Shown here one piece after another: positions 1 to 64,000 of a stretch of DNA of 64,000 nucleotides (the stretch's first letter is position 1; each line of letters opens with the position of its first letter). Below the pieces are notes generated by a model that made no database searches, was not told where the DNA came from, and saw nothing but the letters and a program-made list of their open reading frames with translations. Origin of the DNA: Escherichia coli (GTDB lineage: Bacteria > Pseudomonadota > Gammaproteobacteria > Enterobacterales > Enterobacteriaceae). The stretch is taken from the NCBI RefSeq assembly GCF_016903815.1, contig NZ_CP069973.1; one strand, 5' to 3'. Both the position numbers and the translations under genes were made by a program.

Positions 1-112
1 GTGAAAAAATAGCATGTTTATCCAGTTCAACAGCTCCAACCAAGTTGAAACCGGCTCGAGTTGCCCCTAAGCTTAAACCGCCAACTCCAGAGAATAAATC
101 AACTACATTCAT
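1..112 (-). CDS. DNA (cytosine-5) methyltransferase, N-terminal 37 codons only (gene runs leftward out of the window)
   Basis: Reverse complement of 1..112 reads MNVVDLFSGVGGLSLGATRAGFNLVGAVELDKHAIFS: the FxGxGG AdoMet-binding motif I and the following E-x-D-K motif of C5-MTases. Start codon is complement of 110..112. Confidence 0.6.
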   Translation of the reverse strand, partial: MNVVDLFSGVGGLSLGATRAGFNLVGAVELDKHAIFS

Positions 113-394
113 ATTCAAATAACCATGCTAAAGATTCAACTAACGATCATGTATTCTATCATGACATCAGTCATTGTCTAAAGCCATAGTTGCTTTAAAA
201 GTTGAATCAAACTAACAATCCCTTAATGTGAGAAAGTGATTTTTCGGATGATTAATAGCCACGCTCCAGCCCCCTGAAGTTCCCAATTTGCTGCTGATGG
301 TCATTTTGAAAAACTCAAAGCAAGTGAACGACAGTTACTCTCTCCAAGCTCCGACCATCCAAACGAACAATGTAATCCTATGCAATTATATCAG

Positions 395-2500
395 CTAGCC
401 ACTTATCTTCTCTTGCCGAGTAAACATTGGCAAATAATGCTTTAATGTGTTTCTAAACACTCTGACGACCTCTGGGTCACTCCATTCGATAACACCGTCA
501 TCAACCAGATTAAGCACTGCTGCGGCGTGCTCAGAAGGTGTGGGAGCCGGTAACGAAGTATCACCACCAGTGAGCTTTCCACAGTTATTGACAGGACTCC
601 GAGGCGCGGCGATGCCGCTTTTTAAAGTCAAAGGCTCAACGACCGGAACTTTCGGCACAATGCGCCAGTCCGTCGTTCTGGTGATATGAATATGACGCGC
701 GCCGAGATGCGGCGCGTAAATGCCGACCACTCTCTCGACTTCTTCCTCGTACTCGTTAACGTCATCCGACGGGCTACGGGCAACCCTGACAGTCTGACAA
801 TCGCGCGGGACATTTGCCCCACCCTGCGCGCTGATATACAACGCAAAATCACCACTGTCTGCGGCAGCGCGAGCAGCCTCGACGCGTTCGTCAAACTCAT
901 CAGCAATACTGACGCCGCGAGGCAATTTGCGTAGTTCACGGTAAGCCCCCATTGTCGGCAGTCCAACCGTTTTAAATTGCGGGATGCGCCACGTTGACGC
1001 CCATGCAGTAACAGCCGCGGCAGTATCTTTCAGAGGTCTGCCGGTATCGTTATCGAGCTGACCATCCAGTGCATAGCCGTCGATGTTTTTTGAGATGTAT
1101 TTCGCGATATACCCCGCAGCACCGCCCCGGTTAAGGTGTTTTGCCTGAAAACGGTTTCGCGCGGCTCCTCTTTCGTCGCCATCCTCTTTGAGCGCATAGC
1201 GACGCATGATTTCGATAATCTGGTTACGCTGGCGCGGATTACAAAAAAGCATCATATGCCAGTGCGGCGTTCCGTCGTGGTGTGGCTCGACGACACGCAA
1301 ACCGTAGACCTGTAAATCATTATCCTTGAATGCCGTGCGCATCAGGCTCCAGATACGGCAGAGATAACGCTGCGCATCCTTTGGATTAAATGCCTCATCG
1401 TTCCAGCCGTGATTTAGCTGGACGGTTTTACTTTCGCCTTTTCTGACCTGACGTGTCGGGTGATACTTTGACGGCGCGGTCAGCGTGATAAACATCCCCA
1501 CATCACCCTCTGCTGCGGCGTAACGCTCAATACCGGCAATGGTGTTCATCAGCTCCATCCGGCGAATTTCAGGATTAGAAATACTGCCCATCACCTTACT
1601 GATAAGGTCGATGCGCTCGCCGGTTTCCCTGTTTTCGAGATCACACGATTTAAGAAATTCCAGATTTGCCTGGCGGCGTGCACGCACATCACGAATGGCA
1701 TGTTTACTGGCATAAGGAGAACGGTCTTTATTGACCTCCCCGACAGCAATCAGTAACGCCTCATGCCAGCGCATACGCTGGCCTTTAAGCTGATGAGTCC
1801 ACCACTCATCGTTAAACAGACGGGCAATGGCAGAATATGCCTGCCTCGTGGTCATCTGCCCTTTACGGTATTTTTTCCAGTAGAGAGGGGATATATTGAA
1901 AGCACGTGCAGCGCCAGCAACATGACCATAGAGGTGAGCCTGCGCCTCATCCGTAAACAGCGATTCTTTTTCGCCATGCGCATCCACCCAGGCATCGCTG
2001 AGTTCCTCATACATCATGAAAAGCTGCGATGAGATACGGGCAGCAAACTTTTTCAGCTCCTTGTCATTCATTCCCGGCAGGCGCGCATAGTGGTCACGCT
2101 CTGCCAGAAACAGTAACGACGCGTCGGTGTTCATTTCATGGCGCTGATTCACACGCTCAATGCGCGGCCATAAACGGCGCTGAAAAGTGGATGTGAGGAA
2201 ATAAAACCCGTGCACCGGGCTTTTATTGCGCCGGATGTAGTCATAGCGTGAAGTAAACAGCGAACGCAAAAAGTAAGGCAGGCGGTTAATCGTGGATAAA
2301 ACACCTTGCACCTGACGCATCTCGTCACGTGTAAGGGGTCTTTCGCGCCCGACAGCCTCGCGTGGCGCGCTCCATGCATAAGCACCGGTAAACGTCTTAC
2401 CGGTGCCTGCAGCAAATGCTGACGGAGGGACAAAACGCCCGGAGGCTTTAATGGCCATATGAGCCAAAAGCCTCTGAACAACGCTTGCTGAGTTGCTCAA
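395..2500 (-). CDS. P2 gpA-like replication initiation protein (701 aa)
   Basis: Large ORF at the distal end of the cox-B-A early operon; size and position as for P2 gene A. Confidence 0.7.
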   Translation of the reverse strand: MSNSASVVQRLLAHMAIKASGRFVPPSAFAAGTGKTFTGAYAWSAPREAVGRERPLTRDEMRQVQGVLSTINRLPYFLRSLFTSRYDYIRRNKSPVHGFYFLTSTFQRRLWPRIERVNQRHEMNTDASLLFLAERDHYARLPGMNDKELKKFAARISSQLFMMYEELSDAWVDAHGEKESLFTDEAQAHLYGHVAGAARAFNISPLYWKKYRKGQMTTRQAYSAIARLFNDEWWTHQLKGQRMRWHEALLIAVGEVNKDRSPYASKHAIRDVRARRQANLEFLKSCDLENRETGERIDLISKVMGSISNPEIRRMELMNTIAGIERYAAAEGDVGMFITLTAPSKYHPTRQVRKGESKTVQLNHGWNDEAFNPKDAQRYLCRIWSLMRTAFKDNDLQVYGLRVVEPHHDGTPHWHMMLFCNPRQRNQIIEIMRRYALKEDGDERGAARNRFQAKHLNRGGAAGYIAKYISKNIDGYALDGQLDNDTGRPLKDTAAAVTAWASTWRIPQFKTVGLPTMGAYRELRKLPRGVSIADEFDERVEAARAAADSGDFALYISAQGGANVPRDCQTVRVARSPSDDVNEYEEEVERVVGIYAPHLGARHIHITRTTDWRIVPKVPVVEPLTLKSGIAAPRSPVNNCGKLTGGDTSLPAPTPSEHAAAVLNLVDDGVIEWSDPEVVRVFRNTLKHYLPMFTRQEKISG

Positions 2501-2723
2501 CCTGCGCGTTTAAATCAGCAAAAGACTTTGCGCTTCCGGTCAGAATATCGTGATGCATCAGGCCGGAAACGAGCTGGCTTAATTTCGGGTAATAACCAAC
2601 CACCGCCAGCCACTCCTGACCGGCGTTTTTACCGCTTTCCGCTCTCTTTTTCTCATGGAGAATAAACTGAAAGCTGTCACTGGTAACGACATAACGTTCG
2701 CCAATTTCTATACGAATGCTCAT
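2448..2723 (-). CDS. Hypothetical phage early protein (orf83 position)
   Basis: 91-aa ORF in the early operon, overlapping the A start; no recognisable motif. Confidence 0.4.
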   Translation of the reverse strand: MSIRIEIGERYVVTSDSFQFILHEKKRAESGKNAGQEWLAVVGYYPKLSQLVSGLMHHDILTGSAKSFADLNAQVEQLSKRCSEAFGSYGH

Positions 2724-2944
2724 GCCATTCTCCGGTAATGTTTGTTTTTTGCTTCAAAGACTGACTGACAGGAAACACAACGCGTGGCTGACGGATAAGC
2801 CGCACGACGGGCAGCAGGTATTGGCACGTCACACTCTTCACAAACCAGCGCAGAAGCACCGCAATGTTTTACCCTTGCCGCGTTAATCTGGCGCTCCAGT
2901 AATTCAGCCTGCTGTTCCTGAATAAAATCCACGTTGTCCGGCAT
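2720..2944 (-). CDS. TraR/DksA-type C4 zinc-finger protein (orf82 position)
   Basis: 74 aa with CEECDVPIP...ATRCVSCQ, two CxxC pairs typical of phage TraR/DksA-like proteins. Confidence 0.55.
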   Translation of the reverse strand: MPDNVDFIQEQQAELLERQINAARVKHCGASALVCEECDVPIPAARRAAYPSATRCVSCQSVFEAKNKHYRRMA

Positions 2945-3249
2945 TACCAGCTCCTTTTGTCGTTCAGCTTCTTAAATTCATCAGCGCAATAGCTGGCGAT
3001 TTCTGTCGTTAATTTCGTCAGTTCATCCACGGAGGAGATTTGCTTATGAAATACAGCGCGTTTAACAAGTAAATTGACCACATCAGACAGGAGGTTTAAT
3101 TCGTTCTGATAAATCGCGATAACAGATTCAGTTATTTCGCGTTTTTCTTTATCAAGACCAAGTTGAATAAGAGACAAATCGCCATTTTTCATAACGGCGA
3201 TTTTTAAGGCATTGTTCAGTAATACAACTGAATGAGAACAGGACATCAA
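2944..3249 (-). CDS. Hypothetical phage early protein (orf81 position)
   Basis: 101-aa ORF, start overlaps stop of the upstream ORF. Confidence 0.4.
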
Positions 3250-3503
3250 AGCACCTCCCCGCGAGACAACCCGATATTGTGAAATTTTTCCGACTCCTGA
3301 CTGAGCAGCTCGACTATCTCCACGCGGGATAACTCCGCCTTTGTGATATGGCGAATCATGGCGTCAAGATGAGAAGAAAAGCGCGTCGCTGCGTCGGCCT
3401 GTGCTTCGGTTCTGGCCTGTTGCAGCAGTAATGCGTATTTACCGCACTGATTTTCAGAAACTGTATGCATGACTTTCTCCAGGCAAAAAGAAGCCCCGCA
3501 CAA
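3246..3503 (-). CDS. Hypothetical phage early protein (orf80 position)
   Basis: 85-aa ORF, 4-nt overlap with the next ORF. Confidence 0.4.
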
Positions 3504-3533
3504 TTAAGTGCGTTAAAAACTCTGGTTAATTAC

Positions 3534-4034
3534 TTAATGCAGATATTGCTCTGGTTTTACCGATGTCAGAATTGTCGGTGCATACTCAAACAGACTGAAT
3601 AATTCACGTAATGCACGGAATAAAGCTTCACGCCAGTAACATGATTCTTCATTAATTCGCCAGTATGGCTGGTTAAATTCTTTTTCTGTCAGTCGTGCGT
3701 GCATAAATAAAGTGCGGCGCTGACTGACAGTTAAAAAGCTAATATATGCATACTCACTTGCACCGACCTGACGGCGTTTTGAGAATGCCCCACGCAATTC
3801 ATCAATTGCACAAACCAGCCGTTCACGTTCGACGTCGTTCATTTCTTCAAAACGCATCGTTGCGTGACGTTGTTTTAACTGCGCATGAAAGCAAACTGTT
3901 AGCCGTTCGCGCTCCATCATCTGATTATAATAATCACATGTCTCCTGCCAGCGAGGAACGGCAAGATGCTTACCAATTATCCGGCGCATAGTTGCTGGCT
4001 GTTTTTCAACGAGATTGAGCGTCATCACTGTCAT
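3534..4034 (-). CDS. P2 gpB-like replication protein (166 aa)
   Basis: Exact size and position of P2 gene B between orf78-like and orf80-like. Confidence 0.6.
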   Translation of the reverse strand: MTVMTLNLVEKQPATMRRIIGKHLAVPRWQETCDYYNQMMERERLTVCFHAQLKQRHATMRFEEMNDVERERLVCAIDELRGAFSKRRQVGASEYAYISFLTVSQRRTLFMHARLTEKEFNQPYWRINEESCYWREALFRALRELFSLFEYAPTILTSVKPEQYLH

Positions 4035-4225
4035 TTCCAGCCCCTCCGGCTTTTCAGAAAGGTCAGAGCCTTCTTTAACGGACTCTGTTTTTTGGTGCGG
4101 ATAATGATTCCCTTGCGTCCCTTCCCGTGGGTGATGGTGAAGTCAATCGCCCTGGGGCTTTCGTTACGCAATAACTGAGCAATACAACGAGGCTCATTCA
4201 TACGGTTCTCCTTAACGTGGTTCAC
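4031..4225 (-). CDS. Small phage early protein (orf78 position)
   Basis: 64-aa ORF (56 aa from an internal Met) between cox and B. Confidence 0.35.
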   Translation of the reverse strand: MNHVKENRMNEPRCIAQLLRNESPRAIDFTITHGKGRKGIIIRTKKQSPLKKALTFLKSRRGWK

Positions 4226-4487
4226 CGAGACCTAACCACATCAACCAGCCGTCACGAATCTCTTTAGGACGGCTTTCATAAGCCAGTTTTAGTCCGTTAT
4301 TCCATGCCGGAATGTATACCCAATATTCACCAGCACGCCCCGATACTGACTGAGGGTCAGTAATCTCAATAACTGGTAATTTCCCTTTCTCAATCATGCC
4401 CCTTACAGCTCTTGGAGTTTTACCAATGAGTTTTGCAAACTCCTGATAAGGCACGGCATCAGTCACGCTTACAAGCTGTCTATTCAT
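4212..4487 (-). CDS. cox: Cox-like excisionase / transcriptional regulator (91 aa)
   Basis: First gene of the leftward early operon, divergent from the C repressor; 91 aa as for P2 Cox. Confidence 0.6.
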   Translation of the reverse strand: MNRQLVSVTDAVPYQEFAKLIGKTPRAVRGMIEKGKLPVIEITDPQSVSGRAGEYWVYIPAWNNGLKLAYESRPKEIRDGWLMWLGLGEPR

Positions 4488-4608
4488 CTGCTACGATTCT
4501 CCCTTAGTGCTTCTAATGGCTCCTAATGGCTAATTATTGCCTAAAAGGATAACTCCAGAAGCACAACATTTCACACCATCAGCAAGAAATTACGCAATCG
4601 GAGTAATT
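4488..4608. promoter_or_regulatory. Divergent early/repressor promoter region (lysis-lysogeny switch) with direct-repeat operator candidate
   Basis: 121-nt gap between divergent cox and C; direct repeat CTAATGGC at 4513..4520 and 4523..4530, one helical turn apart. Confidence 0.45.
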
Positions 4609-4908
4609 ATGTCAATAGACGTTTCGGAGAAGTTGAAGCTAATCCGTGAATCTGAAAGGTTAAACCGTAAAGAATTCAGTGAATTAACTGGTGTAGCCTA
4701 CAGCTCACTTTCGAGCTATGAGAGCCGGTCAAAAAACGCTGGAGTTGAAGCCATAATGAAGGTCTTACAACATCCCAGATTTACTAAATATACTTTGTGG
4801 TTCATGACTGATCAGGTAGCTCCAGAAGCCGGGCAAATTGCGCCCGCTCTCGCACACTTTGGGCAAAACGAAACAACGTCGCCCCACTCCGGTCAAAAGA
4901 CTGGTTAA
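4609..4908 (+). CDS. C: C-type immunity repressor (99 aa from internal Met; track ORF starts at 4537)
   Basis: MSIDVSEKLKLIRESERLNRKEFSELTGVAYSSLSSYE has an HTH-like segment; size and position as P2 C immediately upstream of int. Confidence 0.6.
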   Translation: MSIDVSEKLKLIRESERLNRKEFSELTGVAYSSLSSYESRSKNAGVEAIMKVLQHPRFTKYTLWFMTDQVAPEAGQIAPALAHFGQNETTSPHSGQKTG

Positions 4909-5023
4909 CAATTTATCGTGAATATATTCATCACAAGTGCCTACTATTGGTGGCTAAATTTCAGCCACCACGAAAAAAGCGATTAGTAGTAGCAAAAAAA
5001 AGTACCACTCGGAGGGTTTTCTG

Positions 5024-6037
5024 ATGGCAATCAAAAAACTCGATGATGGTCGATATGAAGTGGACATTCGCCCTACTGGACGTAACGGAAAACGCATCCG
5101 TAGGAAGTTTGATAAGAAAAGCGAAGCTGTCGCTTTCGAAAAATACACGTTGTACAACCACCACAATAAAGAATGGCTATCAAAACCAACAGACAAACGA
5201 CGTCTGTCGGAACTGACACAGATCTGGTGGGATTTAAAGGGTAAACACGAAGAGCATGGGAAATCTAATCTTGGAAAAATTGAAATCTTCACAAAAATAA
5301 CGAATGACCCATGCGCATTTCAAATCACGAAATCCCTTATCAGCCAGTACTGCGCCACCCGAAGAAGTCAGGGTATTAAACCTTCGAGTATCAATCGTGA
5401 TTTAACATGTATTAGCGGCATGTTTACAGCCCTGATTGAAGCGGAGTTATTCTTTGGTGAGCACCCTATCAGAGGGACAAAGAGGCTTAAGGAGGAAAAA
5501 CCAGAAACAGGCTATCTCACACAGGAAGAAATTGCCTTACTGCTTGCAGCACTTGACGGCGACAATAAAAAGATTGCGATTCTTTGCCTGAGTACAGGAG
5601 CACGTTGGGGAGAAGCAGCTCGTTTGAAAGCAGAAAATATCATCCATAACCGCGTCACGTTTGTTAAAACGAAAACAAACAAACCACGCACCGTCCCGAT
5701 CTCAGAGGCTGTTGCCAAAATGATCGCGGATAACAAACGAGGTTTTTTATTCCCTGATGCTGATTACCCTCGCTTCAGACGAACAATGAAAGCAATAAAA
5801 CCGGATTTGCCAACGGGGCAAGCCACACATGCACTAAGGCACAGCTTTGCCACTCATTTCATGATTAATGGAGGAAGTATTATCACGCTACAACGGATAC
5901 TAGGTCACACGCGGATTGAGCAAACTATGGTTTACGCTCATTTTGCGCCAGAGTACCTTCAGGACGCCATTTCTCTTAATCCGCTAAGAGGTGGTACTGA
6001 AGCCGAGAGTGTCCACACAGTGTCCACAGTAGAGTAA
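5024..6037 (+). CDS. int: Tyrosine recombinase, P2-type integrase (337 aa)
   Basis: C-terminal HALRHSFATHF...LGHTRIEQTMVYAHF carries the R/H-x-x-R/Y catalytic signature; 337 aa as P2 Int. Confidence 0.9.
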   Translation: MAIKKLDDGRYEVDIRPTGRNGKRIRRKFDKKSEAVAFEKYTLYNHHNKEWLSKPTDKRRLSELTQIWWDLKGKHEEHGKSNLGKIEIFTKITNDPCAFQITKSLISQYCATRRSQGIKPSSINRDLTCISGMFTALIEAELFFGEHPIRGTKRLKEEKPETGYLTQEEIALLLAALDGDNKKIAILCLSTGARWGEAARLKAENIIHNRVTFVKTKTNKPRTVPISEAVAKMIADNKRGFLFPDADYPRFRRTMKAIKPDLPTGQATHALRHSFATHFMINGGSIITLQRILGHTRIEQTMVYAHFAPEYLQDAISLNPLRGGTEAESVHTVSTVE

Positions 6038-6116
6038 CGTTTAAGGGCTTTCAGTGGTAATTTATGCCGCTCAAACCCGCATTGTACCGTTGAAAGCCCC
6101 TACTGGTGACACCCTA

Positions 6117-6143
6117 AATCTCCCTTACACGGGCTTATTTTTT
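6117..6143. other. Putative P2-type attachment site core (prophage/host junction)
   Basis: AATCTCCCTTACACGGGCTTATTTTTT is the reverse complement of the 27-bp P2 att core as I recall it (AAAAAATAAGCCCGTGTAAGGGAGATT); 80 nt past the int stop. Confidence 0.55.
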
Positions 6144-6313
6144 GTGCATAAACCATAGAGACGGATTGATCCCAGGTGACCGTCTTCCATTGACCACATC
6201 GATAGAATCTCCCTTCATAGCACGATGCCTTTCACGTAACGGCATCGTGCTCGCACAGGTTCCGGCTAAGCACAACCAGAACGCGCATGTTTGACGCTTA
6301 CCAAAAAATATTC

Positions 6314-6631
6314 TCACTCTCCACATTTGAATGTCAGACGAGCGACGCCATGTAATCCTGCACCTTCTGTCTTCAGGTCAACTATCTGCATTTTTTTGCC
6401 CTGAGTAACACAGAAATGAGCTGCATCATTTTTTACTATATTTTCTGCACCAGATATTCTGCCCCTGGCTAAAGAAGCTTCGGCTTCGGTGTAGTATTGG
6501 TTATCGAGTTTACGCTGAATATTACTTTTATATGCAAGACCAAATTTACCGATACTTGTCTCATCATTATGTACAGCACACCCAGACATAAGAAAAACAC
6601 TAATTAATGATATAGCAGCTATCTTTTTCAT
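6314..6631 (-). CDS. yegR: Small lipoprotein YegR (105 aa)
   Basis: MKKIAAISLISVFLMSGC signal peptide with lipobox; track ORF extends to 6691. Confidence 0.7.
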   Translation of the reverse strand: MKKIAAISLISVFLMSGCAVHNDETSIGKFGLAYKSNIQRKLDNQYYTEAEASLARGRISGAENIVKNDAAHFCVTQGKKMQIVDLKTEGAGLHGVARLTFKCGE

Positions 6632-7045
6632 CTTACCTTCCCCCATTAAATACCAACGACACGCTCTGGTGTTAAAATATAATAATGGCATGATTATTAT
6701 AATTGAATAGGATTATAATAAATGTTCTGTACAACATTTCCTACATAAGTAGGAATTACAAACATGAAGCCCTGCCCAGGTATCCCCATGAGGGCTTTAA
6801 TATATTTAGAATAAGATAGTGAAGATGCCACTGTTTAGTTGAATATTAGGTATATGCTCTTTTTTGAAATTTACCGGTGGCTACCGTTAACATTCACTGT
6901 CCCCATTGCAAGCTCCTGGTGGTAACCACTGAATCCTCCATACTTGAACTGATTTTTTATCCTCCGACTTTCATCCTGTTCTGACTCCACCTTTTCTTTT
7001 CTGCTCTACACTATCTACAGACCAATCATAAAGGCACATACGATC

Positions 7046-7945
7046 ATGGCAGAATTTCCCGCCAGCTTACTGATTCTTAATGGCAAAAGTACTGACAATT
7101 TACCATTGCGCGAAGCAATTATGCTGTTGCGTGAGGAAGGAATGACGATCCATGTGCGGGTCACCTGGGAGAAAGGCGATGCCGCACGATATGTAGAGGA
7201 GGCCCGGAAGTTGGGCGTCGCAACGGTGATTGCCGGTGGTGGCGATGGCACCATTAATGAAGTTTCTACGGCGTTGATTCAGTGTGAGGGGGATGACATA
7301 CCCGCGCTAGGAATTTTGCCATTAGGAACCGCCAATGATTTTGCCACCAGTGTAAGGATTCCTGAGGCACTGGATAAGGCGCTGAAACTGGCAATTGCCG
7401 GTGACGCCATTGCGATAGATATGGCGCAGGTCAACAAACAAACCTGTTTTATTAATATGGCGACAGGCGGATTTGGGACGCGTATTACCACAGAAACGCC
7501 GGAAAAATTAAAAGCCGCGCTGGGTGGCGTCTCTTACATCATTCATGGCTTAATGCGCATGGATACTCTGCAACCGGACCGTTGTGAGATCCGCGGTGAA
7601 AACTTTCACTGGCAAGGTGACGCCCTGGTCATTGGTATTGGTAACGGGCGTCAGGCCGGTGGCGGTCAGCAATTGTGCCCGAACGCGTTAATTAACGATG
7701 GCTTGCTGCAACTGCGCATTTTTACCGGCGATGAAATTCTTCCGGCTCTCGTATCAACATTAAAATCTGACGAAGATAACCCGAATATTATCGAAGGCGC
7801 TTCGTCGTGGTTTGATATACAAGCCCCACACGAAATCACTTTTAATCTTGATGGCGAACCGTTGAGCGGACAAAACTTTCATATTGAAATACTTCCGGCG
7901 GCGTTGCGTTGTCGATTACCACCAGATTGCCCATTGTTGCGTTAA
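7046..7945 (+). CDS. yegS: Lipid kinase YegS (DAGK-like)
   Basis: 299 aa with GGDGT motif of the diacylglycerol-kinase catalytic fold. Confidence 0.85.
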
Positions 7946-7981
7946 TCACACTATTCTCTCTTGAACCAGGGAGAATCCGTA

Positions 7982-8014
7982 ATGCCGGATGCGGTGTAAA
8001 AACTTTATCCGGCA
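7982..8014. repeat. REP-like palindrome / bidirectional terminator between yegS and gatR
   Basis: ATGCCGGAT...ATCCGGCAT perfect 9-bp inverted repeat of the GCCGGATG REP type. Confidence 0.4.
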
Positions 8015-8026
8015 TACAGAGCAATA

Positions 8027-8806
8027 CTACACCGTAATTAATTTCACCCGTGTCTTCTGCAATGCCAGTTTATCCACCTCTGACACGGCATCATCGGTAA
8101 TAATAATGTCAATTTTTTCGATTGGCAGTACCTGATTAAAACCGCGACGATTAAATTTCGATGAATCGAGAACGGCAATCACTTTATTTGCGGCTGTAAC
8201 CATCGCCCCGCTAATCGAATAACCTTCATTAAAGGTCGTAATACCATTAACCGCATCAATACCATCAGCACCGACAAACATTAAATCGGCATTAATATCC
8301 TGCAATGAACGCTCGGCAATGGAACCATGCATCGAGCGTGTTTTATGGCGGACGGTCCCACCACAGACGACCAGAGTAATGTCTTTATTTTCGGAAAGGG
8401 CAAATGCTGCCGGGAGACTGTTGGTAATCACCGTGATATTTTTGGCGGTCATTAATCCTTCGGCGATAAGCATTGTCGTACTTCCGCTGTCGAGAATAAC
8501 GGTCATCCCTTCGTGGATCATTTTGACTGCCGCCTGCGCTATTCTGTTTTTTGGCGCGCTGGCGAGCTGAAATCGCTCTTTAAACCCAACTTCCTGGGTC
8601 TCGGTTTCACTATTACCGGACATTATTTTCGCCGCACCGCCATGAAAGCGCGTAACCACGCCTTTTTGTTCGAGAAAGCGCAAATCGGCACGGATTGTCG
8701 CTTCCGAGGCAGCAAATACTCCCGCCAGATCCTGAACAAGCACGGTTCCCTGTTCATTCACTAATTGGATGATCTTATTCCTTCGCTCGAATGAATTCAT
8801 CGTCAT
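8027..8806 (-). CDS. gatR: DeoR-family repressor of the galactitol operon, intact
   Basis: 259-aa DeoR-type ORF adjacent to gatD; uninterrupted. Confidence 0.8.
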   Translation of the reverse strand: MTMNSFERRNKIIQLVNEQGTVLVQDLAGVFAASEATIRADLRFLEQKGVVTRFHGGAAKIMSGNSETETQEVGFKERFQLASAPKNRIAQAAVKMIHEGMTVILDSGSTTMLIAEGLMTAKNITVITNSLPAAFALSENKDITLVVCGGTVRHKTRSMHGSIAERSLQDINADLMFVGADGIDAVNGITTFNEGYSISGAMVTAANKVIAVLDSSKFNRRGFNQVLPIEKIDIIITDDAVSEVDKLALQKTRVKLITV

Positions 8807-8905
8807 TTACCCATATTCAATTGTGGCTAGTGTAAACGAAGGGGGACCATTGGTGAATGATCTGTTTTGCACAATACCGGGCCAGCATCACGCTGGCCCG
8901 CGGTT

Positions 8906-9946
8906 TCAGGGAATGAGCAACACTTTGCCCGGCATAGCATTACGAGCGATGTCACGCACCGCCTGGGCGAAGCTTTCAAAGCTTCCACGGTGAGCGATTA
9001 ATGGCTCCAGGCTTAACTTACGTTCTGTCAGCAACCGGCTCGCCGTTTCCCACTCCTGCCCCGGCCAAGGGCTGGAGTAGTTCATCCAGCTGCCGATAAC
9101 CGTCAGCTCTTTACGTAATATTTTGCCAAACGTTGTCGATGTTAAATGCAGATCCTGATGCAACGTGCCCACCAGCGCCAGCTGGGCATGAGGCCCGGCA
9201 ATCTCTACCGCCAGTTCGACGGTTTTCGGGACACCAGCCGTCTCGAGGATAAGCTGATTAAAGCGCAGCTCGCGTAAAACGCCCTGCATTTGCGGCGCGC
9301 TCATTTCAAGGCTGTTAAATGTTAGCATCGCCCCGAAAGATTTTGCCAGAGCCAGTTTTTCTGAGCTAATGTCGATAGCCGTCACACTCTTTGCTCCCAG
9401 CGCGACAGCGCACTGAATTGCCAGCAGGCCAATGGTTCCGGCACCAATAATAATAACGTTTTTATTCTCACAACCTTGCGCTAAATGAAAAGCATGCAGG
9501 CCAACGGTAATCGGCTCAATAAAAGCCCCATCCTCAATAGACATATCCGTGGGTAGAGCAAAGACATTTTTTCGCTTAACGACAATATATTCAGCAAATC
9601 CACCATCACGCCGCGAGCCAATAAAATCATATTTTGCGCACTGGGAATAAAACCCTTTCAAACACTCTGGACAAGTAAAACAGGGTAATAACGGCACACA
9701 GGCAACCGCATCGCCAGGGTGTAAATCATCAACACCGGATCCCACCGCATCAATATAGCCGCTAAATTCATGGCCTAACGTTATTGGATAATAATGTGCA
9801 CCATTTTTAAATATCCTGGGTAAATCGGAACCACATAAGCCCGAGCTGGCAATTTTTACCCGCACCTGATCCTGATGTTTAATTTCAGGAATGACGCTTT
9901 CTGCAATGCGCACGATACCATCAGTATCATTCACCACTGATTTCAT
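8906..9946 (-). CDS. gatD: Galactitol-1-phosphate 5-dehydrogenase
   Basis: 346-aa zinc-type alcohol dehydrogenase (GHEFSG, Cys cluster) in gat operon position. Confidence 0.9.
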   Translation of the reverse strand: MKSVVNDTDGIVRIAESVIPEIKHQDQVRVKIASSGLCGSDLPRIFKNGAHYYPITLGHEFSGYIDAVGSGVDDLHPGDAVACVPLLPCFTCPECLKGFYSQCAKYDFIGSRRDGGFAEYIVVKRKNVFALPTDMSIEDGAFIEPITVGLHAFHLAQGCENKNVIIIGAGTIGLLAIQCAVALGAKSVTAIDISSEKLALAKSFGAMLTFNSLEMSAPQMQGVLRELRFNQLILETAGVPKTVELAVEIAGPHAQLALVGTLHQDLHLTSTTFGKILRKELTVIGSWMNYSSPWPGQEWETASRLLTERKLSLEPLIAHRGSFESFAQAVRDIARNAMPGKVLLIP

Positions 9947-9993
9947 AAAAACTCCTGATTGTTAAGGGGGATTACCTCCCCCTCAGGTAAAAA

Positions 9994-11349
9994 TTATTCT
10001 GCGAGAACGGCTTTCTCTTGTTTAATAAAACCACGCGCTCTACGCCAGGTCATGAAAATACCGGTCAGATAAATTGCGCCGATAATAATGAAACCGGGAA
10101 TATTTTGCGGGGAGAAAACCTGAATCAGTAACCAGGTAATGGGAGAACCGCCCTGATCCATTGAAGCCACCATACCTCCGGCTTTTAACGCCCCAGCATT
10201 GGCCGCCAGTTGGGTGTGCAAACCAATAGTTTGCGTCGCGATCCACAGGGTGATGCTCATAATGATGACACCCGAGATTAAGGTGCGGAACAGATTTCCA
10301 CGATGCACGGCGACCGCCATCGCCACGAAGAAGCCGATAGTTGCAAGATCGCCAAACGGCAGCACCTGATTACCCGGCACACAAACAGCAATTAAAATGG
10401 TGAGTGGAATAAAAATCAGGCTTGCCGATACCACCGCCGTATGCCCCAGCAGCAACGCCGGATCAAGGCCAATCAGGAACTCCTGACCGCCGAACTTCGC
10501 CTGTAAACGACTACGGGCCTGCTTAGCGATGGGCGTTAAACCATCCATGATGGGTTTAATCACCCGTGGCATCAGCAGCATAACTGCCGCCGTTTTTACC
10601 GCCAGCTGCAATACACCTTTGACATCGTAACCCGCGAGGATGCCGATAATTAGCCCCATCACAAAACCCACGGTGACAGGCTCGCCAAATGGGCCAAATT
10701 TGCGCTGAATATCGTCGGCGCTAAATTTAATACGGTTAACGCCTGGGATTTTCTCGATGATAGCATCCACCAGCACCGCAATTGGCCCCAGATACGCCGA
10801 CGTACCGTGCGGAATGGCAATGCCTTCCAGCTCAAAGAAATTTCGGGTATCGCGGGCAAACCAGTCGCCGAGCTTATAAACAAACGCCGCGTGAATTACC
10901 ACACCCGCCATCCCTATCATCCATGAACCGGTTGCCAGATGCAGCAATGCGCCGGTGAAGGTCATATGCCAGATATTCCAGATATCAACATTTACCACCC
11001 GCGTCATACGGGTCAGTAGCATCGCCACGTTAACCAGAATCGCAATCGGAATCGCCACCAGCGCAATTTGCGACGCCCAGGTCATTGGTGAAGAGCCCGG
11101 CCAACCGACATCGACCACATGCAGATTCAGGTCGAAATTTTCCGCCATCGCTTTCGCCGCCGGGCCAATGGAATCCAGCATTAAGCCAATCACAAGGCCA
11201 ATGCCAACAAAGCCAATCCCGATATGCAGACCCGCTTTAAAGCAATCGCCTGCCTTCATGCCTAATATTTTAGAAAAAATAATGATGACAATCGGCAGCA
11301 TCACCGTAGGGCCGAGGTCGAGAATATAACGCATGACTTCTGAAAACAT
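9994..11349 (-). CDS. gatC: PTS galactitol EIIC
   Basis: 451-aa polytopic membrane protein between gatD and gatB. Confidence 0.9.
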   Translation of the reverse strand: MFSEVMRYILDLGPTVMLPIVIIIFSKILGMKAGDCFKAGLHIGIGFVGIGLVIGLMLDSIGPAAKAMAENFDLNLHVVDVGWPGSSPMTWASQIALVAIPIAILVNVAMLLTRMTRVVNVDIWNIWHMTFTGALLHLATGSWMIGMAGVVIHAAFVYKLGDWFARDTRNFFELEGIAIPHGTSAYLGPIAVLVDAIIEKIPGVNRIKFSADDIQRKFGPFGEPVTVGFVMGLIIGILAGYDVKGVLQLAVKTAAVMLLMPRVIKPIMDGLTPIAKQARSRLQAKFGGQEFLIGLDPALLLGHTAVVSASLIFIPLTILIAVCVPGNQVLPFGDLATIGFFVAMAVAVHRGNLFRTLISGVIIMSITLWIATQTIGLHTQLAANAGALKAGGMVASMDQGGSPITWLLIQVFSPQNIPGFIIIGAIYLTGIFMTWRRARGFIKQEKAVLAE

Positions 11350-11352
11350 AGG

Positions 11353-11637
11353 TCACCCCTGTAAGATAGTCAGAATTTTATTTTGTAATGCTTCGATACC
11401 GACACCAGAAACAAAAGGCATGCCGTGAACTAACGGAATATCGCCAAAACTACGGTCAACTTTGGCGGTAGTACATATCAAATGCACGCCATCCATATAG
11501 GTTTCTATTTCATTAACCCGACACTGGATTAATTCAACAGGAATATTATGACTCTGACACAACTCTTTAATTTCTTCCGCCGCCATCGTGGAGGTCGCAA
11601 CCGCGCCTCCGCAAGCGACAATAATCTTGCGTTTCAT
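11353..11637 (-). CDS. gatB: PTS galactitol EIIB
   Basis: 94 aa, [16 protein letters not shown] with active-site Cys. Confidence 0.9.
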
Positions 11638-11667
11638 AAATAGTCCTTTTTATTGTTACAGAGGGAT

Positions 11668-12120
11668 TTATTCGTCTGAATCTAAAACATACTTTGTGAA
11701 GTATTCCTTTAACTGGGTTTCAGGAAGAGTGATTAGTGTCTCGACGATCTCGGGCTGTTGTAACTTGCCAAATAAACAGCGTAAAAGTTTCAATTGCTGC
11801 TGCGGATTTTCCACAATTAACGCAATAACCAACGATACCGCCACGTCGTTATCATCATCCGCTTGCTGAAAATGAACTTTATTTGTTGGCCTTAACAGAT
11901 AAATGGCTGACGACTTAGCATGAATCGCCTCACAATGCGGTATTGCAATGGCGTGCTGCTCAAGCATTATCCCGGTAGGGAATTCTGCTTCTCTGGCAAT
12001 TAATGCCTGTGGCCAGGTATCATGAACCACACCTTTCGCGAGCATCTCATTACCGATATGGGTTAAAACTTCGCTACGATCGACAAAAGAAATTCCGCTA
12101 CGAACAAACAGGTTAGTCAT
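11668..12120 (-). CDS. gatA: PTS galactitol EIIA
   Basis: 150-aa EIIA-type ORF in operon position. Confidence 0.9.
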   Translation of the reverse strand: MTNLFVRSGISFVDRSEVLTHIGNEMLAKGVVHDTWPQALIAREAEFPTGIMLEQHAIAIPHCEAIHAKSSAIYLLRPTNKVHFQQADDDNDVAVSLVIALIVENPQQQLKLLRCLFGKLQQPEIVETLITLPETQLKEYFTKYVLDSDE

Positions 12121-12129
12121 ATACCGTCC

Positions 12130-14324
<2,195 letters not shown>

Positions 14325-14436
14325 TTAAATGTCGAGATAACGATCACAAAAACGACAATATGAAAATTGTTCGAGGAGTGAAAGGCAAAAAAACGGCCTC
14401 CCGATAGGGAAGCCGTAGCAAAGTGCGCGTTATTTT

Positions 14437-14473
14437 ATGCCGGATGCAGTGTAAACGCCTTATCCGTCATACG
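14437..14473. repeat. REP element
   Basis: ATGCCGGATGCAGTGTAAACGCCTTATCCGTCATACG matches the REP consensus family. Confidence 0.4.
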
Positions 14474-14499
14474 TGGCAGTGCTGGTCGTACAAAGCACA

Positions 14500-15552
14500 T
14501 CAGGCGATAGTAATTTTGCTATCGAGATAAACGTCCTGCACGGCGTTAATCAGTTTCACGCCGTCAGCCATCGATTTCTTGAACGCCTTACGTCCAAGAA
14601 TCAGCCCCATTCCGCCAGCGCGTTTGTTGATGACCGCAGTACGCACTGCATCGCTGAGGTCAGTTTCACCGCCTGCAGCACCGCCGGAGTTTATCAACCC
14701 TGCCCGGCCCATATAGCAGTTAGCTAACTGATAACGCACCAGATCAATCGGGTTTTCGCTGGTTAACTTGCTGTACACGCGATCGTCGGTATAACCGTAA
14801 TTAATCGCTTTATAGCCGCCGTTATTTTCCGCCATTTTTTGTTTAACGATATCTGCACCTATGGTCGCCGCCAGATGGTTTGCCTGACCGGTCAGGTCGG
14901 CGGAAACATGGTAATCAACGCCATCTTTCTTAAAGGCGGAGTTACGCAAATAGGCCCACAGCACTGTCACCATGCCCAGCTCGTGCGCACGTTCAAAAGC
15001 CGCAGAAATTTCTTCAATCTGGCGACGTGACTCTTCCGAACCAAAATAGATAGTCGCACCAACCGCCACCGCGCCCATGTTGAAGGCCTGCTCCACGCTG
15101 GCATACAGCGTTTGATCGTAGGTATTCGGGTAACTTAGCGTCTCGTTGTGATTAAGTTTGACGAGGAATGGAATGCGATGCGCGTAACGCCGCGATACCG
15201 ATGCCAGCACACCGTAAGTTGACGCCACACAGTTACAGCCCGCTTCGATCGCCAGTTCAACAATGTTTTTCGGGTCAAAGTAGAGCGGGTTAGCGGCAAA
15301 TGAAGCTCCGGCAGAGTGCTCAACGCCCTGGTCAACCGGCAGAATAGAAAGATATCCTGTGCCAGCCAGACGCCCAGTGTTGTACAACGTCTGCATATTA
15401 CGTAACACCGCTGGCGGGCGATTATTGTCAATCATCACGCGGTCTACGTAGTCATGCCCGGGGAGATAAAGCTGGTCAGAAGGAATAGTCATACAACGGT
15501 GCTGTAAAAGGTTGTCGGCGTCTTTGCCAAGCAACTGCGCAATATCTGTCAT
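14500..15552 (-). CDS. fbaB: Fructose-bisphosphate aldolase class I
   Basis: 350 aa from [16 protein letters not shown]; track ORF extends 24 codons upstream. Confidence 0.9.
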
Positions 15553-15808
15553 TACTATGCTCCCGTAAATTCCGATTGGATATCGGCTATGGATTGTCCT
15601 GGCCCGCCTTTTGCGGGCAATCATAATCCTGGTCGTTACAGGCGAGTTTTTCCATCTTTTGGATGTTTTTTCAGCGTTTTCTGTTGGCTCGATTCATCAG
15701 AAAAAATGTTACCGCGGTCAAGTTTTCACCGCAAAGGTATTTAAAAGGTATTATTAAATGGTATTGTCATCGCGTACCTTACATTACCTGTCATGAAGGA
15801 ATTAAAAG

Positions 15809-17086
15809 ATGAAAACAACAGCAAAGCTGTCGTTCATGATGTTTGTTGAATGGTTTATCTGGGGCGCGTGGTTTGTGCCATTGTGGTTGTGGTTAAGTAA
15901 AAGCGGTTTTAGTGCCGGAGAAATTGGCTGGTCGTATGCCTGTACCGCCATTGCGGCGATCCTGTCGCCAATTCTGGTTGGCTCCATCACTGACCGCTTT
16001 TTCTCGGCGCAGAAAGTGCTGGCGGTATTGATGTTCGCTGGTGCGGCGCTGATGTATTTCGCTGCGCAACAGACCACTTTTGCCGGGTTCTTCCCGTTAC
16101 TGCTGGCCTACTCGCTAACCTATATGCCGACCATTGCGCTGACTAACAGTATCGCTTTTGCCAACGTGCCGGATGTGGAGCGTGATTTCCCACGCATTCG
16201 TGTGATGGGCACTATCGGCTGGATTGCCTCCGGTCTGGCATGTGGATTTTTGCCGCAAATGCTGGGTTATGCCGATATCTCTCCGACTAACATCCCGCTA
16301 CTGATTACCGCCGGAAGTTCTGCTCTGCTCGGTGTGTTTGCGTTTTTCCTGCCCGACACGCCGCCAAAAAGCACCGGCAAAATGGACATTAAAGTCATGC
16401 TCGGCCTGGATGCGCTGATCCTGCTGCGCGATAAAAACTTCCTCGTCTTTTTCTTCTGTTCATTCCTGTTTGCGATGCCACTGGCGTTCTATTACATCTT
16501 TGCCAACGGTTATCTGACAGAAGTCGGCATGAAAAACGCCACCGGCTGGATGACGCTCGGCCAGTTCTCTGAAATCTTCTTTATGCTGGCATTGCCGTTT
16601 TTTACCAAACGCTTTGGTATCAAAAAGGTATTATTACTTGGTCTGGTCACCGCTGCGATCCGCTATGGCTTCTTTATTTACGGTAGTGCGGATGAATATT
16701 TCACCTACGCGTTACTGTTCCTCGGCATTTTGCTGCATGGAGTAAGTTACGATTTTTACTACGTTACCGCTTACATCTATGTCGATAAAAAAGCCCCCGT
16801 GCATATGCGTACCGCTGCGCAGGGGCTGATCACGCTCTGCTGCCAGGGCTTCGGCAGTTTGCTCGGCTATCGTCTTGGCGGTGTGATGATGGAAAAGATG
16901 TTCGCTTATCAGGAACCGGTAAACGGACTGACTTTCAACTGGTCCGGGATGTGGACTTTCGGCGCGGTGATGATTGCCATTATCGCCGTGCTGTTCATGA
17001 TTTTTTTCCGCGAATCCGACAACGAAATTACGGCTATCAAGGTCGATGATCGCGATATTGCGTTGACACAAGGGGAAGTTAAATGA
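15809..17086 (+). CDS. yegT: MFS nucleoside transporter
   Basis: 425-aa polytopic membrane protein, first gene of yegTUV. Confidence 0.85.
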   Translation: MKTTAKLSFMMFVEWFIWGAWFVPLWLWLSKSGFSAGEIGWSYACTAIAAILSPILVGSITDRFFSAQKVLAVLMFAGAALMYFAAQQTTFAGFFPLLLAYSLTYMPTIALTNSIAFANVPDVERDFPRIRVMGTIGWIASGLACGFLPQMLGYADISPTNIPLLITAGSSALLGVFAFFLPDTPPKSTGKMDIKVMLGLDALILLRDKNFLVFFFCSFLFAMPLAFYYIFANGYLTEVGMKNATGWMTLGQFSEIFFMLALPFFTKRFGIKKVLLLGLVTAAIRYGFFIYGSADEYFTYALLFLGILLHGVSYDFYYVTAYIYVDKKAPVHMRTAAQGLITLCCQGFGSLLGYRLGGVMMEKMFAYQEPVNGLTFNWSGMWTFGAVMIAIIAVLFMIFFRESDNEITAIKVDDRDIALTQGEVK

Positions 17087-18087
17087 AAACAGAACGTATT
17101 CTCGGTGCTCTTTATGGGCAGGCGTTAGGGGATGCGATGGGGATGCCCTCCGAGCTTTGGCCACGCAGCCGCGTTAAAGCACACTTTGGCTGGATTGACC
17201 GTTTTCTGCCTGGACCAAAGGAGAATAACGCGGCCTGTTATTTTAACCGCGCCGAATTCACCGACGATACCTCGATGGCGCTGTGTCTGGCGGATGCGTT
17301 ACTGGAACGTAAAGGCAAGATCGATCCGGATCTGATTGGGCGTAATATTCTCGACTGGGCGCTGCGTTTCGACGCCTTTAACAAAAACGTACTAGGTCCG
17401 ACCTCGAAGATTGCTCTCAACGCCATTCGCGACGGTAAACCCGTTGCTGAACTGGAAAACAACGGCGTGACCAACGGCGCAGCGATGCGCGTCTCGCCAT
17501 TAGGTTGTTTGCTTCCGGCGCGTGATGTTGATTCCTTTATTGATGATGTGGCGCTGGCGTCCAGCCCGACCCATAAATCCGATCTGGCGGTTGCAGGTGC
17601 GGTAGTCATCGCATGGGCGATTTCCCGTGCCATTGACGGAGAAAGCTGGTCAGCGATTGTTGATTCACTACCCTCGATTGCGCGACATGCACAGCAAAAA
17701 CGCATCACCACCTTCAGCGCCTCACTGGCGGCGCGCCTGGAGATTGCGCTGAAAATTGTGCGCAATGCCGACGGCACTGAATCCGCCAGCGAACAGCTTT
17801 ACCAGGTCGTTGGCGCAGGTACCAGCACTATTGAGTCCGTTCCGTGCGCCATTGCGCTGGTTGAACTGGCACAAACCGACCCGAACCGTTGCGCCGTCCT
17901 CTGCGCTAACCTTGGCGGCGATACAGACACCATCGGTGCTATGGCGACGGCAATCTGCGGCGCGTTGCATGGCATTAACGCTATCGATCCTGCGTTAAAG
18001 GTGGAGCTGGATGCGGTAAATCAGCTTGATTTCAACCGCTATGCCACAGCGCTGGCGAAATATCGTCAACAACGGGAGGCGGTATGA
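17083..18087 (+). CDS. yegU: ADP-ribosylglycohydrolase-family protein
   Basis: 334 aa, 4-nt overlap with yegT, Asp/Thr-rich metal-site segments. Confidence 0.8.
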   Translation: MKTERILGALYGQALGDAMGMPSELWPRSRVKAHFGWIDRFLPGPKENNAACYFNRAEFTDDTSMALCLADALLERKGKIDPDLIGRNILDWALRFDAFNKNVLGPTSKIALNAIRDGKPVAELENNGVTNGAAMRVSPLGCLLPARDVDSFIDDVALASSPTHKSDLAVAGAVVIAWAISRAIDGESWSAIVDSLPSIARHAQQKRITTFSASLAARLEIALKIVRNADGTESASEQLYQVVGAGTSTIESVPCAIALVELAQTDPNRCAVLCANLGGDTDTIGAMATAICGALHGINAIDPALKVELDAVNQLDFNRYATALAKYRQQREAV

Positions 18088-19049
18088 GCGGCGCTCGATT
18101 ACACACGCTGCTGCCTGAATTAACCACGCGTCAGTCGGTGATGGTCGTCGGCGCGGCGGTCATTGACGTGATCGCCGACGCTTATGCCCTCCCCTGGCGT
18201 GGGTGCGATATCGAACTGAAACAGCAGAGCGTTAACGTTGGCGGCTGCGCACTGAATATTGCCGTGGCGTTAAAGCGCCTCGGCATCGAAGCGGGTAACG
18301 CCTTGCCGCTCGGTCAGGGCGTGTGGGCGGAGATTATTCGCAACCGGATGGCAAAAGAGGGCTTAATCAGCCTGATCGATAACGCCGAAGGTGATAACGG
18401 CTGGTGTCTGGCGCTGGTTGAGCCGGATGGCGAACGCACTTTTATGTCATTCAGCGGTGTGGAAAATCAGTGGAATCGCCAGTGGCTGGCGCGATTAACC
18501 GTTGCGCCTGGCAGCCTGCTCTATTTTTCCGGTTATCAACTGGCCTCGCCCTGCGGCGAATTATTAGTGGAATGGCTGGAAAAGCTGCAAGACGTGACGC
18601 CGTTTATCGATTTTGGCCCACGTATTGGCGATATCCCGGATGCATTGCTGGCGCGGATCATGGCCTGTCGACCTTTAGTGTCACTCAATCGTCAGGAGGC
18701 TGAGATTGCCGCCGAACGTTTTGCTTTATCCGCAGAGATAACAACACTTGGCAAGCAATGGCAGGAGAAATTTGCCGCGCCGTTGATCATTCGTCTCGAT
18801 AAAGAGGGCGCATGGTATTTCAGCAACGACGCTTCTGGCTGCATTCCGGCATTTCCAACGCAAGTAGTAGACACCATTGGGGCGGGCGACAGTCATGCAG
18901 GTGGCGTACTTGCCGGGCTAGCCTCTGGTCTGCCACTGGCGGATGCCGTATTACTGGGCAATGCAGTGGCGTCGTGGGTTGTCGGGCATCGGGGCGGTGA
19001 TTGTGCGCCAACGCGCGAGGAACTACTCCTCGCACACAAAAACGTATAG
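18084..19049 (+). CDS. yegV: PfkB-family sugar/nucleoside kinase
   Basis: 321 aa with C-terminal DTIGAGDSHAGG ribokinase signature. Confidence 0.85.
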   Translation: MSGARLHTLLPELTTRQSVMVVGAAVIDVIADAYALPWRGCDIELKQQSVNVGGCALNIAVALKRLGIEAGNALPLGQGVWAEIIRNRMAKEGLISLIDNAEGDNGWCLALVEPDGERTFMSFSGVENQWNRQWLARLTVAPGSLLYFSGYQLASPCGELLVEWLEKLQDVTPFIDFGPRIGDIPDALLARIMACRPLVSLNRQEAEIAAERFALSAEITTLGKQWQEKFAAPLIIRLDKEGAWYFSNDASGCIPAFPTQVVDTIGAGDSHAGGVLAGLASGLPLADAVLLGNAVASWVVGHRGGDCAPTREELLLAHKNV

Positions 19050-19769
19050 ATCGCTGCGACAGTGGCTGATGCTGTACTCAATAGGCCGTTGCTGTTGGTC
19101 AAGCGCCACTTGCTTGATCACCAGCACCGGTATTTTGCTATCTAACTGAATATGTGACTGAAACTCGGCATCCGGCATCCGGGCGCTAACGCGGGAACGC
19201 GTACGTTGTGGGTAAATGTGCTGGCTGCGGAAGTAGTCATAAAGAGAAATTCCGATGGCATCAACATCATGAATTAAATGCGCAGGAACCCACGATTCCT
19301 CAATTGATACCGCTTCTTCATCGACATAGCGAATACGCTTAAGCAAAAAGACATTACTTCCTGCTTCGACCGCTAGCTGCTGCGCGACTTCTTCGGGACA
19401 TTTCACGACACGCTTGTTAACCCATAGTGTATCGGGCTTTTTCCCGCGCAATACCACCTGCTGAGAAAAACCTCGCGCTTCTTTCAACGAGTATTCGAAG
19501 ATGTTGTTGATCTGCGTACCGTAACCACGCGAACGCGTCACCACGCCCTCTTCTTCCAGCGCCTGCATCGCCTTGCGCACCGTAATGCGCGAAACGCCGG
19601 TTAACTGACTTAAATCACGCTCACCGGGCAAAATATTGCCATGCTCCAGCACCCCGCTGCGCACGGCATTTTTTACCGTTTCGGCAAACTTAATATAAAG
19701 CGGCGTGTTATCCGCCGCTAAAATACGTTCGTTCAGTTGGGCAATCAGCTGGGTATGCGCTTGTTCCAT
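19023..19769 (-). CDS. yegW: GntR/HutC-family transcriptional regulator
   Basis: 248 aa, N-terminal winged HTH (LPGERDLSQLTGVSRITVRKAM). Confidence 0.85.
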   Translation of the reverse strand: MEQAHTQLIAQLNERILAADNTPLYIKFAETVKNAVRSGVLEHGNILPGERDLSQLTGVSRITVRKAMQALEEEGVVTRSRGYGTQINNIFEYSLKEARGFSQQVVLRGKKPDTLWVNKRVVKCPEEVAQQLAVEAGSNVFLLKRIRYVDEEAVSIEESWVPAHLIHDVDAIGISLYDYFRSQHIYPQRTRSRVSARMPDAEFQSHIQLDSKIPVLVIKQVALDQQQRPIEYSISHCRSDLYVFVCEE

Positions 19770-19820
19770 TTGTCTTTTTCCTGCCAGGGAGTCTGGTGGG
19801 AGTATATCACTGCTTCTTAT

Positions 19821-20639
19821 TTAAGGCGTTTCTTTAATCCCATCAACGAATGCCTGCAACTCCTCCACCGTGCCATTAAATACATTAAAATCCACCGGAC
19901 CATTGATGCCATCTACCTGTCCACGGTCGGAATGCTGCCAGAAGCGCCAGGCCATTCCGTCATTGTCCGGACGACGTTGATAGTAATGAGCCACCCACCA
20001 CGGATATTCATTGAAATAGCCCGCCAGATTCGTGTGATAAAAAACGGCTCCTGAGTAAATAATCGGCTTTTTCCCCGTACTTTTTTCGACCATTTTTAGC
20101 CACTGACTTACCCACTTGCGTAATTCTTTTGCCGATAATTTTCCCCGTTCTTCTACGTCCAGCACGGCAGGGAAATCGCCTTGTGAGAAATCCACCGTTT
20201 GCAGAAATAATCTCGCCTGAACTGAAGCGGATACCGACGGGGAAAAATAATGATACGCCCCGCGCAGCAGGCCATTTTCGCGGCTTAGTTGCCAGTTACG
20301 CGAAAAATAGGGGTCCACCAGCTTTTCGCCTTCCGTCGCCTTGATAAAGGCAAATTGCAAGCGAATACCGTTATCGCGCATTTTTGCCACCCGCTGCCAG
20401 TCGATTCGCTCCTGCCAGCGCGAAACATCTATTCCGTGAATGGTGTAACTGGCAGGAATGCGAATAGCGAAAGATTTAACCGGGCGATAACCGTAGAAGT
20501 GGATGTAGTCTTTAATCTGAATTGCTGTCGAATAGAAAAAATTCACCGTCTGACGCGGATGAATCGCAACGATGGAAATTAGCCCAAGAGCGCATAATAA
20601 AGCGGTGAGTTTTTTTCGACTGGTGATTCTTAGCTGCAT
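19821..20639 (-). CDS. yegX: GH25 lysozyme-like glycoside hydrolase
   Basis: Signal peptide plus GH25-like GIDVSRWQ segment. Confidence 0.75.
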   Translation of the reverse strand: MQLRITSRKKLTALLCALGLISIVAIHPRQTVNFFYSTAIQIKDYIHFYGYRPVKSFAIRIPASYTIHGIDVSRWQERIDWQRVAKMRDNGIRLQFAFIKATEGEKLVDPYFSRNWQLSRENGLLRGAYHYFSPSVSASVQARLFLQTVDFSQGDFPAVLDVEERGKLSAKELRKWVSQWLKMVEKSTGKKPIIYSGAVFYHTNLAGYFNEYPWWVAHYYQRRPDNDGMAWRFWQHSDRGQVDGINGPVDFNVFNGTVEELQAFVDGIKETP

Positions 20640-20703
20640 TGGTTTCATCCCTGAATGTCAGTGCCAAAGGCTGACAATAACCAAAGCAGCTATAGTACGG
20701 TGC

Positions 20704-21504
20704 TCACCACCAGGCGTGGAAGTGGTGAACCGGACCAATACCGTGACCAACTTCCAGCGTGTCGGCCTGGGCTAACGCCGATGAAAGCCAGCTTTTTGCC
20801 TCCTGTACGGTGTCAGCCCAGTTTGTATGGCGCGGGCGTAGTGCAGCCAACGCCGCAGAGAGCGTACAACCAGTGCCGTGGGTGTTTTGGGTCATAATGC
20901 GCGGTGCAGTAAATCGTTGTTCCCCCTCACGAGTAAACAGCCAGTCAGGGCTTTGCTCATCATCCAGATGACCACCTTTCATTAGCACTGCGCCACAGCC
21001 CATCGCCAACAGCGATCGCCCTTGTTCCAGCATTTCCTGTTCGGTGCGCGCGTGTGGCGCGTCGAGCAAGGCAGCAGCTTCGGGCAAGTTTGGCGTTATT
21101 AATGAAACCTGTGGCAATAATCGACTGCGCAGCGTAGCAACCGCCGAAGGTGAAAGCAGCGGGTCGCCGCTTTTTGCCAGCATAACGGTGTCGAGTACCA
21201 CGTTTTGGATCTGATAACGTTGCAACCGTTCTGCCACCGCTTCAACAATATCGGTTTCCGCCAACATACCGATTTTAGTGGTGTCGATTCGCACATCGCT
21301 GAACACCGAATCGAGCTGGGCGGCGACAAAATCAGGCTCAATGCGATACACCGACTGTACGCCACGGGTATTTTGCGCCACCAGTGCAGTAATCACTGAG
21401 CAACCATAAGCGCCAAGTGCCGAGAAGGTTTTAAGATCGGCCTGAATCCCCGCACCACCACTCGGATCAGTACCGGCAATCGTCAGAGCGTTAATTCGTT
21501 TCAT
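20704..21504 (-). CDS. thiD: Hydroxymethylpyrimidine/phosphomethylpyrimidine kinase
   Basis: 266 aa, [21 protein letters not shown]-terminus typical of ThiD. Confidence 0.9.
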
Positions 21505-22289
21505 GCCTGCACCTCCGGCGTCAATTGCCAGAGCGCATCAAGGAAATGTGGAACAAAACTGCCTGGCCCCTCGCTACTGGCGACTGCGCGTTCTCCGGCT
21601 TGTTTCATCCAGTGACAGGCAGATGCGATATTTTCCAGCGTATCGCCTGGTAGCGCACAACAGGCAGCGACAACCGCCGATAATGCACAGCCAGTTCCTA
21701 CCACTTTGGTCATTAACGGATCGCCACCGTGAATACCAATGATACGATGTCCATCGGTAACATAATCCATCTCGCCAGTGACCACGACGATTGCGCCAGT
21801 TTCCCGTGCCAGTGTTTGTGCAGCGGGTATCGCATTAGCTGCGGCGTCAGTGGTATCCACTCCCCGTCCACCATTAGCAACGCCAGCTAATGCCATGATT
21901 TCCGAAGCATTACCACGTATGGCGGTTGGCTTATGAGACAGAAGTTCCAGACAAAAACGGCGGCGATAATCGAGTGCACCCACCGCTACTGGATCAAGCG
22001 TCCAGGGTGTTTGAGAGCGTTTTGCCTGTTCAATGGCGGCACGCATCGCCTGTGCGCGTGGCTGCGTCAGCGTGCCAACGTTAATCAGCAACGCACTGGC
22101 GATAGCCGCAAACTGACTGGCCTCTTCGGTTTCGATAACCATCGCTGGGGATGCACCGAGCGCCAGCAAGGTATTGGCAGTAAAGGTTTGCACCACATCG
22201 TTGGTCATGCAGTGCACAAGAGGGGAATGTTGGTGAAAAAGATGTAACGCGTGCGCAGATTGCGCGGAACTCAGCAGGTCGACTTGCAT
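21501..22289 (-). CDS. thiM: Hydroxyethylthiazole kinase
   Basis: 262 aa, 4-nt overlap with thiD. Confidence 0.9.
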
Positions 22290-22291
22290 AG

Positions 22292-22450
22292 TTTGCTCCT
22301 GCCATAACGTGAAGAAGCAATGACCTGGTGGTCCGTGACTTCCCTACGCTGGCATTATCCAGATCAGGTGATACGGGTATTTCTCAGCCTTCACGCAGAA
22401 GGGCACCCCGAGTCGTTTGATTGCGATGATAAATCGCAGAGGAGGATGGT
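22292..22450 (-). promoter_or_regulatory. TPP riboswitch (thi-box) in thiMD leader
   Basis: Minus strand reads GGGGTGCCCTTCTGCGTGAAGGCTGAGAAATACCCGTATCACCTGATCTGGATAATGCCAGCGTAGGGAA with the conserved CTGAGA; thiM RBS lies in the downstream stem. Confidence 0.8.
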
Positions 22451-22511
22451 AATGTCCAGCGCACGCGTTGTAAACGAGTAAAAACCGCAGTTTTACAATC
22501 GCGTTAATAAA

Positions 22512-22784
22512 TTATTTGATATAAGAATCCAGCACCTTCAGAACGACATCCAGATCTTCTTCACGTTTTAGCTCATCCCCCTGGTGAACGATGTGTTCCG
22601 TCAGATGACCTTTAATCACTTCCCGCATCAGACCGTTTACCGCGCCACGGATAGCAGCAATCTGTTGTAAAACTGCAGCGCATTCGTGCGGCTCGTCGAG
22701 CATTTTCTTGAGCGCCACGACCTGGCCCTGAATCTTACTGGCACGCGCTTTCAGTTTCTGTTTATCACGGATGGTATGAGACAT
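22512..22784 (-). CDS. rcnR: Ni/Co-responsive repressor (CsoR/RcnR family)
   Basis: 90-aa CsoR-like protein divergent from rcnA. Confidence 0.9.
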
Positions 22785-22832
22785 GGCAACACCTGGTTAA
22801 TAAGAATATGAAAAATCATAGCACTATTAATC

Positions 22833-22866
22833 TACTGGGGGGTAGTATCAGGTACTGGGGGGGAGT
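22833..22866. promoter_or_regulatory. RcnR operator sites in rcnR-rcnA intergenic region
   Basis: Two TACT-G6/G7-AGTA inverted repeats (TACTGGGGGGTAGTA, TACTGGGGGGGAGTA). Confidence 0.7.
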
Positions 22867-22904
22867 AGAATCAGATTGCCGAATTAATACTAAGAATTAT
22901 TATC

Positions 22905-23729
22905 ATGACCGAATTTACAACTCTTCTTCAGCAAGGAAACGCCTGGTTCTTCATCCCCAGCGCCATCTTACTTGGTGCGCTTCATGGCCTGGAACCAGGG
23001 CACTCAAAAACGATGATGGCGGCGTTTATCATCGCCATCAAAGGCACCATTAAACAGGCGGTGATGCTCGGACTGGCAGCAACCATTTCGCATACCGCAG
23101 TGGTCTGGTTGATTGCCTTTGGCGGGATGGTGATCAGCAAGCGCTTTACTGCTCAATCAGCAGAACCGTGGCTCCAGTTGATTTCCGCAGTGATCATTAT
23201 TGGCACCGCGTTCTGGATGTTCTGGCGTACCTGGCGCGGCGAACGAAACTGGCTGGAGAATATGCACGAGCATGATCATGAGCATCATCACCACGATCAC
23301 GAAGATCACCACGACCATGGACATCATCACCATCACGAACATGGCGAGTATCAGGATGCCCATGCACGAGCCCATGCCAATGACATTAAACGACGCTTTG
23401 ATGGTAGAGAGGTCACCAACTGGCAAATTTTGCTATTTGGCTTAACCGGTGGCCTTATCCCCTGCCCGGCAGCAATTACCGTGCTGTTGATATGCATTCA
23501 GTTGAAAGCCCTGACACTGGGCGCAACACTGGTCGTCAGTTTCAGCATTGGCCTGGCGTTAACGCTTGTCACCGTAGGCGTTGGCGCAGCAATCAGCGTT
23601 CAGCAGGTCGCAAAACGCTGGAGCGGATTTAACACTCTCGCTAAACGCGCCCCCTATTTTTCCAGTCTGTTGATTGGCTTAGTTGGTGTGTATATGGGCG
23701 TACATGGCTTCATGGGCATAATGCGATAA
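22905..23729 (+). CDS. rcnA: Nickel/cobalt efflux permease
   Basis: 274-aa membrane protein with His-rich loop HEHDHEHHHHDHEDHHDHGHHHHHEH. Confidence 0.9.
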   Translation: MTEFTTLLQQGNAWFFIPSAILLGALHGLEPGHSKTMMAAFIIAIKGTIKQAVMLGLAATISHTAVVWLIAFGGMVISKRFTAQSAEPWLQLISAVIIIGTAFWMFWRTWRGERNWLENMHEHDHEHHHHDHEDHHDHGHHHHHEHGEYQDAHARAHANDIKRRFDGREVTNWQILLFGLTGGLIPCPAAITVLLICIQLKALTLGATLVVSFSIGLALTLVTVGVGAAISVQQVAKRWSGFNTLAKRAPYFSSLLIGLVGVYMGVHGFMGIMR

Positions 23730-23947
23730 CTCAATCCTTTAGGCTTGCATGTTATCTTCAGCCCAGGATGATTCTTAAATCAGCTATTTCCGCTGACTCT
23801 CTGCTCGCTAAGGATGCTTTTAGGGCATCCTTTCATTTACACTTTTTACGAAATCATGGGATCACTAACAAAATATCGCTTGCCAGTTATATTGTATGGC
23901 AGGAAAGATATGCGACTGATATTACAGATCCCCAAAGTGGAGAGTTT

Positions 23948-24286
23948 ATGACCATTAAAAATAAGATGTTGCTGGGTGCGCTTTTGCTGGTTACCAGTGC
24001 CGCCTGGGCCGCACCAGCCACCGCGGGTTCGACCAATACCTCGGGAATTTCTAAGTATGAGTTAAGCAGTTTCATTGCTGACTTTAAGCATTTCAAACCA
24101 GGCGATACCGTCCCAGAGATGTACCGCACCGATGAGTACAACATTAAGCAGTGGCAGTTACGTAACCTGCCCGCGCCTGATGCCGGGACGCACTGGACCT
24201 ATATGGGTGGCGCGTACGTGTTGATCAGCGACACCGACGGTAAAATCATTAAAGCCTACGACGGTGAGATTTTTTATCATCGCTAA
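23948..24286 (+). CDS. rcnB: Periplasmic Ni/Co homeostasis protein (112 aa)
   Basis: Signal peptide MTIKNKMLLGALLLVTSAAWA; track ORF starts 60 codons upstream. Confidence 0.8.
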   Translation: MTIKNKMLLGALLLVTSAAWAAPATAGSTNTSGISKYELSSFIADFKHFKPGDTVPEMYRTDEYNIKQWQLRNLPAPDAGTHWTYMGGAYVLISDTDGKIIKAYDGEIFYHR

Positions 24287-24311
24287 AAAAAGCCCCCTCA
24301 TCATGAGGGGG
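24285..24311 (-). terminator. Intrinsic terminator of the yeh fimbrial operon
   Basis: GC hairpin CCCCCTCA/TGAGGGGG followed on the minus strand by a T7 run, 57 nt past the yehA stop. Confidence 0.5.
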
Positions 24312-24367
24312 AAATGCAGACACCTTGTTATTTTTTATTATTAGCCACTTGCTCGTCTTGCTTGTTA

Positions 24368-25402
24368 TTAGTCGTATTTCACGTTGATTAATGCGGTTGC
24401 CTCCAGTGCGCCAGATTTAACTTTGTTTGTATCGTAGACGTAGTAACTGGCAGTTATCGGAATTGAAACCGTTGTATCTGTAAGTTTTGACTTCGCAGCA
24501 ACTTCCTTTAAATTTGTATATCCTTTACTGCTGTTAGTGATATTTAAAAGTGTGACTGGCGAACCATTACTTTCAAGAATAAACCCTACGCCATTATCTT
24601 CCGCACCTTTCAGGATCGTGTTACTACTGCCCCACAAATCAGAACTTGATAAATACACCTGCATTTTTCGTGATGTTTGATTTTGTTGACCTAATAAATT
24701 TTTACAACGCAGAATAATATCTCCTTTTTTACTATTTATTGTTGCTTTGTTACCTGTGGCTGGTAATTGTGAAACGGGAGTACTCTCTAAAGTAATTAAT
24801 AAATCGTCCGGTTTGCAGGTCGTTGTTATCGGGTTATATGACAATGCCAGATTAAAGGAATAGACACCTGCATTTTGTGCCAATGCATTTCTGTAGCTAT
24901 TTACACATGCATCCCATGACTTGCCACCTAATAAACACAGTAGAAATTGTACTGCGGCACTCCCGCGTGTCGATGATGAAGCACTGGATAATGTCGCAAC
25001 TCCATTAATCATCACTGAACCGCCGCCCCCCGCAGAAACATTCACTTTTGCATTACTGGCTGCAGGTGTCACCGTTACCGAATAACCATTGGTGAAACTG
25101 GTCTGATTATTTGACAACGTGATGTTATTTTTATTGGTCCATTCAAAATGTAAATTTAATTTAATGGTATCGTTATAAAGTCCAACAATAATATCCGACG
25201 GGCTCATAGGGGTGATAGTATTTGTACTCACGCATGACGAATCATTAAAATTATGCTCATAGGTCGCCATTTGTGTTTGAGTAAGTGCAAAATCCCCCTG
25301 AACAACCAAATTGTGCTGAACAGATAACTCACTATAACATGCTGCATAGCTCACTGGCATAACCATCATCATTAATATAAATAGCATTATGCGAATTTTC
25401 AT
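24368..25402 (-). CDS. yehA: Fimbrial adhesin-like protein
   Basis: 344-aa secreted protein, last gene of the chaperone-usher cluster. Confidence 0.75.
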   Translation of the reverse strand: MKIRIMLFILMMMVMPVSYAACYSELSVQHNLVVQGDFALTQTQMATYEHNFNDSSCVSTNTITPMSPSDIIVGLYNDTIKLNLHFEWTNKNNITLSNNQTSFTNGYSVTVTPAASNAKVNVSAGGGGSVMINGVATLSSASSSTRGSAAVQFLLCLLGGKSWDACVNSYRNALAQNAGVYSFNLALSYNPITTTCKPDDLLITLESTPVSQLPATGNKATINSKKGDIILRCKNLLGQQNQTSRKMQVYLSSSDLWGSSNTILKGAEDNGVGFILESNGSPVTLLNITNSSKGYTNLKEVAAKSKLTDTTVSIPITASYYVYDTNKVKSGALEATALINVKYD

Positions 25403-25417
25403 AGAACCACCTGACTA

Positions 25418-27898
25418 TTACTGGCAAATATAATTTCTACTTTCATCAATCTCTTTACCGAAGGTGATTGTGCATGAAAGTCCTTGTTGCTTATTAATTG
25501 CCACATTAACCGACGGCGGTACTTCATTGGTGCGAATAAATAACTGGCTTCCCTGGCCGACAACGCCAATATTATGACCATGGATATCATTGACTTCATA
25601 ACCAAACGTTAATGGTTGCCCATCCGTTCTTAACGCTTTTATAAACCAGGGCTTGCGCTGATCGGTATCAAAATTAACCAGTACAACCGCGCCGCGATAA
25701 GGTGCGGCAATTTTCCGGTTACCGCGCAATTCTGCTTCGCTATCGCTTTGCGACACATCCAGCATCAGGTGATTTTCCCGATAAGGTGTCATTCCGTCGT
25801 ATACCACCACTCCATTACGGTTTGTTGTGCGATATTTTTGCCCATTGACATAAGCATCTTTAATTCCTGGCGCATTCATCACTGCAAACGTTTCGGAAAG
25901 ACGGTTCGCCAGATTAACGCCCTCCGACCAGGCGACAATGCCCCCTGAAACACTGGCTCCAGCCTGTAGATAAGTACTCGACTGACTATAACTGCCATTC
26001 ACTGTCGCAACCGGCGCGTTCCAGGTTAAATTCGCTCCAGCTGTCGTTTCATTTCCCTGATGCTGATGACTCAGGTTGACCCCATAGTTAAATTGATCCC
26101 GGCTTCCAACGGTTCCCGATAATCCCGTATTATTTGAGGCAAAACCCTGATCATCAAACGTCGTTGAGTTAGACATATATATTTGCCGACGAGGCGTCGT
26201 AACGTCATCACCCCAATCAAAGGGAATCGATATAAAAATATTAAAACGTTTCTCTTCATGATGATTCTCGTCATAAGCCTGGCTTGCCGCGAGGGTATAG
26301 CTTATCCGTCGCAGGTTGTTGGAATAACTCAACTGATAATCCTTACTGCTGCCGCTACGCCCCCAGTAATCTCGCCATAACGTACTTAAGGACACAGAAC
26401 CCCAGCCTTCTGGCAATGACTGGCTCATATTGGCAGAAAAGCTATTTTTACGGCCAAAATCGTTCTGGTAATAATCGGCAATGTCATAGATATCGTTTTC
26501 ATCACGGCGATAATTATCTTTATTGTTTGCCCAAACATGATCGTTAAATGTCCGGTAATCACGCGACGAATAACGCCAGGCCGCCAGACCAAAACGCGTC
26601 GACGTTTGGCTCACAAATTTGTTGTAGGCAATTTGATAACTTTGCCCGTCAAACACATCGCCGTTGTCTTGTTTACTATGCGACTTCGTGGCATCGACGG
26701 AAATGGCACCAATGCGTGTATTCCAGCCAGTCCCCAAAGTGAACGCGTAATAATTATTCGCGACCATCGATCCGCCATACAGCGTCAATAAGTTATTAAA
26801 ACCATACTGATAACCCGCCTGGACAAAATCACTTTGTTTGCTCGCCCCTTCAATATGGCTACGACCCGCCGCAAAATCATATTTCGACACGCCAGGTTGC
26901 AGCATATTCGGCACCGCTGCATAAGGCACCAGATAGGTGGTTACCGAACCGTCCGCCTCTTTCACGCTGACATCAAGATCTGCTCCACCACCGGCCAACT
27001 GCAAATCTGTAATCGCAAACGGGCCAGGAGGAACCTCTTTCTGATAAACCACAAAACCGTTCTGTTCAATAGTTACCAGCGCGTTACTCTGAGCAATCCC
27101 CTGCACCCGTGGAGTAAAATTCTGTTTCGAGTTAGGCAACATCTGCATATCACGAAACAACCGCACACCGCTGAAGCGAACAGAATCAAAAATATCGCTT
27201 GATGTGTACATATCACCCACGCGAAGCGTGCCGAGAAGTTGGGCAAATCCACGTTCCAGATACAGGGTATTGCTTTTCCACCCCCCTGGATTGCTATTTG
27301 TTTTACTGAAACTGGCATCAGAATGCAGTTGCCACCCCAGTAAGTTTAACCCGCTGTTAAAACGTACATATGTACTCTTGCTATTACCCGACGCTTTATA
27401 GTCGCTGTAATACTGACTCACATAATAAGAGGTATAAAACGCATTAATACCCCGCTCCCAGTTTTCCGGTGGAACATAGCCACTTTCCAGTTCTTCCACC
27501 CACGCCTGCGGGACACTGAAATCGAGACGAAAAACTCCGATATCCCAGGTATAGCTCCCACCCTGAACAAGTTGCTCAAATGTTAAACATTGCTTACCGC
27601 TGGCAAAGTTATCGGTATTAATGCCTAACCGCTTGATAATTTCCCTTGATATACATGTTTCTTGCGGGTTGTCTTTAACAATGATCTCATATTTCCCGCG
27701 CCATTGCTTATTGACATAAATATCGATGTCATACTGCCCCGGCAAGGGTTGATTATCATCAAGACGAATATTTGCAACCTGCTGGTCTTTCATTCCACCT
27801 ATCATAAAATGGGTATCAAAGGTTTCTTCAGCTGCATAAGCTTCAATGCCGAGCAATAACGCTACGATTGCTGATGCAAGTGGGGTCATTCTCAACAT
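25418..27898 (-). CDS. yehB: Fimbrial outer-membrane usher
   Basis: 826 aa from MLRMTPLA; usher-like beta-barrel protein. Confidence 0.85.
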   Translation of the reverse strand: MLRMTPLASAIVALLLGIEAYAAEETFDTHFMIGGMKDQQVANIRLDDNQPLPGQYDIDIYVNKQWRGKYEIIVKDNPQETCISREIIKRLGINTDNFASGKQCLTFEQLVQGGSYTWDIGVFRLDFSVPQAWVEELESGYVPPENWERGINAFYTSYYVSQYYSDYKASGNSKSTYVRFNSGLNLLGWQLHSDASFSKTNSNPGGWKSNTLYLERGFAQLLGTLRVGDMYTSSDIFDSVRFSGVRLFRDMQMLPNSKQNFTPRVQGIAQSNALVTIEQNGFVVYQKEVPPGPFAITDLQLAGGGADLDVSVKEADGSVTTYLVPYAAVPNMLQPGVSKYDFAAGRSHIEGASKQSDFVQAGYQYGFNNLLTLYGGSMVANNYYAFTLGTGWNTRIGAISVDATKSHSKQDNGDVFDGQSYQIAYNKFVSQTSTRFGLAAWRYSSRDYRTFNDHVWANNKDNYRRDENDIYDIADYYQNDFGRKNSFSANMSQSLPEGWGSVSLSTLWRDYWGRSGSSKDYQLSYSNNLRRISYTLAASQAYDENHHEEKRFNIFISIPFDWGDDVTTPRRQIYMSNSTTFDDQGFASNNTGLSGTVGSRDQFNYGVNLSHQHQGNETTAGANLTWNAPVATVNGSYSQSSTYLQAGASVSGGIVAWSEGVNLANRLSETFAVMNAPGIKDAYVNGQKYRTTNRNGVVVYDGMTPYRENHLMLDVSQSDSEAELRGNRKIAAPYRGAVVLVNFDTDQRKPWFIKALRTDGQPLTFGYEVNDIHGHNIGVVGQGSQLFIRTNEVPPSVNVAINKQQGLSCTITFGKEIDESRNYICQ

Positions 27899-27913
27899 AG
27901 GCAGCTCCTGCAA

Positions 27914-28588
27914 TTAAATTTTGTCACTAATATAGTTGCCATGGTCATCGATAATGGTCAGATACCAGTTATTCGCATTATTACTTTTGACATTAATACT
28001 CTGACTTTCTAAGGGGGCAATCATAATAGTTTCATAATTGACTTTGACATTATTAGCTTTGACATCCGAAATCGTTACCCAATTTGCTGAGTCATTTTTT
28101 ATCACCAATCCATTGCCACTGCGATTTACCAGTAACTTTTTAAATGTCGCTTTATTTACTGGCGCAATACCCGCAGGCCGGTAAAACAATTTAATTCTGT
28201 TTTGCATTGCAAATTTCAGTGCATTCTTGCCCTCTTGCTCTGGACTATTTGGTGGAATATCCAGAACATTCAGATAAAAAATGCTCTCTTTATTAGTGGG
28301 CAGTTTATTCGGCATAATTTTGATTTTTACTTGCTGCCCGGAATTTGCCCCTATTTTTGCCACTGGTGGCGTTAACATGAAAGGAACCTGAATTTTTTCT
28401 GGTGGTAACGACGTATCGCCATCATCAATCCACGCCTGCAGCAGCGAAGAACGGTTTCCCTGATTCATCAACTGCACCATCACTTCTTTATTTTCTGCCG
28501 GGTAAATAATACGCGTCCCGTAGATAACAATACCGGCATGTGCAGGAAGGACCATAGAAGAAATGAGTAAAGCTAATAATCCTTTCAT
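27914..28588 (-). CDS. yehC: Periplasmic fimbrial chaperone (PapD-like)
   Basis: 224 aa with signal peptide and chaperone-like N-terminal domain. Confidence 0.85.
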   Translation of the reverse strand: MKGLLALLISSMVLPAHAGIVIYGTRIIYPAENKEVMVQLMNQGNRSSLLQAWIDDGDTSLPPEKIQVPFMLTPPVAKIGANSGQQVKIKIMPNKLPTNKESIFYLNVLDIPPNSPEQEGKNALKFAMQNRIKLFYRPAGIAPVNKATFKKLLVNRSGNGLVIKNDSANWVTISDVKANNVKVNYETIMIAPLESQSINVKSNNANNWYLTIIDDHGNYISDKI

Positions 28589-28668
28589 CTTAATGCCTCT
28601 TAAATTAAAAGGCCGCCATGGGGATAGCGGCCATGTTTATTACCTGGAGAAACTTGAAGTTTTATTTA

Positions 28669-29211
28669 TTAATCCTGCGCCACACGCATAACCAGAGAAG
28701 ATAACACATCACCTGATTGCACTGAATTATCTGTCAGCTTCAGGTATTTTGCTTTAAACGGAATAGCATATTGACCTTCCGCTGTTTTATAACTCTCAAT
28801 GTTAAAAGGTGCAGAAACATCCAGGACATCGCTGTTATCACCTAAATAGAGATAGTACCCCACGGTATCGTTGCTACTGGCTATCGCCTTATCGTTTCCG
28901 GTTATTTTATCGTTGGTAATCAACGAGAGTTTTACACCAGCAACTTCTTTCGGACAGCTAATTTTTAACATGCTGCTGGTTACACCGACTGCATCATCAT
29001 AGGTCGAGTATTTAGCTTTACCTTCAAAGACAGTGGTTGGTACAGTTGGCATATTAATACTTACTGAATCGCCACCCGCTTCGAATTTACACGGAGATTC
29101 TGCAATATTCCCTTTAATGGTTAATGTTCCGGTATCAACGTCTGCGGCAAATACCCCAGCGCTCATAAAAAAAGAAGAAAAGACAGCGGCAGCAATAATT
29201 GAACGTTTCAT
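28669..29211 (-). CDS. yehD: Major fimbrial subunit
   Basis: 180-aa pilin-like protein with signal peptide and conserved Cys pair. Confidence 0.8.
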   Translation of the reverse strand: MKRSIIAAAVFSSFFMSAGVFAADVDTGTLTIKGNIAESPCKFEAGGDSVSINMPTVPTTVFEGKAKYSTYDDAVGVTSSMLKISCPKEVAGVKLSLITNDKITGNDKAIASSNDTVGYYLYLGDNSDVLDVSAPFNIESYKTAEGQYAIPFKAKYLKLTDNSVQSGDVLSSLVMRVAQD

Positions 29212-29431
29212 AATATGTTCCTTAATAAAATTTATTTTTTGGTTGTTAAGAGTCTGTATCTCTTGGAAACAAATTTCTCACATCAAAAAAGTTGCCGAAA
29301 TGTAAACATATTGTTTTATTGATTTAAAACAAATTAACTATTGCAATATAAACACAACAAATACTTAAGCATATTAAATATTTATCACATCTATTAATTA
29401 ATGCAGATTTTTGTAAGTGGTATTATTGATA

Positions 29432-29472
29432 TAAATAAAAAAGCTGAAATCATTCACACGAATGATTTCAGC
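29432..29472 (-). terminator. Intrinsic terminator downstream of yehE
   Basis: Perfect 13-bp stem GCTGAAATCATTC/GAATGATTTCAGC, 4-nt loop, then T-run on the minus strand. Confidence 0.5.
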
Positions 29473-29506
29473 TTTCTAAATCCGATTAAAAAACCAGGGT
29501 GGCAAA

Positions 29507-29788
29507 TTAATCGTAGCGATTTAACACGATTCGACGTTTGCTATCGCTACCTGCAACAACCACTTCTGTCGTTACACCTTTGACTGGCGAAGAAACCTGA
29601 TGACGGGTATCAACATCATACGTTAACTGACCACAATACTGTTGAGGTTGACCATTAACCATAGCCATACTGCATGTTGGGGGACTGATCCTGCCATTAA
29701 TCGTTAATGTGGCAGTCTGTGAAGAGAACGCGGGAGAAGCCATTCCATAGGCAAGAAAAATAATTCCTGACAGCCAGTACTTATTCAT
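29507..29788 (-). CDS. yehE: Small secreted protein YehE
   Basis: 93 aa with signal peptide. Confidence 0.7.
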   Translation of the reverse strand: MNKYWLSGIIFLAYGMASPAFSSQTATLTINGRISPPTCSMAMVNGQPQQYCGQLTYDVDTRHQVSSPVKGVTTEVVVAGSDSKRRIVLNRYD

Positions 29789-29977
29789 TGAACGTTATCC
29801 CTGTAGTAAAGGTTATGCCTGGATAGAATGAGTGCATAACAAACTATAGCTGTACATCCACTACACAGCCACGAAGGATGATAATGAAGCATTGCCTGTA
29901 CGATCAATCGACTTTATAGAGTTTCGGACGAAGGTCCGCAGAATATTTGCAGCATTAAATAAGTGTTCATTAATGCG

Positions 29978-30020
29978 GCAAAAACAAATACACCGCATCA
30001 ATGTAACATCTCTGCGGTGT
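29978..30020 (-). terminator. Putative mrp terminator
   Basis: Hairpin ACACCGCA...TGCGGTGT followed by ATTTGTTTTT on the minus strand, 30 nt past the mrp stop. Confidence 0.4.
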
Positions 30021-30050
30021 ATGAAAAACAACCAAAAAGGTTAATACGCG

Positions 30051-31160
30051 TTAGACCGCGCGGAAGGAAATCTCGCCAGGAATGACTTCTCCCTGCCAAT
30101 AAAGCTGGGCTGCAACGCGGTCAGCCAGCTGGCGGTAGATAGCGGTAAATTCGCTCTCCGGACGGCTGATAACCGTTGGCGTGCCTTTATCGAGATCTTC
30201 ACGTAAGGAGATGTGTAACGGCATCTGCCCCAGCAACTGCGTGTGATATTTCTCGGCCAGTTTCTCTGCACCACCGGTACCGAAAATCGGTTCATGGTGA
30301 CCACAGTTACTGCAAATATGCACACTCATGTTCTCGACAATACCGAGCACCGGAACCTCGACTTTCTCGAACATCACAATGCCTTTTTTCGCATCGATCA
30401 ACGCAATGTCCTGCGGAGTGGTGACCACTACCGCGCCAGTTACTGGTATGTTTTGTGCCAGTGTCAATTGAATGTCACCGGTGCCTGGCGGCATATCAAG
30501 CACCAGATAGTCGAGATCCGGCCACAAGGTTTCCTGCAACATCTGCATTAACGCCTTGCTCGCCATCGGACCACGCCACACCATCGCATTGTCGTCAGTG
30601 ACCAGATAACCAATTGAATTGGTTGCCAGTCCATGAGACATAATCGGTGCCATATGGGTACCGTCCGGCGAAGTTGGACGCTGATTTTCTGCACCCAGCA
30701 TGGTGGGTATTGATGGGCCGTAGATATCGGCGTCCAGAATGCCGACTTTCGCCCCTTCCGCCGCCAGTGCCAGCGCCAGGTTTACCGCCGTGGAGGATTT
30801 ACCCACGCCGCCTTTACCGGAGCTGACCGCAATGATGTTCTTCACGCCGTTAATTCCCGGCTGATTCTTCACGCGTTTTAAGGTGGCGATATTGTGCGAC
30901 AGTTTCCAGTCGATAGCTTTCGCCCCGGTGATGCGCAGCAGTTCGGCGCTACATTGCTCTTTTAACTCTTCGAACGCGCTATGCCAGACGAATGGCATAA
31001 CCAGTTCCACATGCAACGTGTCGTCCATCCAGGCGACATGGTGCAACGCTTTCAGCGTGGTGAGGTTATGCTTCAGGGTTGGGTGCTGAAAATTGGCCAG
31101 TGTCCCGGCGACCATTGCGCGCAAGGCTTCTGGTGATTTGGCCTGGGATTGTTCGTTCAT
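30051..31160 (-). CDS. mrp: Fe-S cluster carrier ATPase Mrp/ApbC
   Basis: 369 aa from MNEQSQ; deviant Walker A SGKGGVGKSS and CxxC. Confidence 0.9.
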   Translation of the reverse strand: MNEQSQAKSPEALRAMVAGTLANFQHPTLKHNLTTLKALHHVAWMDDTLHVELVMPFVWHSAFEELKEQCSAELLRITGAKAIDWKLSHNIATLKRVKNQPGINGVKNIIAVSSGKGGVGKSSTAVNLALALAAEGAKVGILDADIYGPSIPTMLGAENQRPTSPDGTHMAPIMSHGLATNSIGYLVTDDNAMVWRGPMASKALMQMLQETLWPDLDYLVLDMPPGTGDIQLTLAQNIPVTGAVVVTTPQDIALIDAKKGIVMFEKVEVPVLGIVENMSVHICSNCGHHEPIFGTGGAEKLAEKYHTQLLGQMPLHISLREDLDKGTPTVISRPESEFTAIYRQLADRVAAQLYWQGEVIPGEISFRAV

Positions 31161-31291
31161 CCCGACTCCTTTTTTGTATAGATAAACCATCAGCTGATAG
31201 TTTACCTGAAGAATATAGAGAAGTACTTACTTAACATTTTTCCATTTGGTACTATCTAACCCCTTTTCACTATTAAGAAGTAATGCCTACT

Positions 31292-33325
31292 ATGACTCAA
31301 GTCGCGAAGAAAATTCTGGTGACGTGCGCACTGCCGTACGCTAACGGCTCAATCCACCTCGGCCATATGCTGGAGCACATCCAGGCTGATGTCTGGGTCC
31401 GTTACCAGCGAATGCGCGGCCACGAGGTCAACTTCATCTGCGCCGACGATGCCCACGGCACACCGATCATGCTGAAAGCTCAGCAGCTCGGTATCACCCC
31501 GGAGCAGATGATTGGCGAAATGAGTCAGGAGCATCAGACTGATTTCGCAGGCTTTAACATCAGCTATGACAACTATCACTCGACGCACAGCGAAGAGAAC
31601 CGCCAGTTGTCAGAACTTATCTACTCTCGCCTGAAAGAAAACGGTTTTATTAAAAACCGCACCATCTCTCAGCTTTACGATCCGGAAAAAGGCATGTTCC
31701 TGCCGGACCGTTTTGTAAAAGGCACCTGCCCGAAATGTAAATCCCCGGATCAATACGGCGATAACTGCGAAGTCTGCGGTGCGACCTACAGCCCGACTGA
31801 ACTGATCGAGCCGAAATCGGTGGTTTCTGGCGCTACCCCGGTAATGCGTGATTCTGAACACTTCTTCTTTGATCTGCCCTCTTTCAGCGAAATGTTGCAG
31901 GCATGGACCCGCAGCGGTGCGTTGCAGGAGCAGGTGGCAAACAAAATGCAGGAGTGGTTTGAATCCGGCCTGCAACAGTGGGATATCTCCCGCGACGCCC
32001 CTTACTTCGGTTTTGAAATTCCGAACGCGCCGGGCAAATATTTCTACGTCTGGCTGGACGCACCGATTGGCTACATGGGTTCCTTCAAGAATCTGTGCGA
32101 CAAACGCGGCAACACCACCAGCTTCGATGAATACTGGAAGAAAGATTCCACCGCCGAGCTGTACCACTTCATCGGTAAAGATATCGTTTACTTCCACAGC
32201 CTGTTCTGGCCTGCCATGCTGGAAGGCAGCAACTTCCGCAAGCCGACTAACCTGTTTGTTCATGGCTATGTGACGGTGAACGGCGCGAAGATGTCCAAGT
32301 CTCGCGGCACCTTTATTAAAGCCAGTACCTGGCTGAATCATTTTGATGCTGACAGCCTGCGTTACTACTACACTGCGAAACTCTCTTCGCGCATTGATGA
32401 TATCGATCTCAACCTGGAAGATTTCGTTCAGCGTGTGAATGCCGATATCGTGAATAAAGTGGTTAACCTGGCATCCCGTAACGCTGGCTTTATCAACAAG
32501 CGTTTTGACGGCGTGCTGGCAAGCGAACTGGCTGACCCGCAGTTGTACAAAACCTTCACGGATGCCGCTGAAGTGATTGGTGAAGCGTGGGAAAGCCGCG
32601 AATTTGGTAAAGCAGTACGCGAAATTATGGCGCTGGCTGATCTGGCTAACCGCTATGTCGATGAACAGGCTCCGTGGGTGGTGGCGAAACAGGAAGGCCG
32701 CGATGCCGACCTGCAGGCAATTTGCTCGATGGGCATCAACCTGTTCCGCGTGCTGATGACTTACCTGAAGCCGGTACTGCCGAAACTGACCGAGCGTGCA
32801 GAAGCATTCCTCAATACAGAACTGACCTGGCATGGTATCCAGCAACCGCTGTTGGGCCATAAAGTGAATCCGTTCAAGGCGCTGTATAACCGCATCGATA
32901 TGAAGCAGGTTGAAGCACTGGTGGAAGCATCTAAAGAAGAAGTAAAAGCCGCTGCCGCGCCGGTAACTGGCCCGCTGGCTGACGATCCAATCCAGGAAAC
33001 TATCACCTTTGATGACTTCGCCAAAGTTGACCTGCGCGTGGCACTGATTGAAAACGCAGAGTTTGTTGAAGGTTCCGACAAACTGCTGCGCCTGACGCTG
33101 GATCTCGGCGGTGAAAAACGCAATGTCTTCTCCGGCATTCGTTCTGCTTACCCGGATCCGCAGGCACTGATTGGTCGTCACACCATTATGGTGGCTAACC
33201 TGGCACCACGTAAAATGCGCTTCGGTATCTCCGAAGGCATGGTGATGGCTGCCGGTCCTGGCGGGAAAGATATTTTCCTGCTAAGCCCGGATGCCGGTGC
33301 TAAACCGGGTCATCAGGTGAAATAA
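31292..33325 (+). CDS. metG: Methionyl-tRNA synthetase
   Basis: 677 aa from [14 protein letters not shown] (HLGH), KMSKS and zinc knuckles CPKC...CEVC. Confidence 0.95.
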
Positions 33326-33334
33326 TCTCCTTTC

Positions 33335-33366
33335 AAGGCGCTGTATCGACAGCGCCTTTTCTTTAT
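33335..33366 (+). terminator. metG intrinsic terminator
   Basis: Hairpin AGGCGCTGT-ATCG-ACAGCGCCT followed by TTTTCTTT. Confidence 0.6.
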
Positions 33367-33465
33367 AAATTCCTAAAGTTGTTTTCTTGCGATTTTGTCT
33401 CTCTCTAACCCGCATAAATACTGGTAGCATCAGCATTCAACTGGATAAAATTACAGGGATGCAGA

Positions 33466-36400
33466 ATGAGGCACTTTATCTTTCAGGACGAAAAATCACA
33501 TAAATTCTGGGCGGTGGAGCAACAGGGAAACGAGTTGCATATCTGTTGGGGAAAAGTTGGCACCAAAGGGCAAAACCAGGTAAAAAGTTTTGCGGATGCT
33601 GCGGCAGCGGCAAAAGCGGAGCTTAAGCTGATCGCAGAGAAAACGAAAAAAGGCTATGTGGAAAATGCTTTAGCAAACGTGCATATCCCCCCCATCACCA
33701 AAGCCACTCCTGAAGTTGAAACCTCCCCTGAGAGTAAAAACAAACGCCCATGGGTGGCTGATGATGCAGTCATTCCGGTAACTGGCGATATTAATCGATT
33801 TGCTTTTCCTCATCGCTCTCGCCCCAGAGAGATCAATTATCTGTACAAAGATGGCCAAATATGGAAGCGCATCGCGAATAACACCAGGGCATATGACCCC
33901 GACAATAATTACCGCTCTTATCCTGAAAACTGGCAGCTGGCGTTTGCCGAGTTACAAAGGCGAATTCTGAATAATCAACAAACAGGAAGTATACAATCTG
34001 ATGCGGCATTGCTCTGGAATTTATGGAACTCTTACTCTACAGATGAACTGGTCGATGACTTAGTCATTCGCTGTGGTCTGGAAACTACCGTTGAAATCGC
34101 CCTTCTCGCTCTTCAACTCAAATATAAACCAGTAAAAGCCGACGTCACCACCATTATTCCCCCTGATCTCAAAGCAGAATCACTACCGAACTGGCATCAA
34201 CGTCTATGTCATCATCTTTCACTCGCTTCAGAAGATGAGTGGCAACGCTGTGTAGATAAAGTTCTCGCTGCTATTCCCTCGCTATCCCCAGCACGGCAAC
34301 CTTTTGCGGCGTTACTGCTCCCTGAACGCCCGGATATTGCCAATGCTATGGCGCTACGTTATGCAGATCAAAACGTTCCGGCGATGACCTGGTTAAGACT
34401 GGTGGTAACCGATGACGCCGCTCTGACTACAGCAGAAAAATACGACTTCCCACCGTTGTATCATGATTTTCGCGCTTATCTGGCAATGTTGCTGGCAAAT
34501 AATGGGGTGCGCGGTGTAAGCCGGATACTTCTTGAGTTTACGGAAGAGCATTCTGACAATCCCACTTATCTCTTCGAGCGCATCAGCGAGACTGAAGATC
34601 TTGTCAAATGGCTATGGAAAACGAATCACCCGGATGCGATTCAAATTCTGATCCTCGGTGTAATTGGCAAGAAAAAGCACCTGGAATACTTAAGCAAAGC
34701 CTGTCAAAAACATCCCGCTGCGGCTCTTGCCGCTTATGCAACTTTACTGGCAATACATGAAGATGCACAGTGGCGTAAAGCGCTTGTCAAACTGATTACC
34801 GCCACGCCAGATTTAGTCACTGACGTCATTCCCTGGGTTAATGCTAAAGCGGCAGGCATCTTATCTGAATGTCGTACTCAGTTAGTCGCTGAAGAATGTG
34901 AATACGCCACTGCGGATATGTTGCCGGAGCTGTTTGTCGCTCCACCGTGGGTAATAAATAAGAAAACGAATGTAATACCCGTATTTGATTTACCGGTGCT
35001 TCCCATCCCTGCAGTCACTGACATCACGCCAGGAATTACAGAGTTAATCAGTCATACTGACATATCCAGATTCAGTGAAATCGCGCAATATCAGTCATCA
35101 CAGCAAACCTTATTTACCGACCTGCCACTAATTGAAAAAGAAAGCTGGGAGACATCTTTCATTCCTTTTACACCAGAACAACAAATCCTTTGGCAATTAG
35201 GTTTTAATGAATGGCTGCATTGCGAAGATGACTTACATGAAAAAAAATATATACCGCAAAGCGCTGTTGATGCCTTGTTGCGCTTTGATTTTCCAGCACT
35301 AAAAGCTGAGTTTGCGAAATATCACAACAATGCCAACAAAAGCTGGAATCTATCTGCGCTTTGTTACTTACCGGGACAACAGGCGATTTCATTTCTCAAC
35401 CAAATAATCATTGAGGAGCGATATTCAGGTGAGAAAGAGATTCTGGCAGTTTTTGGTAGTACGGCCATTCCTGCGTTTATGACCTGCTTGCAACGAGATC
35501 ATCAACGACTGTGGATATTCACCCTCTTTATTGGGGCCAGTGAACTAGCCTTACCAATGGCGCAGCGGTTACAGAAAAAAATGGCTTACAAGGATGCCAT
35601 TAATTGGCTGGCAAATAACCCGCGCCATGCCGCCGCCGGGCTACTGCCTTTGGCGCTGGGCAAACCGTGCCAAAATCGGGAATATGCCCGCCAGGCATTC
35701 CGCCTGCTAGTGAAATTAAACCAGCGAGAAACGATTGAAGAAATCGGCCGGAGATACAACCAACCTGATGTTTTAGCTGCGCTGGCAACATTGTTCGATA
35801 GCGATCCGCTGGAAGAATATCCCGCTAAAATCGCCCCACTGCCCGGCTTTTATCAGTTCACCTTATGGCGCAGACCACGGCTTAAAAGTAACAACCTGCC
35901 TCTGCCAGATGACGCTATGCGCCACCTGGGCACAATGTTGAGCTTTCCACGCGACATTACCTCCTACGCTGGGCTGGCGACCATCAAAGAGACCTTCACC
36001 CACGAATCACTGGCTGACTTTGGCTGGGATCTCTACACGGCATGGACAGAAGCTGGCGCACCCGCAAAAGAAAACTGGGCATTTACTTCGCTTGGGATTT
36101 TAGGCAATGACGACACCGCACGTAAATTAACCCCGCTTATCCGTGCCTGGCCGGGTGAATCCCAGCATAAACGCGCGGTTTACGGGCTGGATGTATTAGC
36201 TGATATTGGCAGCGATGTTGCGCTAATGCTGCTTAATGGCATCGCGCGAAAAATTAAATTCAAAGCATTACAGGAACATGCCCGCGAGAAAATCAACATA
36301 GTTGCTGAAAACCGTGGGCTGACTATGGCTGAACTGGAAGACCGCCTGGCTCCAGATTTAGGGCTTGATAACAGTGGCTCGCTGATACTGGATTTCGGCC

Positions 36401-37263
36401 CACGTCAATTCACCGTTGGTTTTGACGAAACCTTAAAACCTGTAGTGCACGATGCAAACGGCAAAGTCCTGAAAGATTTACCCAAACCAAATCAGAGCGA
36501 TGATCAAACACTGGCAACTGACTCCGTTAACCTCTTCAAACAATTGAAGAAAGATGTGCACGCCATTGCCAGCCAGCAGATTGATCGTCTGGAGCAGGAT
36601 ATGTGCCAGCGCAGACGCTGGACGGCAGAGCAGTTCCGCCTGTTTCTGGTGGAGCATCCGCTGGTACGTCACTTAACCCGACGGGTGTTATGGGGGGTAT
36701 ATACTGAGGAAAACACGCTGATCGCCTGCTTCCGGGTCGCAGAAGACAGCACTTACAGCGATGCGCAGGATGAGTTATTCACGCTGCCAGCAGGAAACAT
36801 CGGTATACCGCATGTGCTGGAAATATCTCCTGAATCCGCCACTGCATTTGGGCAAATTTATGCTGATTACGAAAAGCTTCCTCCCTTTCGCCAACTCGAT
36901 CGTGGTTATTACCACCTTACTGATAATGAACGTGATACCCATGAATTGATACGCTGGCAAGGACGTCTTTGCCAGGCCGGGCGCATTGTCGGGCTGGAAC
37001 GTCGAGGCTGGCAACGTCTGGAAGAAAGCGGCAGCGTCTATGCGATGCGCAAATCTACCCCTTATGGCGCTCTCGAACTTGAAACAGAACATTTTTCATT
37101 AATTTATGGCGAAACGGGGTATAGCGACCTGCTACCTGTTGAAAGCGTAAAAATCACTTCACCAGGGGAACGCTACAGTACACAGCCCTCGCTCACGTTC
37201 TCCGCGCTTGATGCCATCACCGCCAGCGAACTCATTAACGACATCGAATCACTTTTTGATTAA
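33466..37263 (+). CDS. molR: MolR-family giant protein, intact (1265 aa), N-terminal WGR-like module
   Basis: N-terminus HKFWAVEQQGNELHICWGKVGTKGQ resembles the WGR fold; long helical body; first gene after the metG terminator. Confidence 0.8.
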   Translation: MRHFIFQDEKSHKFWAVEQQGNELHICWGKVGTKGQNQVKSFADAAAAAKAELKLIAEKTKKGYVENALANVHIPPITKATPEVETSPESKNKRPWVADDAVIPVTGDINRFAFPHRSRPREINYLYKDGQIWKRIANNTRAYDPDNNYRSYPENWQLAFAELQRRILNNQQTGSIQSDAALLWNLWNSYSTDELVDDLVIRCGLETTVEIALLALQLKYKPVKADVTTIIPPDLKAESLPNWHQRLCHHLSLASEDEWQRCVDKVLAAIPSLSPARQPFAALLLPERPDIANAMALRYADQNVPAMTWLRLVVTDDAALTTAEKYDFPPLYHDFRAYLAMLLANNGVRGVSRILLEFTEEHSDNPTYLFERISETEDLVKWLWKTNHPDAIQILILGVIGKKKHLEYLSKACQKHPAAALAAYATLLAIHEDAQWRKALVKLITATPDLVTDVIPWVNAKAAGILSECRTQLVAEECEYATADMLPELFVAPPWVINKKTNVIPVFDLPVLPIPAVTDITPGITELISHTDISRFSEIAQYQSSQQTLFTDLPLIEKESWETSFIPFTPEQQILWQLGFNEWLHCEDDLHEKKYIPQSAVDALLRFDFPALKAEFAKYHNNANKSWNLSALCYLPGQQAISFLNQIIIEERYSGEKEILAVFGSTAIPAFMTCLQRDHQRLWIFTLFIGASELALPMAQRLQKKMAYKDAINWLANNPRHAAAGLLPLALGKPCQNREYARQAFRLLVKLNQRETIEEIGRRYNQPDVLAALATLFDSDPLEEYPAKIAPLPGFYQFTLWRRPRLKSNNLPLPDDAMRHLGTMLSFPRDITSYAGLATIKETFTHESLADFGWDLYTAWTEAGAPAKENWAFTSLGILGNDDTARKLTPLIRAWPGESQHKRAVYGLDVLADIGSDVALMLLNGIARKIKFKALQEHAREKINIVAENRGLTMAELEDRLAPDLGLDNSGSLILDFGPRQFTVGFDETLKPVVHDANGKVLKDLPKPNQSDDQTLATDSVNLFKQLKKDVHAIASQQIDRLEQDMCQRRRWTAEQFRLFLVEHPLVRHLTRRVLWGVYTEENTLIACFRVAEDSTYSDAQDELFTLPAGNIGIPHVLEISPESATAFGQIYADYEKLPPFRQLDRGYYHLTDNERDTHELIRWQGRLCQAGRIVGLERRGWQRLEESGSVYAMRKSTPYGALELETEHFSLIYGETGYSDLLPVESVKITSPGERYSTQPSLTFSALDAITASELINDIESLFD

Positions 37264-37275
37264 AAGGACTTTGCA

Positions 37276-40200
37276 ATGAAAACCTATATTTATCAGGACG
37301 AAAAATCACATAAATTCTGGGCGGTGGAGCAGCAGGGAAACGAACTGAATATCAGTTGGGGCAAAGTCGGCACCAACGGGCAAAGTCAGGTAAAAAGCTT
37401 TGCAGATGCTGCGGCGGCGGAAAAAGCGGAACTCAAGCTGATTGCGGAGAAAACGAAAAAGGGGTATGTGGAACATGCGGAGAATGCTACATCGAAACAT
37501 ACTCGAACGGTAACGAAATCTCTCGAATTATCTGACTTTTCTACCATCATTCAGGAACAGCCCTCAGTTACACCAGAATTCTACGTGGCTGACAAAAATA
37601 CAGACGTTATTTTACCGTGGCTGGCAAAAGATATTGCTGTCGTTTTTCCGCTTGAAGTCGTACCCACCACCTTAAGCCATCGCCGCTTTCCCGGAGATCC
37701 TGTTACACCTGTAGATAAATTAACCCAGTTACGTCGCTTAGCCTGTGGCGTGTCGCAACGGGATAACAAAACAGCTACATTTGACTTCAGCGCCTGTACT
37801 TTAGAGTGGCAAAACTTCATCGCTCAGGCGATCGATCTGATTAACAGCCCGAAAACGACAAAATTACCATCACCGGTAATGGCTGTACTCGCGGCACTTG
37901 AACTGCACTGCACGAGATATAAAGAGCGTGCGGATGTTATGGATCAGATTATTCAGGAAGGCGGTCTGGAATATGCTACTGATGTAATAATACATCTTCA
38001 ACAAATATCTATTGAATGGGATTATGTCAACAATAATATTGTTTTCCTGTCGTCTGGCATTTCACCTGATTATTTGCAGCAATATTCCAGCTTTGAATTA
38101 CGCCTACGTAAACATTTATCACTGGCGGAAGAGTCTCTCTGGCAAAAATGTGCACAAAAACTTATTGCCGCAGTTCCACATATTCCAGAATGGCGGCAAC
38201 CATTAATTGCTTTGTTATTGCCCGAAAAACCAGAAATTGCACATGAAATTGCCCAGCGTCTACTGGGGCAAAAGAAATTACCCTCGCTGGAGTGGCTAAA
38301 AATAGTGGCGACTGATGAGCACATTCTTGCCTCATTAGAAAAATATCACGAGCCATATGCCATTTTTGATGATTACTATTGTGGTGCGATATGGTCAGCC
38401 ACCGTATTACAGGAGCAAGGTGTTGCGGCCCTGCCCCGATTTGCTCCCTATGTCGCAAGTGACTACTGCGCCGATGTGTTGCGTCATATCAATCATCCGT
38501 TCGCATTAACACTGCTTATACGTGTAGCAGGGCATACTAAACGCTGTCACGATCGAATGACGAAAGCCTGCGCTGCGTTCCCACACGCAGCACTGGCAGC
38601 ACTGGCGGAACTTCTAGTGCAAAAAGAAGAGAATAGTTGGCGCATTATGCTAATGACGATGCTTATCTCGCAACCGACACTAGCAGAACAGGTCATTCCC
38701 TGGCTTTCGACACCCGCAGTTGCAGTGCTGAAATCATGCCAGCAACAACTGACACAGCCCTCAAACCATGCCAGCGCCGATCTACTGCCGGCCATAGTAG
38801 TCTCCCCACCATGGCTTTCGAAAAAGAAAAAATCGCCGATTCCAGTGCTTGATTTAGCACCATTAGGTATTGAGCCAATCAGTTATCTGACAGAAGAAAT
38901 CAGTAATCAACTTTTGGCGAAATATATCTGGTATTCAAAACACATCACGGTTAGTCATGAAGAAAGTACTGCCAATCTGTTGGCAAGGATGGGTTTTCAA
39001 CGACGGATCGCTGGTACATATATTAAAGCTCCCGAAGCGGTAGTTGAGGCATGGCTAAATGAAGATTATTCAACTTTAATAAGTGAATTTAAGGTGTTTC
39101 ATTCACCTACCGGGCATTATTGGCATTTGGGGATTTTGACAACATTGCCGCTGGAGAAAGCAGTAAGAGCATGGAATGCCCTTACTCTATCTCCGCATAC
39201 CGATACCGAATACGCCATGTTACATTTTGGACTCAAAGGATTACCTGGGTTAGTAAACTCACTTGCACGCTATCCACAGGAAGCCTTGCCCATAACGAAT
39301 TACTTCGCAGCGAGTGAGCTGGCACCTGCCGTCGCCCGCGCCTTCAACAAACTCAAAACCCTACGACAAGACGCCCGCACCTGGCTGCTGAAATACCCGG
39401 AACACGCCATTACCGGCCTGCTGTCTGCGGCGCTCGGCAAAGCCGGTGAAGCACAGGATAACGCCCGCGCTGCATTGCGTATGCTTACCGAAAACGGTCA
39501 TCAACCATTACTGCAAGAAATCGCCCGGCGTTATAACCAGCCGGAAGTAACAGATGCGGTGAACGCTATGCTTGCGCTCGATCCCTTAGATAATCACCCG
39601 ACAAAAATCCCCACTCTTCCGGCCTTTTATCAGCCATCGATCTGGACCCGCCCGGTATTAAAAGCAAATGCCCAATCACTGCCCGATAGCGCACTCCAGC
39701 ACCTCGGTGAAATGCTCCGCTTCCATCAGGAGGAGGCGCTGTATCCGGGATTATTGCAGGTGAAAGATGCCTGTACCGCCGACTCACTGGCTGAATTTGC
39801 CTGGGATCTGTTTACCGCCTGGCAGACCGCTGGCGCGCCGTCGAAAGAGAGTTGGGCGTTCACTGCGTTAGGCGTTCTCGGTAACGATGACACCGCCCGC
39901 AAACTGACGCCATTAATACGCGCCTGGCCTGGTGAATCCCAGCATAAACGCGCCACCGTCGGGCTGGATATCCTCGCCGCTATCAGTAGTGATATCGCCC
40001 TGATGCAGCTTAACGGCATTGCCCAGAAACTGAAATTCAAAGCATTACAGGAGCGGGCGAAAGAGAAAATTGCCGACATTGCCGAAAGTCGCGAACTGAC
40101 GGTAGCGGAGCTTGAAGATCGGTTAGCACCGGCTCTCGGTCTGGATGATAACGGTTCGCTGCTGCTGGATTTTGGCCCACGGCAGTTCACCGTCAGCTTT

Positions 40201-41070
40201 GATGAAACCTTAAAACCGTTTGTGCGCGATGTTTCCGGCAGCCGCCTGAAAGACTTACCTAAACCCAATAAAAGCGATGATGAATCACAGGCAAACGATG
40301 CTGTTAACCGCTACAAATTGCTGAAAAAAGATGCGCGTACCGTCGCCGCCCAGCAGGTAGCAAGGCTGGAATCCGCCATGTGCCTGCGCCGCCGCTGGTC
40401 GCCGGAAAACTTTCAGCTCTTCCTGGTTGAGCATCCGCTGGTTCGTCACTTAACCCGCCGTCTGATTTGGGGCGTTTATAGCGCCGAAAACCAGCTACAG
40501 GCGTGCTTTAGGGTGGCGGAAGATAACAGCTACAGCACCGCTGACGATGATCTTTTCACCTTGCAGGAAGGCGATATCTCTGTTGGCATTCCTCACGTTC
40601 TGGAAATATCACCGACGGATGCTGTCGCCTTTGGTCAGCTTTTTGCCGACTACGAACTGCTACCACCGTTCCGTCAGCTTGAACGTAACAGTTACGCCCT
40701 GACAGAAGCCGAGCGCAACGCCAGCGAACTGACCCGCTGGGCAGGCAGAAAATGCCCGAGCGGCCGGGTCATGGGGCTGGCAAATAAAGGCTGGATAAAG
40801 GGCGAACCACAGGATGGAGGCTGGATCGGATGGATGATCAAACCTCTCGGTCGCTGGTCGTTAATCATGGAAATCGACGAAGGTTTTGCGGTGGGTATGT
40901 CACCAGCCGATCTTAGCGCTGAGCAGGTCTTAAGCAAGCTGTGGCTATGGGAAGGCAAAGCGGAAAGCTATGGCTGGGGGAGTAATTCAACTCAGGAAGC
41001 GCAGTTCTCCGTGCTCGACGACATCACCGCCAGCGAACTCATTAACGATATTGAAGCCCTGTTTGAATAA
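37276..41070 (+). CDS. yehI: MolR paralog (1264 aa), N-terminal WGR-like module
   Basis: Collinear homology to molR along its length; near-identical N- and C-terminal ends; 12-nt gap after molR stop with AAGGA RBS. Confidence 0.8.
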   Translation: MKTYIYQDEKSHKFWAVEQQGNELNISWGKVGTNGQSQVKSFADAAAAEKAELKLIAEKTKKGYVEHAENATSKHTRTVTKSLELSDFSTIIQEQPSVTPEFYVADKNTDVILPWLAKDIAVVFPLEVVPTTLSHRRFPGDPVTPVDKLTQLRRLACGVSQRDNKTATFDFSACTLEWQNFIAQAIDLINSPKTTKLPSPVMAVLAALELHCTRYKERADVMDQIIQEGGLEYATDVIIHLQQISIEWDYVNNNIVFLSSGISPDYLQQYSSFELRLRKHLSLAEESLWQKCAQKLIAAVPHIPEWRQPLIALLLPEKPEIAHEIAQRLLGQKKLPSLEWLKIVATDEHILASLEKYHEPYAIFDDYYCGAIWSATVLQEQGVAALPRFAPYVASDYCADVLRHINHPFALTLLIRVAGHTKRCHDRMTKACAAFPHAALAALAELLVQKEENSWRIMLMTMLISQPTLAEQVIPWLSTPAVAVLKSCQQQLTQPSNHASADLLPAIVVSPPWLSKKKKSPIPVLDLAPLGIEPISYLTEEISNQLLAKYIWYSKHITVSHEESTANLLARMGFQRRIAGTYIKAPEAVVEAWLNEDYSTLISEFKVFHSPTGHYWHLGILTTLPLEKAVRAWNALTLSPHTDTEYAMLHFGLKGLPGLVNSLARYPQEALPITNYFAASELAPAVARAFNKLKTLRQDARTWLLKYPEHAITGLLSAALGKAGEAQDNARAALRMLTENGHQPLLQEIARRYNQPEVTDAVNAMLALDPLDNHPTKIPTLPAFYQPSIWTRPVLKANAQSLPDSALQHLGEMLRFHQEEALYPGLLQVKDACTADSLAEFAWDLFTAWQTAGAPSKESWAFTALGVLGNDDTARKLTPLIRAWPGESQHKRATVGLDILAAISSDIALMQLNGIAQKLKFKALQERAKEKIADIAESRELTVAELEDRLAPALGLDDNGSLLLDFGPRQFTVSFDETLKPFVRDVSGSRLKDLPKPNKSDDESQANDAVNRYKLLKKDARTVAAQQVARLESAMCLRRRWSPENFQLFLVEHPLVRHLTRRLIWGVYSAENQLQACFRVAEDNSYSTADDDLFTLQEGDISVGIPHVLEISPTDAVAFGQLFADYELLPPFRQLERNSYALTEAERNASELTRWAGRKCPSGRVMGLANKGWIKGEPQDGGWIGWMIKPLGRWSLIMEIDEGFAVGMSPADLSAEQVLSKLWLWEGKAESYGWGSNSTQEAQFSVLDDITASELINDIEALFE

Positions 41071-41079
41071 GGAAAGAGC

Positions 41080-43278
41080 ATGGACAAGGAATTACCGTGG
41101 CTGGCGGATAACGCCCAAGTGGAACTGAAATATAAAAAAGGCAAAACGCCGCTCAGCCATCGCAGTTGGCCGGGCGAACCGGTGCCTGTTATCACTGAAA
41201 GCCTCATCCAGACACTGGGTGATGAATTGCTACAAAAAGCTGAGAAGAAAAAAAACATTGTCTGGCGTTATGAAAATTTTTCACTGGAGTGGCAGTCGGC
41301 CATTACGCAGGCCATCAACTTGATTGGCGAACACAAACCCTCAGTTCCGGCCCGGACAATGGCGGCGCTAGCCTGTATCGCGCAAAATGATAGCCAACAG
41401 TTGCTCGACGAAATCGTCCAACAAGAGGGACTGGAATATGCGACTGAGGTGGTGATTGCACGCCAGTTTATTACACGATGTTATGAAAGTGATCCTCTGC
41501 TAGTGACATTGCAGTATCAGAACGAGGATTATGGCTATGGTTATCGATCAGAAACCTATAACGAATTCGATCTCCGACTGCGTAAGCATCTCTCTCTGGC
41601 AGAGGAAAGCAGCTGGCAGCGTTGCGCCGACAAACTCATTGCCGCACTGCCAGGAATAACCAAAGTTCGCCGCCCTTTTATTGCTCTGATCCTCCCGGAA
41701 AAACCAGAAATCGCCAATGAGTTGGTAAGCCTTGAATGCCCGTGGACTCATTTTCATTCTAAGGAGTGGTTAAAAGTTGTTGCTATTGACCCCAGAGCGG
41801 TGAGAAAACTCGAACGCTACTGGAGCCAGGATATATTTAGCGATCGGGAAGCCAGCTACATGTCGCATGAAAACCACTTCGGCTACGCGGCCTGCGCTGC
41901 CCTTTTGCGCGAACAAGGACTGGCAGCCGTTCCACGCCTGGCAATGTATGCCCATAAAGAAGATTGCGGCAGTCTGCTGGTACAAATTAACCATCCGCAG
42001 GTCATCCGCACCCTGCTGTTAGTTGCTGATAAAAACAAACCCAGCCTGCAACGTGTAGCTAAATACAGTAAAAATTTCCCCCATGCGACGCTTGCCGCAC
42101 TGGCAGAACTGCTGGCGCTAAAAGAACCACCTACGCGCCCTGGTTATCCAATCATCGAAGACAAAAAGCTGCCTGCACAGCAAAAAGCACGTGATGAATA
42201 CTGGCGTACGCTGTTACAAACGCTGATGGCATCGCAGCCACAACTGGCAGAAGAGGTGATGCCGTGGTTAAGTACTCAAGCCCGGTCAGTGCTGAATAGT
42301 TATTTATCGGCACCGCCTAAAACGGTTATTGATAGCACCGATAACAGCCAAATGCCTGAAATCCTCGTTTCACCACCGTGGCGTAGTAAGAAAAAAATGA
42401 CAGTTCCACGTCTTGATTTGGCACCGTTCGAATTAACGCCGCAAGTTTACTGGCAACCAGGCGAACGAGAGAGGCTTGCCGCCACTGAGTCTGCCCGTTA
42501 TTTCAGCACGGAATCTCTTGCGGAACGCATGGAACATAAAAGTGGACGAGTTGTACTACAGGAGCTGGGTTTTGGAGATGATGTATGGCTGTTTCTGAAT
42601 TATATACTCCCCGGAAAACTGGATGCTGCACGCAATTCACTCATTGTTCAGTGGCATTACTACCAGGGGCGGGTTGAAGAGATCCTGAATGGCTGGAACT
42701 CCCCGGAAGCACAATTAGCAGAACAGGCGCTTCGCAGCGGTCACGTAGAAGTGTTAATTAACATATGGGAAAATGACAGCTACTCACGCTATCGTCGGGA
42801 AAAGAGTATCTGGAACCTGTATTTATTGGCACAGTTGCCGCGTGAGATGGCTTTGACTTTCTGGCTACGTATCAATGAGAAAAAGCATCTGTTCGCGGGT
42901 GAGGACTATTTTCTCAGTATCTTCGGATTGGATGCTCTACCAGGTCTGCTGTTGGCTTTTTCACATCGTCCAAAAGAAACATTTCCGTTAATTTTAAATT
43001 TTGGCGCAACAGAACTGGCCCTGCCCGTTGCCCGCGTCTGGCGACGTTTCGCGGCGCAGCGTGATCTGGCTCGCCAGTGGATTTTACAATGGCCGGAACA
43101 TACGGCTACTGCACTTATCCCTCTTGTCTTCACCAAATCCAGCGATAATAGCGAAGCTGCATTACTTGCCCTACGTTTACTTTACGAACAGGGACATGGT
43201 GAATTGCTGCAAACCGCGGCAAACCGCTGGCAGCGTACAGATGTATGGCCTGCCCCGGTCTGGCAAAACTGGTGCTGA
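41080..43278 (+). CDS. Third MolR/YehI-family paralog (732 aa), no WGR module, ends at TGA
   Basis: Aligns to YehI residues ~100-800 (LPWLA, LRLRKHLSLAEES, PEKPEIA, VSPPW.SKKK blocks); starts 10 nt after yehI stop with AAGGAAAGA RBS; no P-loop. Confidence 0.6.
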   Translation: MDKELPWLADNAQVELKYKKGKTPLSHRSWPGEPVPVITESLIQTLGDELLQKAEKKKNIVWRYENFSLEWQSAITQAINLIGEHKPSVPARTMAALACIAQNDSQQLLDEIVQQEGLEYATEVVIARQFITRCYESDPLLVTLQYQNEDYGYGYRSETYNEFDLRLRKHLSLAEESSWQRCADKLIAALPGITKVRRPFIALILPEKPEIANELVSLECPWTHFHSKEWLKVVAIDPRAVRKLERYWSQDIFSDREASYMSHENHFGYAACAALLREQGLAAVPRLAMYAHKEDCGSLLVQINHPQVIRTLLLVADKNKPSLQRVAKYSKNFPHATLAALAELLALKEPPTRPGYPIIEDKKLPAQQKARDEYWRTLLQTLMASQPQLAEEVMPWLSTQARSVLNSYLSAPPKTVIDSTDNSQMPEILVSPPWRSKKKMTVPRLDLAPFELTPQVYWQPGERERLAATESARYFSTESLAERMEHKSGRVVLQELGFGDDVWLFLNYILPGKLDAARNSLIVQWHYYQGRVEEILNGWNSPEAQLAEQALRSGHVEVLINIWENDSYSRYRREKSIWNLYLLAQLPREMALTFWLRINEKKHLFAGEDYFLSIFGLDALPGLLLAFSHRPKETFPLILNFGATELALPVARVWRRFAAQRDLARQWILQWPEHTATALIPLVFTKSSDNSEAALLALRLLYEQGHGELLQTAANRWQRTDVWPAPVWQNWC

Positions 43279-43332
43279 CAGTGGGGCTTACAGCAGGCGG
43301 GAGAACAACTGCTAAAAACGGTTCTCACCCGT

Positions 43333-44772
43333 TTGCGCCAGCACCACTTGCCTGCTTCGACCGCGGATATGGCTGCCGCTCATCTGCATGCGATGGCGCT
43401 GGCACAGTTGCGCGGACATAAACTACCGTTACGCACTGACTGGCTGGATGCCATAGCAGGCTCGCTGATTAAAGAAGCCCTGAACGCGCCGTTGCCGTGG
43501 AGCTATCGCGGCGTTATTCATCCCGACACCGATCCGATTCTGCTAACGTTGATAGACACATTAGCGGGTGACGGATTCGGTAAACTTGCCCCTTCTACGC
43601 CACAACCGCCTCTGCCAAAAGATGTCACCTGCGAACTGGAACGTACCGCAATCTCTCTTCCGGCGGAGCTTACCTTAAATCGCTTTAACCCCAATGGACT
43701 AGCGCAAAGTCAGGTGTTACATCGGCTGGCAATACTGGAGATCCCAGGGATTGTACGCCAGCAGGGAAGCACACTGACACTTGCAGGCAACGGTGAAGAA
43801 CAGTGGAAATTAACCCGCCCGCTTAGCCAGCATGCGGCATTGATTGAGGCCGCCTGCTTTGGTGCCACACTCCAGGAAGCCGCACGCCATAAATTAGAAG
43901 CCGATATGCTGGACGCGGGTGGAATCGGCAGTATCACCACATGTCTTAGCCAGGCGGCGTTAGCGGGTCTGGCGTCCTTCAGTCAACAATTATTGGAGCA
44001 ACTCACATTATTAATCGCCCAGGAAAATCAATTTGCCGAAATGGGCCAGGCGCTGGAAGTGCTATATGCCTTATGGCGGCTGGATGAAATTAGCGGTATG
44101 CAAGGCGCGCAGATATTACAAACGACGTTATGCGCGGCTATCGATCGCACGCTGTGGCTGTGTGAATCTAACGGCAGACCAGATGAAAAGGAGTTTCACG
44201 CTCACCTGCATAGCTGGCAGGCGCTTTGCCATATCCTGCGCGATCTACATAGCGGCGTTAATTTACCCGGCGTTTCTCTTTCTGCGGCGGTAGCCTTACT
44301 GGACCGCCGCAGTCAAGCGATTCATGCCCCGGCGCTGGATCGCGGCGCGGCTCTTGGCGCACTGATGCGTCTGGAACATCCCAACGCCAGTGCCGAAGCG
44401 GCGCTGACAATGCTGGCGCAGTTATCCCCGGCACAATCCGGCGAAGCGCTGCACGGTTTGCTGGCGCTGGCCCGCCATCAACTGGCCTGTCAGCCGGCAT
44501 TTATCGCCGGTTTCAGTAGTCATTTAAATCAACTGAGTGACGACGATTTTATTAACGCCCTGCCCGATTTACGCGCGGCGATGGCCTGGCTACCACCACG
44601 AGAACGCGGGACGCTGGCGCATCAGGTGCTTGAGCATTATCAACTGGCGCAACTTCCCGTTTCGGCACTGCAAATGCCGTTGCATTGTCCACCACAAGCC
44701 ATTGCACATCATCAACAACTCGAACAGCAGGCACTGGCATCGCTGCAACACTGGGGAGTTTTCCATGTCTGA
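43333..44772 (+). CDS. Ala/Leu-rich protein, start uncertain (TTG 43333 or ATG 43369); same frame as upstream paralog
   Basis: 479-aa ORF unrelated to the MolR C-terminal domain; overlaps yehP start by 8 nt. May correspond to the C-terminal part of K-12 yehM (recollection, unverified). Confidence 0.5.
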   Translation: MRQHHLPASTADMAAAHLHAMALAQLRGHKLPLRTDWLDAIAGSLIKEALNAPLPWSYRGVIHPDTDPILLTLIDTLAGDGFGKLAPSTPQPPLPKDVTCELERTAISLPAELTLNRFNPNGLAQSQVLHRLAILEIPGIVRQQGSTLTLAGNGEEQWKLTRPLSQHAALIEAACFGATLQEAARHKLEADMLDAGGIGSITTCLSQAALAGLASFSQQLLEQLTLLIAQENQFAEMGQALEVLYALWRLDEISGMQGAQILQTTLCAAIDRTLWLCESNGRPDEKEFHAHLHSWQALCHILRDLHSGVNLPGVSLSAAVALLDRRSQAIHAPALDRGAALGALMRLEHPNASAEAALTMLAQLSPAQSGEALHGLLALARHQLACQPAFIAGFSSHLNQLSDDDFINALPDLRAAMAWLPPRERGTLAHQVLEHYQLAQLPVSALQMPLHCPPQAIAHHQQLEQQALASLQHWGVFHV

Positions 44773-45901
44773 ACTGAACGATCTTCTGACCACCCGTGAG
44801 CTACAACGCTGGCGATTAATTCTTGGCGAAGCGGCAGAAACGACGCTTTGTGGGCTGGATGACAACGCCCGGCAGATAGACCACGCGCTGGAGTGGCTGT
44901 ATGGGCGCGATCCTGAACGGCTCCAGCGTGGTGAACGCTCCGGTGGATTAGGTTGCTCAAATCTCACCACCCCTGAGTGGATCAACAGTATTCACACGCT
45001 GTTTCCGCAACAGGTGATTGAACGGCTGGAAAGCGATGCCGTACTGCGCTACGGCATTGAAGATGTGGTGACGAATCTCGACGTGCTGGAACGTATGCAG
45101 CCTTCTGAAAGCCTGCTACGCGCCGTTTTGCACACCAAACATCTGATGAATCCCGAAGTACTGGCTGCCGCCCGCCGGATAGTACGCCAGGTTGTTGAAG
45201 AAATTATGGCGCGACTGGCAAAGGAAGTTCGTCAGGCTTTTTCTGGTGTCCGCGATCGCCGTCGCCGCTCATTTATTCCACTGGCGCGAAACTTTGATTT
45301 CAAAAGTACGCTGCGCGCCAACCTGCAACACTGGCACCCGCAACACGGCAAGTTGTATATCGAATCCCCCCGCTTTAACAGCCGCATTAAACGCCAAAGC
45401 GAACAATGGCAACTGGTCTTACTGGTTGATCAAAGCGGATCAATGGTGGACTCGGTGATCCACTCAGCGGTGATGGCGGCCTGTTTATGGCAGTTACCCG
45501 GTATTCGTACCCATCTGGTGGCGTTTGACACCAGCGTGGTTGATCTCACGGCAGATGTTGCCGATCCGGTAGAGTTATTAATGAAAGTGCAATTAGGCGG
45601 CGGAACCAATATCGCCAGTGCCATGGAATATGGTCGGCAACTTATTGAACAACCAGTGAAAAGCGTCATTATCCTCGTGAGCGATTTTTACGAAGGGGGT
45701 TCATCATCATTACTGACGCATCAGGTGAAAAAGTGTGTCCAGAGCGGCATCAAAGTGCTGGGACTGGCGGCGCTCGATAGCACCGCAACACCTTGCTATG
45801 ACCACGATACGGCCCAGGCGCTGGTTAATGTCGGCGCACAAATAGCCGCCATGACACCGGGCGAGCTGGCATCATGGCTTGCGGAGAATCTTCAGTCATG
45901 A
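44765..45901 (+). CDS. yehP: von Willebrand factor A domain protein
   Basis: 378 aa from MSELNDLL; MIDAS-like DQSGSM...GGTN...SDF. Confidence 0.8.
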   Translation: MSELNDLLTTRELQRWRLILGEAAETTLCGLDDNARQIDHALEWLYGRDPERLQRGERSGGLGCSNLTTPEWINSIHTLFPQQVIERLESDAVLRYGIEDVVTNLDVLERMQPSESLLRAVLHTKHLMNPEVLAAARRIVRQVVEEIMARLAKEVRQAFSGVRDRRRRSFIPLARNFDFKSTLRANLQHWHPQHGKLYIESPRFNSRIKRQSEQWQLVLLVDQSGSMVDSVIHSAVMAACLWQLPGIRTHLVAFDTSVVDLTADVADPVELLMKVQLGGGTNIASAMEYGRQLIEQPVKSVIILVSDFYEGGSSSLLTHQVKKCVQSGIKVLGLAALDSTATPCYDHDTAQALVNVGAQIAAMTPGELASWLAENLQS

Positions 45902-47898
45902 ATTCACTACGTCCGGAATTATTAGAACTGACACCACAAGCTTTGACGGCGTTAAGCAATGCCGGTTTTGTTAAGCGCAGCCTTAAAGAACTGGAAAATG
46001 GCAACGTCCCGGAAATCAGCCATGAGAACGGCGCTTTAATCGCCACCTTCAGTGACGGTGTCCGCACCCAGCTGGCGAACGGTCAGGCACTGAAAGAGGC
46101 TCAGTGCAGCTGCGGGGCCAGCGGCATGTGCCGCCATCGCGTGATGCTGGTTTTAAGTTATCAGCGACTTTGCGCCACCACCCAGCCTACGGAAAAAGAA
46201 GAAGAGTGGGATCCGGCAATCTGGCTGGAAGAACTGGCTACCCTGCCCGATGCCACCCGCAAACGCGCGCAGGCACTGGTCGCTAAAGGTATCACCATTG
46301 AGTTGTTCTGTACGCCGGGCGAAATTCCCTCTGCCCGCTTACCGATGAGCGATGTACGTTTTTATTCCCGCAGCAGCATTCGTTTCGCACGCTGTGATTG
46401 TATTGAAGGAACACTTTGCGAACATGTCGTACTGGCAGTACAGGCCTTTGTCCAGGCCAAAGCGCAGCAAGCGGAATTTACTCATTTAATCTGGCAGATG
46501 CGCAGCGAACACGTCACATCATCTGACGATCCGTTTGCCAACGATGAGGGCGACGCGTGTCGTCAATATGTTCAGCAATTAAGCCAGGCGTTATGGCTTG
46601 GCGGCATCAGCCAGCCGCTTATTCATTACGAGGCTGCTTTCAGCCGCGCGCAGCAAGCGGCGGAACGCTGCAACTGGCGATGGGTGAGTGAATCGCTACG
46701 GCAACTGCGCGCCAGCGTTGATGCCTTCCACGCCCGCGCCAGCCACTATCATGCCGGAGAATGCTTACGTCAGCTTGCGGCATTAAACAGTCGATTAAAT
46801 TGCGCACAAGAGATGGCGCGGCGCGACAGTGTTGGTGAAGTTCCTCCGATGCCGTGGCGCACGGTCGTTGGCGCTGGCATTGCCGGAGAAGCAAAGCTTG
46901 ATCATCTGCGGCTGGTGTCTTTAGGTATGCGTTGCTGGCAGGATATTGAGCAGTATGGTTTACGCATCTGGTTCACCGATCCCGACACCGGCAGTATTTT
47001 GCACCTTTCGCGCAGTTGGCCGCGAAGTGAACAGGAAAACTCACCGGCAGCGACGCGTCGGCTATTTAGTTTTCAGGCTGGCGCACTGGCAGGTGGGCAA
47101 ATTGTTTCACAAGCAGCAAAACGCAGTGCCGATGGCGAGCTGTTGTTAGCTACCCGCAACCGCTTGAGTAGTGTTGTGCCGCTGTCGCCAGACGCCTGGC
47201 AAATGTTGAGCGCGCCATTGCGCCAGCCGGGCATTGTGGCTTTGCGGGAATATTTACGCCAGCGTCCCCCCGCCTGCATACGGCCTCTTAATCAGGTGGA
47301 TAACTTATTTATTCTGCCAGTCGCTGAGTGTATTTCACTCGGTTGGGATAGCAGCCGCCAGACGCTGGATGCGGAGGTAATCAGCGGCGAAGGTGAAGAT
47401 AACGTGCTGACATTATCCCTACCAGCCTCTGCCTGTTCGCCCTTTGCTGTTGAACGCATGGCAGCTCTGTTACAACAAACAGAGGACCCCGTGAGTATGG
47501 TTTCTGGCTTTGTCAGTTTTGTAGAGGGGCAATTGACACTGGAACCACAGGTAATGATGACAAAGACTCGTGCCTGGGCTCTGGACGCAGAAACTACGCC
47601 TGTGGCACCGCTACCTTCTGCCAGCGTTTTGCCTGTGCCGTCTACCGCTCATCAGTTGCTGATGCGCTGCCAGGCGTTACTTATTCAACTGCTCCATAAC
47701 GGCTGGCGCTATCAGGAACAGAGTGCTATTGGTCAGGCAGAGTTGCTGGCGAATGACCTCACCGCGGTGGGTTTTTATCGGCTGGCACATGTGTTGGCAC
47801 AATTTCGTAATACAGAAAGCGAGGCACGGGTAGAAGCAATGAATAACGGTGTTTTGCTTTGCGAACAATTATTCCCCATGCTTCAGCAACAAGGATGA
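45898..47898 (+). CDS. yehQ: SWIM zinc-finger protein, two SWIM motifs
   Basis: ATGA overlap with yehP; CSCGASGMCRHRV and CDCIEGTLCEHVV are both CxCx(n)CxH. Confidence 0.8.
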   Translation: MNSLRPELLELTPQALTALSNAGFVKRSLKELENGNVPEISHENGALIATFSDGVRTQLANGQALKEAQCSCGASGMCRHRVMLVLSYQRLCATTQPTEKEEEWDPAIWLEELATLPDATRKRAQALVAKGITIELFCTPGEIPSARLPMSDVRFYSRSSIRFARCDCIEGTLCEHVVLAVQAFVQAKAQQAEFTHLIWQMRSEHVTSSDDPFANDEGDACRQYVQQLSQALWLGGISQPLIHYEAAFSRAQQAAERCNWRWVSESLRQLRASVDAFHARASHYHAGECLRQLAALNSRLNCAQEMARRDSVGEVPPMPWRTVVGAGIAGEAKLDHLRLVSLGMRCWQDIEQYGLRIWFTDPDTGSILHLSRSWPRSEQENSPAATRRLFSFQAGALAGGQIVSQAAKRSADGELLLATRNRLSSVVPLSPDAWQMLSAPLRQPGIVALREYLRQRPPACIRPLNQVDNLFILPVAECISLGWDSSRQTLDAEVISGEGEDNVLTLSLPASACSPFAVERMAALLQQTEDPVSMVSGFVSFVEGQLTLEPQVMMTKTRAWALDAETTPVAPLPSASVLPVPSTAHQLLMRCQALLIQLLHNGWRYQEQSAIGQAELLANDLTAVGFYRLAHVLAQFRNTESEARVEAMNNGVLLCEQLFPMLQQQG

Positions 47899-47975
47899 AA
47901 TAGTGTTTTTTACTAAGAGTTCCACTCCAGTTCCGGACTGCTCACGCCACGGTATTAGGCATATCCTATATAGCC

Positions 47976-47999
47976 CCTGGTGAGAGTCACCAGTTTCTT
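47976..47999 (+). terminator. Intrinsic terminator after yehQ
   Basis: Hairpin CTGGTGA-GAG-TCACCAG followed by TTTCTTG. Confidence 0.5.
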
Positions 48000-48022
48000 G
48001 ATTAAATAAAATGGAGTTTTAC

Positions 48023-48484
48023 ATGAAGGCTTTCAATAAGCTGTTTTCCCTCGTTGTTGCATCTGTTCTGGTTTTCTCTCTTGCTGGCTGCGGTGACAAA
48101 GAAGAATCGAAAAAATTCAGCGCCAATCTGAACGGTACTGAAATTGCCATTACCTATGTCTACAAAGGTGACAAGGTGCTTAAGCAATCTTCTGAAACCA
48201 AAATTCAATTTGCCTCCATTGGTGCAACCACCAAAGAAGACGCTGCCAAGACACTTGAGCCGTTAAGCGCCAAATACAAAAACATCGCGGGTGTTGAAGA
48301 AAAATTAACCTATACCGATACTTACGCGCAGGAAAACGTGACTATCGATATGGAAAAAGTGGATTTCAAAGCCCTGCAGGGTATTTCAGGAATCAACGTT
48401 TCTGCTGAAGATGCCAAAAAAGGTATCACTATGGCGCAAATGGAACTGGTGATGAAAGCCGCTGGTTTTAAAGAAGTGAAATAA
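48023..48484 (+). CDS. yehR: Lipoprotein YehR
   Basis: MKAFNKLFSLVVASVLVFSLAGC lipobox. Confidence 0.8.
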   Translation: MKAFNKLFSLVVASVLVFSLAGCGDKEESKKFSANLNGTEIAITYVYKGDKVLKQSSETKIQFASIGATTKEDAAKTLEPLSAKYKNIAGVEEKLTYTDTYAQENVTIDMEKVDFKALQGISGINVSAEDAKKGITMAQMELVMKAAGFKEVK

Positions 48485-48490
48485 TCTGTC

Positions 48491-48516
48491 GGCGGCCATG
48501 TTTTTGCATGGCCGCC
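48491..48516. terminator. Hairpin between convergent yehR and yehS
   Basis: GGCGGCCATG/CATGGCCGCC 10-bp stem; no strong T-tract. Confidence 0.35.
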
Positions 48517-48525
48517 ATACCCGTC

Positions 48526-48996
48526 TTAGCTTTTCTTCACATGCTGGCGCGCTGCCAGTCCACGCAGAAAATAACGTAAAAATTGATCGCCGCATTCGCG
48601 GAAGTTTTTATGATCCGGTGCACGCATCATCGCCGTAATTTCCGGCATCGAAACGCGGAACTGCTGTTCGGTAAGGATCGCCAGAATGTCATCGGTTTTC
48701 AGCGAAAACGCGATGCGTAATTTTTTCAGCACGATGTTGTTATTAATGCGACGTTCCGGCTCCAGTGCCGGAGCAGACTCATCCTTGCCGCGTTTTTCAT
48801 AAATCAGGCCATTGAGGAAGGAAGACAAAACAATGTCCGGACAACGCTGAAAACCCTCTTCGTCTTCTTTACGTAGCCAGACGGCGATCTGTTCCGCGGT
48901 GGCTTCGACATTACCCAGCGCCAGAATACGCACCAGGTCATTATTATTGGCTTTCAAAATGTAGCGCACGCTGCGCAGAATATCGTTACTTAGCAT
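48526..48996 (-). CDS. yehS: DUF1456-family protein YehS
   Basis: 156 aa from MLSNDILRSV; position before btsR. Confidence 0.75.
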   Translation of the reverse strand: MLSNDILRSVRYILKANNNDLVRILALGNVEATAEQIAVWLRKEDEEGFQRCPDIVLSSFLNGLIYEKRGKDESAPALEPERRINNNIVLKKLRIAFSLKTDDILAILTEQQFRVSMPEITAMMRAPDHKNFRECGDQFLRYFLRGLAARQHVKKS

Positions 48997-49042
48997 GAGG
49001 CCTTCAGGTGTTGATGAGGCAAAAAGCCATTTTAGCAGTCTT

Positions 49043-49762
49043 TTAAAGGCCAATCGCCTCTTTTAAGCTTTTCAGATAACGGCGGCTGACCGGCACGGTT
49101 AAGCCATTACGCAAAATCAACTCGGCCTGGCCGTTATCTTCCAGACGAATCTCCTGTAAATGCGCGAGGTTAACCAGATACTGACGATGGCAGCGCAGTA
49201 GTGGTGTACGACTTTCCAGGGTACGTAATGTCAATTCGGTAAAGCCCTCTTTCCCTTCGTGGCTGGTAACGTAGACACCGCTCATCCGACTGCTGACAAA
49301 TGCCACATCTTTCATTTGCAGCAAATAAATCCGACTATGCCCCGTACAAGGGATAAACTTCAGCGCCTGTTGATTTTCCGGTAACAGCGAAACATCCTGC
49401 TTGCTGCGCTCCTGACGCAATCGCGCCAGCGTTTTTTCCAGTCGCGCTTCATCAATTGGCTTCAGCAGATAATCAAAGGCATGTTCTTCAAAGGCTTTAA
49501 TAGCGTATTCGTCAAACGCGGTGAGAAAAACGATATACGGTCGATGTTCGGGGTCGAGCATCCCCACCATTTCCAGACCACTGATGCGCGGCATCTGGAT
49601 ATCGAGAAACAGCACATCCGGGCGCAGTTTATGCACCGCGCCGATCCCTTCTACGGCGTTTGAACACTCTCCAACGATTTCAATATCGCTCTGCTCCTGC
49701 AAAAATACGCGCAGGTTCTCCCGTGCAAGCGGTTCATCATCGACAATTAAGACTTTAATCAT
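49043..49762 (-). CDS. btsR: LytTR-family response regulator
   Basis: 239 aa from [16 protein letters not shown]; receiver domain plus LytTR. Confidence 0.9.
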
Positions 49763-51444
49763 GCCTCGTCCCTCCATGGTAGTCGTAACGTTATTCGGGT
49801 GTAACAATCAGGCTCACAGGCGACGCTTATCCCATAGTCATCGCCAAACCGTTCACGTAAACGCTTATCCACCAGATTCATCCCCAGCCCACTGGCATTG
49901 GTTACCGGTTGATACAAACCGGCATTGTCTTCGATCTCCAGCATCAAATGTTGCCCCTCACGTCGGGCGCTGATCGCCACTCGCCCTGTATCCAGCAGTT
50001 GTGATGTCCCATGTTTAATGGCGTTTTCCACTATCGGTTGCAGGGTAAACGCGGGCAATTGCTGCTGGGATAATTCTTGCGGAATAGCAATATTGACCTG
50101 CAACCGCGACTGGAAGCGCGCCTTTTCAATTTGCAGATAAGCGTTCACATGTTCAATTTCGTCGGCGAGAGTAACAAACTCCGAAGGCCGCTTTAAGTTT
50201 TTGCGGAAAAAAGTGGAAAGATACTGCACCAGCTGGCTGGCCTGTTCGCTGTCGCGGCGGATCACCGCTTTAATGGTGTTAAGCGCATTAAACAAAAAAT
50301 GGGGGTTCACCTGGGCGTGAAGCAGTTTGATCTCTGACTGGGTGAGCATCGCTTTTTGCCGCTCATATTGCCCGGCGAGGATCTGCGCCGAAAGCAGTTG
50401 CGCAATCCCCTCACCCAGCGTGCGATTGATTGAACTGAATAAACGGTTTTTGGCTTCATACAATTTGATGGTACCCATCACCCGCTGATTTTCACCACGC
50501 AACGGAATTACCAGCGTCGACCCCAGTTTGCATTGCGGATGCAAAGAGCAACGATAAGGTACTTCGTTGCCATCAGCGTAGACCACTTCACCGGTTTCAA
50601 TCGCTTTTAAGGTGTAAGTCGAAGAAATCGGTTTGCCGGGTAAATGGTGATCGTCACCAATTCCGGTAAAGGCCAGCAATTTCTCTCGATCGGTAATCGC
50701 GACTGCACCAATATCCAGCTCCTGATACAGCACCTGTGCCACTTTCATGCTGTTCACTTCGTTAAACCCCTGGCGCAAAATGCCTTCCGTCGAGGCAGCC
50801 ACTTTTAGCGCAGTGGCAGAAAAAGCCGAAGTGTATTTTTCAAACATCGCGCGTTTATCGAGCAATATACGCATAAACAGCGCCGCGCCGACGGTATTGG
50901 TGACCATCATTGGCGCAGCAATATTACTCACCAGACGCACCGCATCTTCATAAGGTCGGGCGATTGCCAGGATGATCAACATTTGCACCATTTCAGCGAC
51001 GAACGTGACGGCACCGGCGGTAATGGGGTTAAAGACTTTATCAGTGCGCCCGCGACGGATCAGGATGCTGTGTACCAGGCCGCCGAGCAACCCTTCAACG
51101 ATGGTCGAGATCATGCAACTTAGCGCGGTCATGCCCCCCATCGAATATCGATGTAACCCGCCGGTCAGACCAACCAGCCCACCGACGACCGGACCGCCGA
51201 GTAAGCCGCCCATTACCGCGCCTATCGCACGGGTATTGGCAATAGAATCGTCAATGTGCAACCCAAACCAGGTGCCCATGATGCAGAAGATGGAAAAGAC
51301 GATGTAGCAGAGAAATTTATGCGGCAGACGAACCGTGACCTGCATTAACGGTATGAATAATGGCGTTTTACTCATTAACCACGCAATGACTAAAAAAACG
51401 CACATCTGCTGAAGCAGCAGCAACACCAGATTAAAATCGTACAT
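49759..51444 (-). CDS. btsS: LytS-type sensor histidine kinase
   Basis: 561 aa from MYDFNLV; stop overlaps btsR start. Confidence 0.9.
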
Positions 51445-51665
51445 ACCCGCAAACCACACTTCCCTTTAAAACGCGTAACATACATTGCCTGCGTTTAACT
51501 TTCTTTGAACTCTTGCAGAAAAATGAGAATTCGTGAGTACGATCACTCAAAATCGCCTGGCAAAAATAAAATCACCCTATAGATGCACAAAAAACGGGCA
51601 AAACTACCTGGTTCGCAAAACTGCGTCTAAAGTTAAACCGGGACCTCGCGAGCAAGGGTGAGACG

Positions 51666-52397
51666 ATGGCGCTTTACACAATTGGTGAAGTGGCGTTGCT
51701 TTGTGATATTAACCCTGTCACGTTACGCGCGTGGCAGAGGCGTTACGGATTGCTGAAACCGCAACGGACAGACGGCGGCCATCGGCTGTTCAACGATGCC
51801 GATATTGACCGGATCCGCGAGATCAAACGCTGGATCGACAACGGCGTGCAGGTCAGCAAAGTTAAAATGCTGCTCAGTAATGAAAATGTTGATGTGCAGA
51901 ACGGCTGGCGCGATCAGCAAGAAACATTACTGACTTACCTGCAAAGCGGCAATCTGCATAGCCTGCGAACGTGGATCAAAGAGCGCGGTCAGGATTACCC
52001 CGCCCAGACGCTCACCACACATCTGTTTATTCCTCTGCGCCGACGACTTCAGTGCCAACAACCGACTCTCCAGGCGCTGCTGGCGATCCTCGACGGCGTA
52101 CTGATCAACTACATCGCCATTTGCCTGGCTTCGGCACGTAAAAAACAGGGTAAAGATGCGCTGGTGGTTGGCTGGAATATTCACGATACCACCCGTCTGT
52201 GGCTGGAGGGCTGGATTGCCAGTCAACAAGGATGGCGCATTGATGTCCTCGCCCACTCGCTCAATCAACTACGCCCTGAACTGTTCGAAGGCCGTACATT
52301 GCTGGTGTGGTGCGGTGAAAATCGAACCTCCGCCCAACAGCAGCAACTCACCAGTTGGCAGGAACAAGGCCATGATATTTTCCCACTCGGCATTTAA
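51666..52397 (+). CDS. mlrA: MerR-family regulator MlrA
   Basis: 243 aa, N-terminal MerR HTH YTIGEVALLCDINPVTLRAWQRRYGL. Confidence 0.9.
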   Translation: MALYTIGEVALLCDINPVTLRAWQRRYGLLKPQRTDGGHRLFNDADIDRIREIKRWIDNGVQVSKVKMLLSNENVDVQNGWRDQQETLLTYLQSGNLHSLRTWIKERGQDYPAQTLTTHLFIPLRRRLQCQQPTLQALLAILDGVLINYIAICLASARKKQGKDALVVGWNIHDTTRLWLEGWIASQQGWRIDVLAHSLNQLRPELFEGRTLLVWCGENRTSAQQQQLTSWQEQGHDIFPLGI

Positions 52398-52456
52398 TCA
52401 TTCGTTAACAAATGCGCTTTACTGTACAATCCTTTCGTTAACATAAGGAGTGCATC

Positions 52457-52564
52457 ATGCGCATAGCTAAAATTGGGGTCATCGCCCTGTTCCTGTTTAT
52501 GGCGTTAGGCGGAATTGGTGGCGTCATGCTCGCAGGTTATACCTTTATTTTGCGTGCTGGCTAA
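52457..52564 (+). CDS. yohO: Small membrane protein (35 aa)
   Basis: [35 protein letters not shown] with GGAG RBS; below ORF-track cutoff. Confidence 0.55.
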
Positions 52565-53276
52565 GCGCCTGCACCAGCCTTTCAAACAGGCGGTCTGCAA
52601 TGATCGCCGCCAGTGCCACCAGTAACGCCCCCTGGATCACATACGCGGTATTAAATCCGCTAAGCCCGATGATGATGGGCGTACCCAGCGTGCTGGCCCC
52701 TACCGTTGAGGCGATCGTCGCCGTACCAATGTTGATAATCACCGAAGTTCGCACGCCCGCCAGAATCACCGGAGCCGCCAGCGGTAGCTCGACCTTACGC
52801 AGTCGCTGACCACGGCTCATTCCCATACCTTTCGCAACTTCTGTCACGCTGACATCAATCGCTCCCAGCCCGGCAAGTGTCGCCTGCAGGACGGGCAGCA
52901 CGCCGTAAAGGATCAAGGCGATAATCGCGGGTTGCAGACCAAAGCCGATCACCGGAACGGCAATCGCCAGCACCGCAACGGGCGGAAAAGTCTGCCCAAC
53001 GGCGGCAATAGTTTCCACCAGTGGGCGAAATTCCGCGCCCCACGGGCGAGTAACAATAATTCCGGCACCAGTACCAATGATCACCGCAAACAAACTCGAA
53101 ATTCCCACCAGCCAGAAATGAGCCAGTGCCAGAGCTGCAAAGCTTTCCTGCTGATAAACGGGTCGTGGCAGTTGTGGGAACAAGGCAGCAAACAGCGGCT
53201 GGCTGTAAGGCAGCCAGAAAAGCAGTGCCACAAACAAAGCAATGAGCCAGAACAGCGGATCGCGCAACATCTTCAT
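52545..53276 (-). CDS. yehW: Osmoprotectant ABC permease
   Basis: 243-aa ABC permease in yehZYXW operon. Confidence 0.9.
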
Positions 53277-53280
53277 ACGC

Positions 53281-54207
53281 TTACGCCTCCACCAGCAGAT
53301 CCTGAAAATGCAGCGTGCCGCAAGGCTGGCCCTGCGTGTTCACCACCGGCAGCACCTCGCATCCCCGCGCGACAAACAGGGAGAGCGCATCGCGTAGCGT
53401 CATCTCTTCTGCCAGTGCCTCACCTTCTGCCCGTTCTTCGCGACGCACGTAATCCGCCACACTACGTAACGAAAGCAGGCGGACACCCAGTTCACTATGC
53501 CCAAAAAACTGGCGGACAAAATCATTCGCCGGACGAGTCAGCATCGTCAGCGGATTGCCCTGCTGCACCACTTCACCGTGATCCATCAACACCAGATGTT
53601 CTGCCAGTCGTAGCGCCTCATCAATATCATGAGTGACCAGCACAATGGTACGCCCCAGCAAACGGTGTATGCGCGTCATCTCTTGTTGCAACGCGCCGCG
53701 CGTTACCGGGTCCAGCGCGCCAAAAGGTTCATCCATCAGTAAGACTTGCGGATCGGCAGCCAGTGCGCGCGCCACTCCCACACGTTGCTGCTGACCACCG
53801 GAAAGCTGATGCGGATAACGCTCACGCAAATTTGGCTCCAACCCCAGTAGCGCCATTAATTCGTCGATACGATCGTCGATCCGCGCCCGTGACCATTTTT
53901 GTAATTGCGGCACGGTGGCAATATTTTGCGCCACGCTCCAGTGGGGAAACAGGCCAATAGATTGAATGGCATAGCCCATCCGGCGGCGCAACTCCAGCAC
54001 TGGCAGCGAGCGAATTTCTTCTCCGGCAAAGCGGATCACGCCACTGTCATGCTCCACCAGGCGGTTAATCATTTTCAGAGTGGTGGATTTACCGGAGCCT
54101 GATGTACCAATCAGCACCGAAAAACTCCCCTCCTGAAAATTGAGATTGAGATCGTTAACGGCTTTTTGTATGCCGAACAGTTTGCTGACATGGCTAAATT
54201 CAATCAT
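53281..54207 (-). CDS. yehX: Osmoprotectant ABC ATP-binding protein
   Basis: Walker [10 protein letters not shown], signature [10 protein letters not shown]-terminal CBS-like region. Confidence 0.9.
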
Positions 54208-55357
54208 TACGTTTCACCTTCAGCAGTGCGATAAGCAAATCGAACAGCGCATCGATCAGCACCGCCAGAACAATTACCGGGATCACCCCTAGCAACACTA
54301 AATCAATGGCACTGCTTAGCAGCCCCTGGAAAACCAGCGCACCAAAACCGCCTGCGCCGATTAACGCCGCAATCACCGCCATGCCGACGGTTTGCACCAT
54401 CACCACCCGCAGGCTACGCAGAAATACCGGTAACGCCAGTGGTAACTGAACATGCAGGAATCGCTGCGCCCCGCTCATGCCCATCGCTCTGGCGCTCTCC
54501 AGCACATCGCGCGGGATCTGGTTCAAGCCGACTACCACGCCGCGCACCAGCGGCAGCAAGGCATAGAGCACCAGCGCAATCAGTGCGGGTGTCATTCCGG
54601 TTCCTGCTATGCCGAGCTTACCCAGCCACGGAAAGGCCGTAACCAGTGCGGCAAGCGGCGCAATCAACAGGCCAAAGAGCGCCACCGAAGGCACGGTCTG
54701 AATGACATTCAGCAGAGAAAAAATCGCCCCCTGCCGCGCAGTGGAAAAGTAGCACCAGACGCCCAGCGGCACACCAATCACTAACGCAGGCAGCACCGCA
54801 CCAAACAGCAACGTCAGATGTTGCGCCAGCGCGTCATCAAACACATCCTGACGGTTGGCGTATTCTTTCATTAGCGAGAGATCGTTAAGCGCGCCGGAAT
54901 ACAGCAACCACAGCGGAATGATGGCAATCTGCATATGCAACAACCAGCGCCACAGCGGATGCGTGGAGATTCGGCGGATGGCATCGCTACAGGCCAGCAA
55001 TGCCAGCGCCGCAGCCAGCCAGAAACCACTGCCGAGGCTGGTACGCGCCAGCGCACTGCCATTTTGTGCCAGTTGTGTCGCCGCCTTTCCTGCTCCCCAC
55101 ACCAGCAATACGAAGACGAATTGCGCCAGAATGAGTGCAAAAATGCTGCCTTTTTTAGCGGGAATAAAACAGGCTGTCATCCAGGCGCAACCAACGCCCA
55201 CCAGCATCCAGATCGTTTGCGGCCACAGCTGCCAGAGATGACGCCCCTCACCCGAAACTAAACGATTAGGCGCGTAACTGATAAACGGCAGCGCCGCTGC
55301 GATTGCCGTCAGCAACAGCAGCAGCGCCAGAACAGGATTAATACGGAAATAAGTCAC
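54200..55357 (-). CDS. yehY: Osmoprotectant ABC permease
   Basis: 385-aa polytopic permease, 8-nt overlap with yehX. Confidence 0.9.
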
Positions 55358-55363
55358 GGGAAA

Positions 55364-56281
55364 TTACTTCGTCCACCCTTTTTGTTTCAGGTAGTCGGCA
55401 GCCACTTTTTTGGCATCCAGTCCTTCCACAGCAATGCTGGCATTCAGTTGCTGCAATGTTTTTTCATCGAGGCTGGCGAAGACTGGCTGTAGCCACTGTG
55501 CCATTTGTGGATACTCTTTCAACACCGACTCACGCACCACTGGTGCAGGCGCGTAGATAGGTTGCACGCCTTGCGGATCGCTTAAGGTTTGCAGCCCCAG
55601 CGCCGCGACCGGGCCGTCAGTGCCGTAAGCCATCGCCGCATTAACGCCAGAGGTTTGCTGGGCAGCGGCTTTGATCGTCACCGCCGTGTCGCCACCAGCC
55701 AGTGACAGCAACTGATCCTGACCGAGCTTAAAGCCATAGGCTTTTTCAAACGCGGGTAACGCATCGGCGCGTTCAATAAATTCTGCCGAGGCCGCCAGTT
55801 TGAAGGTGCCGCCCTCTTTCAGATAACGACTCAGGTCGGCAAGCGAAGTGAGTTTGTTTTTCTCTGCCACATCTTGACGCACGGCGATAGTCCAGGTGTT
55901 ATTTGCAGGCGCGGGCGTCAGCCAGATTAACTTGTTTTGCTCTGCATCGAGTTTTTTGACTTTCTCGTAGCCTTGCCCGGCATTTTTCCATGCCGCATCG
56001 TTTTCATCTTTAAAGAAAAACGCGCCATTGCCGGTATATTCCGGATAGATATCCAGTTCACCGGAAGTAATCGCCCCGCGCACCACGGGAGTCGTTCCCA
56101 GTTGCACTTTATTTACCGTAGGAACACCGTGACTTTCCAGCACCTGCAAAATGATATTGCCGAGCAGCGCGCCTTCGGTATCGATTTTTGAACCGACCTT
56201 AACGGGGGAAGCCGCCTGTAGCGGCAGGCTCACGGCTGCCAACAAAACCAATGAACCTGCCCAGAGCTTTGAGAGTGGCAT
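55364..56281 (-). CDS. osmF: Periplasmic glycine betaine-binding protein
   Basis: 305 aa with signal peptide; first gene of the operon. Confidence 0.9.
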   Translation of the reverse strand: MPLSKLWAGSLVLLAAVSLPLQAASPVKVGSKIDTEGALLGNIILQVLESHGVPTVNKVQLGTTPVVRGAITSGELDIYPEYTGNGAFFFKDENDAAWKNAGQGYEKVKKLDAEQNKLIWLTPAPANNTWTIAVRQDVAEKNKLTSLADLSRYLKEGGTFKLAASAEFIERADALPAFEKAYGFKLGQDQLLSLAGGDTAVTIKAAAQQTSGVNAAMAYGTDGPVAALGLQTLSDPQGVQPIYAPAPVVRESVLKEYPQMAQWLQPVFASLDEKTLQQLNASIAVEGLDAKKVAADYLKQKGWTK

Positions 56282-56375
56282 GATGCTTTCCTCATTCTTT
56301 TACTGTTGTTTTCAGCGAATTAAGAGAAAAGCATAGTTGATAATGACAGGGTTAGCCTGTCTGGGCGGATTCAGT

Positions 56376-56420
56376 TGCAGAATCAGATAAATACTTAAAG
56401 GGCGCAGACGTCGCGCCCTT
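56376..56420 (-). terminator. Putative bglX terminator
   Basis: Hairpin AAGGGCGC-AGACGTC-GCGCCCTT just past the bglX stop, T-rich tail on minus strand. Confidence 0.45.
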
Positions 56421-56429
56421 ACTAAAGCA

Positions 56430-58727
56430 TTACAGCAACTCAAACTCGCCTTTCTTAACGCGTGCGGAATCAGTGCCGATAAAGACATTGAACTTGCCAG
56501 GCTCGGCGTCATATTTCATCTGTTGATTCCAGAACTTCAGCGCCTCGATATCAATCGGGAAGCTGACGGTCTGGGTTTCGCCCGGTTTCAGGGTGATTTT
56601 CTCAAAGCCTTTCAGCTGCTTCACCGGACGACTCATGGAAGCCGTCACATCCTGCAAGTACATCTGCACTACCGTCGCCCCTTCGCGCTTACCGGTGTTC
56701 GTCACCTGCACACTGGCGGTCACTTTGCCGTCACGCTTCATGGTCGGCGCAGAAAGTTTCACATCAGAGACGGTGAAAGTGGTATAGCTCAGACCATAGC
56801 CGAACGGATAAAGCGCCCCGTTAGCTTCATCAAAATAACGCGAAGTGTATTTGTTCGGCTTATCGGCGTTATACGGGCGACCGGTATTCAGATGGCTGTA
56901 GTACACAGGGATCTGCCCGACAGAACGCGGGAAGGACATCGGCAGCTTGCCGGACGGGTTGTAATCGCCAAACAATACATCGGCAATCGCATTCCCCCCT
57001 TCAGTCCCCGCAAACCAGGTTTCCAGAATCGCATCAGCCTGCTGATCTTCTTTCACCAGCGCCAGCGGACGCCCATTCATCAGCACCAGCACCAGCGGTT
57101 TACCGGTGGCTTTCAGCGCCGCAATCAAGTCACGTTGGCTTTGCGGAATAGTGATATCGGTACGGCTGGAAGCCTCGTGCGCCATCCCCTGTGCTTCACC
57201 GACCACAGCCACCACCACATCAGATTGTTTCGCGGTTTGCACCGCTTCATCAATCATCTCTTGCGGCGAACGCGGATCGACTTTGACCGCTTCTTCATAC
57301 TGATTCAGGAAATCGATAATGCCTTTGTCACTGGTAACGTTAGCCCCTTTGGCATACAGCACTTTACCGTTTTCACCGACGGCATTTTTAATCCCGGTCA
57401 GCACGGTCACGGATTGATCGGCAACCCCTGCCGCCGACCAGCTGCCCATCACGTCACGCTTGCTGTCTGCCAGCGGGCCAACCACCGCAATGGTTGCGGA
57501 TTTTTTCAGCGGTAACGTTTCGAGACGGTTTTTCAGCAACACCAGGCTTTCGCGCGCCACTTCACGCGCTTCTTTGCGGTGCAGGCGGCTTTCGGCATTG
57601 GTATCCACCGGGTCAGACTCTTTCGGCCCCAAATGGCTGTATGGGTCGTTAAACAACCCCATATCATATTTAACGTTCAGTACGTGGCGGGCTGCATCGT
57701 CCAGCTCTGCCATGGTCACTTTGCCGGATTTGATCAACCCAGGCAGATACTTCGAGTAATACTCGTCGCTCATACTCATGTTGATGCCGGATTTCAGCGC
57801 CACGCGCACCGCGTCTTCCGGGTCTGCCGCCGTGCCATGTTTAATCAGCTCTTTGATTGCGCCGTGATCGGAAACGGTGATGCCTTTAAAGCCCCACTGG
57901 TCGCGCAGAACATCTTTCAGCAGCCAGGAGTCGGAGGTGGCTGGCGTACCGTTCAGCGAGTTCAGCGCCACCATCACCGCGCCGCTGCCTGCCTCCAGCC
58001 CCGCTTTGTACGGCGGCATATAATCATTAAACAGGCGCTGCGGACTCATATCGACGGTGTTGTACTCTTTACCGCCTTCTACCGCGCCGTAAGCGGCAAA
58101 GTGTTTGACGCTGGTCATCACCGAGTAGCGATCTGCCGGACTTTTACCCTGCATCGCTTCCACCATGGTTTTCCCCATTATTGAGGTGAGATACGTATCT
58201 TCGCCAAAACCTTCGGAAGCACGTCCCCAGCGCGGATCGCGCGAGACATCGACCATTGGTGCCCAGGTCATATTCAGGCCATCATCTGCCGCTTCATAAG
58301 CAGAGACACGCCCGACTGTTTTCACCGCATCGAGGTTAAAAGACGAGGCCAGACCGAGGCTAATCGGGAACACCGTGCGCTGACCGTGCAGCACGTCGTA
58401 AGCAAAGAAAAGAGGAATTTTCAGGCGGCTTAATTCCATCACCTGATCCTGCATGGCGCGGATATCCTGACGGGTTACGGTGTTGAAAATCGCCCCAACC
58501 TGCCCGTCTTTGATCATCTCGCGGATCGCCTCTTTCGGGTTATCCGGGCCGACGCTGATTAAGCGCAGCTGACCAATTTTCTCATCAACTGTCATTTTCT
58601 TAAGCAGTTCGGTGACGAACGCATCCCGCGCTTCAGGCGTTAATGGATGGTTACCGAATAAATCATCCGCCAGTGCTGGCTGCAGAGCCAGACTCACCGC
58701 GATTCCTACTGAACATAGCCATTTCAT
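56430..58727 (-). CDS. bglX: Periplasmic beta-glucosidase (GH3)
   Basis: 765 aa from MKWLCSVGIAVSLALQPALA; GH3 motifs. Confidence 0.9.
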   Translation of the reverse strand: MKWLCSVGIAVSLALQPALADDLFGNHPLTPEARDAFVTELLKKMTVDEKIGQLRLISVGPDNPKEAIREMIKDGQVGAIFNTVTRQDIRAMQDQVMELSRLKIPLFFAYDVLHGQRTVFPISLGLASSFNLDAVKTVGRVSAYEAADDGLNMTWAPMVDVSRDPRWGRASEGFGEDTYLTSIMGKTMVEAMQGKSPADRYSVMTSVKHFAAYGAVEGGKEYNTVDMSPQRLFNDYMPPYKAGLEAGSGAVMVALNSLNGTPATSDSWLLKDVLRDQWGFKGITVSDHGAIKELIKHGTAADPEDAVRVALKSGINMSMSDEYYSKYLPGLIKSGKVTMAELDDAARHVLNVKYDMGLFNDPYSHLGPKESDPVDTNAESRLHRKEAREVARESLVLLKNRLETLPLKKSATIAVVGPLADSKRDVMGSWSAAGVADQSVTVLTGIKNAVGENGKVLYAKGANVTSDKGIIDFLNQYEEAVKVDPRSPQEMIDEAVQTAKQSDVVVAVVGEAQGMAHEASSRTDITIPQSQRDLIAALKATGKPLVLVLMNGRPLALVKEDQQADAILETWFAGTEGGNAIADVLFGDYNPSGKLPMSFPRSVGQIPVYYSHLNTGRPYNADKPNKYTSRYFDEANGALYPFGYGLSYTTFTVSDVKLSAPTMKRDGKVTASVQVTNTGKREGATVVQMYLQDVTASMSRPVKQLKGFEKITLKPGETQTVSFPIDIEALKFWNQQMKYDAEPGKFNVFIGTDSARVKKGEFELL

Positions 58728-58922
58728 ATGGATTTTTCTTCCTTTGTTGCCCGACGTGGCAGCGAAAATGGTGCAAAAACCGTAGTTTGCCATAAGCATG
58801 ATGGAGAGAGAAAAAGAATGCTCAGTTTATTGTCTGAATTTTCAAAATATTCACTCGCTGAATTGTCATACAAGGCGCTATTCTAGTTTGTGATATTTTT
58901 TCGCCACCACAAGGAGTGGAAA

Positions 58923-60638
58923 ATGTCTTCCATGACAACAACTGATAATAAAGCCTTTTTGAATGAACTTGCCCGACTGGTGGGTTCTTCACACCTGCTC
59001 ACCGATCCCGCAAAAACGGCCCGCTATCGCAAGGGCTTCCGTTCTGGTCAGGGCGATGCACTGGCTGTCGTTTTCCCTGGCTCACTACTGGAATTGTGGC
59101 GGGTGCTGAAAGCCTGCGTCACCGCCGACAAAATTATTCTGATGCAGGCAGCCAATACAGGTCTGACCGAAGGCTCGACGCCAAACGGTAACGACTATGA
59201 TCGCGATATCGTGATCATCAGCACCCTGCGTCTCGACAAGCTGCACGTTCTTGGCAAGGGCGAACAGGTGCTGGCCTATCCGGGCACCACGCTTTATTCG
59301 CTGGAAAAAGCCCTCAAACCGCTGGGACGCGAACCGCACTCGGTGATTGGCTCATCGTGTATAGGCGCATCGGTCATCGGCGGTATTTGTAACAACTCCG
59401 GCGGCTCGCTGGTGCAGCGTGGCCCAGCGTATACCGAAATGTCGTTATTCGCGCGTATAAATGAAGACGGCAAACTGACGCTGGTGAACCATCTGGGGAT
59501 TGATCTGGGCGAAACGCCGGAGCAGATCCTTAGCAAGCTGGATGACGATCGCATCAAAGATGACGATGTGCGCCACGATGGTCGTCACGCCCACGATTAT
59601 GACTATGTCCACCGCGTTCGTGATATTGAAGCCGACACGCCCGCACGTTATAACGCCGATCCGGATCGGTTATTTGAATCTTCTGGTTGCGCCGGGAAGC
59701 TGGCCGTCTTTGCGGTACGTCTTGATACCTTCGAAGCGGAAAAAAATCAGCAGGTGTTTTATATCGGCACCAACCAGCCGGAAGTACTGACCGAAATCCG
59801 CCGTCATATTCTGGCTAATTTCGAAAATCTGCCGGTTGCCGGGGAATATATGCACCGGGATATCTACGATATTGCGGAAAAATACGGCAAAGACACCTTC
59901 CTGATGATTGATAAGTTAGGCACCGACAAGATGCCGTTCTTCTTTAATCTCAAGGGGCGCACCGATGCGATGCTGGAGAAAGTGAAATTCTTCCGTCCGC
60001 ATTTTACCGACCGTGCGATGCAAAAATTCGGTCACCTGTTCCCCAGCCATTTACCGCCGCGCATGAAAAACTGGCGCGATAAATATGAACATCATCTGCT
60101 GTTAAAAATGGCGGGCGATGGCGTCGGTGAAGCCAAATCGTGGCTGGTGGATTATTTCAAACAGGCCGAAGGCGATTTCTTTGTCTGTACGCCGGAGGAA
60201 GGTAGCAAAGCGTTTTTACACCGTTTCGCCGCTGCGGGCGCAGCAATTCGTTATCAGGCGGTGCATTCCGATGAAGTCGAAGACATTCTGGCGCTGGATA
60301 TCGCTCTGCGGCGTAACGACACCGAGTGGTATGAGCATTTACCGCCGGAGATCGACAGCCAGCTGGTGCACAAGCTCTATTACGGCCATTTTATGTGCTA
60401 TGTCTTCCATCAGGATTACATCGTTAAAAAAGGCGTGGATGTGCATGCGTTGAAAGAACAGATGCTGGAACTGCTACAGCAGCGCGGCGCGCAATACCCT
60501 GCCGAGCATAATGTCGGTCATTTGTATAAAGCACCGGAGACGTTGCAGAAGTTCTATCGCGAGAACGATCCGACCAACAGTATGAATCCGGGGATCGGTA
60601 AAACCAGTAAGCGGAAAAACTGGCAGGAAGTGGAGTAA
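58923..60638 (+). CDS. dld: FAD-dependent D-lactate dehydrogenase
   Basis: 571 aa from MSSMTTTDNKAFLNEL; track start is an upstream GTG. Confidence 0.9.
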   Translation: MSSMTTTDNKAFLNELARLVGSSHLLTDPAKTARYRKGFRSGQGDALAVVFPGSLLELWRVLKACVTADKIILMQAANTGLTEGSTPNGNDYDRDIVIISTLRLDKLHVLGKGEQVLAYPGTTLYSLEKALKPLGREPHSVIGSSCIGASVIGGICNNSGGSLVQRGPAYTEMSLFARINEDGKLTLVNHLGIDLGETPEQILSKLDDDRIKDDDVRHDGRHAHDYDYVHRVRDIEADTPARYNADPDRLFESSGCAGKLAVFAVRLDTFEAEKNQQVFYIGTNQPEVLTEIRRHILANFENLPVAGEYMHRDIYDIAEKYGKDTFLMIDKLGTDKMPFFFNLKGRTDAMLEKVKFFRPHFTDRAMQKFGHLFPSHLPPRMKNWRDKYEHHLLLKMAGDGVGEAKSWLVDYFKQAEGDFFVCTPEEGSKAFLHRFAAAGAAIRYQAVHSDEVEDILALDIALRRNDTEWYEHLPPEIDSQLVHKLYYGHFMCYVFHQDYIVKKGVDVHALKEQMLELLQQRGAQYPAEHNVGHLYKAPETLQKFYRENDPTNSMNPGIGKTSKRKNWQEVE

Positions 60639-60641
60639 TAA

Positions 60642-60671
60642 TTACGGATGGCAGAGTATCGCCATCCGTAA
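60642..60671. terminator. Bidirectional terminator between dld and pbpG
   Basis: 11-bp stem TTACGGATGGC/GCCATCCGTAA between convergent stops. Confidence 0.5.
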
Positions 60672-60676
60672 TTCAT

Positions 60677-61609
60677 TTAATCGTTCTGTGCCGTCTGCCC
60701 CGCCGCCGCCATTTGGGCGGCTTTTTGTTTTTTATAGCTCAACGCTGCTGCCGGAACAGGCATCACTTTACCGGTTTCAATCCAGGTACGCAGGCGGCTG
60801 GCATCGGCAAAATGGGTATATTTGCCAAACGCGTCCATCACTACCAGCGCCACCGGTTTATTATTGATAACCGTACGCATCACCAGACAATGGCCCGCCG
60901 CATTGGTAAAGCCGGTTTTGGTTAACTGAATATTCCAGTTATCGCGATACACCAGATGGTTAGTATTGCGGAACGGCAGCGTATACGTCGGGTTAGAGAA
61001 GGTTGCCATATCTTCCCGGGTGGTACTTAACTGCCCGATCAACGGATATTGTTTGCTGGCAATGAGCAGTTTGGTTAAGTCACGGGCGGTTGAAACGTTA
61101 TGCACCGACAATCCGGTCGGTTCAACAAAGCGCGTGTTGTTCATTCCGAGCGATTTCGCTTTCGCATTCATCGCCTTAATAAAGGCTTTGTAACCACCGG
61201 GATAATGGTGCGCAAGGCTTGCCGCCGCGCGGTTTTCTGAAGACATCAGCGCCAGCAACAGCATATCTTTACGGCTGATTTCGCTATTCAGTCGTACGCG
61301 CGAATAGACCCCTTTCATCTCCGGCGTCTGGCTGATATCCACTTTTAGTTTTTCATCCAGCGGCAGTCGTGCATCCAGCACAACCATCGCGGTCATTAAT
61401 TTGCTGATAGACGCAATCGGGCGCACCAGATCCGGGTGGTTCGAATAGATCACTTTGTTGGTATTCAGATCAACAATCATCGCGCTACCGGAGGCAATTT
61501 CCGGCTGTGAAGCGGTGGTAGCGGCTGCCGTTTTCGCAACGGCCTGCGGTGCAAAAGGCACAGCCAGCATCAGGGCCAGGCTAAATAAAGAAACTCGAAA
61601 TTTCGGCAT
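60677..61609 (-). CDS. pbpG: D-alanyl-D-alanine endopeptidase (PBP7)
   Basis: Signal peptide and SxxK active site (ASISKLMT). Confidence 0.85.
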
Positions 61610-61782
61610 GATGAGCATTCAGATAGTGGTTCACGCGCACGGGTTGCGCACCGCCGGAGTAAGGATTTACTGAGGCTAGCGACGCCATCATAACGAGCAA
61701 AAAGTGCGATCGTCAAAGGAGAATCGTGAGGAAATGCTGCATTGCTGACATTTACGCCAGCAATGCAACACAAAAGAACTTT

Positions 61783-62370
61783 CTAGAACAAACGATAACC
61801 GTAACCCCATAGTATAACGGTAAGGGCGAGCAGCACTTCCAGCACCAGCACGCCTATCGCCAGCGTCGAACTGGAGAAGCTAAGGCCTTCCTCTTTGTTG
61901 ATATTCAGGAAGCTCGGAATACCGAGATAAAGCAGGTAGCCGGTGTAAAACAGCGCCACCGTGCCGACCAGCGCACACAACCAGACCAGCGGATAAAGCG
62001 CCACCAGACCGCTTAAAAACAGCGGAGTTGCAACGTAGCCCGCGAAGACCATGCAGTGCGCAAGTGACGGACGCTGTGGGTAATTGCGCGCCATCCACCA
62101 GATGACCCGCCCCATCACCGCGACCCCAGCCAGCATAACGCCGTAAAACAAGACAGCCAGCGCCAGTCCGGTAAACCAGGATAACTTCAGAATAGTGCCA
62201 TCGCCAAAATTCCAGCCAATCTGTGTAGTGCCAATGAAGGCGCAAATCACCGGAATCGCCGCCATCAGCAAAACGTGGTGGGTGTAGTGATGAGAAATCG
62301 TTTCGTTTTCACGATTAATCACCTGCATTTCACGATCGGGATGGGAAAACAGTCCCCAGACATGGCTCAT
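61783..62370 (-). CDS. yohC: Yip1-family inner membrane protein
   Basis: 195 aa from MSHVWGLFSHP; polytopic. Confidence 0.8.
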   Translation of the reverse strand: MSHVWGLFSHPDREMQVINRENETISHHYTHHVLLMAAIPVICAFIGTTQIGWNFGDGTILKLSWFTGLALAVLFYGVMLAGVAVMGRVIWWMARNYPQRPSLAHCMVFAGYVATPLFLSGLVALYPLVWLCALVGTVALFYTGYLLYLGIPSFLNINKEEGLSFSSSTLAIGVLVLEVLLALTVILWGYGYRLF

Positions 62371-62539
62371 ACCGCCCCCTTGTTGTGAGTTCATGAACCT
62401 GACAGTTCAAGTATAAGCCAGCTTGTGATTATTTTTTGTTCGCTCATATAATTTGCACCGTCTGATGTACGTCCTTTTTCAGCGTGAACTATTCACAGGG
62501 TGTATGCTTACAGGCAACTAAAGGGAGACAGACTGGCCT

Positions 62540-63118
62540 ATGGATCTCAATACACTCATCTCACAATATGGTTATGCCGCGCTGGTGATCGGTAGCCTGG
62601 CGGAAGGTGAAACCGTGACTTTGCTGGGAGGCGTTGCGGCACATCAGGGGCTATTAAAGTTCCCGCTGGTGGTACTTTCTGTGGCGCTTGGCGGCATGAT
62701 TGGCGACCAGGTGCTTTATCTGTGCGGGCGGCGGTTTGGCGGCAAGCTGTTACGCCGTTTCTCGAAACATCAGGATAAAATTGAGCGGGCGCAGAAACTT
62801 ATCCAACGCCATCCGTATCTGTTTGTCATTGGTACGCGTTTTATGTATGGCTTTAGGGTGATTGGCCCGACGCTGATTGGTGCCAGCCAGCTGCCGCCGA
62901 AAATCTTTCTGCCACTGAATATCCTTGGCGCATTTGCCTGGGCGTTGATTTTTACCACTATCGGTTACGCTGGTGGTCAGGTGATTGCGCCGTGGTTGCA
63001 CAATCTCGACCAGCATTTGAAGCACTGGGTCTGGTTGATTCTGGTCGTGGTTCTGGTGGTAGGCGTGCGCTGGTGGCTGAAACGACGCGGGAAGAAAAAG
63101 CCGGATAATCAGGCGTAA
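62540..63118 (+). CDS. yohD: DedA-family inner membrane protein
   Basis: 192-aa DedA/SNARE-associated-type membrane protein. Confidence 0.85.
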   Translation: MDLNTLISQYGYAALVIGSLAEGETVTLLGGVAAHQGLLKFPLVVLSVALGGMIGDQVLYLCGRRFGGKLLRRFSKHQDKIERAQKLIQRHPYLFVIGTRFMYGFRVIGPTLIGASQLPPKIFLPLNILGAFAWALIFTTIGYAGGQVIAPWLHNLDQHLKHWVWLILVVVLVVGVRWWLKRRGKKKPDNQA

Positions 63119-63128
63119 AACCATTGCC

Positions 63129-63207
63129 TAGGATAAGGCGTTCGCGCCGCATCCGACATCCGGTGCACCATGCCTGATGCGACGCTTGTGCGTCTTATCA
63201 TGCCTAC
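63129..63207. repeat. REP elements (pair)
   Basis: GGATAAGGCGTTCGCGCCGCATCCGACATCCGG and TGCCTGATGCGACGCTTGTGCGTCTTATCATGCCTAC are REP-family palindromes. Confidence 0.5.
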
Positions 63208-63247
63208 CCAAATATTACCCATTGAAATAACCACGCACCTCACTGCG

Positions 63248-64000
63248 CTATTCTGGGTTGAACTGCGGATTCGCCAGCATAAAGCCGCCATCCACTATCA
63301 ACGACTGCCCAGTGGTGTAATTTGCGCCCTCCGAACAAAGCCACACCACCAGGCTGGCAATCTCATGCGTTGCGCCAAAACGCCGCAAGGGAATCGAAGG
63401 CTCCGCGCCGGGCTTCACGTCGCCATCATCCATGCCGTTCATTGGCGTGGCGATCGCCCCAGGTGCAACCGCATTCACCAAAATCTTATGCCTGACCAGC
63501 TCCAGCGCCATCGCTTTGGTTAACCCGCCGAGCGCATGTTTAGCGGCTGTGTAGGCGCTGGCATCCGGCAACGGCGTATGTTCATGCACCGACGTAATGT
63601 TGATGATGCGACCACCCTGCCCTTGTTTCACCATCTGGCGGGCAGCAATTTGCGAGCATAAAAATGCACCATCGACATCAACGGTAAAAATCTTGCGCCA
63701 CTCATCGAAAGCCATATCAAGAAACGGCGCTTTGGTCATTGCACCCGCATTATTCACCAGCACATCAATACGCCCCAGCCGTTGAATGAGTTTCTCCAGC
63801 GCCAGTGCCCCTTCTGGTAGATTGCCGAGATCCAGCTGCACGATCTCCGCACGTACGCCGTGGCTAACTACCTCACGCGCGGTATCTTTTGCCCCTTCTT
63901 CATCTGAGTGCCAGGTAATACCAATATCAAACCCCTGCTGCGCCAGTAATAACGCGCACTCTTTGCCGATCCCCGAATCGGAAGCGGTAATAATCGCAAC
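63248..64000 (-). CDS. yohF: Short-chain dehydrogenase/reductase, 5' end cut by window
   Basis: Minus-strand translation at the window edge reads VAIITASDSGIGKECALLLAQQGFD (TGxxxGIG Rossmann motif). Confidence 0.8.
   Translation of the reverse strand, partial: VAIITASDSGIGKECALLLAQQGFDIGITWHSDEEGAKDTAREVVSHGVRAEIVQLDLGNLPEGALALEKLIQRLGRIDVLVNNAGAMTKAPFLDMAFDEWRKIFTVDVDGAFLCSQIAARQMVKQGQGGRIINITSVHEHTPLPDASAYTAAKHALGGLTKAMALELVRHKILVNAVAPGAIATPMNGMDDGDVKPGAEPSIPLRRFGATHEIASLVVWLCSEGANYTTGQSLIVDGGFMLANPQFNPE

What the first reader, a model, noticed from the sequence alone, without database searches (positions are those of the whole stretch)
33466..47898. Six-ORF coupled operon: three tandem giant MolR-family paralogs plus VWA and double-SWIM proteins
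After the metG terminator, six ORFs run with 10-12 nt gaps or overlapping start/stop codons (12 nt, 10 nt, in-frame TGA, 8-nt overlap, ATGA overlap), which implies co-expression. Two ~1265-aa proteins carry an N-terminal WGR-like module (nucleic-acid or nucleotide sensing in PARP-type proteins); a third paralog lacks it. These are joined to a MIDAS-bearing VWA protein and a protein with two SWIM zinc fingers. None has an assigned function that I know of, and molR is, as I recall, a pseudogene in K-12, so this allele may be an intact version of a system degraded in the reference. WGR sensor plus VWA/SWIM interaction modules resembles conflict or stress-surveillance systems more than metabolism.
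Basis: partly seen in the sequence, partly recalled or inferred. Interest (0 to 1): 0.8.

Follow-up and report, generated by a model that had tools for sequence, protein, structure and literature searches.

The report
Broken E. coli molR–yeh gene cluster
This is the known but uncharacterised E. coli molR/yeh cluster downstream of metG, and in this strain a 4.9-kb deletion has removed its ATPase motor, so two of the six "genes" are only fragments.

Summary
The ORFs, their spacing and the WGR, VWA/MIDAS and double-SWIM motifs are real. The region is the E. coli metG-downstream molR/yehI–yehLMPQ locus, 100% identical to strain 222.

- **Deletion.** Compared with intact alleles, about 4,868 bp are missing. 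The junction shows microhomology at 43243-43255. Lost are the 3' 40% of yehI, yehK, two zor–orz type I toxin–antitoxin modules, the MoxR AAA+ ATPase yehL, and YehM codons 1-254.
- **Fragments.** ORF3 is YehI 1-725, and the 479-aa ORF4 is the C-terminal part of YehM. The deletion put them in frame, but TGG→TGA at invariant YehM W262 closes the frame. RefSeq annotates both as pseudogenes.
- **Frequency.** The junction occurs in 94 of 5,426 complete E. coli genomes. Two named carriers are ST405.
- **Intact system.** It comprises one to several WGR–helical repeat–DUF4132 proteins plus YehL, YehM (DUF5682), YehP (VWA) and YehQ (SWIM). It is conserved across Proteobacteria, Myxococcota and Actinobacteria: 46 of 68 loci carry core genes. 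It matches no PADLOC defence model.
- **Other features.** In E. coli a known LexA box precedes the cluster. YehM's N-terminus is predicted to have a TraB/ChaN/Ere-like fold. The DUF4132 paralogs are old and allelically hypervariable.

Verdict: a known locus, degraded in this strain, with function still unknown.

The parts
33335..33358 (+). metG intrinsic terminator (10-bp GC-rich stem followed by a T run)
   Evidence: sequence
33439..33458 (+). LexA (SOS) box AACTGGATAAAATTACAGGG, ending 8 nt before the P1 ATG
   Evidence: CTGG-N8-ACAG, 1 mismatch to consensus. The identical box is in K-12, L002 and L004. molR is listed among LexA genes with a known SOS box (PMC6590174).
33466..37263 (+). P1: intact WGR–helical repeat–DUF4132 protein, 1265 aa. 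This is the extra paralog, present in about 995 of 5,426 genomes.
   Evidence: Pfam WGR at residues 5-67 and DUF4132 at 999-1182. The AF2 model of residues 600-1265 has pLDDT 92.8.
37276..41070 (+). P2: intact WGR–DUF4132 protein, 1264 aa. It is the orthologue of the K-12 molR (yehF+yehH) pseudogene.
   Evidence: It is 92% nt identical to K-12 positions 4475-8270 of L003, and 45% aa identical to P1.
41080..43278 (+). yehI' pseudogene fragment: YehI codons 1-725 of 1210 (no WGR, DUF4132 lost), then 7 codons of yehM sequence and TGA
   Evidence: Annotated as a pseudogene by RefSeq. It is 97% aa identical to YehI of L002 over the retained part. Reading frames are shown.
43243..43255 (+). Deletion junction with microhomology GTATG(G)CCTGCCC. 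About 4,868 bp of the intact locus are missing here.
   Evidence: The junction is intact in 94 of 5,426 genomes.
43276..43278 (+). In-frame TGA, from TGG→TGA at YehM W262, which closes the yehI'–'yehM fusion frame
   Evidence: W262 is invariant in 30 YehM homologues.
43256..44772 (+). 'yehM pseudogene fragment: DUF5682 residues ~255-759, the helical C-terminal part only.
   Evidence: The model places the TraB/ChaN-like domain in the deleted part, residues 1 to ~250.
44765..45901 (+). yehP: intact CoxE-type VWA protein, 378 aa, with MIDAS DQSGS at residues 222-226 (45428-45442)
45898..47898 (+). yehQ: intact protein, 666 aa, with two SWIM zinc-finger motifs (residues 70-80 and 166-176)
47977..47993 (+). 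Terminator-like hairpin between yehQ and yehR
   Evidence: consensus match only

Best explanation
**What is shown**
- The region is the E. coli molR/yehI–yehLMPQ locus in a deleted state.
- Four genes are intact: two divergent WGR–helical repeat–DUF4132 paralogs, the VWA protein YehP and the double-SWIM protein YehQ.
- Two ORFs are pseudogene fragments. A ~4.87-kb microhomology-mediated deletion fused yehI codon 725 in frame to yehM codon ~255. It removed the yehI 3' part, yehK, two zor–orz toxin–antitoxin modules, the MoxR AAA+ ATPase yehL, and the YehM N-terminal domain. A TGG→TGA change seven codons past the junction ends the fused frame.

**What is inferred for the intact system** (about 0.3-0.35 likely in this form)
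- YehL forms a MoxR-type AAA+ ring.
- Through the MIDAS of the CoxE-type VWA protein YehP, the ring remodels a complex containing YehM, YehQ and one or more interchangeable WGR–HEAT-like–DUF4132 proteins. YehM would be a TraB/TIKI/ChaN/Ere-like putative hydrolase with a helical scaffold.
- The large DUF4132 proteins are non-enzymatic scaffolds. Their conserved ends (WGR and the C-terminal ~600 aa) dock to nucleic acid and to the machine. Their divergent middles give specificity.
- In E. coli the large-protein genes are released from LexA repression on DNA damage, so the system probably acts on damaged or foreign DNA or a linked stress.

**Consequence here.** Without YehL and the YehM N-terminal domain, this strain most likely cannot run the ATP-dependent step.

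The confidence value of 0.8 applies to the shown anatomy and the loss of the motor, not to the inferred mechanism.
For: **Locus and deletion**
- The window is 100% identical to strain 222, where RefSeq flags both fragments as pseudogenes.
- The intact reference L002 and K-12 carry yehI (1210 aa), yehK, yehL and yehM (759 aa).
- Breakpoints and microhomology are shown. The TGA falls on W262, which is invariant.
- The junction is found in 94 of 5,426 genomes.
- zor–orz is present in L002 and absent from the window.

**Core module**
- Burkholderia and Luteimonas both have AAA_5 + DUF5682 + VWA_CoxE + SWIM + WGR-DUF4132.
- Of 68 loci, 33 have all four core genes and 13 more have one to three, mostly cut off by contig ends.
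- YehL defines a named MoxR subfamily, and its closest solved relatives are midasin AAA domains.

**Structure**
- Invariant residues are G8, R10, H11, E35, R175, E176, G199, G200 and H202.
- The P1 C-terminal model has pLDDT 92.8 and gives only HEAT-type repeat matches.

**Regulation and variability**
- The SOS box is shown.
- Tandem arrays of up to 7 paralogs occur in Massilia.
Against: - No experiment bears on function.
- No complex or interaction was modelled.
- The LexA box was found only in Escherichia. It is absent from Erwinia, Serratia and Edaphovirga, and is not enriched in the 68 loci.
- dN/dS of the paralogs is 0.2-0.3, which is relaxed rather than positive selection.
- The flanks of the two distant loci I inspected are metabolic genes, not defence genes.
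- P1, P2, yehP and yehQ remain open, and orphan DUF4132 genes exist in Massilia. Some function without the motor therefore cannot be excluded.
Confidence: 0.8

Rival explanations
1. One reading: the six ORFs as they stand form an intact, co-expressed conflict or surveillance operon, a complete version of what is degraded in K-12.
For: Tight spacing and overlaps. P1 and P2 are intact whereas K-12 molR is broken. WGR, VWA and SWIM domains are present.
Against: ORF3 and ORF4 are fragments of yehI and yehM. The AAA+ ATPase found in all 33 complete loci is missing. The stop codon falls on an invariant residue. The TTG ORF has no evident ribosome-binding site. K-12 retains yehI through yehQ.
Confidence: 0.04
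2. Residual function: the motor is lost, but the SOS-induced WGR–DUF4132 proteins (P1, P2), possibly with YehP and YehQ, still act on their own, for example as DNA-end-binding or scaffold proteins. The deletion would then rewire the locus by placing yehP and yehQ under the LexA-controlled promoter, rather than kill it.
For: P1, P2, yehP and yehQ are uninterrupted. Orphan DUF4132 genes lie far from any core module in Massilia. Long-term dN/dS of 0.2-0.3 shows the paralogs are kept functional. The allele persists in 94 genomes.
Against: The 94 carriers share an identical junction and look clonal; two named ones are ST405. Persistence may therefore be recent hitch-hiking. In nearly all loci with enough flank the five components stay together.
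Confidence: 0.2
3. The intact system is a housekeeping maturation machine. On this view the MoxR–VWA pair inserts a metal or cofactor into, or assembles, a client enzyme, as CoxD–CoxE, NorQ–NorD and the BchI–BchD–BchH or CobS–CobT–CobN chelatases do. This would echo the old 'molybdate metabolism regulator' name. The ~1,200-aa proteins would play the part of the large chelatase subunit.
For: YehP is a CoxE-type VWA. YehL gives weak hits to GvpN and MoxR-class ATPases. The three-part layout of a small AAA+, a VWA and a very large protein resembles chelatases (established knowledge). Some records still use the name 'molybdate metabolism regulator' (P0237).
Against: No conserved client enzyme lies next to the cluster, and the flanks differ between taxa. 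The large proteins are HEAT-type scaffolds with no CobN/BchH match. Variable paralog number, tandem arrays, deep allelic divergence and repeated loss in E. coli lineages are unusual for a housekeeping factor. So is SOS control. The Deinococcus study saw no change in molybdate genes.
Confidence: 0.12

Closest known systems
YehL subfamily of MoxR AAA+ ATPases with their VWA partners (the E. coli K-12 yehLMPQ locus)
   Same: Same chromosomal locus and the same genes: yehP 97% and yehQ 94% nt identical to K-12. The MoxR literature names the subfamily.
   Different: This allele has no yehL and only the C-terminal two-thirds of yehM. It carries two intact molR-type genes where K-12 has one broken copy. 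No member of the subfamily has a known function.
Characterised MoxR–VWA pairs: RavA–ViaA, CoxD–CoxE, NorQ–NorD, CbbQ–CbbO, and midasin/Rea1 with its MIDAS domain
   Same: An AAA_5/MoxR ATPase is encoded next to a MIDAS-bearing VWA protein in the intact locus. YehP is of the CoxE type, and YehL's best solved relatives are midasin AAA domains.
   Different: There are three extra conserved partners (DUF5682, SWIM protein, WGR–DUF4132) and no identifiable client enzyme. Large-protein copy number is variable, and E. coli has an SOS box.
MoxR–vWA 'ternary' conflict systems (VMAP, iSTAND, FtsH and beta-propeller types; Kaur et al. 2020, PMC7159879)
   Same: A CoxD/CoxE-derived MoxR–vWA couple is joined to additional large, diversifying proteins. 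The proposed logic there is ATP-driven reorganisation of a complex.
   Different: None of the four defining third components is present. That paper does not mention SWIM, WGR, YehL or DUF4132. No recognisable toxic effector domain was found here apart from the putative TraB-like hydrolase.
TraB/PrgY/TIKI/GumN/ChaN/erythromycin-esterase superfamily
   Different: No sequence-level match was found. Catalytic geometry was not checked. The domain is fused to a ~500-aa helical region and is deleted in this window.

Membership tests
MoxR–VWA system, YehL subfamily | A MoxR-class (AAA_5) ATPase gene in the cluster | tested here: not met
   No yehL in the window; it lies inside the deleted 4.87 kb. It is present in intact alleles and in 33 of 68 related loci with the full core.
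MoxR–VWA system, YehL subfamily | An adjacent VWA protein with a MIDAS motif | tested here: met
   yehP at 44765-45901; DQSGS at residues 222-226. Homologues carry VWA_CoxE and VWA_2.
WGR–DUF4132 (MolR) family | An N-terminal WGR domain and a C-terminal DUF4132 domain | tested here: met
   P1: WGR E 1.1e-17 and DUF4132 E 8.9e-48. P2 is annotated as WGR and DUF4132. ORF3 (yehI') meets neither feature, because YehI has no WGR and the DUF4132 part is deleted.
DUF5682 (YehM) family | Full-length match to PF18934, including the conserved N-terminal domain | tested here: not met
   Intact YehM matches model positions 1-695. The window keeps only residues ~255-759, interrupted by a TGA.
SWIM zinc-finger proteins (YehQ) | The CxCxnCxH signature | tested here: met
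   Two signatures at residues 70-80 and 166-176. Pfam SWIM E 9.7e-4 for the first and 0.21 for the second.
LexA (SOS) regulon | A LexA box at the promoter, with LexA binding and damage induction | tested here: inconclusive
   The box CTGGATAAAATTACAG lies 10 nt upstream of the P1 ATG and is identical in K-12. molR is listed with a known SOS box. Binding and induction in this strain cannot be tested with these tools.
Known anti-phage defence systems (PADLOC-DB v2) | A match of any component to a defence-system model | tested here: not met
   0 hits for all 8 proteins of the window and of the intact locus at E ≤ 0.01.
MoxR–vWA ternary conflict systems (Kaur et al. 2020) | A third core component of VMAP, iSTAND, FtsH or beta-propeller type | tested here: not met
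   Pfam, NCBIfam and fold searches found none of these. The paper has no mention of SWIM, WGR or YehL.
AAA+/VWA chelatases (BchIDH, CobNST) | A large subunit homologous to BchH/CobN | tested here: not met
   The P1 C-terminal model matched only generic helical repeats, with no BchH/CobN among the top 60. YehP's hit to a cobaltochelatase model was far below cut-off (18 vs 779 bits). Only the C-terminal 666 aa of P1 were modelled.
TraB/TIKI/ChaN/Ere-like hydrolases (intact YehM N-terminus) | The shared fold plus conserved His/Glu active-site motifs and hydrolase activity | tested here: inconclusive

The most novel reading that the evidence does not exclude
The intact molR/yehLMPQ cluster, of which this is a broken copy, could be a so far unrecognised class of MoxR–vWA surveillance system. 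In it, interchangeable and allelically hypervariable WGR–HEAT–DUF4132 proteins would sense damaged or invading DNA. A YehL–YehP motor would then activate a TraB/TIKI-like hydrolase (YehM) with the SWIM protein YehQ. In E. coli the sensors would be under SOS control. Natural knock-outs such as this ST405-type deletion, the K-12 molR pseudogene and the ST131 transposon insertion would then be ready-made comparison strains.
Probability: 0.2. Interest if true: 0.75.

Novelty: already known. Interest (0 to 1): 0.35.

Why it matters
- **Annotation.** The region should be read as four genes plus two pseudogene fragments, with the ATPase missing. It should not be presented as an intact novel operon.
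- **Biology.** The intact cluster is one of the few LexA-regulon members in E. coli with no known role. Its family is large: 5,789 clusters at 50% identity match the large protein. It also travels as a fixed five-part module across phyla. This work supplies testable handles:
  - a putative hydrolase domain with named invariant residues;
  - a conserved docking module in the large proteins, contrasted with their variable middle;
  - natural loss-of-function alleles in clinically important lineages.
- **Limit.** Nothing here shows what the system does.

Tried and rejected
- **PADLOC:** no hit for any component.
- **NCBIfam:** only sub-threshold hits, namely GvpN, MadB and McrB for YehL, and a WGR-only match to a Leptospira family.
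- **PDB sequence and profile searches:** nothing for DUF4132, DUF5682 or YehQ.
- **Pfam on the isolated YehM N-terminal domain of 10 homologues:** only DUF5682, with no TraB, ChaN or Ere.
- **LexA, Cheo and alphaproteobacterial SOS boxes upstream of cluster genes in 68 loci and in Burkholderia and Luteimonas:** no enrichment. SOS control looks specific to Escherichia.
- **Rfam on the window region:** nothing.
- **Literature:**
  - Only 4 papers mention DUF4132 or DUF5682, and none addresses function.
  - No paper links WGR, MoxR and SWIM.
  - The MoxR–vWA conflict paper does not cover this system.
- **Rejected readings:**
  - Recent tandem duplication of the three paralogs: they are only 34-45% identical.
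  - Positive selection as the cause of variability: dN/dS is 0.2-0.3 with saturated dS.
  - Assembly artefact: the same junction is in 94 complete genomes.


Full report
**1. What is in the sequence**

- 33466-37263, 1265 aa
- 37276-41070, 1264 aa
- 41080-43278, 732 aa
- 43333-44772, 479 aa with a TTG start
- then two overlapping ORFs ending at 45901 and 47898

A strong terminator hairpin follows metG at 33335-33358. The junctions are a 12-nt gap, a 9-nt gap, an in-frame TGA followed by 54 nt, an 8-nt overlap and an ATGA overlap.

P1 has a WGR domain (E 1e-17) and DUF4132 (E 9e-48). YehP has the MIDAS motif DQSGS. YehQ has two CxC..CxH SWIM signatures.

**2. Identity of the locus**

The 15.5-kb stretch is 100% identical to E. 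coli strain 222 and matches 5,425 of 5,426 complete E. coli genomes. It is the metG-downstream locus: molR (yehF/yehH), yehI, yehK, yehL, yehM, yehP, yehQ, followed by yehR, yehS and btsRS.

In strain 222, RefSeq annotates ORF3 as "hypothetical protein, missing C-terminus". It annotates the next stretch as "DUF5682 family protein, internal stop, missing N-terminus". Both are flagged as pseudogenes. The annotated starts are 44765 for yehP (378 aa) and 45898 for yehQ (666 aa).

**3. The deletion**

I aligned the window to an intact allele (L002). Window position 43255 corresponds to L002 13221, and window 43256 to L002 18090. About 4,868 bp are therefore absent. The junction lies in the imperfect repeat GTATG(G)CCTGCCC.

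The lost segment holds:
- yehI codons 726-1210
- yehK
- two copies of the 29-aa ZorO-type toxin ORF and two OrzO-P antitoxin RNAs (Rfam RF02083; described in PMC2887945)
- the AAA+ gene yehL
- yehM codons 1-254

The deletion placed yehI and yehM in the same reading frame. Seven codons later, TGG has become TGA (43276-43278). That codon is W262 of YehM, which is invariant in 30 homologues.

The TTG start has no evident ribosome-binding site.

The junction occurs in 94 of 5,426 complete genomes, and the 30 listed carriers are all 100% identical across it. Two carriers, WCHEC96200 and WCHEC4533, are described as ST405. This points to a single event in one lineage.

**4. State of the locus across E. 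coli**

- The commonest arrangement has one WGR–DUF4132 gene followed by yehI (L004).
- About 995 genomes also carry the extra paralog P1. This is the class with ≥80% query coverage.
- K-12 has the P2-type gene broken into yehF plus the yehH pseudogene, but keeps yehI through yehQ.
- An ST131 sublineage has a blaCTX-M-15 transposon inserted in the same region (PMC9334617).

So the reference strain and this strain are each degraded, in different parts. This allele is not the intact form.

**5. The paralogs**

P1, P2 and YehI are old paralogs: 45%, 40% and 34% aa identity. The WGR domain and the C-terminal ~600 aa are the conserved parts, at 56-79% identity. The region between them is 17-40% identical.

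Alleles of P2 in different strains differ by up to 24% at the protein level. Synonymous divergence is saturated in the first 600 codons (dS 1.1-2.3), and dN/dS is 0.14-0.31.

For comparison, dN/dS is 0.06 for yehP, 0.07 for yehQ, 0.04 for metG and 0.01 for btsS. Flanking genes are 98-100% identical between strains, whereas the yeh genes are 92-97% identical. The large proteins are therefore functional over the long term, but unusually diverse. I found no evidence of net positive selection.

**6. Conservation of the module**

Homologues of YehM in Burkholderia and Luteimonas sit in clusters of AAA_5, DUF5682, VWA_CoxE, SWIM and WGR–DUF4132 genes. The large gene lies at either end.

A profile-free scan of 1.84 billion representative proteins found 5,789 relatives of the large protein at E ≤ 1e-3. 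The match was concentrated in the C-terminal ~600 residues.

A scan of species-representative genomes returned 68 loci. Searching their ORFs with small HMMs gave these results:
- 33 loci have all of YehL, YehM, YehP and YehQ next to the large gene.
- 13 more have one to three of them, mostly at contig ends.
- 9 full-length loci have none. All are from Massilia, which has tandem arrays of up to seven large genes as well as isolated copies.

The taxa include Enterobacterales, Burkholderiales, Xanthomonadales, Alphaproteobacteria, Myxococcota and Actinobacteria. The loci kept were the 80 best matches to the E. coli protein, so this sample leans towards close relatives. YehK and zor–orz are not part of the conserved module.

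**7. What the parts look like**

- **YehL.** It belongs to the MoxR class. It defines the "YehL subfamily" named in the MoxR literature (PMC3893208). Its closest solved relatives are midasin AAA domains.
- **YehM.** It was modelled with 30 homologues (pLDDT 84.9).
  - Foldseek ranks a Tetrahymena complex IV chain first, at prob 0.99 and E 0.015. I infer it is the TraB-type subunit seen in the related hits 8b6h_DQ and 8bqs_DQ.
  - The invariant residues G8, R10, H11, E35, R175, E176, G199, G200 and H202 resemble the paired GxxH and Glu pattern of the TIKI/TraB group. That pattern is from my own knowledge and was not tested here.
  - Sequence-profile searches did not find the relationship, so this remains an inference.
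- **P1 C-terminal 666 residues.** They model with pLDDT 92.8. They match only HEAT/ARM-type repeats, with a small α/β part and no enzyme fold.

**8. Regulation**

The sequence AACTGGATAAAATTACAGGG lies just upstream of the P1 start. It is identical in K-12 and in two other lineages. molR is tabulated among LexA-regulated genes with a known SOS box (PMC6590174).

In Deinococcus, a WGR protein and a DUF4132 protein are reported as strongly induced on depletion of the DdrO repressor, which controls the radiation/desiccation response (PMC8533742).

I found no SOS-type boxes upstream of the cluster in Erwinia, Serratia, Edaphovirga, Burkholderia or Luteimonas. There was no enrichment across the 68 loci.

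**9. Best reading**

*Shown:* the window holds four intact genes and two pseudogene fragments of a conserved five-component cluster, and the ATPase is missing.

*Inferred:* in the intact system a YehL ring, coupled through the YehP MIDAS, remodels a complex of YehM, YehQ and one or more interchangeable large scaffold proteins. These large proteins are expressed on DNA damage in E. coli.

The variable number, deep allelic divergence and repeated loss of the large genes fit a surveillance or conflict role better than a housekeeping one. However, no known defence model matches. The cluster is not one of the published MoxR–vWA conflict systems. The neighbours in the two distant loci I inspected are metabolic genes.

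A cofactor-maturation role like CoxD–CoxE or the chelatases remains possible but has less support. Some residual function of P1, P2, YehP and YehQ in this strain cannot be excluded.

**10. Verdict**

- The locus is known and annotated, and its MoxR subfamily is named, so it is not a new discovery.
- Interest is moderate. It rests on the intact system being an unexplained SOS-regulon member with a wide distribution, not on this degraded copy.

Noticed in passing
L002 15098-16116 (intact allele); absent from window 43243-43255: Two zorO/zorP-type 29-aa toxin ORFs (MDTLTQKLTVLIAVLELLVALLRLIDLLK) and two OrzO-P antitoxin RNAs (Rfam RF02083) lie between yehK and yehL in intact alleles. The window's deletion removes both toxin–antitoxin modules, and the window has no other copy.
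   Followed up: yes
window 33000-33271 (metG 3' end): The last ~270 nt of metG also match plasmids. There were 211 plasmid places in the locus search, for example NZ_CP081792.1 at 95% identity. This may reflect chromosomal flank captured by a transposon, and a blaCTX-M-15 transposon is reported to be inserted in this region in ST131 (PMC9334617).
   Followed up: no
window 45625-45638 (inside yehP): [quoted passage not shown] The GAG→GAA change weakens its Shine-Dalgarno-like element.
   Followed up: partly
L032, L034, L041 (Massilia frigida, M. aquatica, M. rubra): Tandem arrays of five to seven DUF4132 genes, some with and some without WGR, fill whole 20-kb loci. Related arrays end in a single YehL–M–P–Q module (L036, L050, L063).
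   Followed up: partly
L035 3171-11968 (Betaproteobacteria bacterium MS502-43): YehP, YehQ and a WGR–DUF4132 gene occur without YehL or YehM. An unrelated 537-aa ORF that I did not identify precedes them. This may be another natural loss or replacement of the motor.
   Followed up: no
window 31283-33325 (metG) and 44765-47898: Nucleotide divergence between strains is raised across the whole yeh block and into metG: 94.5% at the metG 3' end against L004 and 94-95% for yehQ. Genes just outside (apbC, yehR, yehS, btsRS) are 98-100% identical.
   Followed up: partly
window 28000-30000: A low-GC stretch (0.36-0.40) corresponds to the yeh fimbrial genes (yehA, yehB and neighbours) upstream of apbC. 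It is ordinary E. coli core context.
   Followed up: partly

Follow-up and report, generated by a model that had tools for sequence, protein, structure and literature searches.

Mosaic conservation of two tandem WGR/DUF4132 paralogs at the molR/yehI locus of Escherichia coli

The genes tufA and tufB of enterobacteria are duplicated bacterial genes in concerted evolution by gene conversion. In HsdS of the type I restriction-modification systems, conserved segments that contact the partner subunits alternate with two divergent regions, which are reshuffled by recombination in the conserved segments. MoxR AAA+ ATPases and vWA proteins form chaperone pairs, namely RavA-ViaA, CbbQ-CbbO, NorQ-NorD and CoxD-CoxE. 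The locus described here, at which two intact genes (paralogs A and B) lie upstream of the yeh genes, has features of each. A and B are ancient tandem paralogs of a family of proteins of about 1250 aa, and their evolution is of an ordinary kind for a gene family. As in tufA/tufB, paralogs that recombine come to share polymorphisms and diverge less at synonymous sites, but the exchange is limited to terminal tracts of about 200 nt and, probably, about 66 nt in 3.8-kb genes that are otherwise saturated, and it is episodic, so that the copies are not kept identical. Paralog B resembles HsdS in its layout of conserved segments alternating with two highly divergent, reshuffled regions; unlike in HsdS, to which there is no kinship in sequence or fold, the variable regions are HEAT-like helical repeats with a hypothetical specificity. 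As in the MoxR/vWA pairs, a MoxR-type ATPase (YehL, by K-12 annotation) and a CoxE-type vWA protein (YehP) are found in conserved synteny, to which the yeh locus adds a DUF5682 protein, a SWIM protein and one to eight WGR/DUF4132 proteins. We know of no characterised MoxR-vWA system with an allelic hypervariability like that of the DUF4132 genes. In comparison with the WGR domains of PARP1, PARP2 and PARP3, the PARP catalytic domain is absent from the A/B family. Family-wide constraint and exchange between the ends of A and B very probably account for the mosaic; an apparent deletion crossover, which leaves a hybrid gene, and allelic cassettes are further features of the locus.

The window is the whole stretch of 64,000 nt of E. 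coli DNA that was analysed, and all positions are counted from its first letter. The genes of the locus are as follows.

33466..37263, plus strand: paralog A, intact, 1265 aa, with WGR, HEAT-like region and DUF4132 (RefSeq: DUF4132 protein)
37276..41070, plus strand: paralog B, intact, 1264 aa, with WGR and DUF4132; ortholog of the K-12 molR pseudogene (yehF + yehH)
41080..43278, plus strand: truncated yehI, third paralog, without WGR, 732 aa versus 1210 (RefSeq: pseudogene, C-terminus missing)
43333..44772, plus strand: remnant of yehM (DUF5682), N-terminus gone, Pfam DUF5682 profile positions 276-695 (RefSeq: pseudogene)
44765..47898, plus strand: yehP (CoxE-type vWA) and yehQ (SWIM zinc finger), both intact, at the 3' end of the operon

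Paralog A matched the Pfam families WGR (E=5.6e-18) and DUF4132 (E=3e-48). Regarding WGR (PF05406), the score was above the gathering cut-off and the WGR fold was present; regarding DUF4132 (PF13569), scores were 164.5 and 175.1 bits (cut-off 27), with profile positions 1-179 of 179 covered. In K-12, molR (b2115/b4499) and yehI (b2118) occupy the same locus, between metG and yehL. Paralog B aligned over its full length with K-12 2196474-2200269 (yehF/yehH; 92.2% nt identity over 3796 nt), and the spacer between B/molR and yehI measures 9 nt in the window and in K-12 alike. The preliminary description had named the first gene molR and the second yehI; according to the K-12 alignments both labels were shifted by one gene. 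Paralog A is not molR: full-length identity is absent, only the first ~197 nt (91%), a 917-nt piece of the DUF region (71%) and the final 67 nt could be aligned with K-12 molR, and the variable region reached 47-48% nt identity to yehF/yehH. Nor is paralog B yehI, which lies at 41080-43278: B carries a WGR domain, which yehI (b2118, 1210 aa) lacks, and matches yehI weakly (737 bits versus 2891 for the self-match). The window thus has an extra intact first paralog compared with K-12, from which the body of A is absent; B is intact in the window and broken in K-12, whereas yehI is truncated in the window and intact in K-12. Positional transfer of names at the molR/yehI locus is unsafe, and many E. 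coli have an intact extra paralog.

From N- to C-terminus, family members consist of a WGR domain, a disordered linker, a HEAT-like region, a conserved C-terminal half (helical repeats and DUF4132) and a short tail; some members, including yehI, are without the WGR domain. The predicted structure comprises a PARP-like WGR domain and a HEAT-like solenoid (pLDDT 86 and 94). The segments that recur below are listed here.

33466..33663, plus strand: WGR-coding 5' segment of A (nt 1-198), exchange tract and apparent crossover site, 86% nt identity to B, with a 39-nt identical run at 33483-33521
37276..37473, plus strand: WGR-coding 5' segment of B, counterpart of 33466-33663
33700..35900, plus strand: variable HEAT-like region of A, with synonymous sites saturated against B and dN of about 0.7
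35985..36905, plus strand: conserved C-terminal region of A (gene nt 2520-3440), with Pfam DUF4132 and a 23-nt run; ancient divergence under purifying selection, no conversion
37198..37263, plus strand: 3' tail of A (last 66 nt), motif LDxITASELINDIExLF, with a 27-nt run at 37215-37241
39316..41070, plus strand: conserved C-terminal half of B (helical repeats, DUF4132, tail), with runs at 39931-39953 and 41022-41048

Overall, the amino-acid identity of A and B is 47%. Their divergence is strongly non-uniform (chi-square 222, 24 df, p = 6e-34 in 50-codon windows); uniform divergence along the computed alignment, which would have spoken against the mosaic noticed at first, was therefore not found. 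Amino-acid identity is 82% in the WGR domain, 16-50% in columns 75-875 and 60-86% in columns 900-1175, and the tail is again conserved; identity of synonymous codons is 76% in the WGR segment versus 49% overall. The ends had been described as near-identical around a diverged core. They are less alike than that (86% over the first 198 nt, 85% over the last 66 nt), and the most extensive conserved block lies away from both ends, in the 3' third of the gene (nt ~2500-3450; ~70% nt and 60-86% aa identity). Three identical runs reported earlier do exist, with one coordinate corrected: the 38-nt string at 33484-33521 recurs at 37294-37331, not from 37304 (39 nt if begun at 33483/37293). A 23-nt string is shared between 36154-36176 (A) and 39931-39953 (B), within the 3'-third block at the family-wide motif WPGESxH, and a 27-nt string between 37215-37241 (A) and 41022-41048 (B). 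Chance alone should yield none of the three in the window (0 matches in 100 shuffles for each string), and codon-column shuffles of the A/B alignment (n=2000) gave longest runs of at most 32, 23 and 18 nt versus the observed 39, 27 and 23. Conservation of a ribosome-binding site behind the identical 3' run was rejected, as the Shine-Dalgarno sequences of B and yehI lie in the spacers past the stop codons.

A first layer of the mosaic is family constraint. Among 78 non-Escherichia members, the frequency of the majority residue was 0.4-0.5 in the WGR domain, 0.1-0.45 at aa 80-680, 0.52-0.79 at aa 680-1200 and 0.55 in the tail, so that the most conserved part of the family is the DUF4132-containing C-terminal region. 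The tail motif LDxIxASELIRDxExL is retained in Actinobacteria and Desulfuromonadales, and the motif is kept out to Massilia, Trichlorobacter and Mycolicibacterium. The similarity of A and B tracks this profile: purifying selection acts on the WGR domain, the C-terminal half and the tail, and the HEAT-like region (aa ~80-680) and a short stretch before the tail are free to vary. Low conservation of the middle is a property of the whole family, across several phyla.

Within E. coli, the variable region of B consists of at least two independently swapped allelic cassettes between conserved islands.

37516..38595, plus strand: B cassette 1 (gene nt ~241-1320, aa ~80-440), HEAT-like helices in the predicted structure
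38596..38835, plus strand: conserved island between the cassettes (gene nt ~1321-1560, 'PPW' motif region), 88-94% identity with flanks at ~50%
38836..39315, plus strand: B cassette 2 (gene nt ~1561-2040, aa ~520-680), reshuffled independently of cassette 1

Allele classes of cassette 1 within E. coli have 97, 86, 57 and 43% aa identity, and those of cassette 2 have 96, 46-49 and 36-39%; cassette 2 is missing from the O157:H7 and E1V33 alleles. Combinations differ from strain to strain: the LR62 and DE17 alleles follow the window sequence at 98-100% identity as far as nt ~1560 and then abruptly drop to 44-61%. In the island, P511, P512 and W513 of B vary little or not at all (alignment A2), and family conservation is 0.55 at the corresponding aa 481-520 of paralog A. 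Alleles of A are 78-97% identical among themselves in the variable HEAT-like region. Swapping of cassettes between paralogs was rejected, as B alleles are 43-59% identical (aa) to one another versus 38-40% to yehI and 27% to A. In the neighbouring metG, dS between the same strains is 0.10-0.19, which indicates that the whole region is unusually diverse; a reading of the conserved parts as ancient alleles was toned down accordingly.

Diversifying selection on the middle had been suggested from the outset. On such a reading, the HEAT-like region would be selected to change in the manner of host-parasite recognition surfaces. Alleles of one gene in one species that fall to ~40% aa identity and are shuffled by cassette would fit, as would tandem multiplication throughout the family, the frequency of pseudogenes and an omega of 0.15-0.45 in the variable region, above that of the DUF region (0.02-0.21, about 0.1). 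Against this, an excess of dN over dS, sought per segment and in 40-codon windows, was found in no segment and in no convincing window. Weak constraint, old alleles and recombination yield the same pattern, and the diversity seen in metG is region-wide. The dN/dS analysis thus did not bear the suggestion out, and selection for change is considered a rather doubtful reading; freedom of the middle to vary is preferred.

Regarding copy number, the body of A is present in 1643 of the 5426 complete E. coli genomes and absent in about 70%, and the variable region of B has a match in 5377 of the 5426. In each of the five two-copy genomes that were examined, among them K-12, an A::B hybrid gene is found instead; K-12 molR, with an A-type 5' end of ~170 nt, is a decayed hybrid of two paralogs. 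If the homologous WGR-coding segments of the two paralogs crossed over unequally, 3.8 kb would be lost and the remaining gene would be a hybrid, with its start of A type and its body from B; it appears that such a crossover removed the A body in two-copy genomes. The 3.8-kb direct repeats had been proposed as substrates of recombination, and in this respect the hybrid haplotype supports the proposal. Three-copy loci with A, B and yehI in the same order occur in E. whittamii, Escherichia sp. E1V33 and MOD1-EC7003; the three-copy state is therefore probably ancestral, with the direction of change (deletion, not insertion) read from these three outgroup genomes. Conversely, two copies could be ancestral and A could have been inserted horizontally between metG and molR, via WGR homology, in a minority of strains. 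The absence of A from 70% of E. coli genomes, the single, most B-like gene of Erwinia and the position of the locus in a highly recombining region (metG dS 0.1-0.19) are compatible with insertion. It is nevertheless unlikely, given the shared gene order of the three non-coli Escherichia and the origin of the hybrid genes' A-type 5' ends from at least two A haplotypes (EC15_A-like and TC10_A-like); 5' ends of several A haplotypes on B bodies are expected from deletions in three-copy ancestors.

The second layer of the mosaic is exchange between A and B. In Escherichia, the WGR-coding ~200 nt have been swapped between the two genes by homologous recombination, and the last ~66 nt have probably been exchanged likewise. 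The analysis covered 20 genes from 13 genomes, with sliding windows and site tables. In four genomes, dS between A and B was 0.45-0.94 in the WGR segment, 0.40-1.02 in the tail and 1.6-2.6 in the DUF region, with the variable region saturated; synonymous divergence of the WGR segment is 3-5 times below the level seen elsewhere in the gene. In a comparison of 7 A with 8 B genes, the ratio of fixed differences to shared polymorphisms was 1/17 in the WGR segment (nt 18-172) and 1/6 in the tail, compared with 165/41 in the DUF region (Fisher tests, p = 2e-10 and p = 5e-4, respectively), a result that holds after dropping alleles. Neighbor-joining bootstrap support for the split between A and B was 36% for WGR nt 18-172 and 40% for the tail versus 100% for a 200-nt DUF segment, so that the WGR tract is phylogenetically incongruent with the remaining sequence. 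When all 198 nt were used, the split was recovered at 97%, since fixed differences persist in the first 17 nt and further variation, confined to the B clade, lies at nt 173-198. The A allele of TC10 contains B-type states, and its WGR tract clusters with B-bodied genes. Gene conversion at the termini, as the preliminary description had it, is thus confirmed for the 5' end and supported less strongly for the 3' end, where the tail has ~15 synonymous sites and the signal comprises 7 informative sites. At the 5' end A and B draw on a common pool of polymorphism, and at the 3' end they probably do. Since dS in the WGR segment is not small and A/B pairs within a genome are no closer than pairs between genomes, the conversion is regarded as episodic, or as an old event that allelic recombination has spread, rather than as ongoing homogenisation.

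Purifying selection on the WGR domain and the tail could in principle make the ends alike with no exchange of DNA, an idea in keeping with the protein-level conservation of both across the whole family, an omega of about 0.1 in the WGR segment and a WGR domain in Massilia that is conserved like the C-terminal half and shows no synonymous deficit. As a sole explanation it is disfavoured and quite improbable: protein constraint cannot cut dS 3-5 fold, the equally constrained DUF region has the reverse balance of fixed and shared sites, and the B-type states in the TC10 A allele and the A-derived WGR segments on B bodies would be left unexplained. Nor does a generic constraint on 5' ends explain the signal in Escherichia, as there is no WGR synonymous deficit in Massilia, Rhodanobacteraceae and other arrays (pS of ~0.5 versus ~0.45 in the conserved region). 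By the same comparison, concerted evolution was rejected as a family-wide trait.

The truncation of yehI has a separate origin, marked by a single junction.

43243..43255, plus strand: deletion junction, yehI nt ~2176 to yehM nt ~752, with imperfect microhomology GTATG(G)CCTGCCC of 12-13 bp

The truncated yehI is the product of a 4.26-kb microhomology deletion into yehM, which removed yehK, yehL and the zorO region together with the 3' end of yehI and the 5' end of yehM. Its origin from recombination between the 3.8-kb direct repeats, proposed earlier, is refuted by the junction sequence, although the repeats do recombine: the ORF is collinear with yehI of strain EC15 (99.9% identity over its first 2176 nt) and then continues into non-homologous yehM, no A or B sequence is found at the junction, and EC15 has a full-length yehI in a locus nearly identical to the window. 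The yehI/yehM junction occurs in 94 of the 5426 genomes. With yehL deleted and yehM and yehI truncated, the yeh machinery is broken in the window.

Members of the family commonly form tandem DUF4132 arrays upstream of yehLMPQ homologs, and the order [DUF4132 x 1-8]-YehL-YehM-YehP-YehQ was found at ~35 loci from several phyla. YehL, annotated as a member of the MoxR family, and YehP (VWA_CoxE, E=2e-71) are thus syntenic. PADLOC-DB 2.0 yielded no match for A, B, YehI, YehK, YehL, YehM, YehP or YehQ at E <= 0.01, matches in NCBIfam were at the WGR and AAA level and below threshold, and a full-text literature search retrieved no paper on the function or evolution of the yeh/DUF4132 genes. A type I toxin-antitoxin pair lies in the yehI-yehL spacer (PMC2887945), and H-NS regulates yehL/M, which in K-12 are silenced by it (PMC3686432). 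The conserved C-terminal half and tail may dock each paralog onto a common YehL/M/P/Q machinery, and the variable HEAT surface may give each paralog or allele a different binding specificity. Tentatively, the WGR/HEAT/DUF4132 genes could encode interchangeable, hypervariable specificity subunits (sensors or adaptors) of a five-part machine with YehL, YehM, YehP and YehQ, in which cassette swaps and 1-8 tandem copies diversify recognition; this would possibly be a conflict or immunity system outside the defence catalogues.

In tandem paralogs that are otherwise saturated, short conserved ends can thus be both conversion tracts and crossover sites for deletion. End exchange and crossover together lead to copy-number polymorphism, with ~30% of genomes having the A body and the five examined two-copy loci having the hybrid instead. 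On account of its allelic cassettes (~40% aa identity), tandem arrays, MoxR-vWA-SWIM link, H-NS silencing and frequent decay, the yeh locus is a candidate variable-recognition system, testable with natural allele panels.

The stretch carries, in order, metG, ORF A, ORF B, ORF C, a yehM remnant, yehP and yehQ, and its sequence in this region matches E. coli strain 7/2 at 100% identity. The three paralogous reading frames are:

ORF A, 33466-37263, N-terminal WGR and C-terminal DUF4132
ORF B, 37276-41070, N-terminal WGR and C-terminal DUF4132
ORF C, 41080-43278, truncated, corresponding to yehI

Over its full length B shows 92.2% identity to molR of K-12 MG1655 (annotated there as the yehF + yehH pseudogene), and A is a paralog absent from K-12, whose body was found in 1643 of the 5426 complete E. 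coli genomes. The gene names of the preliminary description were off by one, as K-12 molR matches B rather than A and yehI is ORF C.

The overall identity between A and B was 47% at the amino acid and 56% at the nucleotide level, and uniform divergence along the alignment was rejected (chi-square 222, 24 df, p = 6e-34). The first ~66 codons (WGR) showed 82% amino acid and 86% nucleotide identity, alignment columns 75-875 16-50% amino acid identity, columns 900-1175 60-86%, and the stretch preceding the tail 26-42%; the last ~22 codons were conserved. The three longest stretches of exact identity in the codon alignment measured 39, 27 and 23 nt, compared with maxima of 32, 23 and 18 nt in 2000 codon-column shuffles. 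The three identical strings reported previously were found in place, except that the second copy of one begins at 37294 instead of 37304 (a 10-nt slip). The pattern described as near-identical ends around a diverged core is thus a real mosaic, yet it was mislabelled and overstated: the ends are merely similar, and it is the 3' third of the gene, rather than either end, that forms the largest block of conservation.

Scanning a single genome for each species yielded 63 loci of the WGR/DUF4132 family in Escherichia, Erwinia, Massilia, Duganella, Chitinibacter, Cupriavidus, Myxococcota, Mycobacterium, Nocardia, Glycomyces and others. The conservation profile of 78 full-length non-Escherichia members, mapped on A, parallels that of the A/B comparison: conservation is moderate in WGR, low with many indels at aa 80-680, high at aa 680-1200 with a peak near WPGESxH (the site of the 23-nt run), and drops at aa 1201-1240, and the C-terminal motif LDxIxASELIRDxExL is conserved throughout the family, Actinobacteria included. 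The protein-level mosaic therefore needs no special process in E. coli.

Synonymous sites carry a separate signal. In four genomes, dS between A and B was 0.45-0.94 in the WGR segment (the 5' ~200 nt), 0.40-1.02 in the tail (the last 66 nt), 1.6-2.6 in the conserved DUF4132-containing 3' part (DUF region) and saturated in the variable, HEAT-like middle. Omega was ~0.1 in both the WGR segment and the DUF region, indicating similar protein constraint in the two, and a generic 5'-end effect is not the cause, since no synonymous deficit in WGR was found in the tandem arrays of Massilia and other genera. In a comparison of 20 genes with WGR, drawn from 13 Escherichia genomes, A and B formed clean clades in the DUF region (88-100% identity within, 69-72% between), whereas in WGR the ranges overlapped (82-98% within, 81-94% between). 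Fixed differences and shared polymorphisms were counted for seven A and eight B genes from three-copy genomes (those with A, B and yehI).

Fixed differences and shared polymorphisms between A and B (Fisher p relative to the DUF region)
WGR nt 18-172: 1 fixed, 17 shared, p 2e-10
Last 66 nt: 1 fixed, 6 shared, p 5e-4
DUF region: 165 fixed, 41 shared, reference

The contrast held after the most obviously converted allele and the non-coli genomes were dropped. Neighbor-joining bootstrap values for the A|B split were 36% for WGR nt 18-172, 40% for the tail, which has few informative sites, and 100% for a 200-nt DUF segment. The dS values, site counts and bootstrap values accordingly support the previously proposed gene conversion at the termini; support is strong for the 5' end and moderate for the 3' end. 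Fixed A/B differences are retained in the first 17 nt, and nt 173-198 vary among B alleles only. The exchange is episodic; A/B pairs from one genome were no more alike than pairs across genomes.

Diversifying selection on the middle was not demonstrated: omega was 0.15-0.45 in segments of the variable region (aa ~80-680) versus 0.02-0.21 in the DUF region, and no convincing window with dN > dS was found. Even so, E. coli strains differ extraordinarily in the middle of B, the identity bands over 5377 genomes being at least 99% (322 genomes), 95-99% (138), 90-95% (3560), 80-90% (214) and 60-80% (1145). In 120-nt windows, B alleles shift sharply from 98-100% identity with the sequence studied here to 44-61%, or the reverse. 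These switches delimit two allelic blocks:

B cassette 1, gene nt ~240-1320
B cassette 2, gene nt ~1560-2040

A conserved island separates the cassettes, and their combinations differ among strains. The cassette alleles are homologous, with amino acid identities as low as 43% (cassette 1) and 36% (cassette 2). Import from paralogs was ruled out, as the alleles resemble one another more than they resemble A or yehI, which marks them as old B alleles. The whole area is diverse, given that metG (31292-33325) showed a dS of 0.10-0.19 to eight other strains, strain EC15 included; the divergence of the B cassettes far exceeds this level. One edge of a recombined segment is probably located between metG and A, metG being diverged from EC15 and the yeh genes 99.4% identical. 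A short class of B alleles (~1010 aa) without cassette 2 was also observed, intact in Escherichia sp. E1V33 (L006 13814-16846) and frameshifted in O157:H7 (L071 7197-10181).

The five two-copy genomes examined, K-12 included, carry a single WGR-bearing gene with A-type codons 2-6, an A-derived WGR segment and a B body, preceded by a 140-nt spacer after metG as in A and followed by a 9-nt spacer before yehI as in B. In the tree, the WGR segments of these hybrids are placed with the A alleles and form an EC15_A-like and a TC10_A-like group, and all three paralogs are present in three non-coli Escherichia genomes. Unequal crossover pairing the WGR segment of A with that of B would delete 3.8 kb and leave such a hybrid; the parsimonious reading is at least two such events, or one followed by allelic recombination. 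With its A-type start on a B body, K-12 molR is a hybrid that decayed afterwards.

Recombination between the repeats, formerly suggested as the source of the truncated third paralog, was refuted, as ORF C is yehI cut by a deletion into yehM. The two genes, yehI up to nt ~2176 and yehM from nt ~752, are fused out of frame, with imperfect microhomology (GTATG(G)CCTGCCC, 43243-43255) at the junction, which occurs in 94 of 5426 genomes. The 4.26-kb deletion (missing interval L002 14255-18506 in EC15) removed yehK, yehL and the yehI-yehL spacer. The type I toxin-antitoxin genes z3289/z3290, with their sRNAs, are located in this spacer in most E. coli (PMC2887945), so that the present lineage lacks that locus as well as yehK and yehL. 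In the EC15 locus (L002 16668-20035; 99.4% identical), yehI is full-length, but yehL is frameshifted and a stop codon interrupts yehM, so the genes for the ATPase and the DUF5682 protein were broken in the lineage prior to the deletion. A and B are still intact ORFs despite this loss.

Pseudogenes are frequent at the locus (K-12 molR; O157:H7 A and B; EC15 yehL and yehM; the deletion described here). In strain 1439, A, B, yehI, yehL, yehM, yehP and yehQ are intact, and yehK alone carries a frameshift. Paralog A is split by IS5 and IS1203 insertions in some strains (EC6868, O157 AR-0430), an additional route of decay. In one Collinsella MAG, a 2.8-kb contig (L007) carries a coding sequence whose product matches E. 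coli paralog A at 96% identity; contamination of the bin by E. coli DNA is the likeliest source.

The order [DUF4132 x 1-8]-YehL-YehM-YehP-YehQ was found in ~35 fetched loci from several phyla, WGR often being on the first copy of the array and absent from later ones, as in yehI. Massilia arrays reach at least 7-8 copies (maximum eight tandem DUF4132 genes; L012, L017, L022, L028, L029, L031, L033), Glycomyces (L063) has five, and large arrays also occur in Duganella (L011/L024); members with and without WGR occur together in these arrays, and fragmented copies are also present. The variable 5' half of A (33600-35400) and that of B (37200-38400) had a G+C of 0.42-0.48, compared with 0.54-0.57 in the conserved 3' part of B and in yehM/P/Q (39600-40800, 43200-47400). 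The lower values are consistent with reported H-NS targeting in K-12, where hns/stpA mutations relieve repression of yehL and yehM (PMC3686432).

The phenomenon is of a known kind, namely conversion limited to domains, together with unequal crossover, in a tandem family whose alleles form modular mosaics; the instance at the yeh locus appears new to the literature. PADLOC gave no match for the yeh proteins, and no literature on their function was found. An alternative role would be a housekeeping one in metal-cofactor handling, to which the CoxE-type vWA domain and the early molybdate phenotype ascribed to molR point; it fits poorly with the hypervariability and the frequent gene decay. We infer instead a division of labor within each paralog, in which the conserved C-terminal half and tail would link it to shared MoxR/vWA/SWIM machinery and the variable HEAT surface would determine the binding target of each copy.

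What the first reader, a model, noticed from the sequence alone, without database searches (positions are those of the whole stretch)
41080..44772. Third paralog lacks the WGR module and is separated from the next ORF by a single in-frame TGA
The 732-aa ORF aligns to YehI from about residue 100 to 800 and stops at TGA 43276..43278 while homology is still running. The following 479-aa ORF is in the same frame and has no convincing ATG/SD start (TTG 43333, or ATG 43369 with a weak RBS). This is either a nonsense-interrupted ~1230-aa gene, a strain-specific pseudogenisation, or a real two-gene boundary. Gene lengths I recall for K-12 yehK/yehL/yehM (105/362/759 aa) sum to nearly this interval, so the locus may be parsed differently in the reference, but I cannot verify that from memory.
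Basis: partly seen in the sequence, partly recalled or inferred. Interest (0 to 1): 0.6.

Follow-up and report, generated by a model that had tools for sequence, protein, structure and literature searches.

The report
Deletion scar fusing yehI to yehM
The two back-to-back reading frames are not a split third paralog but the leftovers of a roughly 4-kb deletion that joined the front of yehI to the back of the unrelated gene yehM, followed by a stop-codon mutation; this is an ordinary clone-specific pseudogene that RefSeq already flags.

Summary
The ORFs, their shared frame and the TGA at 43276-43278 are as described. The interpretation needs replacing.

- **Upstream ORF.** The 732-aa ORF is YehI itself, residues 1-725 (94% aa identity to K-12 YehI), plus 7 codons of yehM.
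- **Downstream ORF.** The sequence after the TGA is YehM residues 263-759 (97% identity). It has no similarity to the YehI/MolR paralogs.
- **The deletion.** It measures 4,264 bp against the closest undeleted strain (C1) and 4,003 bp against K-12. It lies between two copies of a 7-bp microhomology (CCTGCCC). It removed the DUF4132-encoding 3' part of yehI, yehK, the zorO/orzO type I toxin-antitoxin locus, yehL and the first 254 codons of yehM.
- **The stop codon.** The join happens to be in frame. Seven codons later, yehM codon 262 is TGA instead of TGG (Trp).
- **Distribution.** The identical junction occurs in 94 of 5,426 complete E. coli genomes, several of which the literature assigns to ST405, and in two gut-metagenome contigs. 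No carrier with TGG was found.
- **Existing annotation.** PGAP annotates both pieces as pseudogene fragments.

There is no sign of an independent start, a promoter, a SECIS-like structure or conservation of the TGA. Whether the nonsense mutation came before or after the deletion is unresolved. The junction also coincides with the right edge of a ~22-kb tract shared with strain C1. Low interest.

The parts
41080..43254 (+). yehI 5' fragment, codons 1-725. It lacks the C-terminal 485 codons, including the DUF4132 domain.
   Evidence: Window 37275-43255 aligns colinearly to K-12 molR plus yehI nt 1-2176. BLASTP gives 679/725 identical to K-12 YehI 1-725. Pfam finds no domain. DUF4132 in K-12 YehI maps to residues 954-1138, in the deleted part. 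PGAP in the 100%-identical strain 7/2 says 'incomplete; missing C-terminus'.
43249..43255 (+). Deletion junction: the single retained copy of the 7-bp microhomology CCTGCCC. It encodes Pro-Ala in both yehI (P724-A725) and yehM (P253-A254).
   Evidence: Three-way alignments with K-12 and strain C1. C1 yehI reads ...GTATGGCCTGCCC|TGGAG and C1 yehM reads ...GGTATGCCTGCCC|CGGTC. The deleted segment is L003 11177-15440 (4,264 bp) or K-12 L002 11177-15179 (4,003 bp).
43256..43275 (+). yehM codons 255-261 (P V W Q N W C), read in frame with yehI to form the last 7 residues of the 732-aa ORF.
   Evidence: Frame arithmetic and translation. K-12 YehM reads ...MPAPVWQNWCWQWGL; the window reads ...VWPAPVWQNWC*QWGL.
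43276..43278 (+). TGA nonsense codon at yehM codon 262. The codon is TGG (Trp) in undeleted alleles.
   Evidence: K-12 has TGG and C1 and NMBU_W05E18 have TGG. Three undeleted metagenome contigs with the same local 61-nt haplotype have TGG, and two deletion-bearing contigs have TGA. A junction query with TGG substituted finds no 100% match; the best is 99.4%.
43279..44772 (+). yehM 3' fragment, codons 263-759 plus the stop. It contains the mechanical 479-aa ORF that starts at TTG 43333 (YehM residue 281).
   Evidence: BLASTP gives 484/497 identical to K-12 YehM 263-759. DUF5682 spans YehM 20-715, so the domain is truncated. PGAP says 'internal stop; incomplete; missing N-terminus'.
44765..45901 (+). 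yehP (vWA domain protein, 378 aa). It is intact, and its start overlaps the yehM stop by 8 nt.
   Evidence: Annotation of strain 7/2; ORF list.
45898..47898 (+). yehQ (SWIM zinc-finger protein, 666 aa), intact here.
   Evidence: Annotation of strain 7/2; ORF list.
37276..41070 (+). Second paralog (1264 aa, WGR plus DUF4132).
   Evidence: Colinear with the K-12 pseudogene L002 5196-8991. Pfam WGR 7-69 and DUF4132 988-1173.
33466..37263 (+). First paralog (1265 aa, DUF4132 family with a WGR-like N-terminus). It is an accessory gene absent from K-12.
   Evidence: K-12 matches only window 33002-33662 and then 37275 onward. The gene is present in 1,629-1,650 of 5,426 genomes with alleles 87-100% identical.

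Best explanation
Window 41080-44772 is a deletion scar in the E. coli molR-yehI-yehK-yehL-yehM-yehP-yehQ cluster.

In an ancestor of one clone, an illegitimate recombination event joined two copies of the heptamer CCTGCCC, one in yehI (codons 724-726) and one in yehM (codons 253-255). Carriers named in the literature are ST405. About 4.26 kb was lost: the 3' 1,457 nt of yehI (including DUF4132), yehK, the zorO/orzO type I toxin-antitoxin locus, yehL and the first 763 nt of yehM.

By chance the join is in frame. The yehI frame therefore runs into yehM, but it ends seven codons later at TGA, a TGG-to-TGA (Trp262 to stop) mutation in yehM. What remains is two non-functional gene fragments:
- a 732-aa ORF made of YehI 1-725 plus 7 YehM residues;
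- an open but start-less remnant of YehM 263-759.

Shown here: the breakpoints, the microhomology, the lost content, the ancestral codon and the restriction to one lineage. Inferred: that neither fragment has a function, and that the mechanism was RecA-independent slippage or illegitimate joining. The order of the deletion and the nonsense mutation is not resolved.
For: - Colinearity with K-12 breaks exactly at 43255/43256, with a 4,003-bp gap. Against the nearest undeleted strain, C1, the gap is 4,264 bp.
- The 7-bp repeat CCTGCCC is present at both ends in C1 and once in the window.
- The protein identities are YehI 1-725 at 94% and YehM 263-759 at 97%, with no similarity of the latter to the paralog.
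- The deleted segment in C1 holds yehK, a 29-aa ZorO ORF, OrzO (Rfam RF02083, 101 bits), yehL and the yehM 5' end. Rfam finds nothing in window 33000-48500. Fozo et al. 2010 (PMC2887945) place the z3289/z3290 toxin genes and their sRNAs between yehI and yehL.
- Codon 262 is TGG in K-12, C1, NMBU_W05E18 and three undeleted metagenome contigs. It is TGA in the window and both deletion-bearing metagenome contigs.
- The identical junction is in 94 of 5,426 complete genomes, and all 60 listed rows are 100% identical over 160 nt. No carrier matches a TGG version.
- PGAP independently calls both pieces partial pseudogenes.
- Carriers 50579417, WCHEC96200 and WCHEC4533 are described as or grouped with ST405 (PMC6046176, PMC5762679, PMC9037040).
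- No promoter-like site lies near the downstream ORF, and there is no unusual RNA structure after the TGA (z = -1.2).
Against: - Loss of function is inferred from truncated domains and missing start signals, not measured.
- The 1.5-kb yehM remnant is still open after the TGA in all carriers. This is expected for a recent clonal event but does not prove it is untranslated.
- No undeleted genome with the carriers' own downstream haplotype (at least 99% identity) was found; the next best is 97.0%. The immediate progenitor is therefore unsampled, and the order of the TGA and the deletion is unknown.
- 97 genomes cover at least 80% of the 3.7-kb query but only 94 cover the 160-nt junction. The three discrepant genomes were not examined.
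Confidence: 0.93

Rival explanations
1. One-step homology-facilitated illegitimate recombination (HFIR). The clone's ancestor imported a C1-like DNA segment of at least 22 kb. Its left end was resolved by homologous recombination near window position ~21,000. Its right end, which stopped inside yehI, was joined illegitimately at the 7-bp microhomology in the recipient's yehM. The deletion would then have been created in the same event. This is a rival for how the scar formed, not for what it is.
For: Window ~21,000-43,255 differs from strain C1 by only about 7 mismatches in 22 kb. The left flank (8,000-21,000) is 1-2% divergent, and the sequence immediately right of the junction is ~3% divergent (17-18 mismatches per 500 nt from 43,256 on). 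The haplotype switch therefore coincides with the junction at the available resolution. The downstream haplotype is unique to carriers: 95 records at 99% or more, next best 97.0%.
Against: An ordinary homologous-recombination boundary anywhere within the 4.26 kb that was later deleted would look the same. The direction of transfer (into this clone or into the C1 lineage) was not determined. C1 was selected because it matched the yehI part best, so a shared tract ending somewhere to the right of it is expected.
Confidence: 0.25
2. A nonsense-interrupted third full-length (~1230-aa) YehI/MolR-type paralog.
For: The two ORFs share a frame, are separated by one TGA and together come close to the 1210-1265 aa of the paralogs.
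Against: The 497 codons after the TGA have no similarity to the 1264-aa paralog (best E = 3.1) and are 97% identical to YehM 263-759. DUF4132, the family's defining domain, is absent. The length match is coincidental.
Confidence: 0.01
3. A genuine two-gene boundary: a shortened YehI-like protein followed by an independently translated N-terminally truncated YehM (from TTG 43333 or ATG 43369) that still works with YehP and YehQ.
For: The downstream frame stays open for 479-497 codons in all carriers. yehP and yehQ are intact, and yehP overlaps the end of this frame by 8 nt.
Against: - No promoter-like site was found, and the candidate starts are internal yehM codons.
- DUF5682 (YehM residues 20-715) loses its first ~260 residues.
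- The AAA+ partner yehL is deleted.
- The carriers are a single near-identical clone (99% or more), so an open frame carries no evidence of selection.
- PGAP calls it a pseudogene.
Confidence: 0.03
4. A functional or tolerated read-through product. UGA followed by C is a weak stop context in E. coli, and tRNA-Trp can misread UGA (general knowledge, not tested here). A small amount of a 1,230-aa YehI(1-725)-YehM(255-759) chimera carrying the ancestral Trp could therefore be made.
For: The fusion is in frame, the stop is TGA-C, and the ancestral residue is Trp.
Against: - The TGA is not conserved outside the deletion carriers.
- No SECIS-like or otherwise unusual structure follows it (z = -1.2).
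- The chimera lacks DUF4132 and the N-terminal third of DUF5682.
- Nothing suggests selection for it.
Confidence: 0.03

Closest known systems
E. coli K-12 yehI (DUF4132 domain-containing protein YehI, 1210 aa)
   Same: Window 41080-43255 is orthologous to yehI nt 1-2176: 95% nt identity and 94% aa identity over residues 1-725. It has the same start, the same 9-nt spacing after the preceding paralog and the same lack of a WGR domain.
   Different: The last 485 codons, including DUF4132 at residues 954-1138, are deleted. The ORF ends in 7 yehM-derived codons.
E. coli K-12 yehM (DUF5682 family protein, 759 aa)
   Same: Window 43256-44772 is orthologous to yehM nt 764-2280, with 97% aa identity over residues 263-759. 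The 8-nt overlap with yehP is the same.
   Different: The first 254 codons are missing, and codon 262 is TGA instead of TGG.
RefSeq/PGAP annotation of E. coli strain 7/2 (NZ_CP023820.1), loci CRT46_RS12260 and CRT46_RS26565
   Same: The sequence is 100% identical over the finding. Both pieces are annotated as partial pseudogenes, the second with 'internal stop'.
   Different: PGAP labels the first piece only 'hypothetical protein'. It does not state that the two pieces are joined by a deletion, what was lost, or the microhomology.
Microhomology-mediated (short-direct-repeat) deletions in bacterial genomes
   Same: A 7-bp direct repeat flanks the lost segment in the progenitor-like strain, and one copy remains at the junction.
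   Different: Nothing unusual, apart from the coincidence with a haplotype switch that leaves an HFIR origin open.
zorO-orzO type I toxin-antitoxin locus (Fozo et al. 2010, PMC2887945)
   Same: It occupies the yehK-yehL spacer in most E. coli. In strain C1 a ZorO ORF and OrzO RNA are present there.
   Different: It is absent from the window because it lay inside the deleted segment. K-12 also lacks it, according to that paper.

Membership tests
YehI / DUF4132 family | Orthology to YehI over the N-terminal region | tested here: met
   679/725 residues identical to K-12 YehI 1-725; colinear DNA alignment.
YehI / DUF4132 family | Presence of the DUF4132 domain (PF13569) | tested here: not met
   Pfam finds no domain in the 732-aa ORF. 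In K-12 YehI the domain lies at residues 954-1138, inside the deletion.
YehM / DUF5682 family | Orthology to YehM | tested here: met
   484/497 residues identical to K-12 YehM 263-759.
YehM / DUF5682 family | Complete DUF5682 domain in an uninterrupted ORF with its own start | tested here: not met
   DUF5682 spans YehM 20-715, but only codons 255-759 remain, interrupted at codon 262. PGAP says 'missing N-terminus; internal stop'.
Third full-length WGR/DUF4132 paralog split by a nonsense codon | The downstream ORF is homologous to the C-terminal half of the paralogs | tested here: not met
   BLASTP of the 497 aa against the 1264-aa paralog gives a best E of 3.1.
Programmed UGA recoding (selenocysteine or conserved read-through) | TGA conserved at this codon in orthologues | tested here: not met
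   The codon is TGG in K-12, C1, NMBU_W05E18 and three metagenome contigs.
Programmed UGA recoding (selenocysteine or conserved read-through) | Stable stem-loop directly downstream of the UGA | tested here: not met
   The fold of 43270-43340 gives -23.9 kcal/mol against a shuffle mean of -20.6, z = -1.21.
Programmed UGA recoding (selenocysteine or conserved read-through) | A read-through product is detectable | not testable with these tools
   Needs proteomics or ribosome profiling of a carrier strain.
Microhomology-mediated deletion | A short direct repeat at both breakpoints in the undeleted state, with one copy retained | tested here: met
   CCTGCCC occurs in C1 yehI and C1 yehM and once at window 43249-43255.
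Microhomology-mediated deletion | Single origin (identical junction in all carriers) | tested here: met
   94 genomes carry the junction. All 60 listed rows are 100% identical over 160 nt, and 96 records are in the 99%-or-more band. Two metagenome contigs have the same junction.
Homology-facilitated illegitimate recombination | A donor-type tract ending exactly at the illegitimate junction, with import and deletion on the same branch | tested here: inconclusive
   The haplotype switch coincides with the junction. A homologous boundary hidden inside the deleted 4.26 kb cannot be excluded, and no branch-level analysis was possible.

The most novel reading that the evidence does not exclude
The scar may be the footprint of a single homology-facilitated illegitimate recombination event, in which the ST405 ancestor imported a ~22-kb segment from a C1-like lineage. 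The TGA seven codons after the in-frame junction may then have been selected (or created by error-prone repair synthesis) because it silences a 1,230-aa YehI-YehM chimera. Residual UGA-C read-through would re-insert the ancestral Trp.
Probability: 0.08. Interest if true: 0.35.

Novelty: already known. Interest (0 to 1): 0.1.

Why it matters
It matters little biologically. It shows that one E. coli clone has lost the middle of the poorly understood molR/yehI-yehQ cluster (MoxR-like AAA+ ATPase yehL, DUF5682, the DUF4132 part of yehI) together with the zorO/orzO toxin-antitoxin locus, while keeping yehP and yehQ. ST405 strains are among the carriers.

Practical value:
- The exact junction sequence is a clean clone-specific marker.
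- The case warns that two same-frame ORFs separated by one stop codon can be a chimera of unrelated genes rather than a split gene.
- Together with the pseudogenes seen in K-12 (molR, yehQ) and in C1 (yehL, yehM), it adds to evidence that this cluster decays repeatedly in E. coli.

Tried and rejected
- **Split third paralog:** rejected by BLASTP of the downstream ORF against the paralog.
- **TGA predating the deletion:** I looked for undeleted genomes with TGA. The closest undeleted strains (C1, NMBU_W05E18) do have a yehM internal stop, but at codon 224, with TGG at codon 262. A composite query designed to rank undeleted genomes first found none closer than 97.4%. A metagenome scan with an A/G-degenerate pattern found three undeleted contigs, all TGG, but these are only ~97% related. 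The order of events stays open.
- **Carriers with an uninterrupted in-frame fusion (TGG):** none found.
- **Defence-system assignment for the yeh proteins:** PADLOC gave no hits for any of 9 proteins. NCBIfam gave only weak sub-threshold domain hits, namely a WGR-like N-terminus, a GvpN/MoxR-like ATPase for YehL and a vWA-like region for YehP.
- **Literature on the function of yehI, yehL, yehM, yehP and yehQ:** nothing functional was found beyond BglJ-RcsB activation of the molR promoter (PMC3950696) and the zorO/orzO placement (PMC2887945). Two searches returned mostly irrelevant author-name hits.
- **Recoding signal:** no significant structure after the TGA.
- **Internal promoter for the downstream ORF:** none found.
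- **A literature check linking the O102:H6 serotype to ST405:** ST405 membership of several carriers was taken instead from papers that name the strains.
Full report
**Observation.** The ORF table confirms an ATG-initiated 732-aa ORF at 41080..43278 and a TTG-initiated 479-aa ORF at 43333..44772 in the same frame. The sequence shows TGA at 43276-43278 followed by C. Two larger paralogous ORFs lie upstream, at 33466..37263 (1265 aa) and 37276..41070 (1264 aa). The raw description is therefore correct.

**Where the region comes from.** Megablast against 5,426 complete E. coli genomes gave a 100% match over the whole interval to strain 7/2 (NZ_CP023820.1).
- In almost all other genomes only the first 2,176-2,179 nt match, and they lie under the gene annotated yehI. 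A second, separate place matches the remainder.
- Only 97 genomes have one place covering at least 80% of the interval.
- In strain 7/2, PGAP annotates the interval as two pseudogene fragments. One is 'hypothetical protein, incomplete, missing C-terminus'. The other is 'DUF5682 family protein, internal stop, incomplete, missing N-terminus'. Intact yehP and yehQ follow.
- K-12 has the order metG, molR pseudogene, yehI (1210 aa), yehK, yehL, yehM (759 aa, DUF5682), yehP, yehQ.

**The breakpoints.**
- BLASTN of the window against the K-12 locus gives two colinear blocks. Window 37275-43255 equals the K-12 molR pseudogene plus yehI nt 1-2176. Window 43248-48252 equals yehM from nt 756 through yehP and yehQ. 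The K-12 sequence between them, 4,003 bp, is missing.
- A three-way base alignment places the join in a short repeat.
- Strain C1 (NZ_CP010116.1) is the closest undeleted genome, with 3 mismatches in the 11 kb upstream. Using C1, the repeat is the exact heptamer CCTGCCC. C1 yehI reads ...GTATGGCCTGCCC|TGGAG and C1 yehM reads ...GGTATGCCTGCCC|CGGTC. The window keeps one copy at 43249-43255.
- In C1 coordinates the lost segment is L003 11177-15440, 4,264 bp.

**What the two ORFs are.**
- The 732-aa ORF is 679/725 identical to K-12 YehI residues 1-725.
- Its relationship to the 1264-aa ORF is only paralogous: 34% identity over residues 110-758.
- The 497 codons after the TGA are 484/497 identical to K-12 YehM 263-759 and have no similarity to the paralog (best E = 3.1).
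- yehI contributes 2,176 nt (725 codons plus 1 nt), and yehM resumes at the second base of codon 255. The fusion is therefore in frame by accident. The ORF reads ...D V W P A | P V W Q N W C stop.
- The stop is yehM codon 262, which is TGG (Trp) in K-12 and in C1 and NMBU_W05E18.

**Domains.**

| Protein | Pfam result |
|---|---|
| 732-aa ORF | no domain |
| K-12 YehI | DUF4132 at residues 954-1138 (from the scan of residues 701-1210), in the deleted part |
| 1264-aa paralog | WGR 7-69 and DUF4132 988-1173 |
| K-12 YehM | DUF5682 at 20-715, so only about the last 60% survives in the window |

The missing WGR module is a normal property of YehI, because K-12 YehI begins at the same MDKELPWL.

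**What was lost.** In C1 the deleted segment contains:
- the yehI 3' end;
- yehK;
- a 29-aa ORF, MDTLTQKLTVLIAVLELLVALLRLIDLLK, on the minus strand;
- an OrzO antitoxin RNA (Rfam RF02083, 101 bits against a gathering score of 60);
- yehL;
- the yehM 5' end.

Fozo et al. 2010 (PMC2887945) describe the small toxin genes z3289/z3290 and their sRNAs between yehI and yehL in most E. coli, but not in MG1655. Rfam finds nothing in window 33000-48500. The toxin-antitoxin locus went with the deletion.

**Distribution and the TGA.**
- A 160-nt junction query finds full-length matches in 94 genomes. All 60 listed rows are 100% identical, TGA included, and 96 records fall in the 99%-or-more band.
- The same query with TGG substituted finds no perfect match; the best is 99.4%, which is the one TGA mismatch. 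No complete genome therefore carries an uninterrupted fusion.
- Several carriers are described in the literature as ST405 or grouped with ST405 genomes: 50579417 (PMC6046176), WCHEC96200 (PMC5762679, ST405, phylogroup D) and WCHEC4533 (PMC9037040). One carrier record is serotyped O102:H6.
- An exact-pattern scan of metagenome contigs with an A/G ambiguity at the third codon position found five contigs. Two carry the deletion junction with TGA. Three have undeleted yehM with TGG. The three undeleted ones are only ~97% identical to the window downstream, so they are not the immediate progenitor.
- In complete genomes the carriers' downstream haplotype (43256-47900) is unique. 95 records are at 99% or more, and the next best is 97.0%. 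A composite query designed to rank undeleted genomes first found nothing better than 97.4%.
- Whether Trp262-to-stop preceded, accompanied or followed the deletion therefore cannot be settled. In the C1 lineage yehL is frameshifted and yehM has a different stop, at codon 224. In K-12, molR and yehQ are pseudogenes. Prior decay of the operon is thus plausible.

**Mechanism of formation.** The minimal explanation is a RecA-independent deletion between 7-bp direct repeats. One further observation leaves a second route open.
- The window and C1 are nearly identical from about 21,000 to 43,255, with about 7 mismatches in 22 kb.
- They diverge by 1-2% to the left (8,000-21,000) and by ~3% immediately to the right of the junction.
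- This fits homology-facilitated illegitimate recombination, in which an imported fragment is anchored by homology on the left and joined at microhomology on the right.
- It fits equally well an ordinary homologous crossover that lay within the 4.26 kb removed later. I give HFIR about 0.25.

**Function.** I found no evidence that either fragment is functional.
- No sigma-70-like promoter lies in 42900-43700.
- The candidate starts at 43333 and 43369 are internal yehM codons.
- RNA folding downstream of the TGA is unremarkable (z = -1.21).
- The TGA is not conserved outside the carriers.
- UGA-C is known as a leaky context, and tRNA-Trp can misread UGA (textbook knowledge, not tested here). Trace amounts of a YehI(1-725)-YehM(255-759) chimera are conceivable, but it would lack DUF4132 and a third of DUF5682.
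- yehP overlaps the end of the yehM frame by 8 nt. Loss of translational coupling may lower yehP and yehQ expression; this is inference.

**Context of the cluster.**
- PADLOC models hit none of the yeh proteins.
- NCBIfam gives only sub-threshold domain-level hits.
- The only functional literature retrieved is that BglJ-RcsB activates the molR promoter (PMC3950696).

The function of the cluster is still unknown. That does not affect the verdict on this finding.

**Verdict.** The finding is a real sequence feature but an ordinary one: a clone-specific microhomology deletion plus a nonsense codon. It leaves two pseudogene fragments that RefSeq already marks as such.
- The 'split ~1230-aa paralog' and 'two-gene boundary' options are not supported.
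- Interest 0.1; novelty: already known.

Noticed in passing
window 33466-37263: The first of the three paralogs (1265 aa) is an accessory gene. K-12 lacks it, matching only window 33002-33662 and then 37275 onward. It is present in 1,629-1,650 of 5,426 complete genomes, with alleles ranging from 87% to 100% identity. The 5' ends of paralogs 1 and 2 (33474-33668 and 37284-37478) are 87.7% identical over 195 nt. They could mediate gain or loss of paralog 1 by homologous recombination.
   Followed up: partly
window ~21,000-43,255: A ~22-kb tract is nearly identical (about 7 mismatches) to strain C1. It is flanked by 1-2% divergence on the left and ~3% on the right. This is a shared recombination tract whose right edge coincides with the deletion junction.
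   Followed up: partly
window 43256-47900 (yehM 3' end, yehP, yehQ): This haplotype is unique to the deletion carriers: 95 records at 99% or more, next best 97.0%. Across E. coli the locus is unusually polymorphic, with most genomes 94-97% identical to the window.
   Followed up: partly
L003 13590-16957 (strain C1); L004 (NMBU_W05E18); L002 (K-12): The cluster shows independent decay in other lineages. In C1 and NMBU_W05E18, yehL is frameshifted and yehM has a stop at codon 224. In K-12, molR is frameshifted with an internal stop and yehQ has an internal stop according to PGAP.
   Followed up: partly
L003 13068-13157 (-) and 13403-13478 (+): A single zorO-like 29-aa toxin ORF and an OrzO sRNA (RF02083, 101 bits) sit in the yehK-yehL spacer of strain C1. 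The window lineage lost this site with the deletion. Whether another copy exists elsewhere in the carrier genomes was not checked.
   Followed up: partly
window 1-6116: This stretch has no megablast match to the corresponding region of strain C1. It contains a 337-aa tyrosine recombinase/integrase-like ORF (5024..6037, sub-threshold XerD/XerC-type hits) and two ORFs of 701 and 166 aa with no NCBIfam match. It may be a small integrated element.
   Followed up: partly
window 44765-44772: The yehP start overlaps the yehM stop by 8 nt, as in K-12. This suggests translational coupling that the upstream TGA and deletion would disrupt.
   Followed up: no

Follow-up and report, generated by a model that had tools for sequence, protein, structure and literature searches.

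The VWA protein YehP of this Escherichia coli strain, encoded within a 64,000-nucleotide stretch of contig NZ_CP069973.1 that was analyzed as a whole (hereafter, the window), is devoid of an AAA+ partner, very probably because a microhomology-mediated deletion of ~4 kb, fixed in one clone that includes ST405, removed the MoxR ATPase gene yehL. The missing ATPase would thus reflect ordinary gene decay, with YehP and the downstream YehQ likely being stranded remnants. The finding is the clone-specific pseudogenization of a dispensable and uncharacterized accessory cluster, and not a new system. It matters little alone, and RefSeq already flags both ORFs at the junction as pseudogenes.

Extent and origin of the deletion

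Both K-12 and AF40, the closest intact relative, align colinearly with the window on either side of an 8-nt microhomology (Table 1), at which 4,003 bp are absent as compared with K-12 and 4,273 bp as compared with AF40. Blastn analysis reports one segment of 93% identity, spanning the MolR/YehH orthologue, between positions 37275-43258 of the window and positions 6024-12008 of the K-12 sequence L002, and another between positions 43248-48600 and 16001-21351, respectively, the two overlapping at 43248-43258, around the junction. AF40 gives the same pattern. The deletion takes away the C-terminus of yehI (40%), all of yehK, all of yehL (a MoxR AAA_5 ATPase), and codons 1-252 of yehM, and the missing segment is annotated as yehK, yehL, and a full-length yehM in both K-12 and AF40.

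At the junction, yehI codons 1-725 are joined in frame to yehM codons 253-759. Tblastn analysis places YehI residues 1-725 at 41080-43254 (93.7% identity) and YehM residues 253-759 at 43249-44772 (97% identity). The resulting 732-aa ORF has lost the ~485 C-terminal residues of YehI, DUF4132 included, and does not return any Pfam family; RefSeq labels it a pseudogene ('incomplete; missing C-terminus'). The yehM remnant matches positions 276-695 only, out of 727 in total, of the Pfam DUF5682 profile. It has no credible start codon, is preceded by a nonsense codon, and is also labeled a pseudogene by RefSeq ('internal stop; missing N-terminus').

Table 1. Features of the yeh locus, with their positions in the window
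Feature	Position	Strand	Evidence and state
MolR-like paralog 1, 1265 aa	33466..37263	+	Pfam: WGR (E 5.6e-18), DUF4132 (E 3.1e-48); intact
MolR/YehH orthologue, 1264 aa	37276..41070	+	Pfam: WGR and DUF4132; intact
Truncated yehI-yehM fusion, 732-aa ORF	41080..43278	+	YehI residues 1-725 plus 7 yehM-derived codons, then stop
Deletion junction, 8-nt microhomology GCCTGCCC common to yehI and yehM	43248..43255		three-way alignments with K-12 and AF40
TGG>TGA nonsense codon, YehM codon 262	43276..43278	+	translation reads ...WPAPVWQNWC*QWGL
yehM remnant, codons ~263-759 (479-aa ORF)	43279..44772	+	C-terminal two-thirds of DUF5682
yehP, 378-aa VWA_CoxE protein with MIDAS motif, orphan VWA	44765..45901	+	Pfam, orthologue alignment, AlphaFold2 model; intact
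yehQ, 666-aa SWIM zinc-finger protein	45898..47898	+	Pfam: SWIM (E 7.1e-8); RefSeq coordinates; intact

These alignments show a simple course of events. In the ancestor of a single clone including ST405, recombination or slippage between the GCCTGCCC copies of yehI and yehM excised the ~4 kb that separate them, leaving yehP (VWA/MIDAS) and yehQ (SWIM) as intact ORFs, and the in-frame yehI-yehM fusion is closed by the TGA located 21 nt past the microhomology. This codon, 7 codons past the microhomology, reads TGG in K-12, AF40, and PS10-3, and the change is, from the comparison of these sequences, lineage-specific. Its position so near the junction (21 nt) could be due to chance or to selection against the fusion protein. 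Within the 78 nt after the junction, four substitutions set the window apart from K-12 and AF40. PS10-3, whose locus is intact, also has two of them (CTTACAG and GGCGGGAGAA), which are thus ordinary allelic variants. The idea that the mutation cluster represents the scar of an error-prone repair was rejected, as the TGA and a silent-looking T>C are all that is left.

Genes flanking the junction

The first MolR-like paralog is absent from K-12 and AF40, its nucleotide similarity with K-12 being patchy and of only ~70%, and homologues are found in 1,650 of the 5,426 E. coli genomes. It occupies the upstream extremity of the locus, adjoining metG and well away from the yehL position, and is a polymorphism separate from the loss of yehL. 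The molR/yehH gene that follows, intact in the window, is annotated in K-12 as a pseudogene, frameshifted and with an internal stop. Downstream, the start of yehQ overlaps the stop of yehP by 4 nt. YehQ is free of internal stops in the window, as compared with the stop at codon 615 of K-12 yehQ, and differs from its AF40 counterpart by 17 amino acids with no frameshifts.

YehP matches the Pfam family VWA_CoxE (PF05762; 241 bits for a cut-off of 26.4, E 1.3e-71, profile positions 1-222 out of 222), with VWA_2 as a second match and the CoxE-type model as the best one. Its MIDAS motif (D222-Q-S224-G-S226, T281, and D307) is complete and is invariant across 36 orthologues. The AlphaFold2 model (mean pLDDT 75.8, highest over residues ~280-370) predicts a canonical VWA fold for the C-terminal half, with strand-helix alternation over residues 215-378, and Foldseek matches the model to VWA and integrin I domains at E about 1e-6. 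The identity of YehP is 98.7% with its K-12 counterpart and 57-70% from Enterobacteria to Actinobacteria. A single residue distinguishes it from AF40, A298V, in a variable column.

The start of yehP and the stop of yehM share an 8-nt overlap, and the yehP ATG is preceded, at a distance of 7 nt, by the Shine-Dalgarno sequence GGGGAG. A +1 frameshift cassette has been described in yehP (PMC2790909). The window carries ATG GAA TAT GGT CGG in place of GTG GAG TAT GGT CGG, as does AF40, and a tie between the frameshift-cassette allele and the deletion was rejected, the allele being common to the intact-locus AF40. Counting against a loss of function, the ORFs of yehP and yehQ are intact and retain their own Shine-Dalgarno and overlapping start-stop signals.

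Search for an AAA+ partner

In K-12, the locus does contain a MoxR-like yehL, as the earlier note had suggested (362 aa, Pfam AAA_5 E 1.2e-33), and alignment with K-12 locates it inside the missing 4,003 bp. The same note had reported a VWA gene with no MoxR partner in its operon, which is borne out here. Pfam analysis (E <= 0.01) does not return any AAA family for the 1265-, 1264-, 732-, 479-, and 666/674-aa ORFs or for a 104-aa ORF at 43001-43315, and a tblastn search of the whole 64-kb window with K-12 YehL yields a best E of only 3.1. A divergent AAA+ fold inside the 732- or 479-aa ORFs, looked for as the result that would overturn this view, is not found: a hidden domain in these or in the 104-aa ORF is rejected by the negative Pfam results, and for the former two it is excluded by their colinearity with YehI (residues 1-725) and YehM (residues 253-759).

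The statement that no Walker A string occurs in any frame between 33466 and 47898 has to be corrected, as four G....GK[ST] strings exist there. GLPRSGKT (43247-43270) and GCCGSGKS (33594-33617) are read from the plus strand, and the other two (37664-37641 and 35009-34986) from the minus strand. All four lie in frames other than those of the genes, and they were rejected as candidates for an ATPase domain. GLPRSGKT falls inside the 104-aa ORF, which is a mechanical one, and LPRSGKT is also read out of frame in the intact yehM of AF40. The KGKT at residues 20-23 of the third paralog does lack the upstream glycine, residue 16 being a leucine.

K-12 possesses only two MoxR proteins, RavA and YehL, the latter forming a MoxR subfamily of its own (PMC3893208). 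Elsewhere in this lineage, inspection of one 50-kb region gives RavA as the only other MoxR protein, encoded beside a VWA partner of its own, ViaA. Strain 222 matches the window with 100% identity over 41000-46000, and its ravA-viaA genes are located at 5,114,365-5,117,306, megabases away from yehP.

Distribution in E. coli and other species

The identical junction is present in 94 of the 5,426 complete E. coli genomes, and the junction region is 100% identical among the matches listed (n=60). Its carriers include an O102:H6 strain and WCHEC96200, which has been published as ST405, phylogroup D. For comparison, yehL is found in 5,219 out of 5,426 genomes, and a query covering the yehM C-terminus and yehP matches 5,333 out of 5,426, leaving 93 without match. 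The metG/DUF4132/yeh region is a recurrent inactivation site in E. coli clones: IS5 and IS1203 insertions occur in the DUF4132 genes of other strains, and TnMB1860 is inserted in this region in the ST131 sublineage L1a (PMC9334617).

Across species, the order yehL-yehM-yehP-yehQ is kept in 74 of the 76 evaluable loci with a YehP orthologue, and a WGR/DUF4132 gene lies near these four genes in the 74 loci, for example in Variovorax and Luteimonas. YehP is tightly bound to its ATPase across species, and this pairing is the rule for the family. Two betaproteobacterial contigs harbor instead a four-gene cassette devoid of YehL and YehM, comprising a SLFN/AlbA_2-HATPase_c_4 protein, YehP, YehQ, and MolR. 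Between the two contigs, most of this block shows 96% identity and its flanks differ, which suggests, as far as these sequences go, that the cassette moves as one unit.

Alternative explanations

Could the ATPase have been replaced instead of lost? The earlier note had proposed another allele, with MolR-like sequence at the yehL position, and this proposal stands only as to the absence of yehL, which has been deleted and not replaced. An allelic replacement would imply a functional architecture with three MolR paralogs and no MoxR ATPase. It could draw on the three WGR/DUF4132-type ORFs that precede the VWA gene, as compared with two in K-12, and on the strong variability of the DUF4132 region among strains. 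However, the sequence thought to sit in the place of yehL is actually the N-terminal 60% of its ordinary neighbor yehI: at 93.7% identity, the third 'paralog' is the orthologue of residues 1-725 of YehI, ends exactly at the microhomology with yehM, and has lost its DUF4132 domain. Moreover, every sequence at the junction has a counterpart in K-12 or AF40, and the extra paralog lies 6 kb upstream, by metG, away from the yehL position, so that replacement is very improbable. As for an artifact of assembly or sequencing, in which the 4 kb would be a repeat collapsed between paralogous sequences, the three paralogous 3.8-kb genes of the locus could indeed mislead short-read assemblers. Yet the breakpoint genes yehI and yehM are not paralogs and have only 8 nt in common, and 94 complete genomes, sequenced independently in many laboratories and from many hosts, show the same junction, which makes an artifact barely conceivable.

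A functional remodeling, with YehP, YehQ, and the MolR paralogs working without YehL, YehP being either a lone MIDAS-dependent binder or the borrower of another ATPase such as RavA, appears unlikely. The integrity of yehP and yehQ, which are 1 and 17 amino acids away from AF40 and free of frameshifts, speaks for it, as do the betaproteobacterial YehP-YehQ-MolR cassette that is naturally devoid of YehL and YehM and the presence of RavA in the same genome. Nevertheless, YehL and YehM adjoin YehP in 74 out of 76 species loci, the window offers no counterpart to the replacement ATPase-like gene of the betaproteobacterial variant, and RavA has a dedicated VWA partner, ViaA, encoded by an adjacent overlapping gene. 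A nonsense codon moreover terminates the fusion ORF, and intact ORFs cannot be read as a sign of selection in so young and uniform a clone, given the complete identity of the junction region among the listed matches. We also attach a low probability to the broader view that the YehP-YehQ-MolR trio (VWA-SWIM-WGR/DUF4132) is self-sufficient with an exchangeable or dispensable NTPase partner, a view prompted by the Schlafen/AlbA_2-HATPase_c_4 protein that replaces YehL and YehM in betaproteobacteria, or that the clone gained by disarming the ATPase arm. If the trio were self-sufficient, the clone including ST405 would keep a MoxR-independent YehP/YehQ activity along with two intact MolR paralogs; alternatively, it would have benefited from the disarmed ATPase arm of an uncharacterized conflict-type system.

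Residual function and expression

Under the preferred explanation, a deletion and gene decay, YehP and YehQ would most likely be remnants left stranded, in which disabling mutations would not yet have built up. By analogy with the other MoxR-VWA pairs, YehP would serve in the intact system as the MIDAS adaptor through which a client is coupled to the AAA+ ring of YehL; deprived of YehL and of a complete YehM, it could at most bind, unpowered, and the yeh cassette is most likely non-functional in this strain.

With the intergenic region between yehK and yehL lost, any residual transcription of yehP and yehQ would have to read through from genes farther upstream, and could come from the molR-paralog operon. 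The ~1.5 kb of untranslated yehM remnant ahead of yehP may add Rho-dependent polarity. A scan of positions 43000-46000 returned no sigma-70-like promoter (1.9 expected by chance). In AF40, a TTGCAA-17-TATAAT site precedes yehL by ~200 nt, within the stretch that the window has lost, but sites are no more numerous there than expected by chance. These scans are too weak, and we therefore make no claim on expression.

Database searches give few clues to the role of the cluster. PADLOC-DB 2.0, searched for known and candidate anti-phage defense systems (E <= 0.01), returns no match for MolR paralogs 1 and 2, K-12 YehI, YehK, YehL, YehM, YehP, and YehQ, and NCBIfam reports sub-threshold matches only, such as GvpN and MadB for YehL, with no named family. 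PDB sequence searches retrieve Midasin AAA modules for YehL and the WGR-domain protein 2ra8 for MolR, and nothing for YehP, YehM, and YehQ, there being no solved structure of the yeh system. A literature search on DUF4132, DUF5682, yehM, yehQ, and MoxR+WGR+SWIM found no functional study.

The deletion may nonetheless be of use. The microhomology GCCTGCCC followed by the TGA is a clean genomic marker of the deletion clone, including ST405. The clone itself is a natural yehK-yehL-yehM-null, yehP+ yehQ+ background with intact molR and yehQ, which K-12 lacks, and its comparison with intact relatives such as AF40 could help to reveal a phenotype of the widely conserved five-component yeh cassette. 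The species survey also uncovered one natural exception to the YehP-ATPase pairing that is worth a separate look.

Comparison with known systems

The window and the K-12 cluster (yehLMPQ with molR, yehI, and yehK) occupy the same chromosomal site, between metG and yehR, and yehQ, the C-terminal part of yehM, and the N-terminal part of yehI are orthologous. In contrast with K-12, the window is devoid of yehK, yehL, the yehM N-terminus, and the yehI C-terminus, has intact molR and yehQ genes, which are pseudogenes in K-12, and encodes one more MolR paralog. As compared with a YehL-subfamily cassette, it retains the SWIM protein YehQ downstream and two intact WGR+DUF4132 proteins upstream, and has neither an adjacent AAA_5 gene nor a full-length DUF5682 YehM.

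In the MoxR-VWA families, the VWA protein is the adaptor that brings the client to the AAA+ ring. YehP is likewise a VWA protein with a MIDAS motif, as in the RavA-ViaA, NorQ-NorD, CbbQ-CbbO, CoxD-CoxE, and Midasin/MDN1 pairs, and its predicted fold resembles those of NorD in NorQD (9qhe_G) and of the MDN1 MIDAS domain (8ql1), while the AAA modules of Midasin are the closest solved relatives of YehL by sequence. However, the yeh system has three additional conserved components, DUF5682, SWIM, and WGR/DUF4132, that the characterized pairs do not possess, and the ATPase half is wholly missing in the window. The VWA protein of the RavA-ViaA system, encoded in one operon with ravA, enhances the ATPase activity of RavA, whereas yehP lies outside the ravA operon. 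Lastly, unlike the other E. coli disruptions of the region, the present one is a clean microhomology deletion that specifically removed the ATPase and spared the VWA gene.

Organization of the molR/yeh locus

In the window, a clone-specific microhomology deletion has pseudogenised a known, uncharacterised MoxR-VWA cluster and stranded its VWA gene, yehP. The locus, which comprises the plus-strand genes between metG (31283-33325) and yehR, is summarized in the table.

Features of the molR/yeh locus in the window and in compared genomes
Feature	Coordinates	Strand	Remarks
WGR+DUF4132 protein, intact, 1,264-1,265 aa class	33466-37263	+	Pfam
Second WGR+DUF4132 protein, intact, 1,264-1,265 aa class	37276-41070	+	Pfam
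732-aa ORF	41080-43278	+	without Pfam match
Mechanical 479-aa ORF	43333-44772	+	matches DUF5682 profile positions 276-695 of 727 only
YehP, VWA_CoxE, 378 aa	44765-45901	+	Pfam
YehQ, SWIM protein	45898-47898	+	Pfam
K-12 MG1655 locus			molR (pseudogene), yehI, yehK, yehL, yehM, yehP, yehQ (internal stop)
Block without YehL/YehM	L026 8295-17425 (MS502-89); L025 3834-12635 (MS502-43)		Betaproteobacteria bacterium

YehP is a true VWA protein of the MIDAS type, and it is intact. Its VWA_CoxE score is 241 bits (cut-off 26.4), its MIDAS residues D222, S224, S226, T281 and D307 are kept in the window and invariant in 36 orthologues, and its AlphaFold2 model (mean pLDDT 75.8, the C-terminal half being best) exhibits a VWA fold. 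The claim of the earlier note that this gene lacks an AAA+ partner in the operon holds: Pfam reports no AAA domain in any operon ORF, and tblastn of K-12 YehL against the whole 64-kb window returns no match (best E-value 3.1).

The window and isolate AF40, the nearest relative whose locus is intact, share ATG GAA TAT GGT CGG C at yehP codons 287-292 (window 45623-45638), and the GGAG stimulator invoked for the +1 frameshift cassette of yehP (PMC2790909) is therefore lost. The first WGR+DUF4132 paralog (33466-37263) is an extra copy missing from K-12 and AF40, with homologues in only 1,650 of 5,426 E. coli genomes, in identity bands from 80% to 100% (313 at 99% or above, 944 at 80-90%). The molR gene of AF40 is a mosaic relative to the second paralog (37276-41070), and the MolR paralog region is hypervariable, IS5 or IS1203 interrupting some copies. 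Directly 3' of metG lies a strong terminator-like hairpin (33335-33358; 10 pairs, 6 of them G-C, and a T-rich tail), so transcription of the MolR-paralog operon probably begins within the ~100 nt that separate the hairpin from 33466, a stretch where no sigma-70 consensus site is found.

The deletion junction

K-12 does carry at this locus the MoxR-like yehL named in the earlier note (362 residues, AAA_5 E-value 1.2e-33), along with the DUF5682 gene yehM (759 residues). Blastn analysis reports that window 37275-43258 is colinear with 6024-12008 of the K-12 locus (molR and the first 60% of yehI), and window 43248-48600 with 16001-21351 (yehM from codon 253, yehP, yehQ and yehR). The same colinearity is found with AF40, which was picked by a chimeric query ranking intact genomes first. 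Alignments with both genomes place an 8-nt microhomology common to the two sides, GCCTGCCC, at 43248-43255. The missing segment measures 4,003 bp when K-12 is the reference and 4,273 bp against AF40, whose yehK-yehL spacer is longer. Lost with it are the C-terminus of YehI including DUF4132, yehK, the intergenic region between yehK and yehL, yehL itself, and the N-terminal third of YehM. The ATPase is gone, and YehP and YehQ are intact.

Both deletion lengths equal 1 modulo 3, so that yehM codon 253 continues the reading frame of yehI, and tblastn finds YehI 1-725 and YehM 253-759 in one frame. The TGG of K-12, AF40 and PS10-3, another E. coli with an intact locus, is TGA in the window (43276-43278), seven codons (21 nt) past the microhomology. 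As a result, the 732-residue ORF consists of YehI(1-725) and 7 yehM-derived codons, and the 479-residue ORF results from reading the yehM remnant from an arbitrary TTG. The alternative allele suggested in the earlier note is rejected, the MolR-like sequence beside this remnant being simply the truncated neighbour yehI. RefSeq, in its record of E. coli strain 222 (100% identical to window 41000-46000), treats both ORFs flanking ~43244-43249 as pseudogenes, with the respective labels 'missing C-terminus' and 'internal stop; missing N-terminus'.

The nonsense codon is lineage-specific; its closeness to the microhomology within a ~3.7-kb fusion ORF would be unlikely (roughly 1%) if the two events were independent, and selection against a fused YehI-YehM product may account for it. 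An apparent cluster of substitutions close to this codon consists mostly of shared allelic variation.

The KGKT string ascribed to the 732-residue ORF (the third paralog) is present at residues 20-23. The accompanying statement that no frame between 33466 and 47898 contains GxxxxGK[ST] is literally untrue, four such strings occurring, all in non-gene frames. One of them, GLPRSGKT, falls exactly at the deletion junction; it was rejected as an ATPase motif, its host 104-residue ORF (43001-43315) having no Pfam match and a matching LPRSGKT lying out of frame in the intact AF40 yehM too. All four are chance strings.

Spread of the deletion in E. coli

Of 5,426 complete E. coli genomes, only 98 give a full-length megablast match to window 41000-46000; nearly all others match only from query position ~2244-2249 (window ~43244-43249) on. 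A 301-nt junction probe is covered in 94 of these genomes, with 100% identity in all 60 matches listed, among which the sources are human, dog, cattle, pork, wild bird and water from several continents. Carriers include an O102:H6 strain and also WCHEC96200, for which ST405 and phylogenetic group D have been published (PMC5762679). WCHEC4533 and Z1002, which feature in an ST405 comparative study (PMC9037040), have the junction too. Given this spread, the deletion is not an assembly artefact but a fixed marker of one successful clone including ST405.

YehL is encoded in 5,219 of the 5,426 genomes and yehM-C/yehP in 5,333, so that ~114 have yehP without yehL, the deletion clone making up 94-98 of them. 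The locus decays repeatedly in E. coli: molR and yehQ are pseudogenes in K-12, IS elements lie inside DUF4132 genes of other strains, TnMB1860 is found in the region in an ST131 sublineage (PMC9334617), and 93 genomes yield no match to the yehM-C/yehP query. In the K-12 locus, yehQ (18651-20651) is interrupted by a stop at codon 615 and molR (6025-9820) is frameshifted. The window has both genes intact, so K-12 is ill suited as a background in which to study the system.

The YehP cassette across species

YehP orthologues (57-70% identity) extend from Enterobacteria to Burkholderiales, Xanthomonadales, Myxococcota, Trichlorobacter and Actinobacteria. Among 80 loci from different species, tblastn places YehL directly upstream of YehM-YehP-YehQ in 74, four others being too short upstream for judgement. 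A WGR/DUF4132 gene lies upstream, and in Burkholderia a MolR gene lies downstream of yehQ; the genes called in Variovorax and Luteimonas agree, running WGR/DUF4132, AAA_5, DUF5682, VWA_CoxE, SWIM. Between E. coli and Actinobacteria/Betaproteobacteria, YehP (57-70%) and YehL (62-76%) are unusually conserved, whereas YehM (33-48%), YehQ (26-38%) and MolR (~40%) diverge much faster.

The two exceptions are related betaproteobacterial contigs (L025, L026), with neither YehL nor YehM within reach of the cassette. Here, the first gene encodes a 561-residue SLFN/AlbA_2 + HATPase_c_4 + Fic-like_C protein and shares 4 nt with the start of yehP; behind it come YehP, with an intact MIDAS, YehQ, and a 1,402-residue WGR+DUF4132 protein (MolR). 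Most of this block is 96% identical between the two contigs, in contrast to dissimilar flanks, a pattern suggestive of a mobile unit of four genes that has a different NTPase-like partner. This variant is the single pointer to a MoxR-independent role for YehP, YehQ and MolR, which we consider very improbable.

Comparison with known MoxR-VWA systems

K-12 encodes only two MoxR proteins, RavA, which works with ViaA, and YehL, which forms its own MoxR subfamily (Wong et al., PMC3893208). Strain 222 retains ravA and viaA together (5,114,365-5,117,306 of its record), and there is no sign that RavA would serve YehP. The intact cassette returns no PADLOC match and no named NCBIfam family, no solved structure was found for its components, and a literature search found no functional study. 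The orphan VWA gene is a real but ordinary finding.

YehP retains its own Shine-Dalgarno sequence, GGGGAG; transcription of yehP and yehQ would now come from upstream only, across ~1.5 kb of untranslated yehM remnant. Characterised MoxR-VWA pairs are RavA-ViaA, NorQ-NorD, CbbQ-CbbO and CoxD-CoxE, as well as Midasin. YehL resembles the Midasin AAA modules in sequence, and the modelled YehP fold matches integrin I domains, NorD in the NorQD complex and the MDN1 MIDAS domain. By analogy with these systems, YehP would hold a client or partner via its MIDAS site and the YehL ring would provide ATP-driven remodelling, a cassette devoid of YehL being predicted to be inert.
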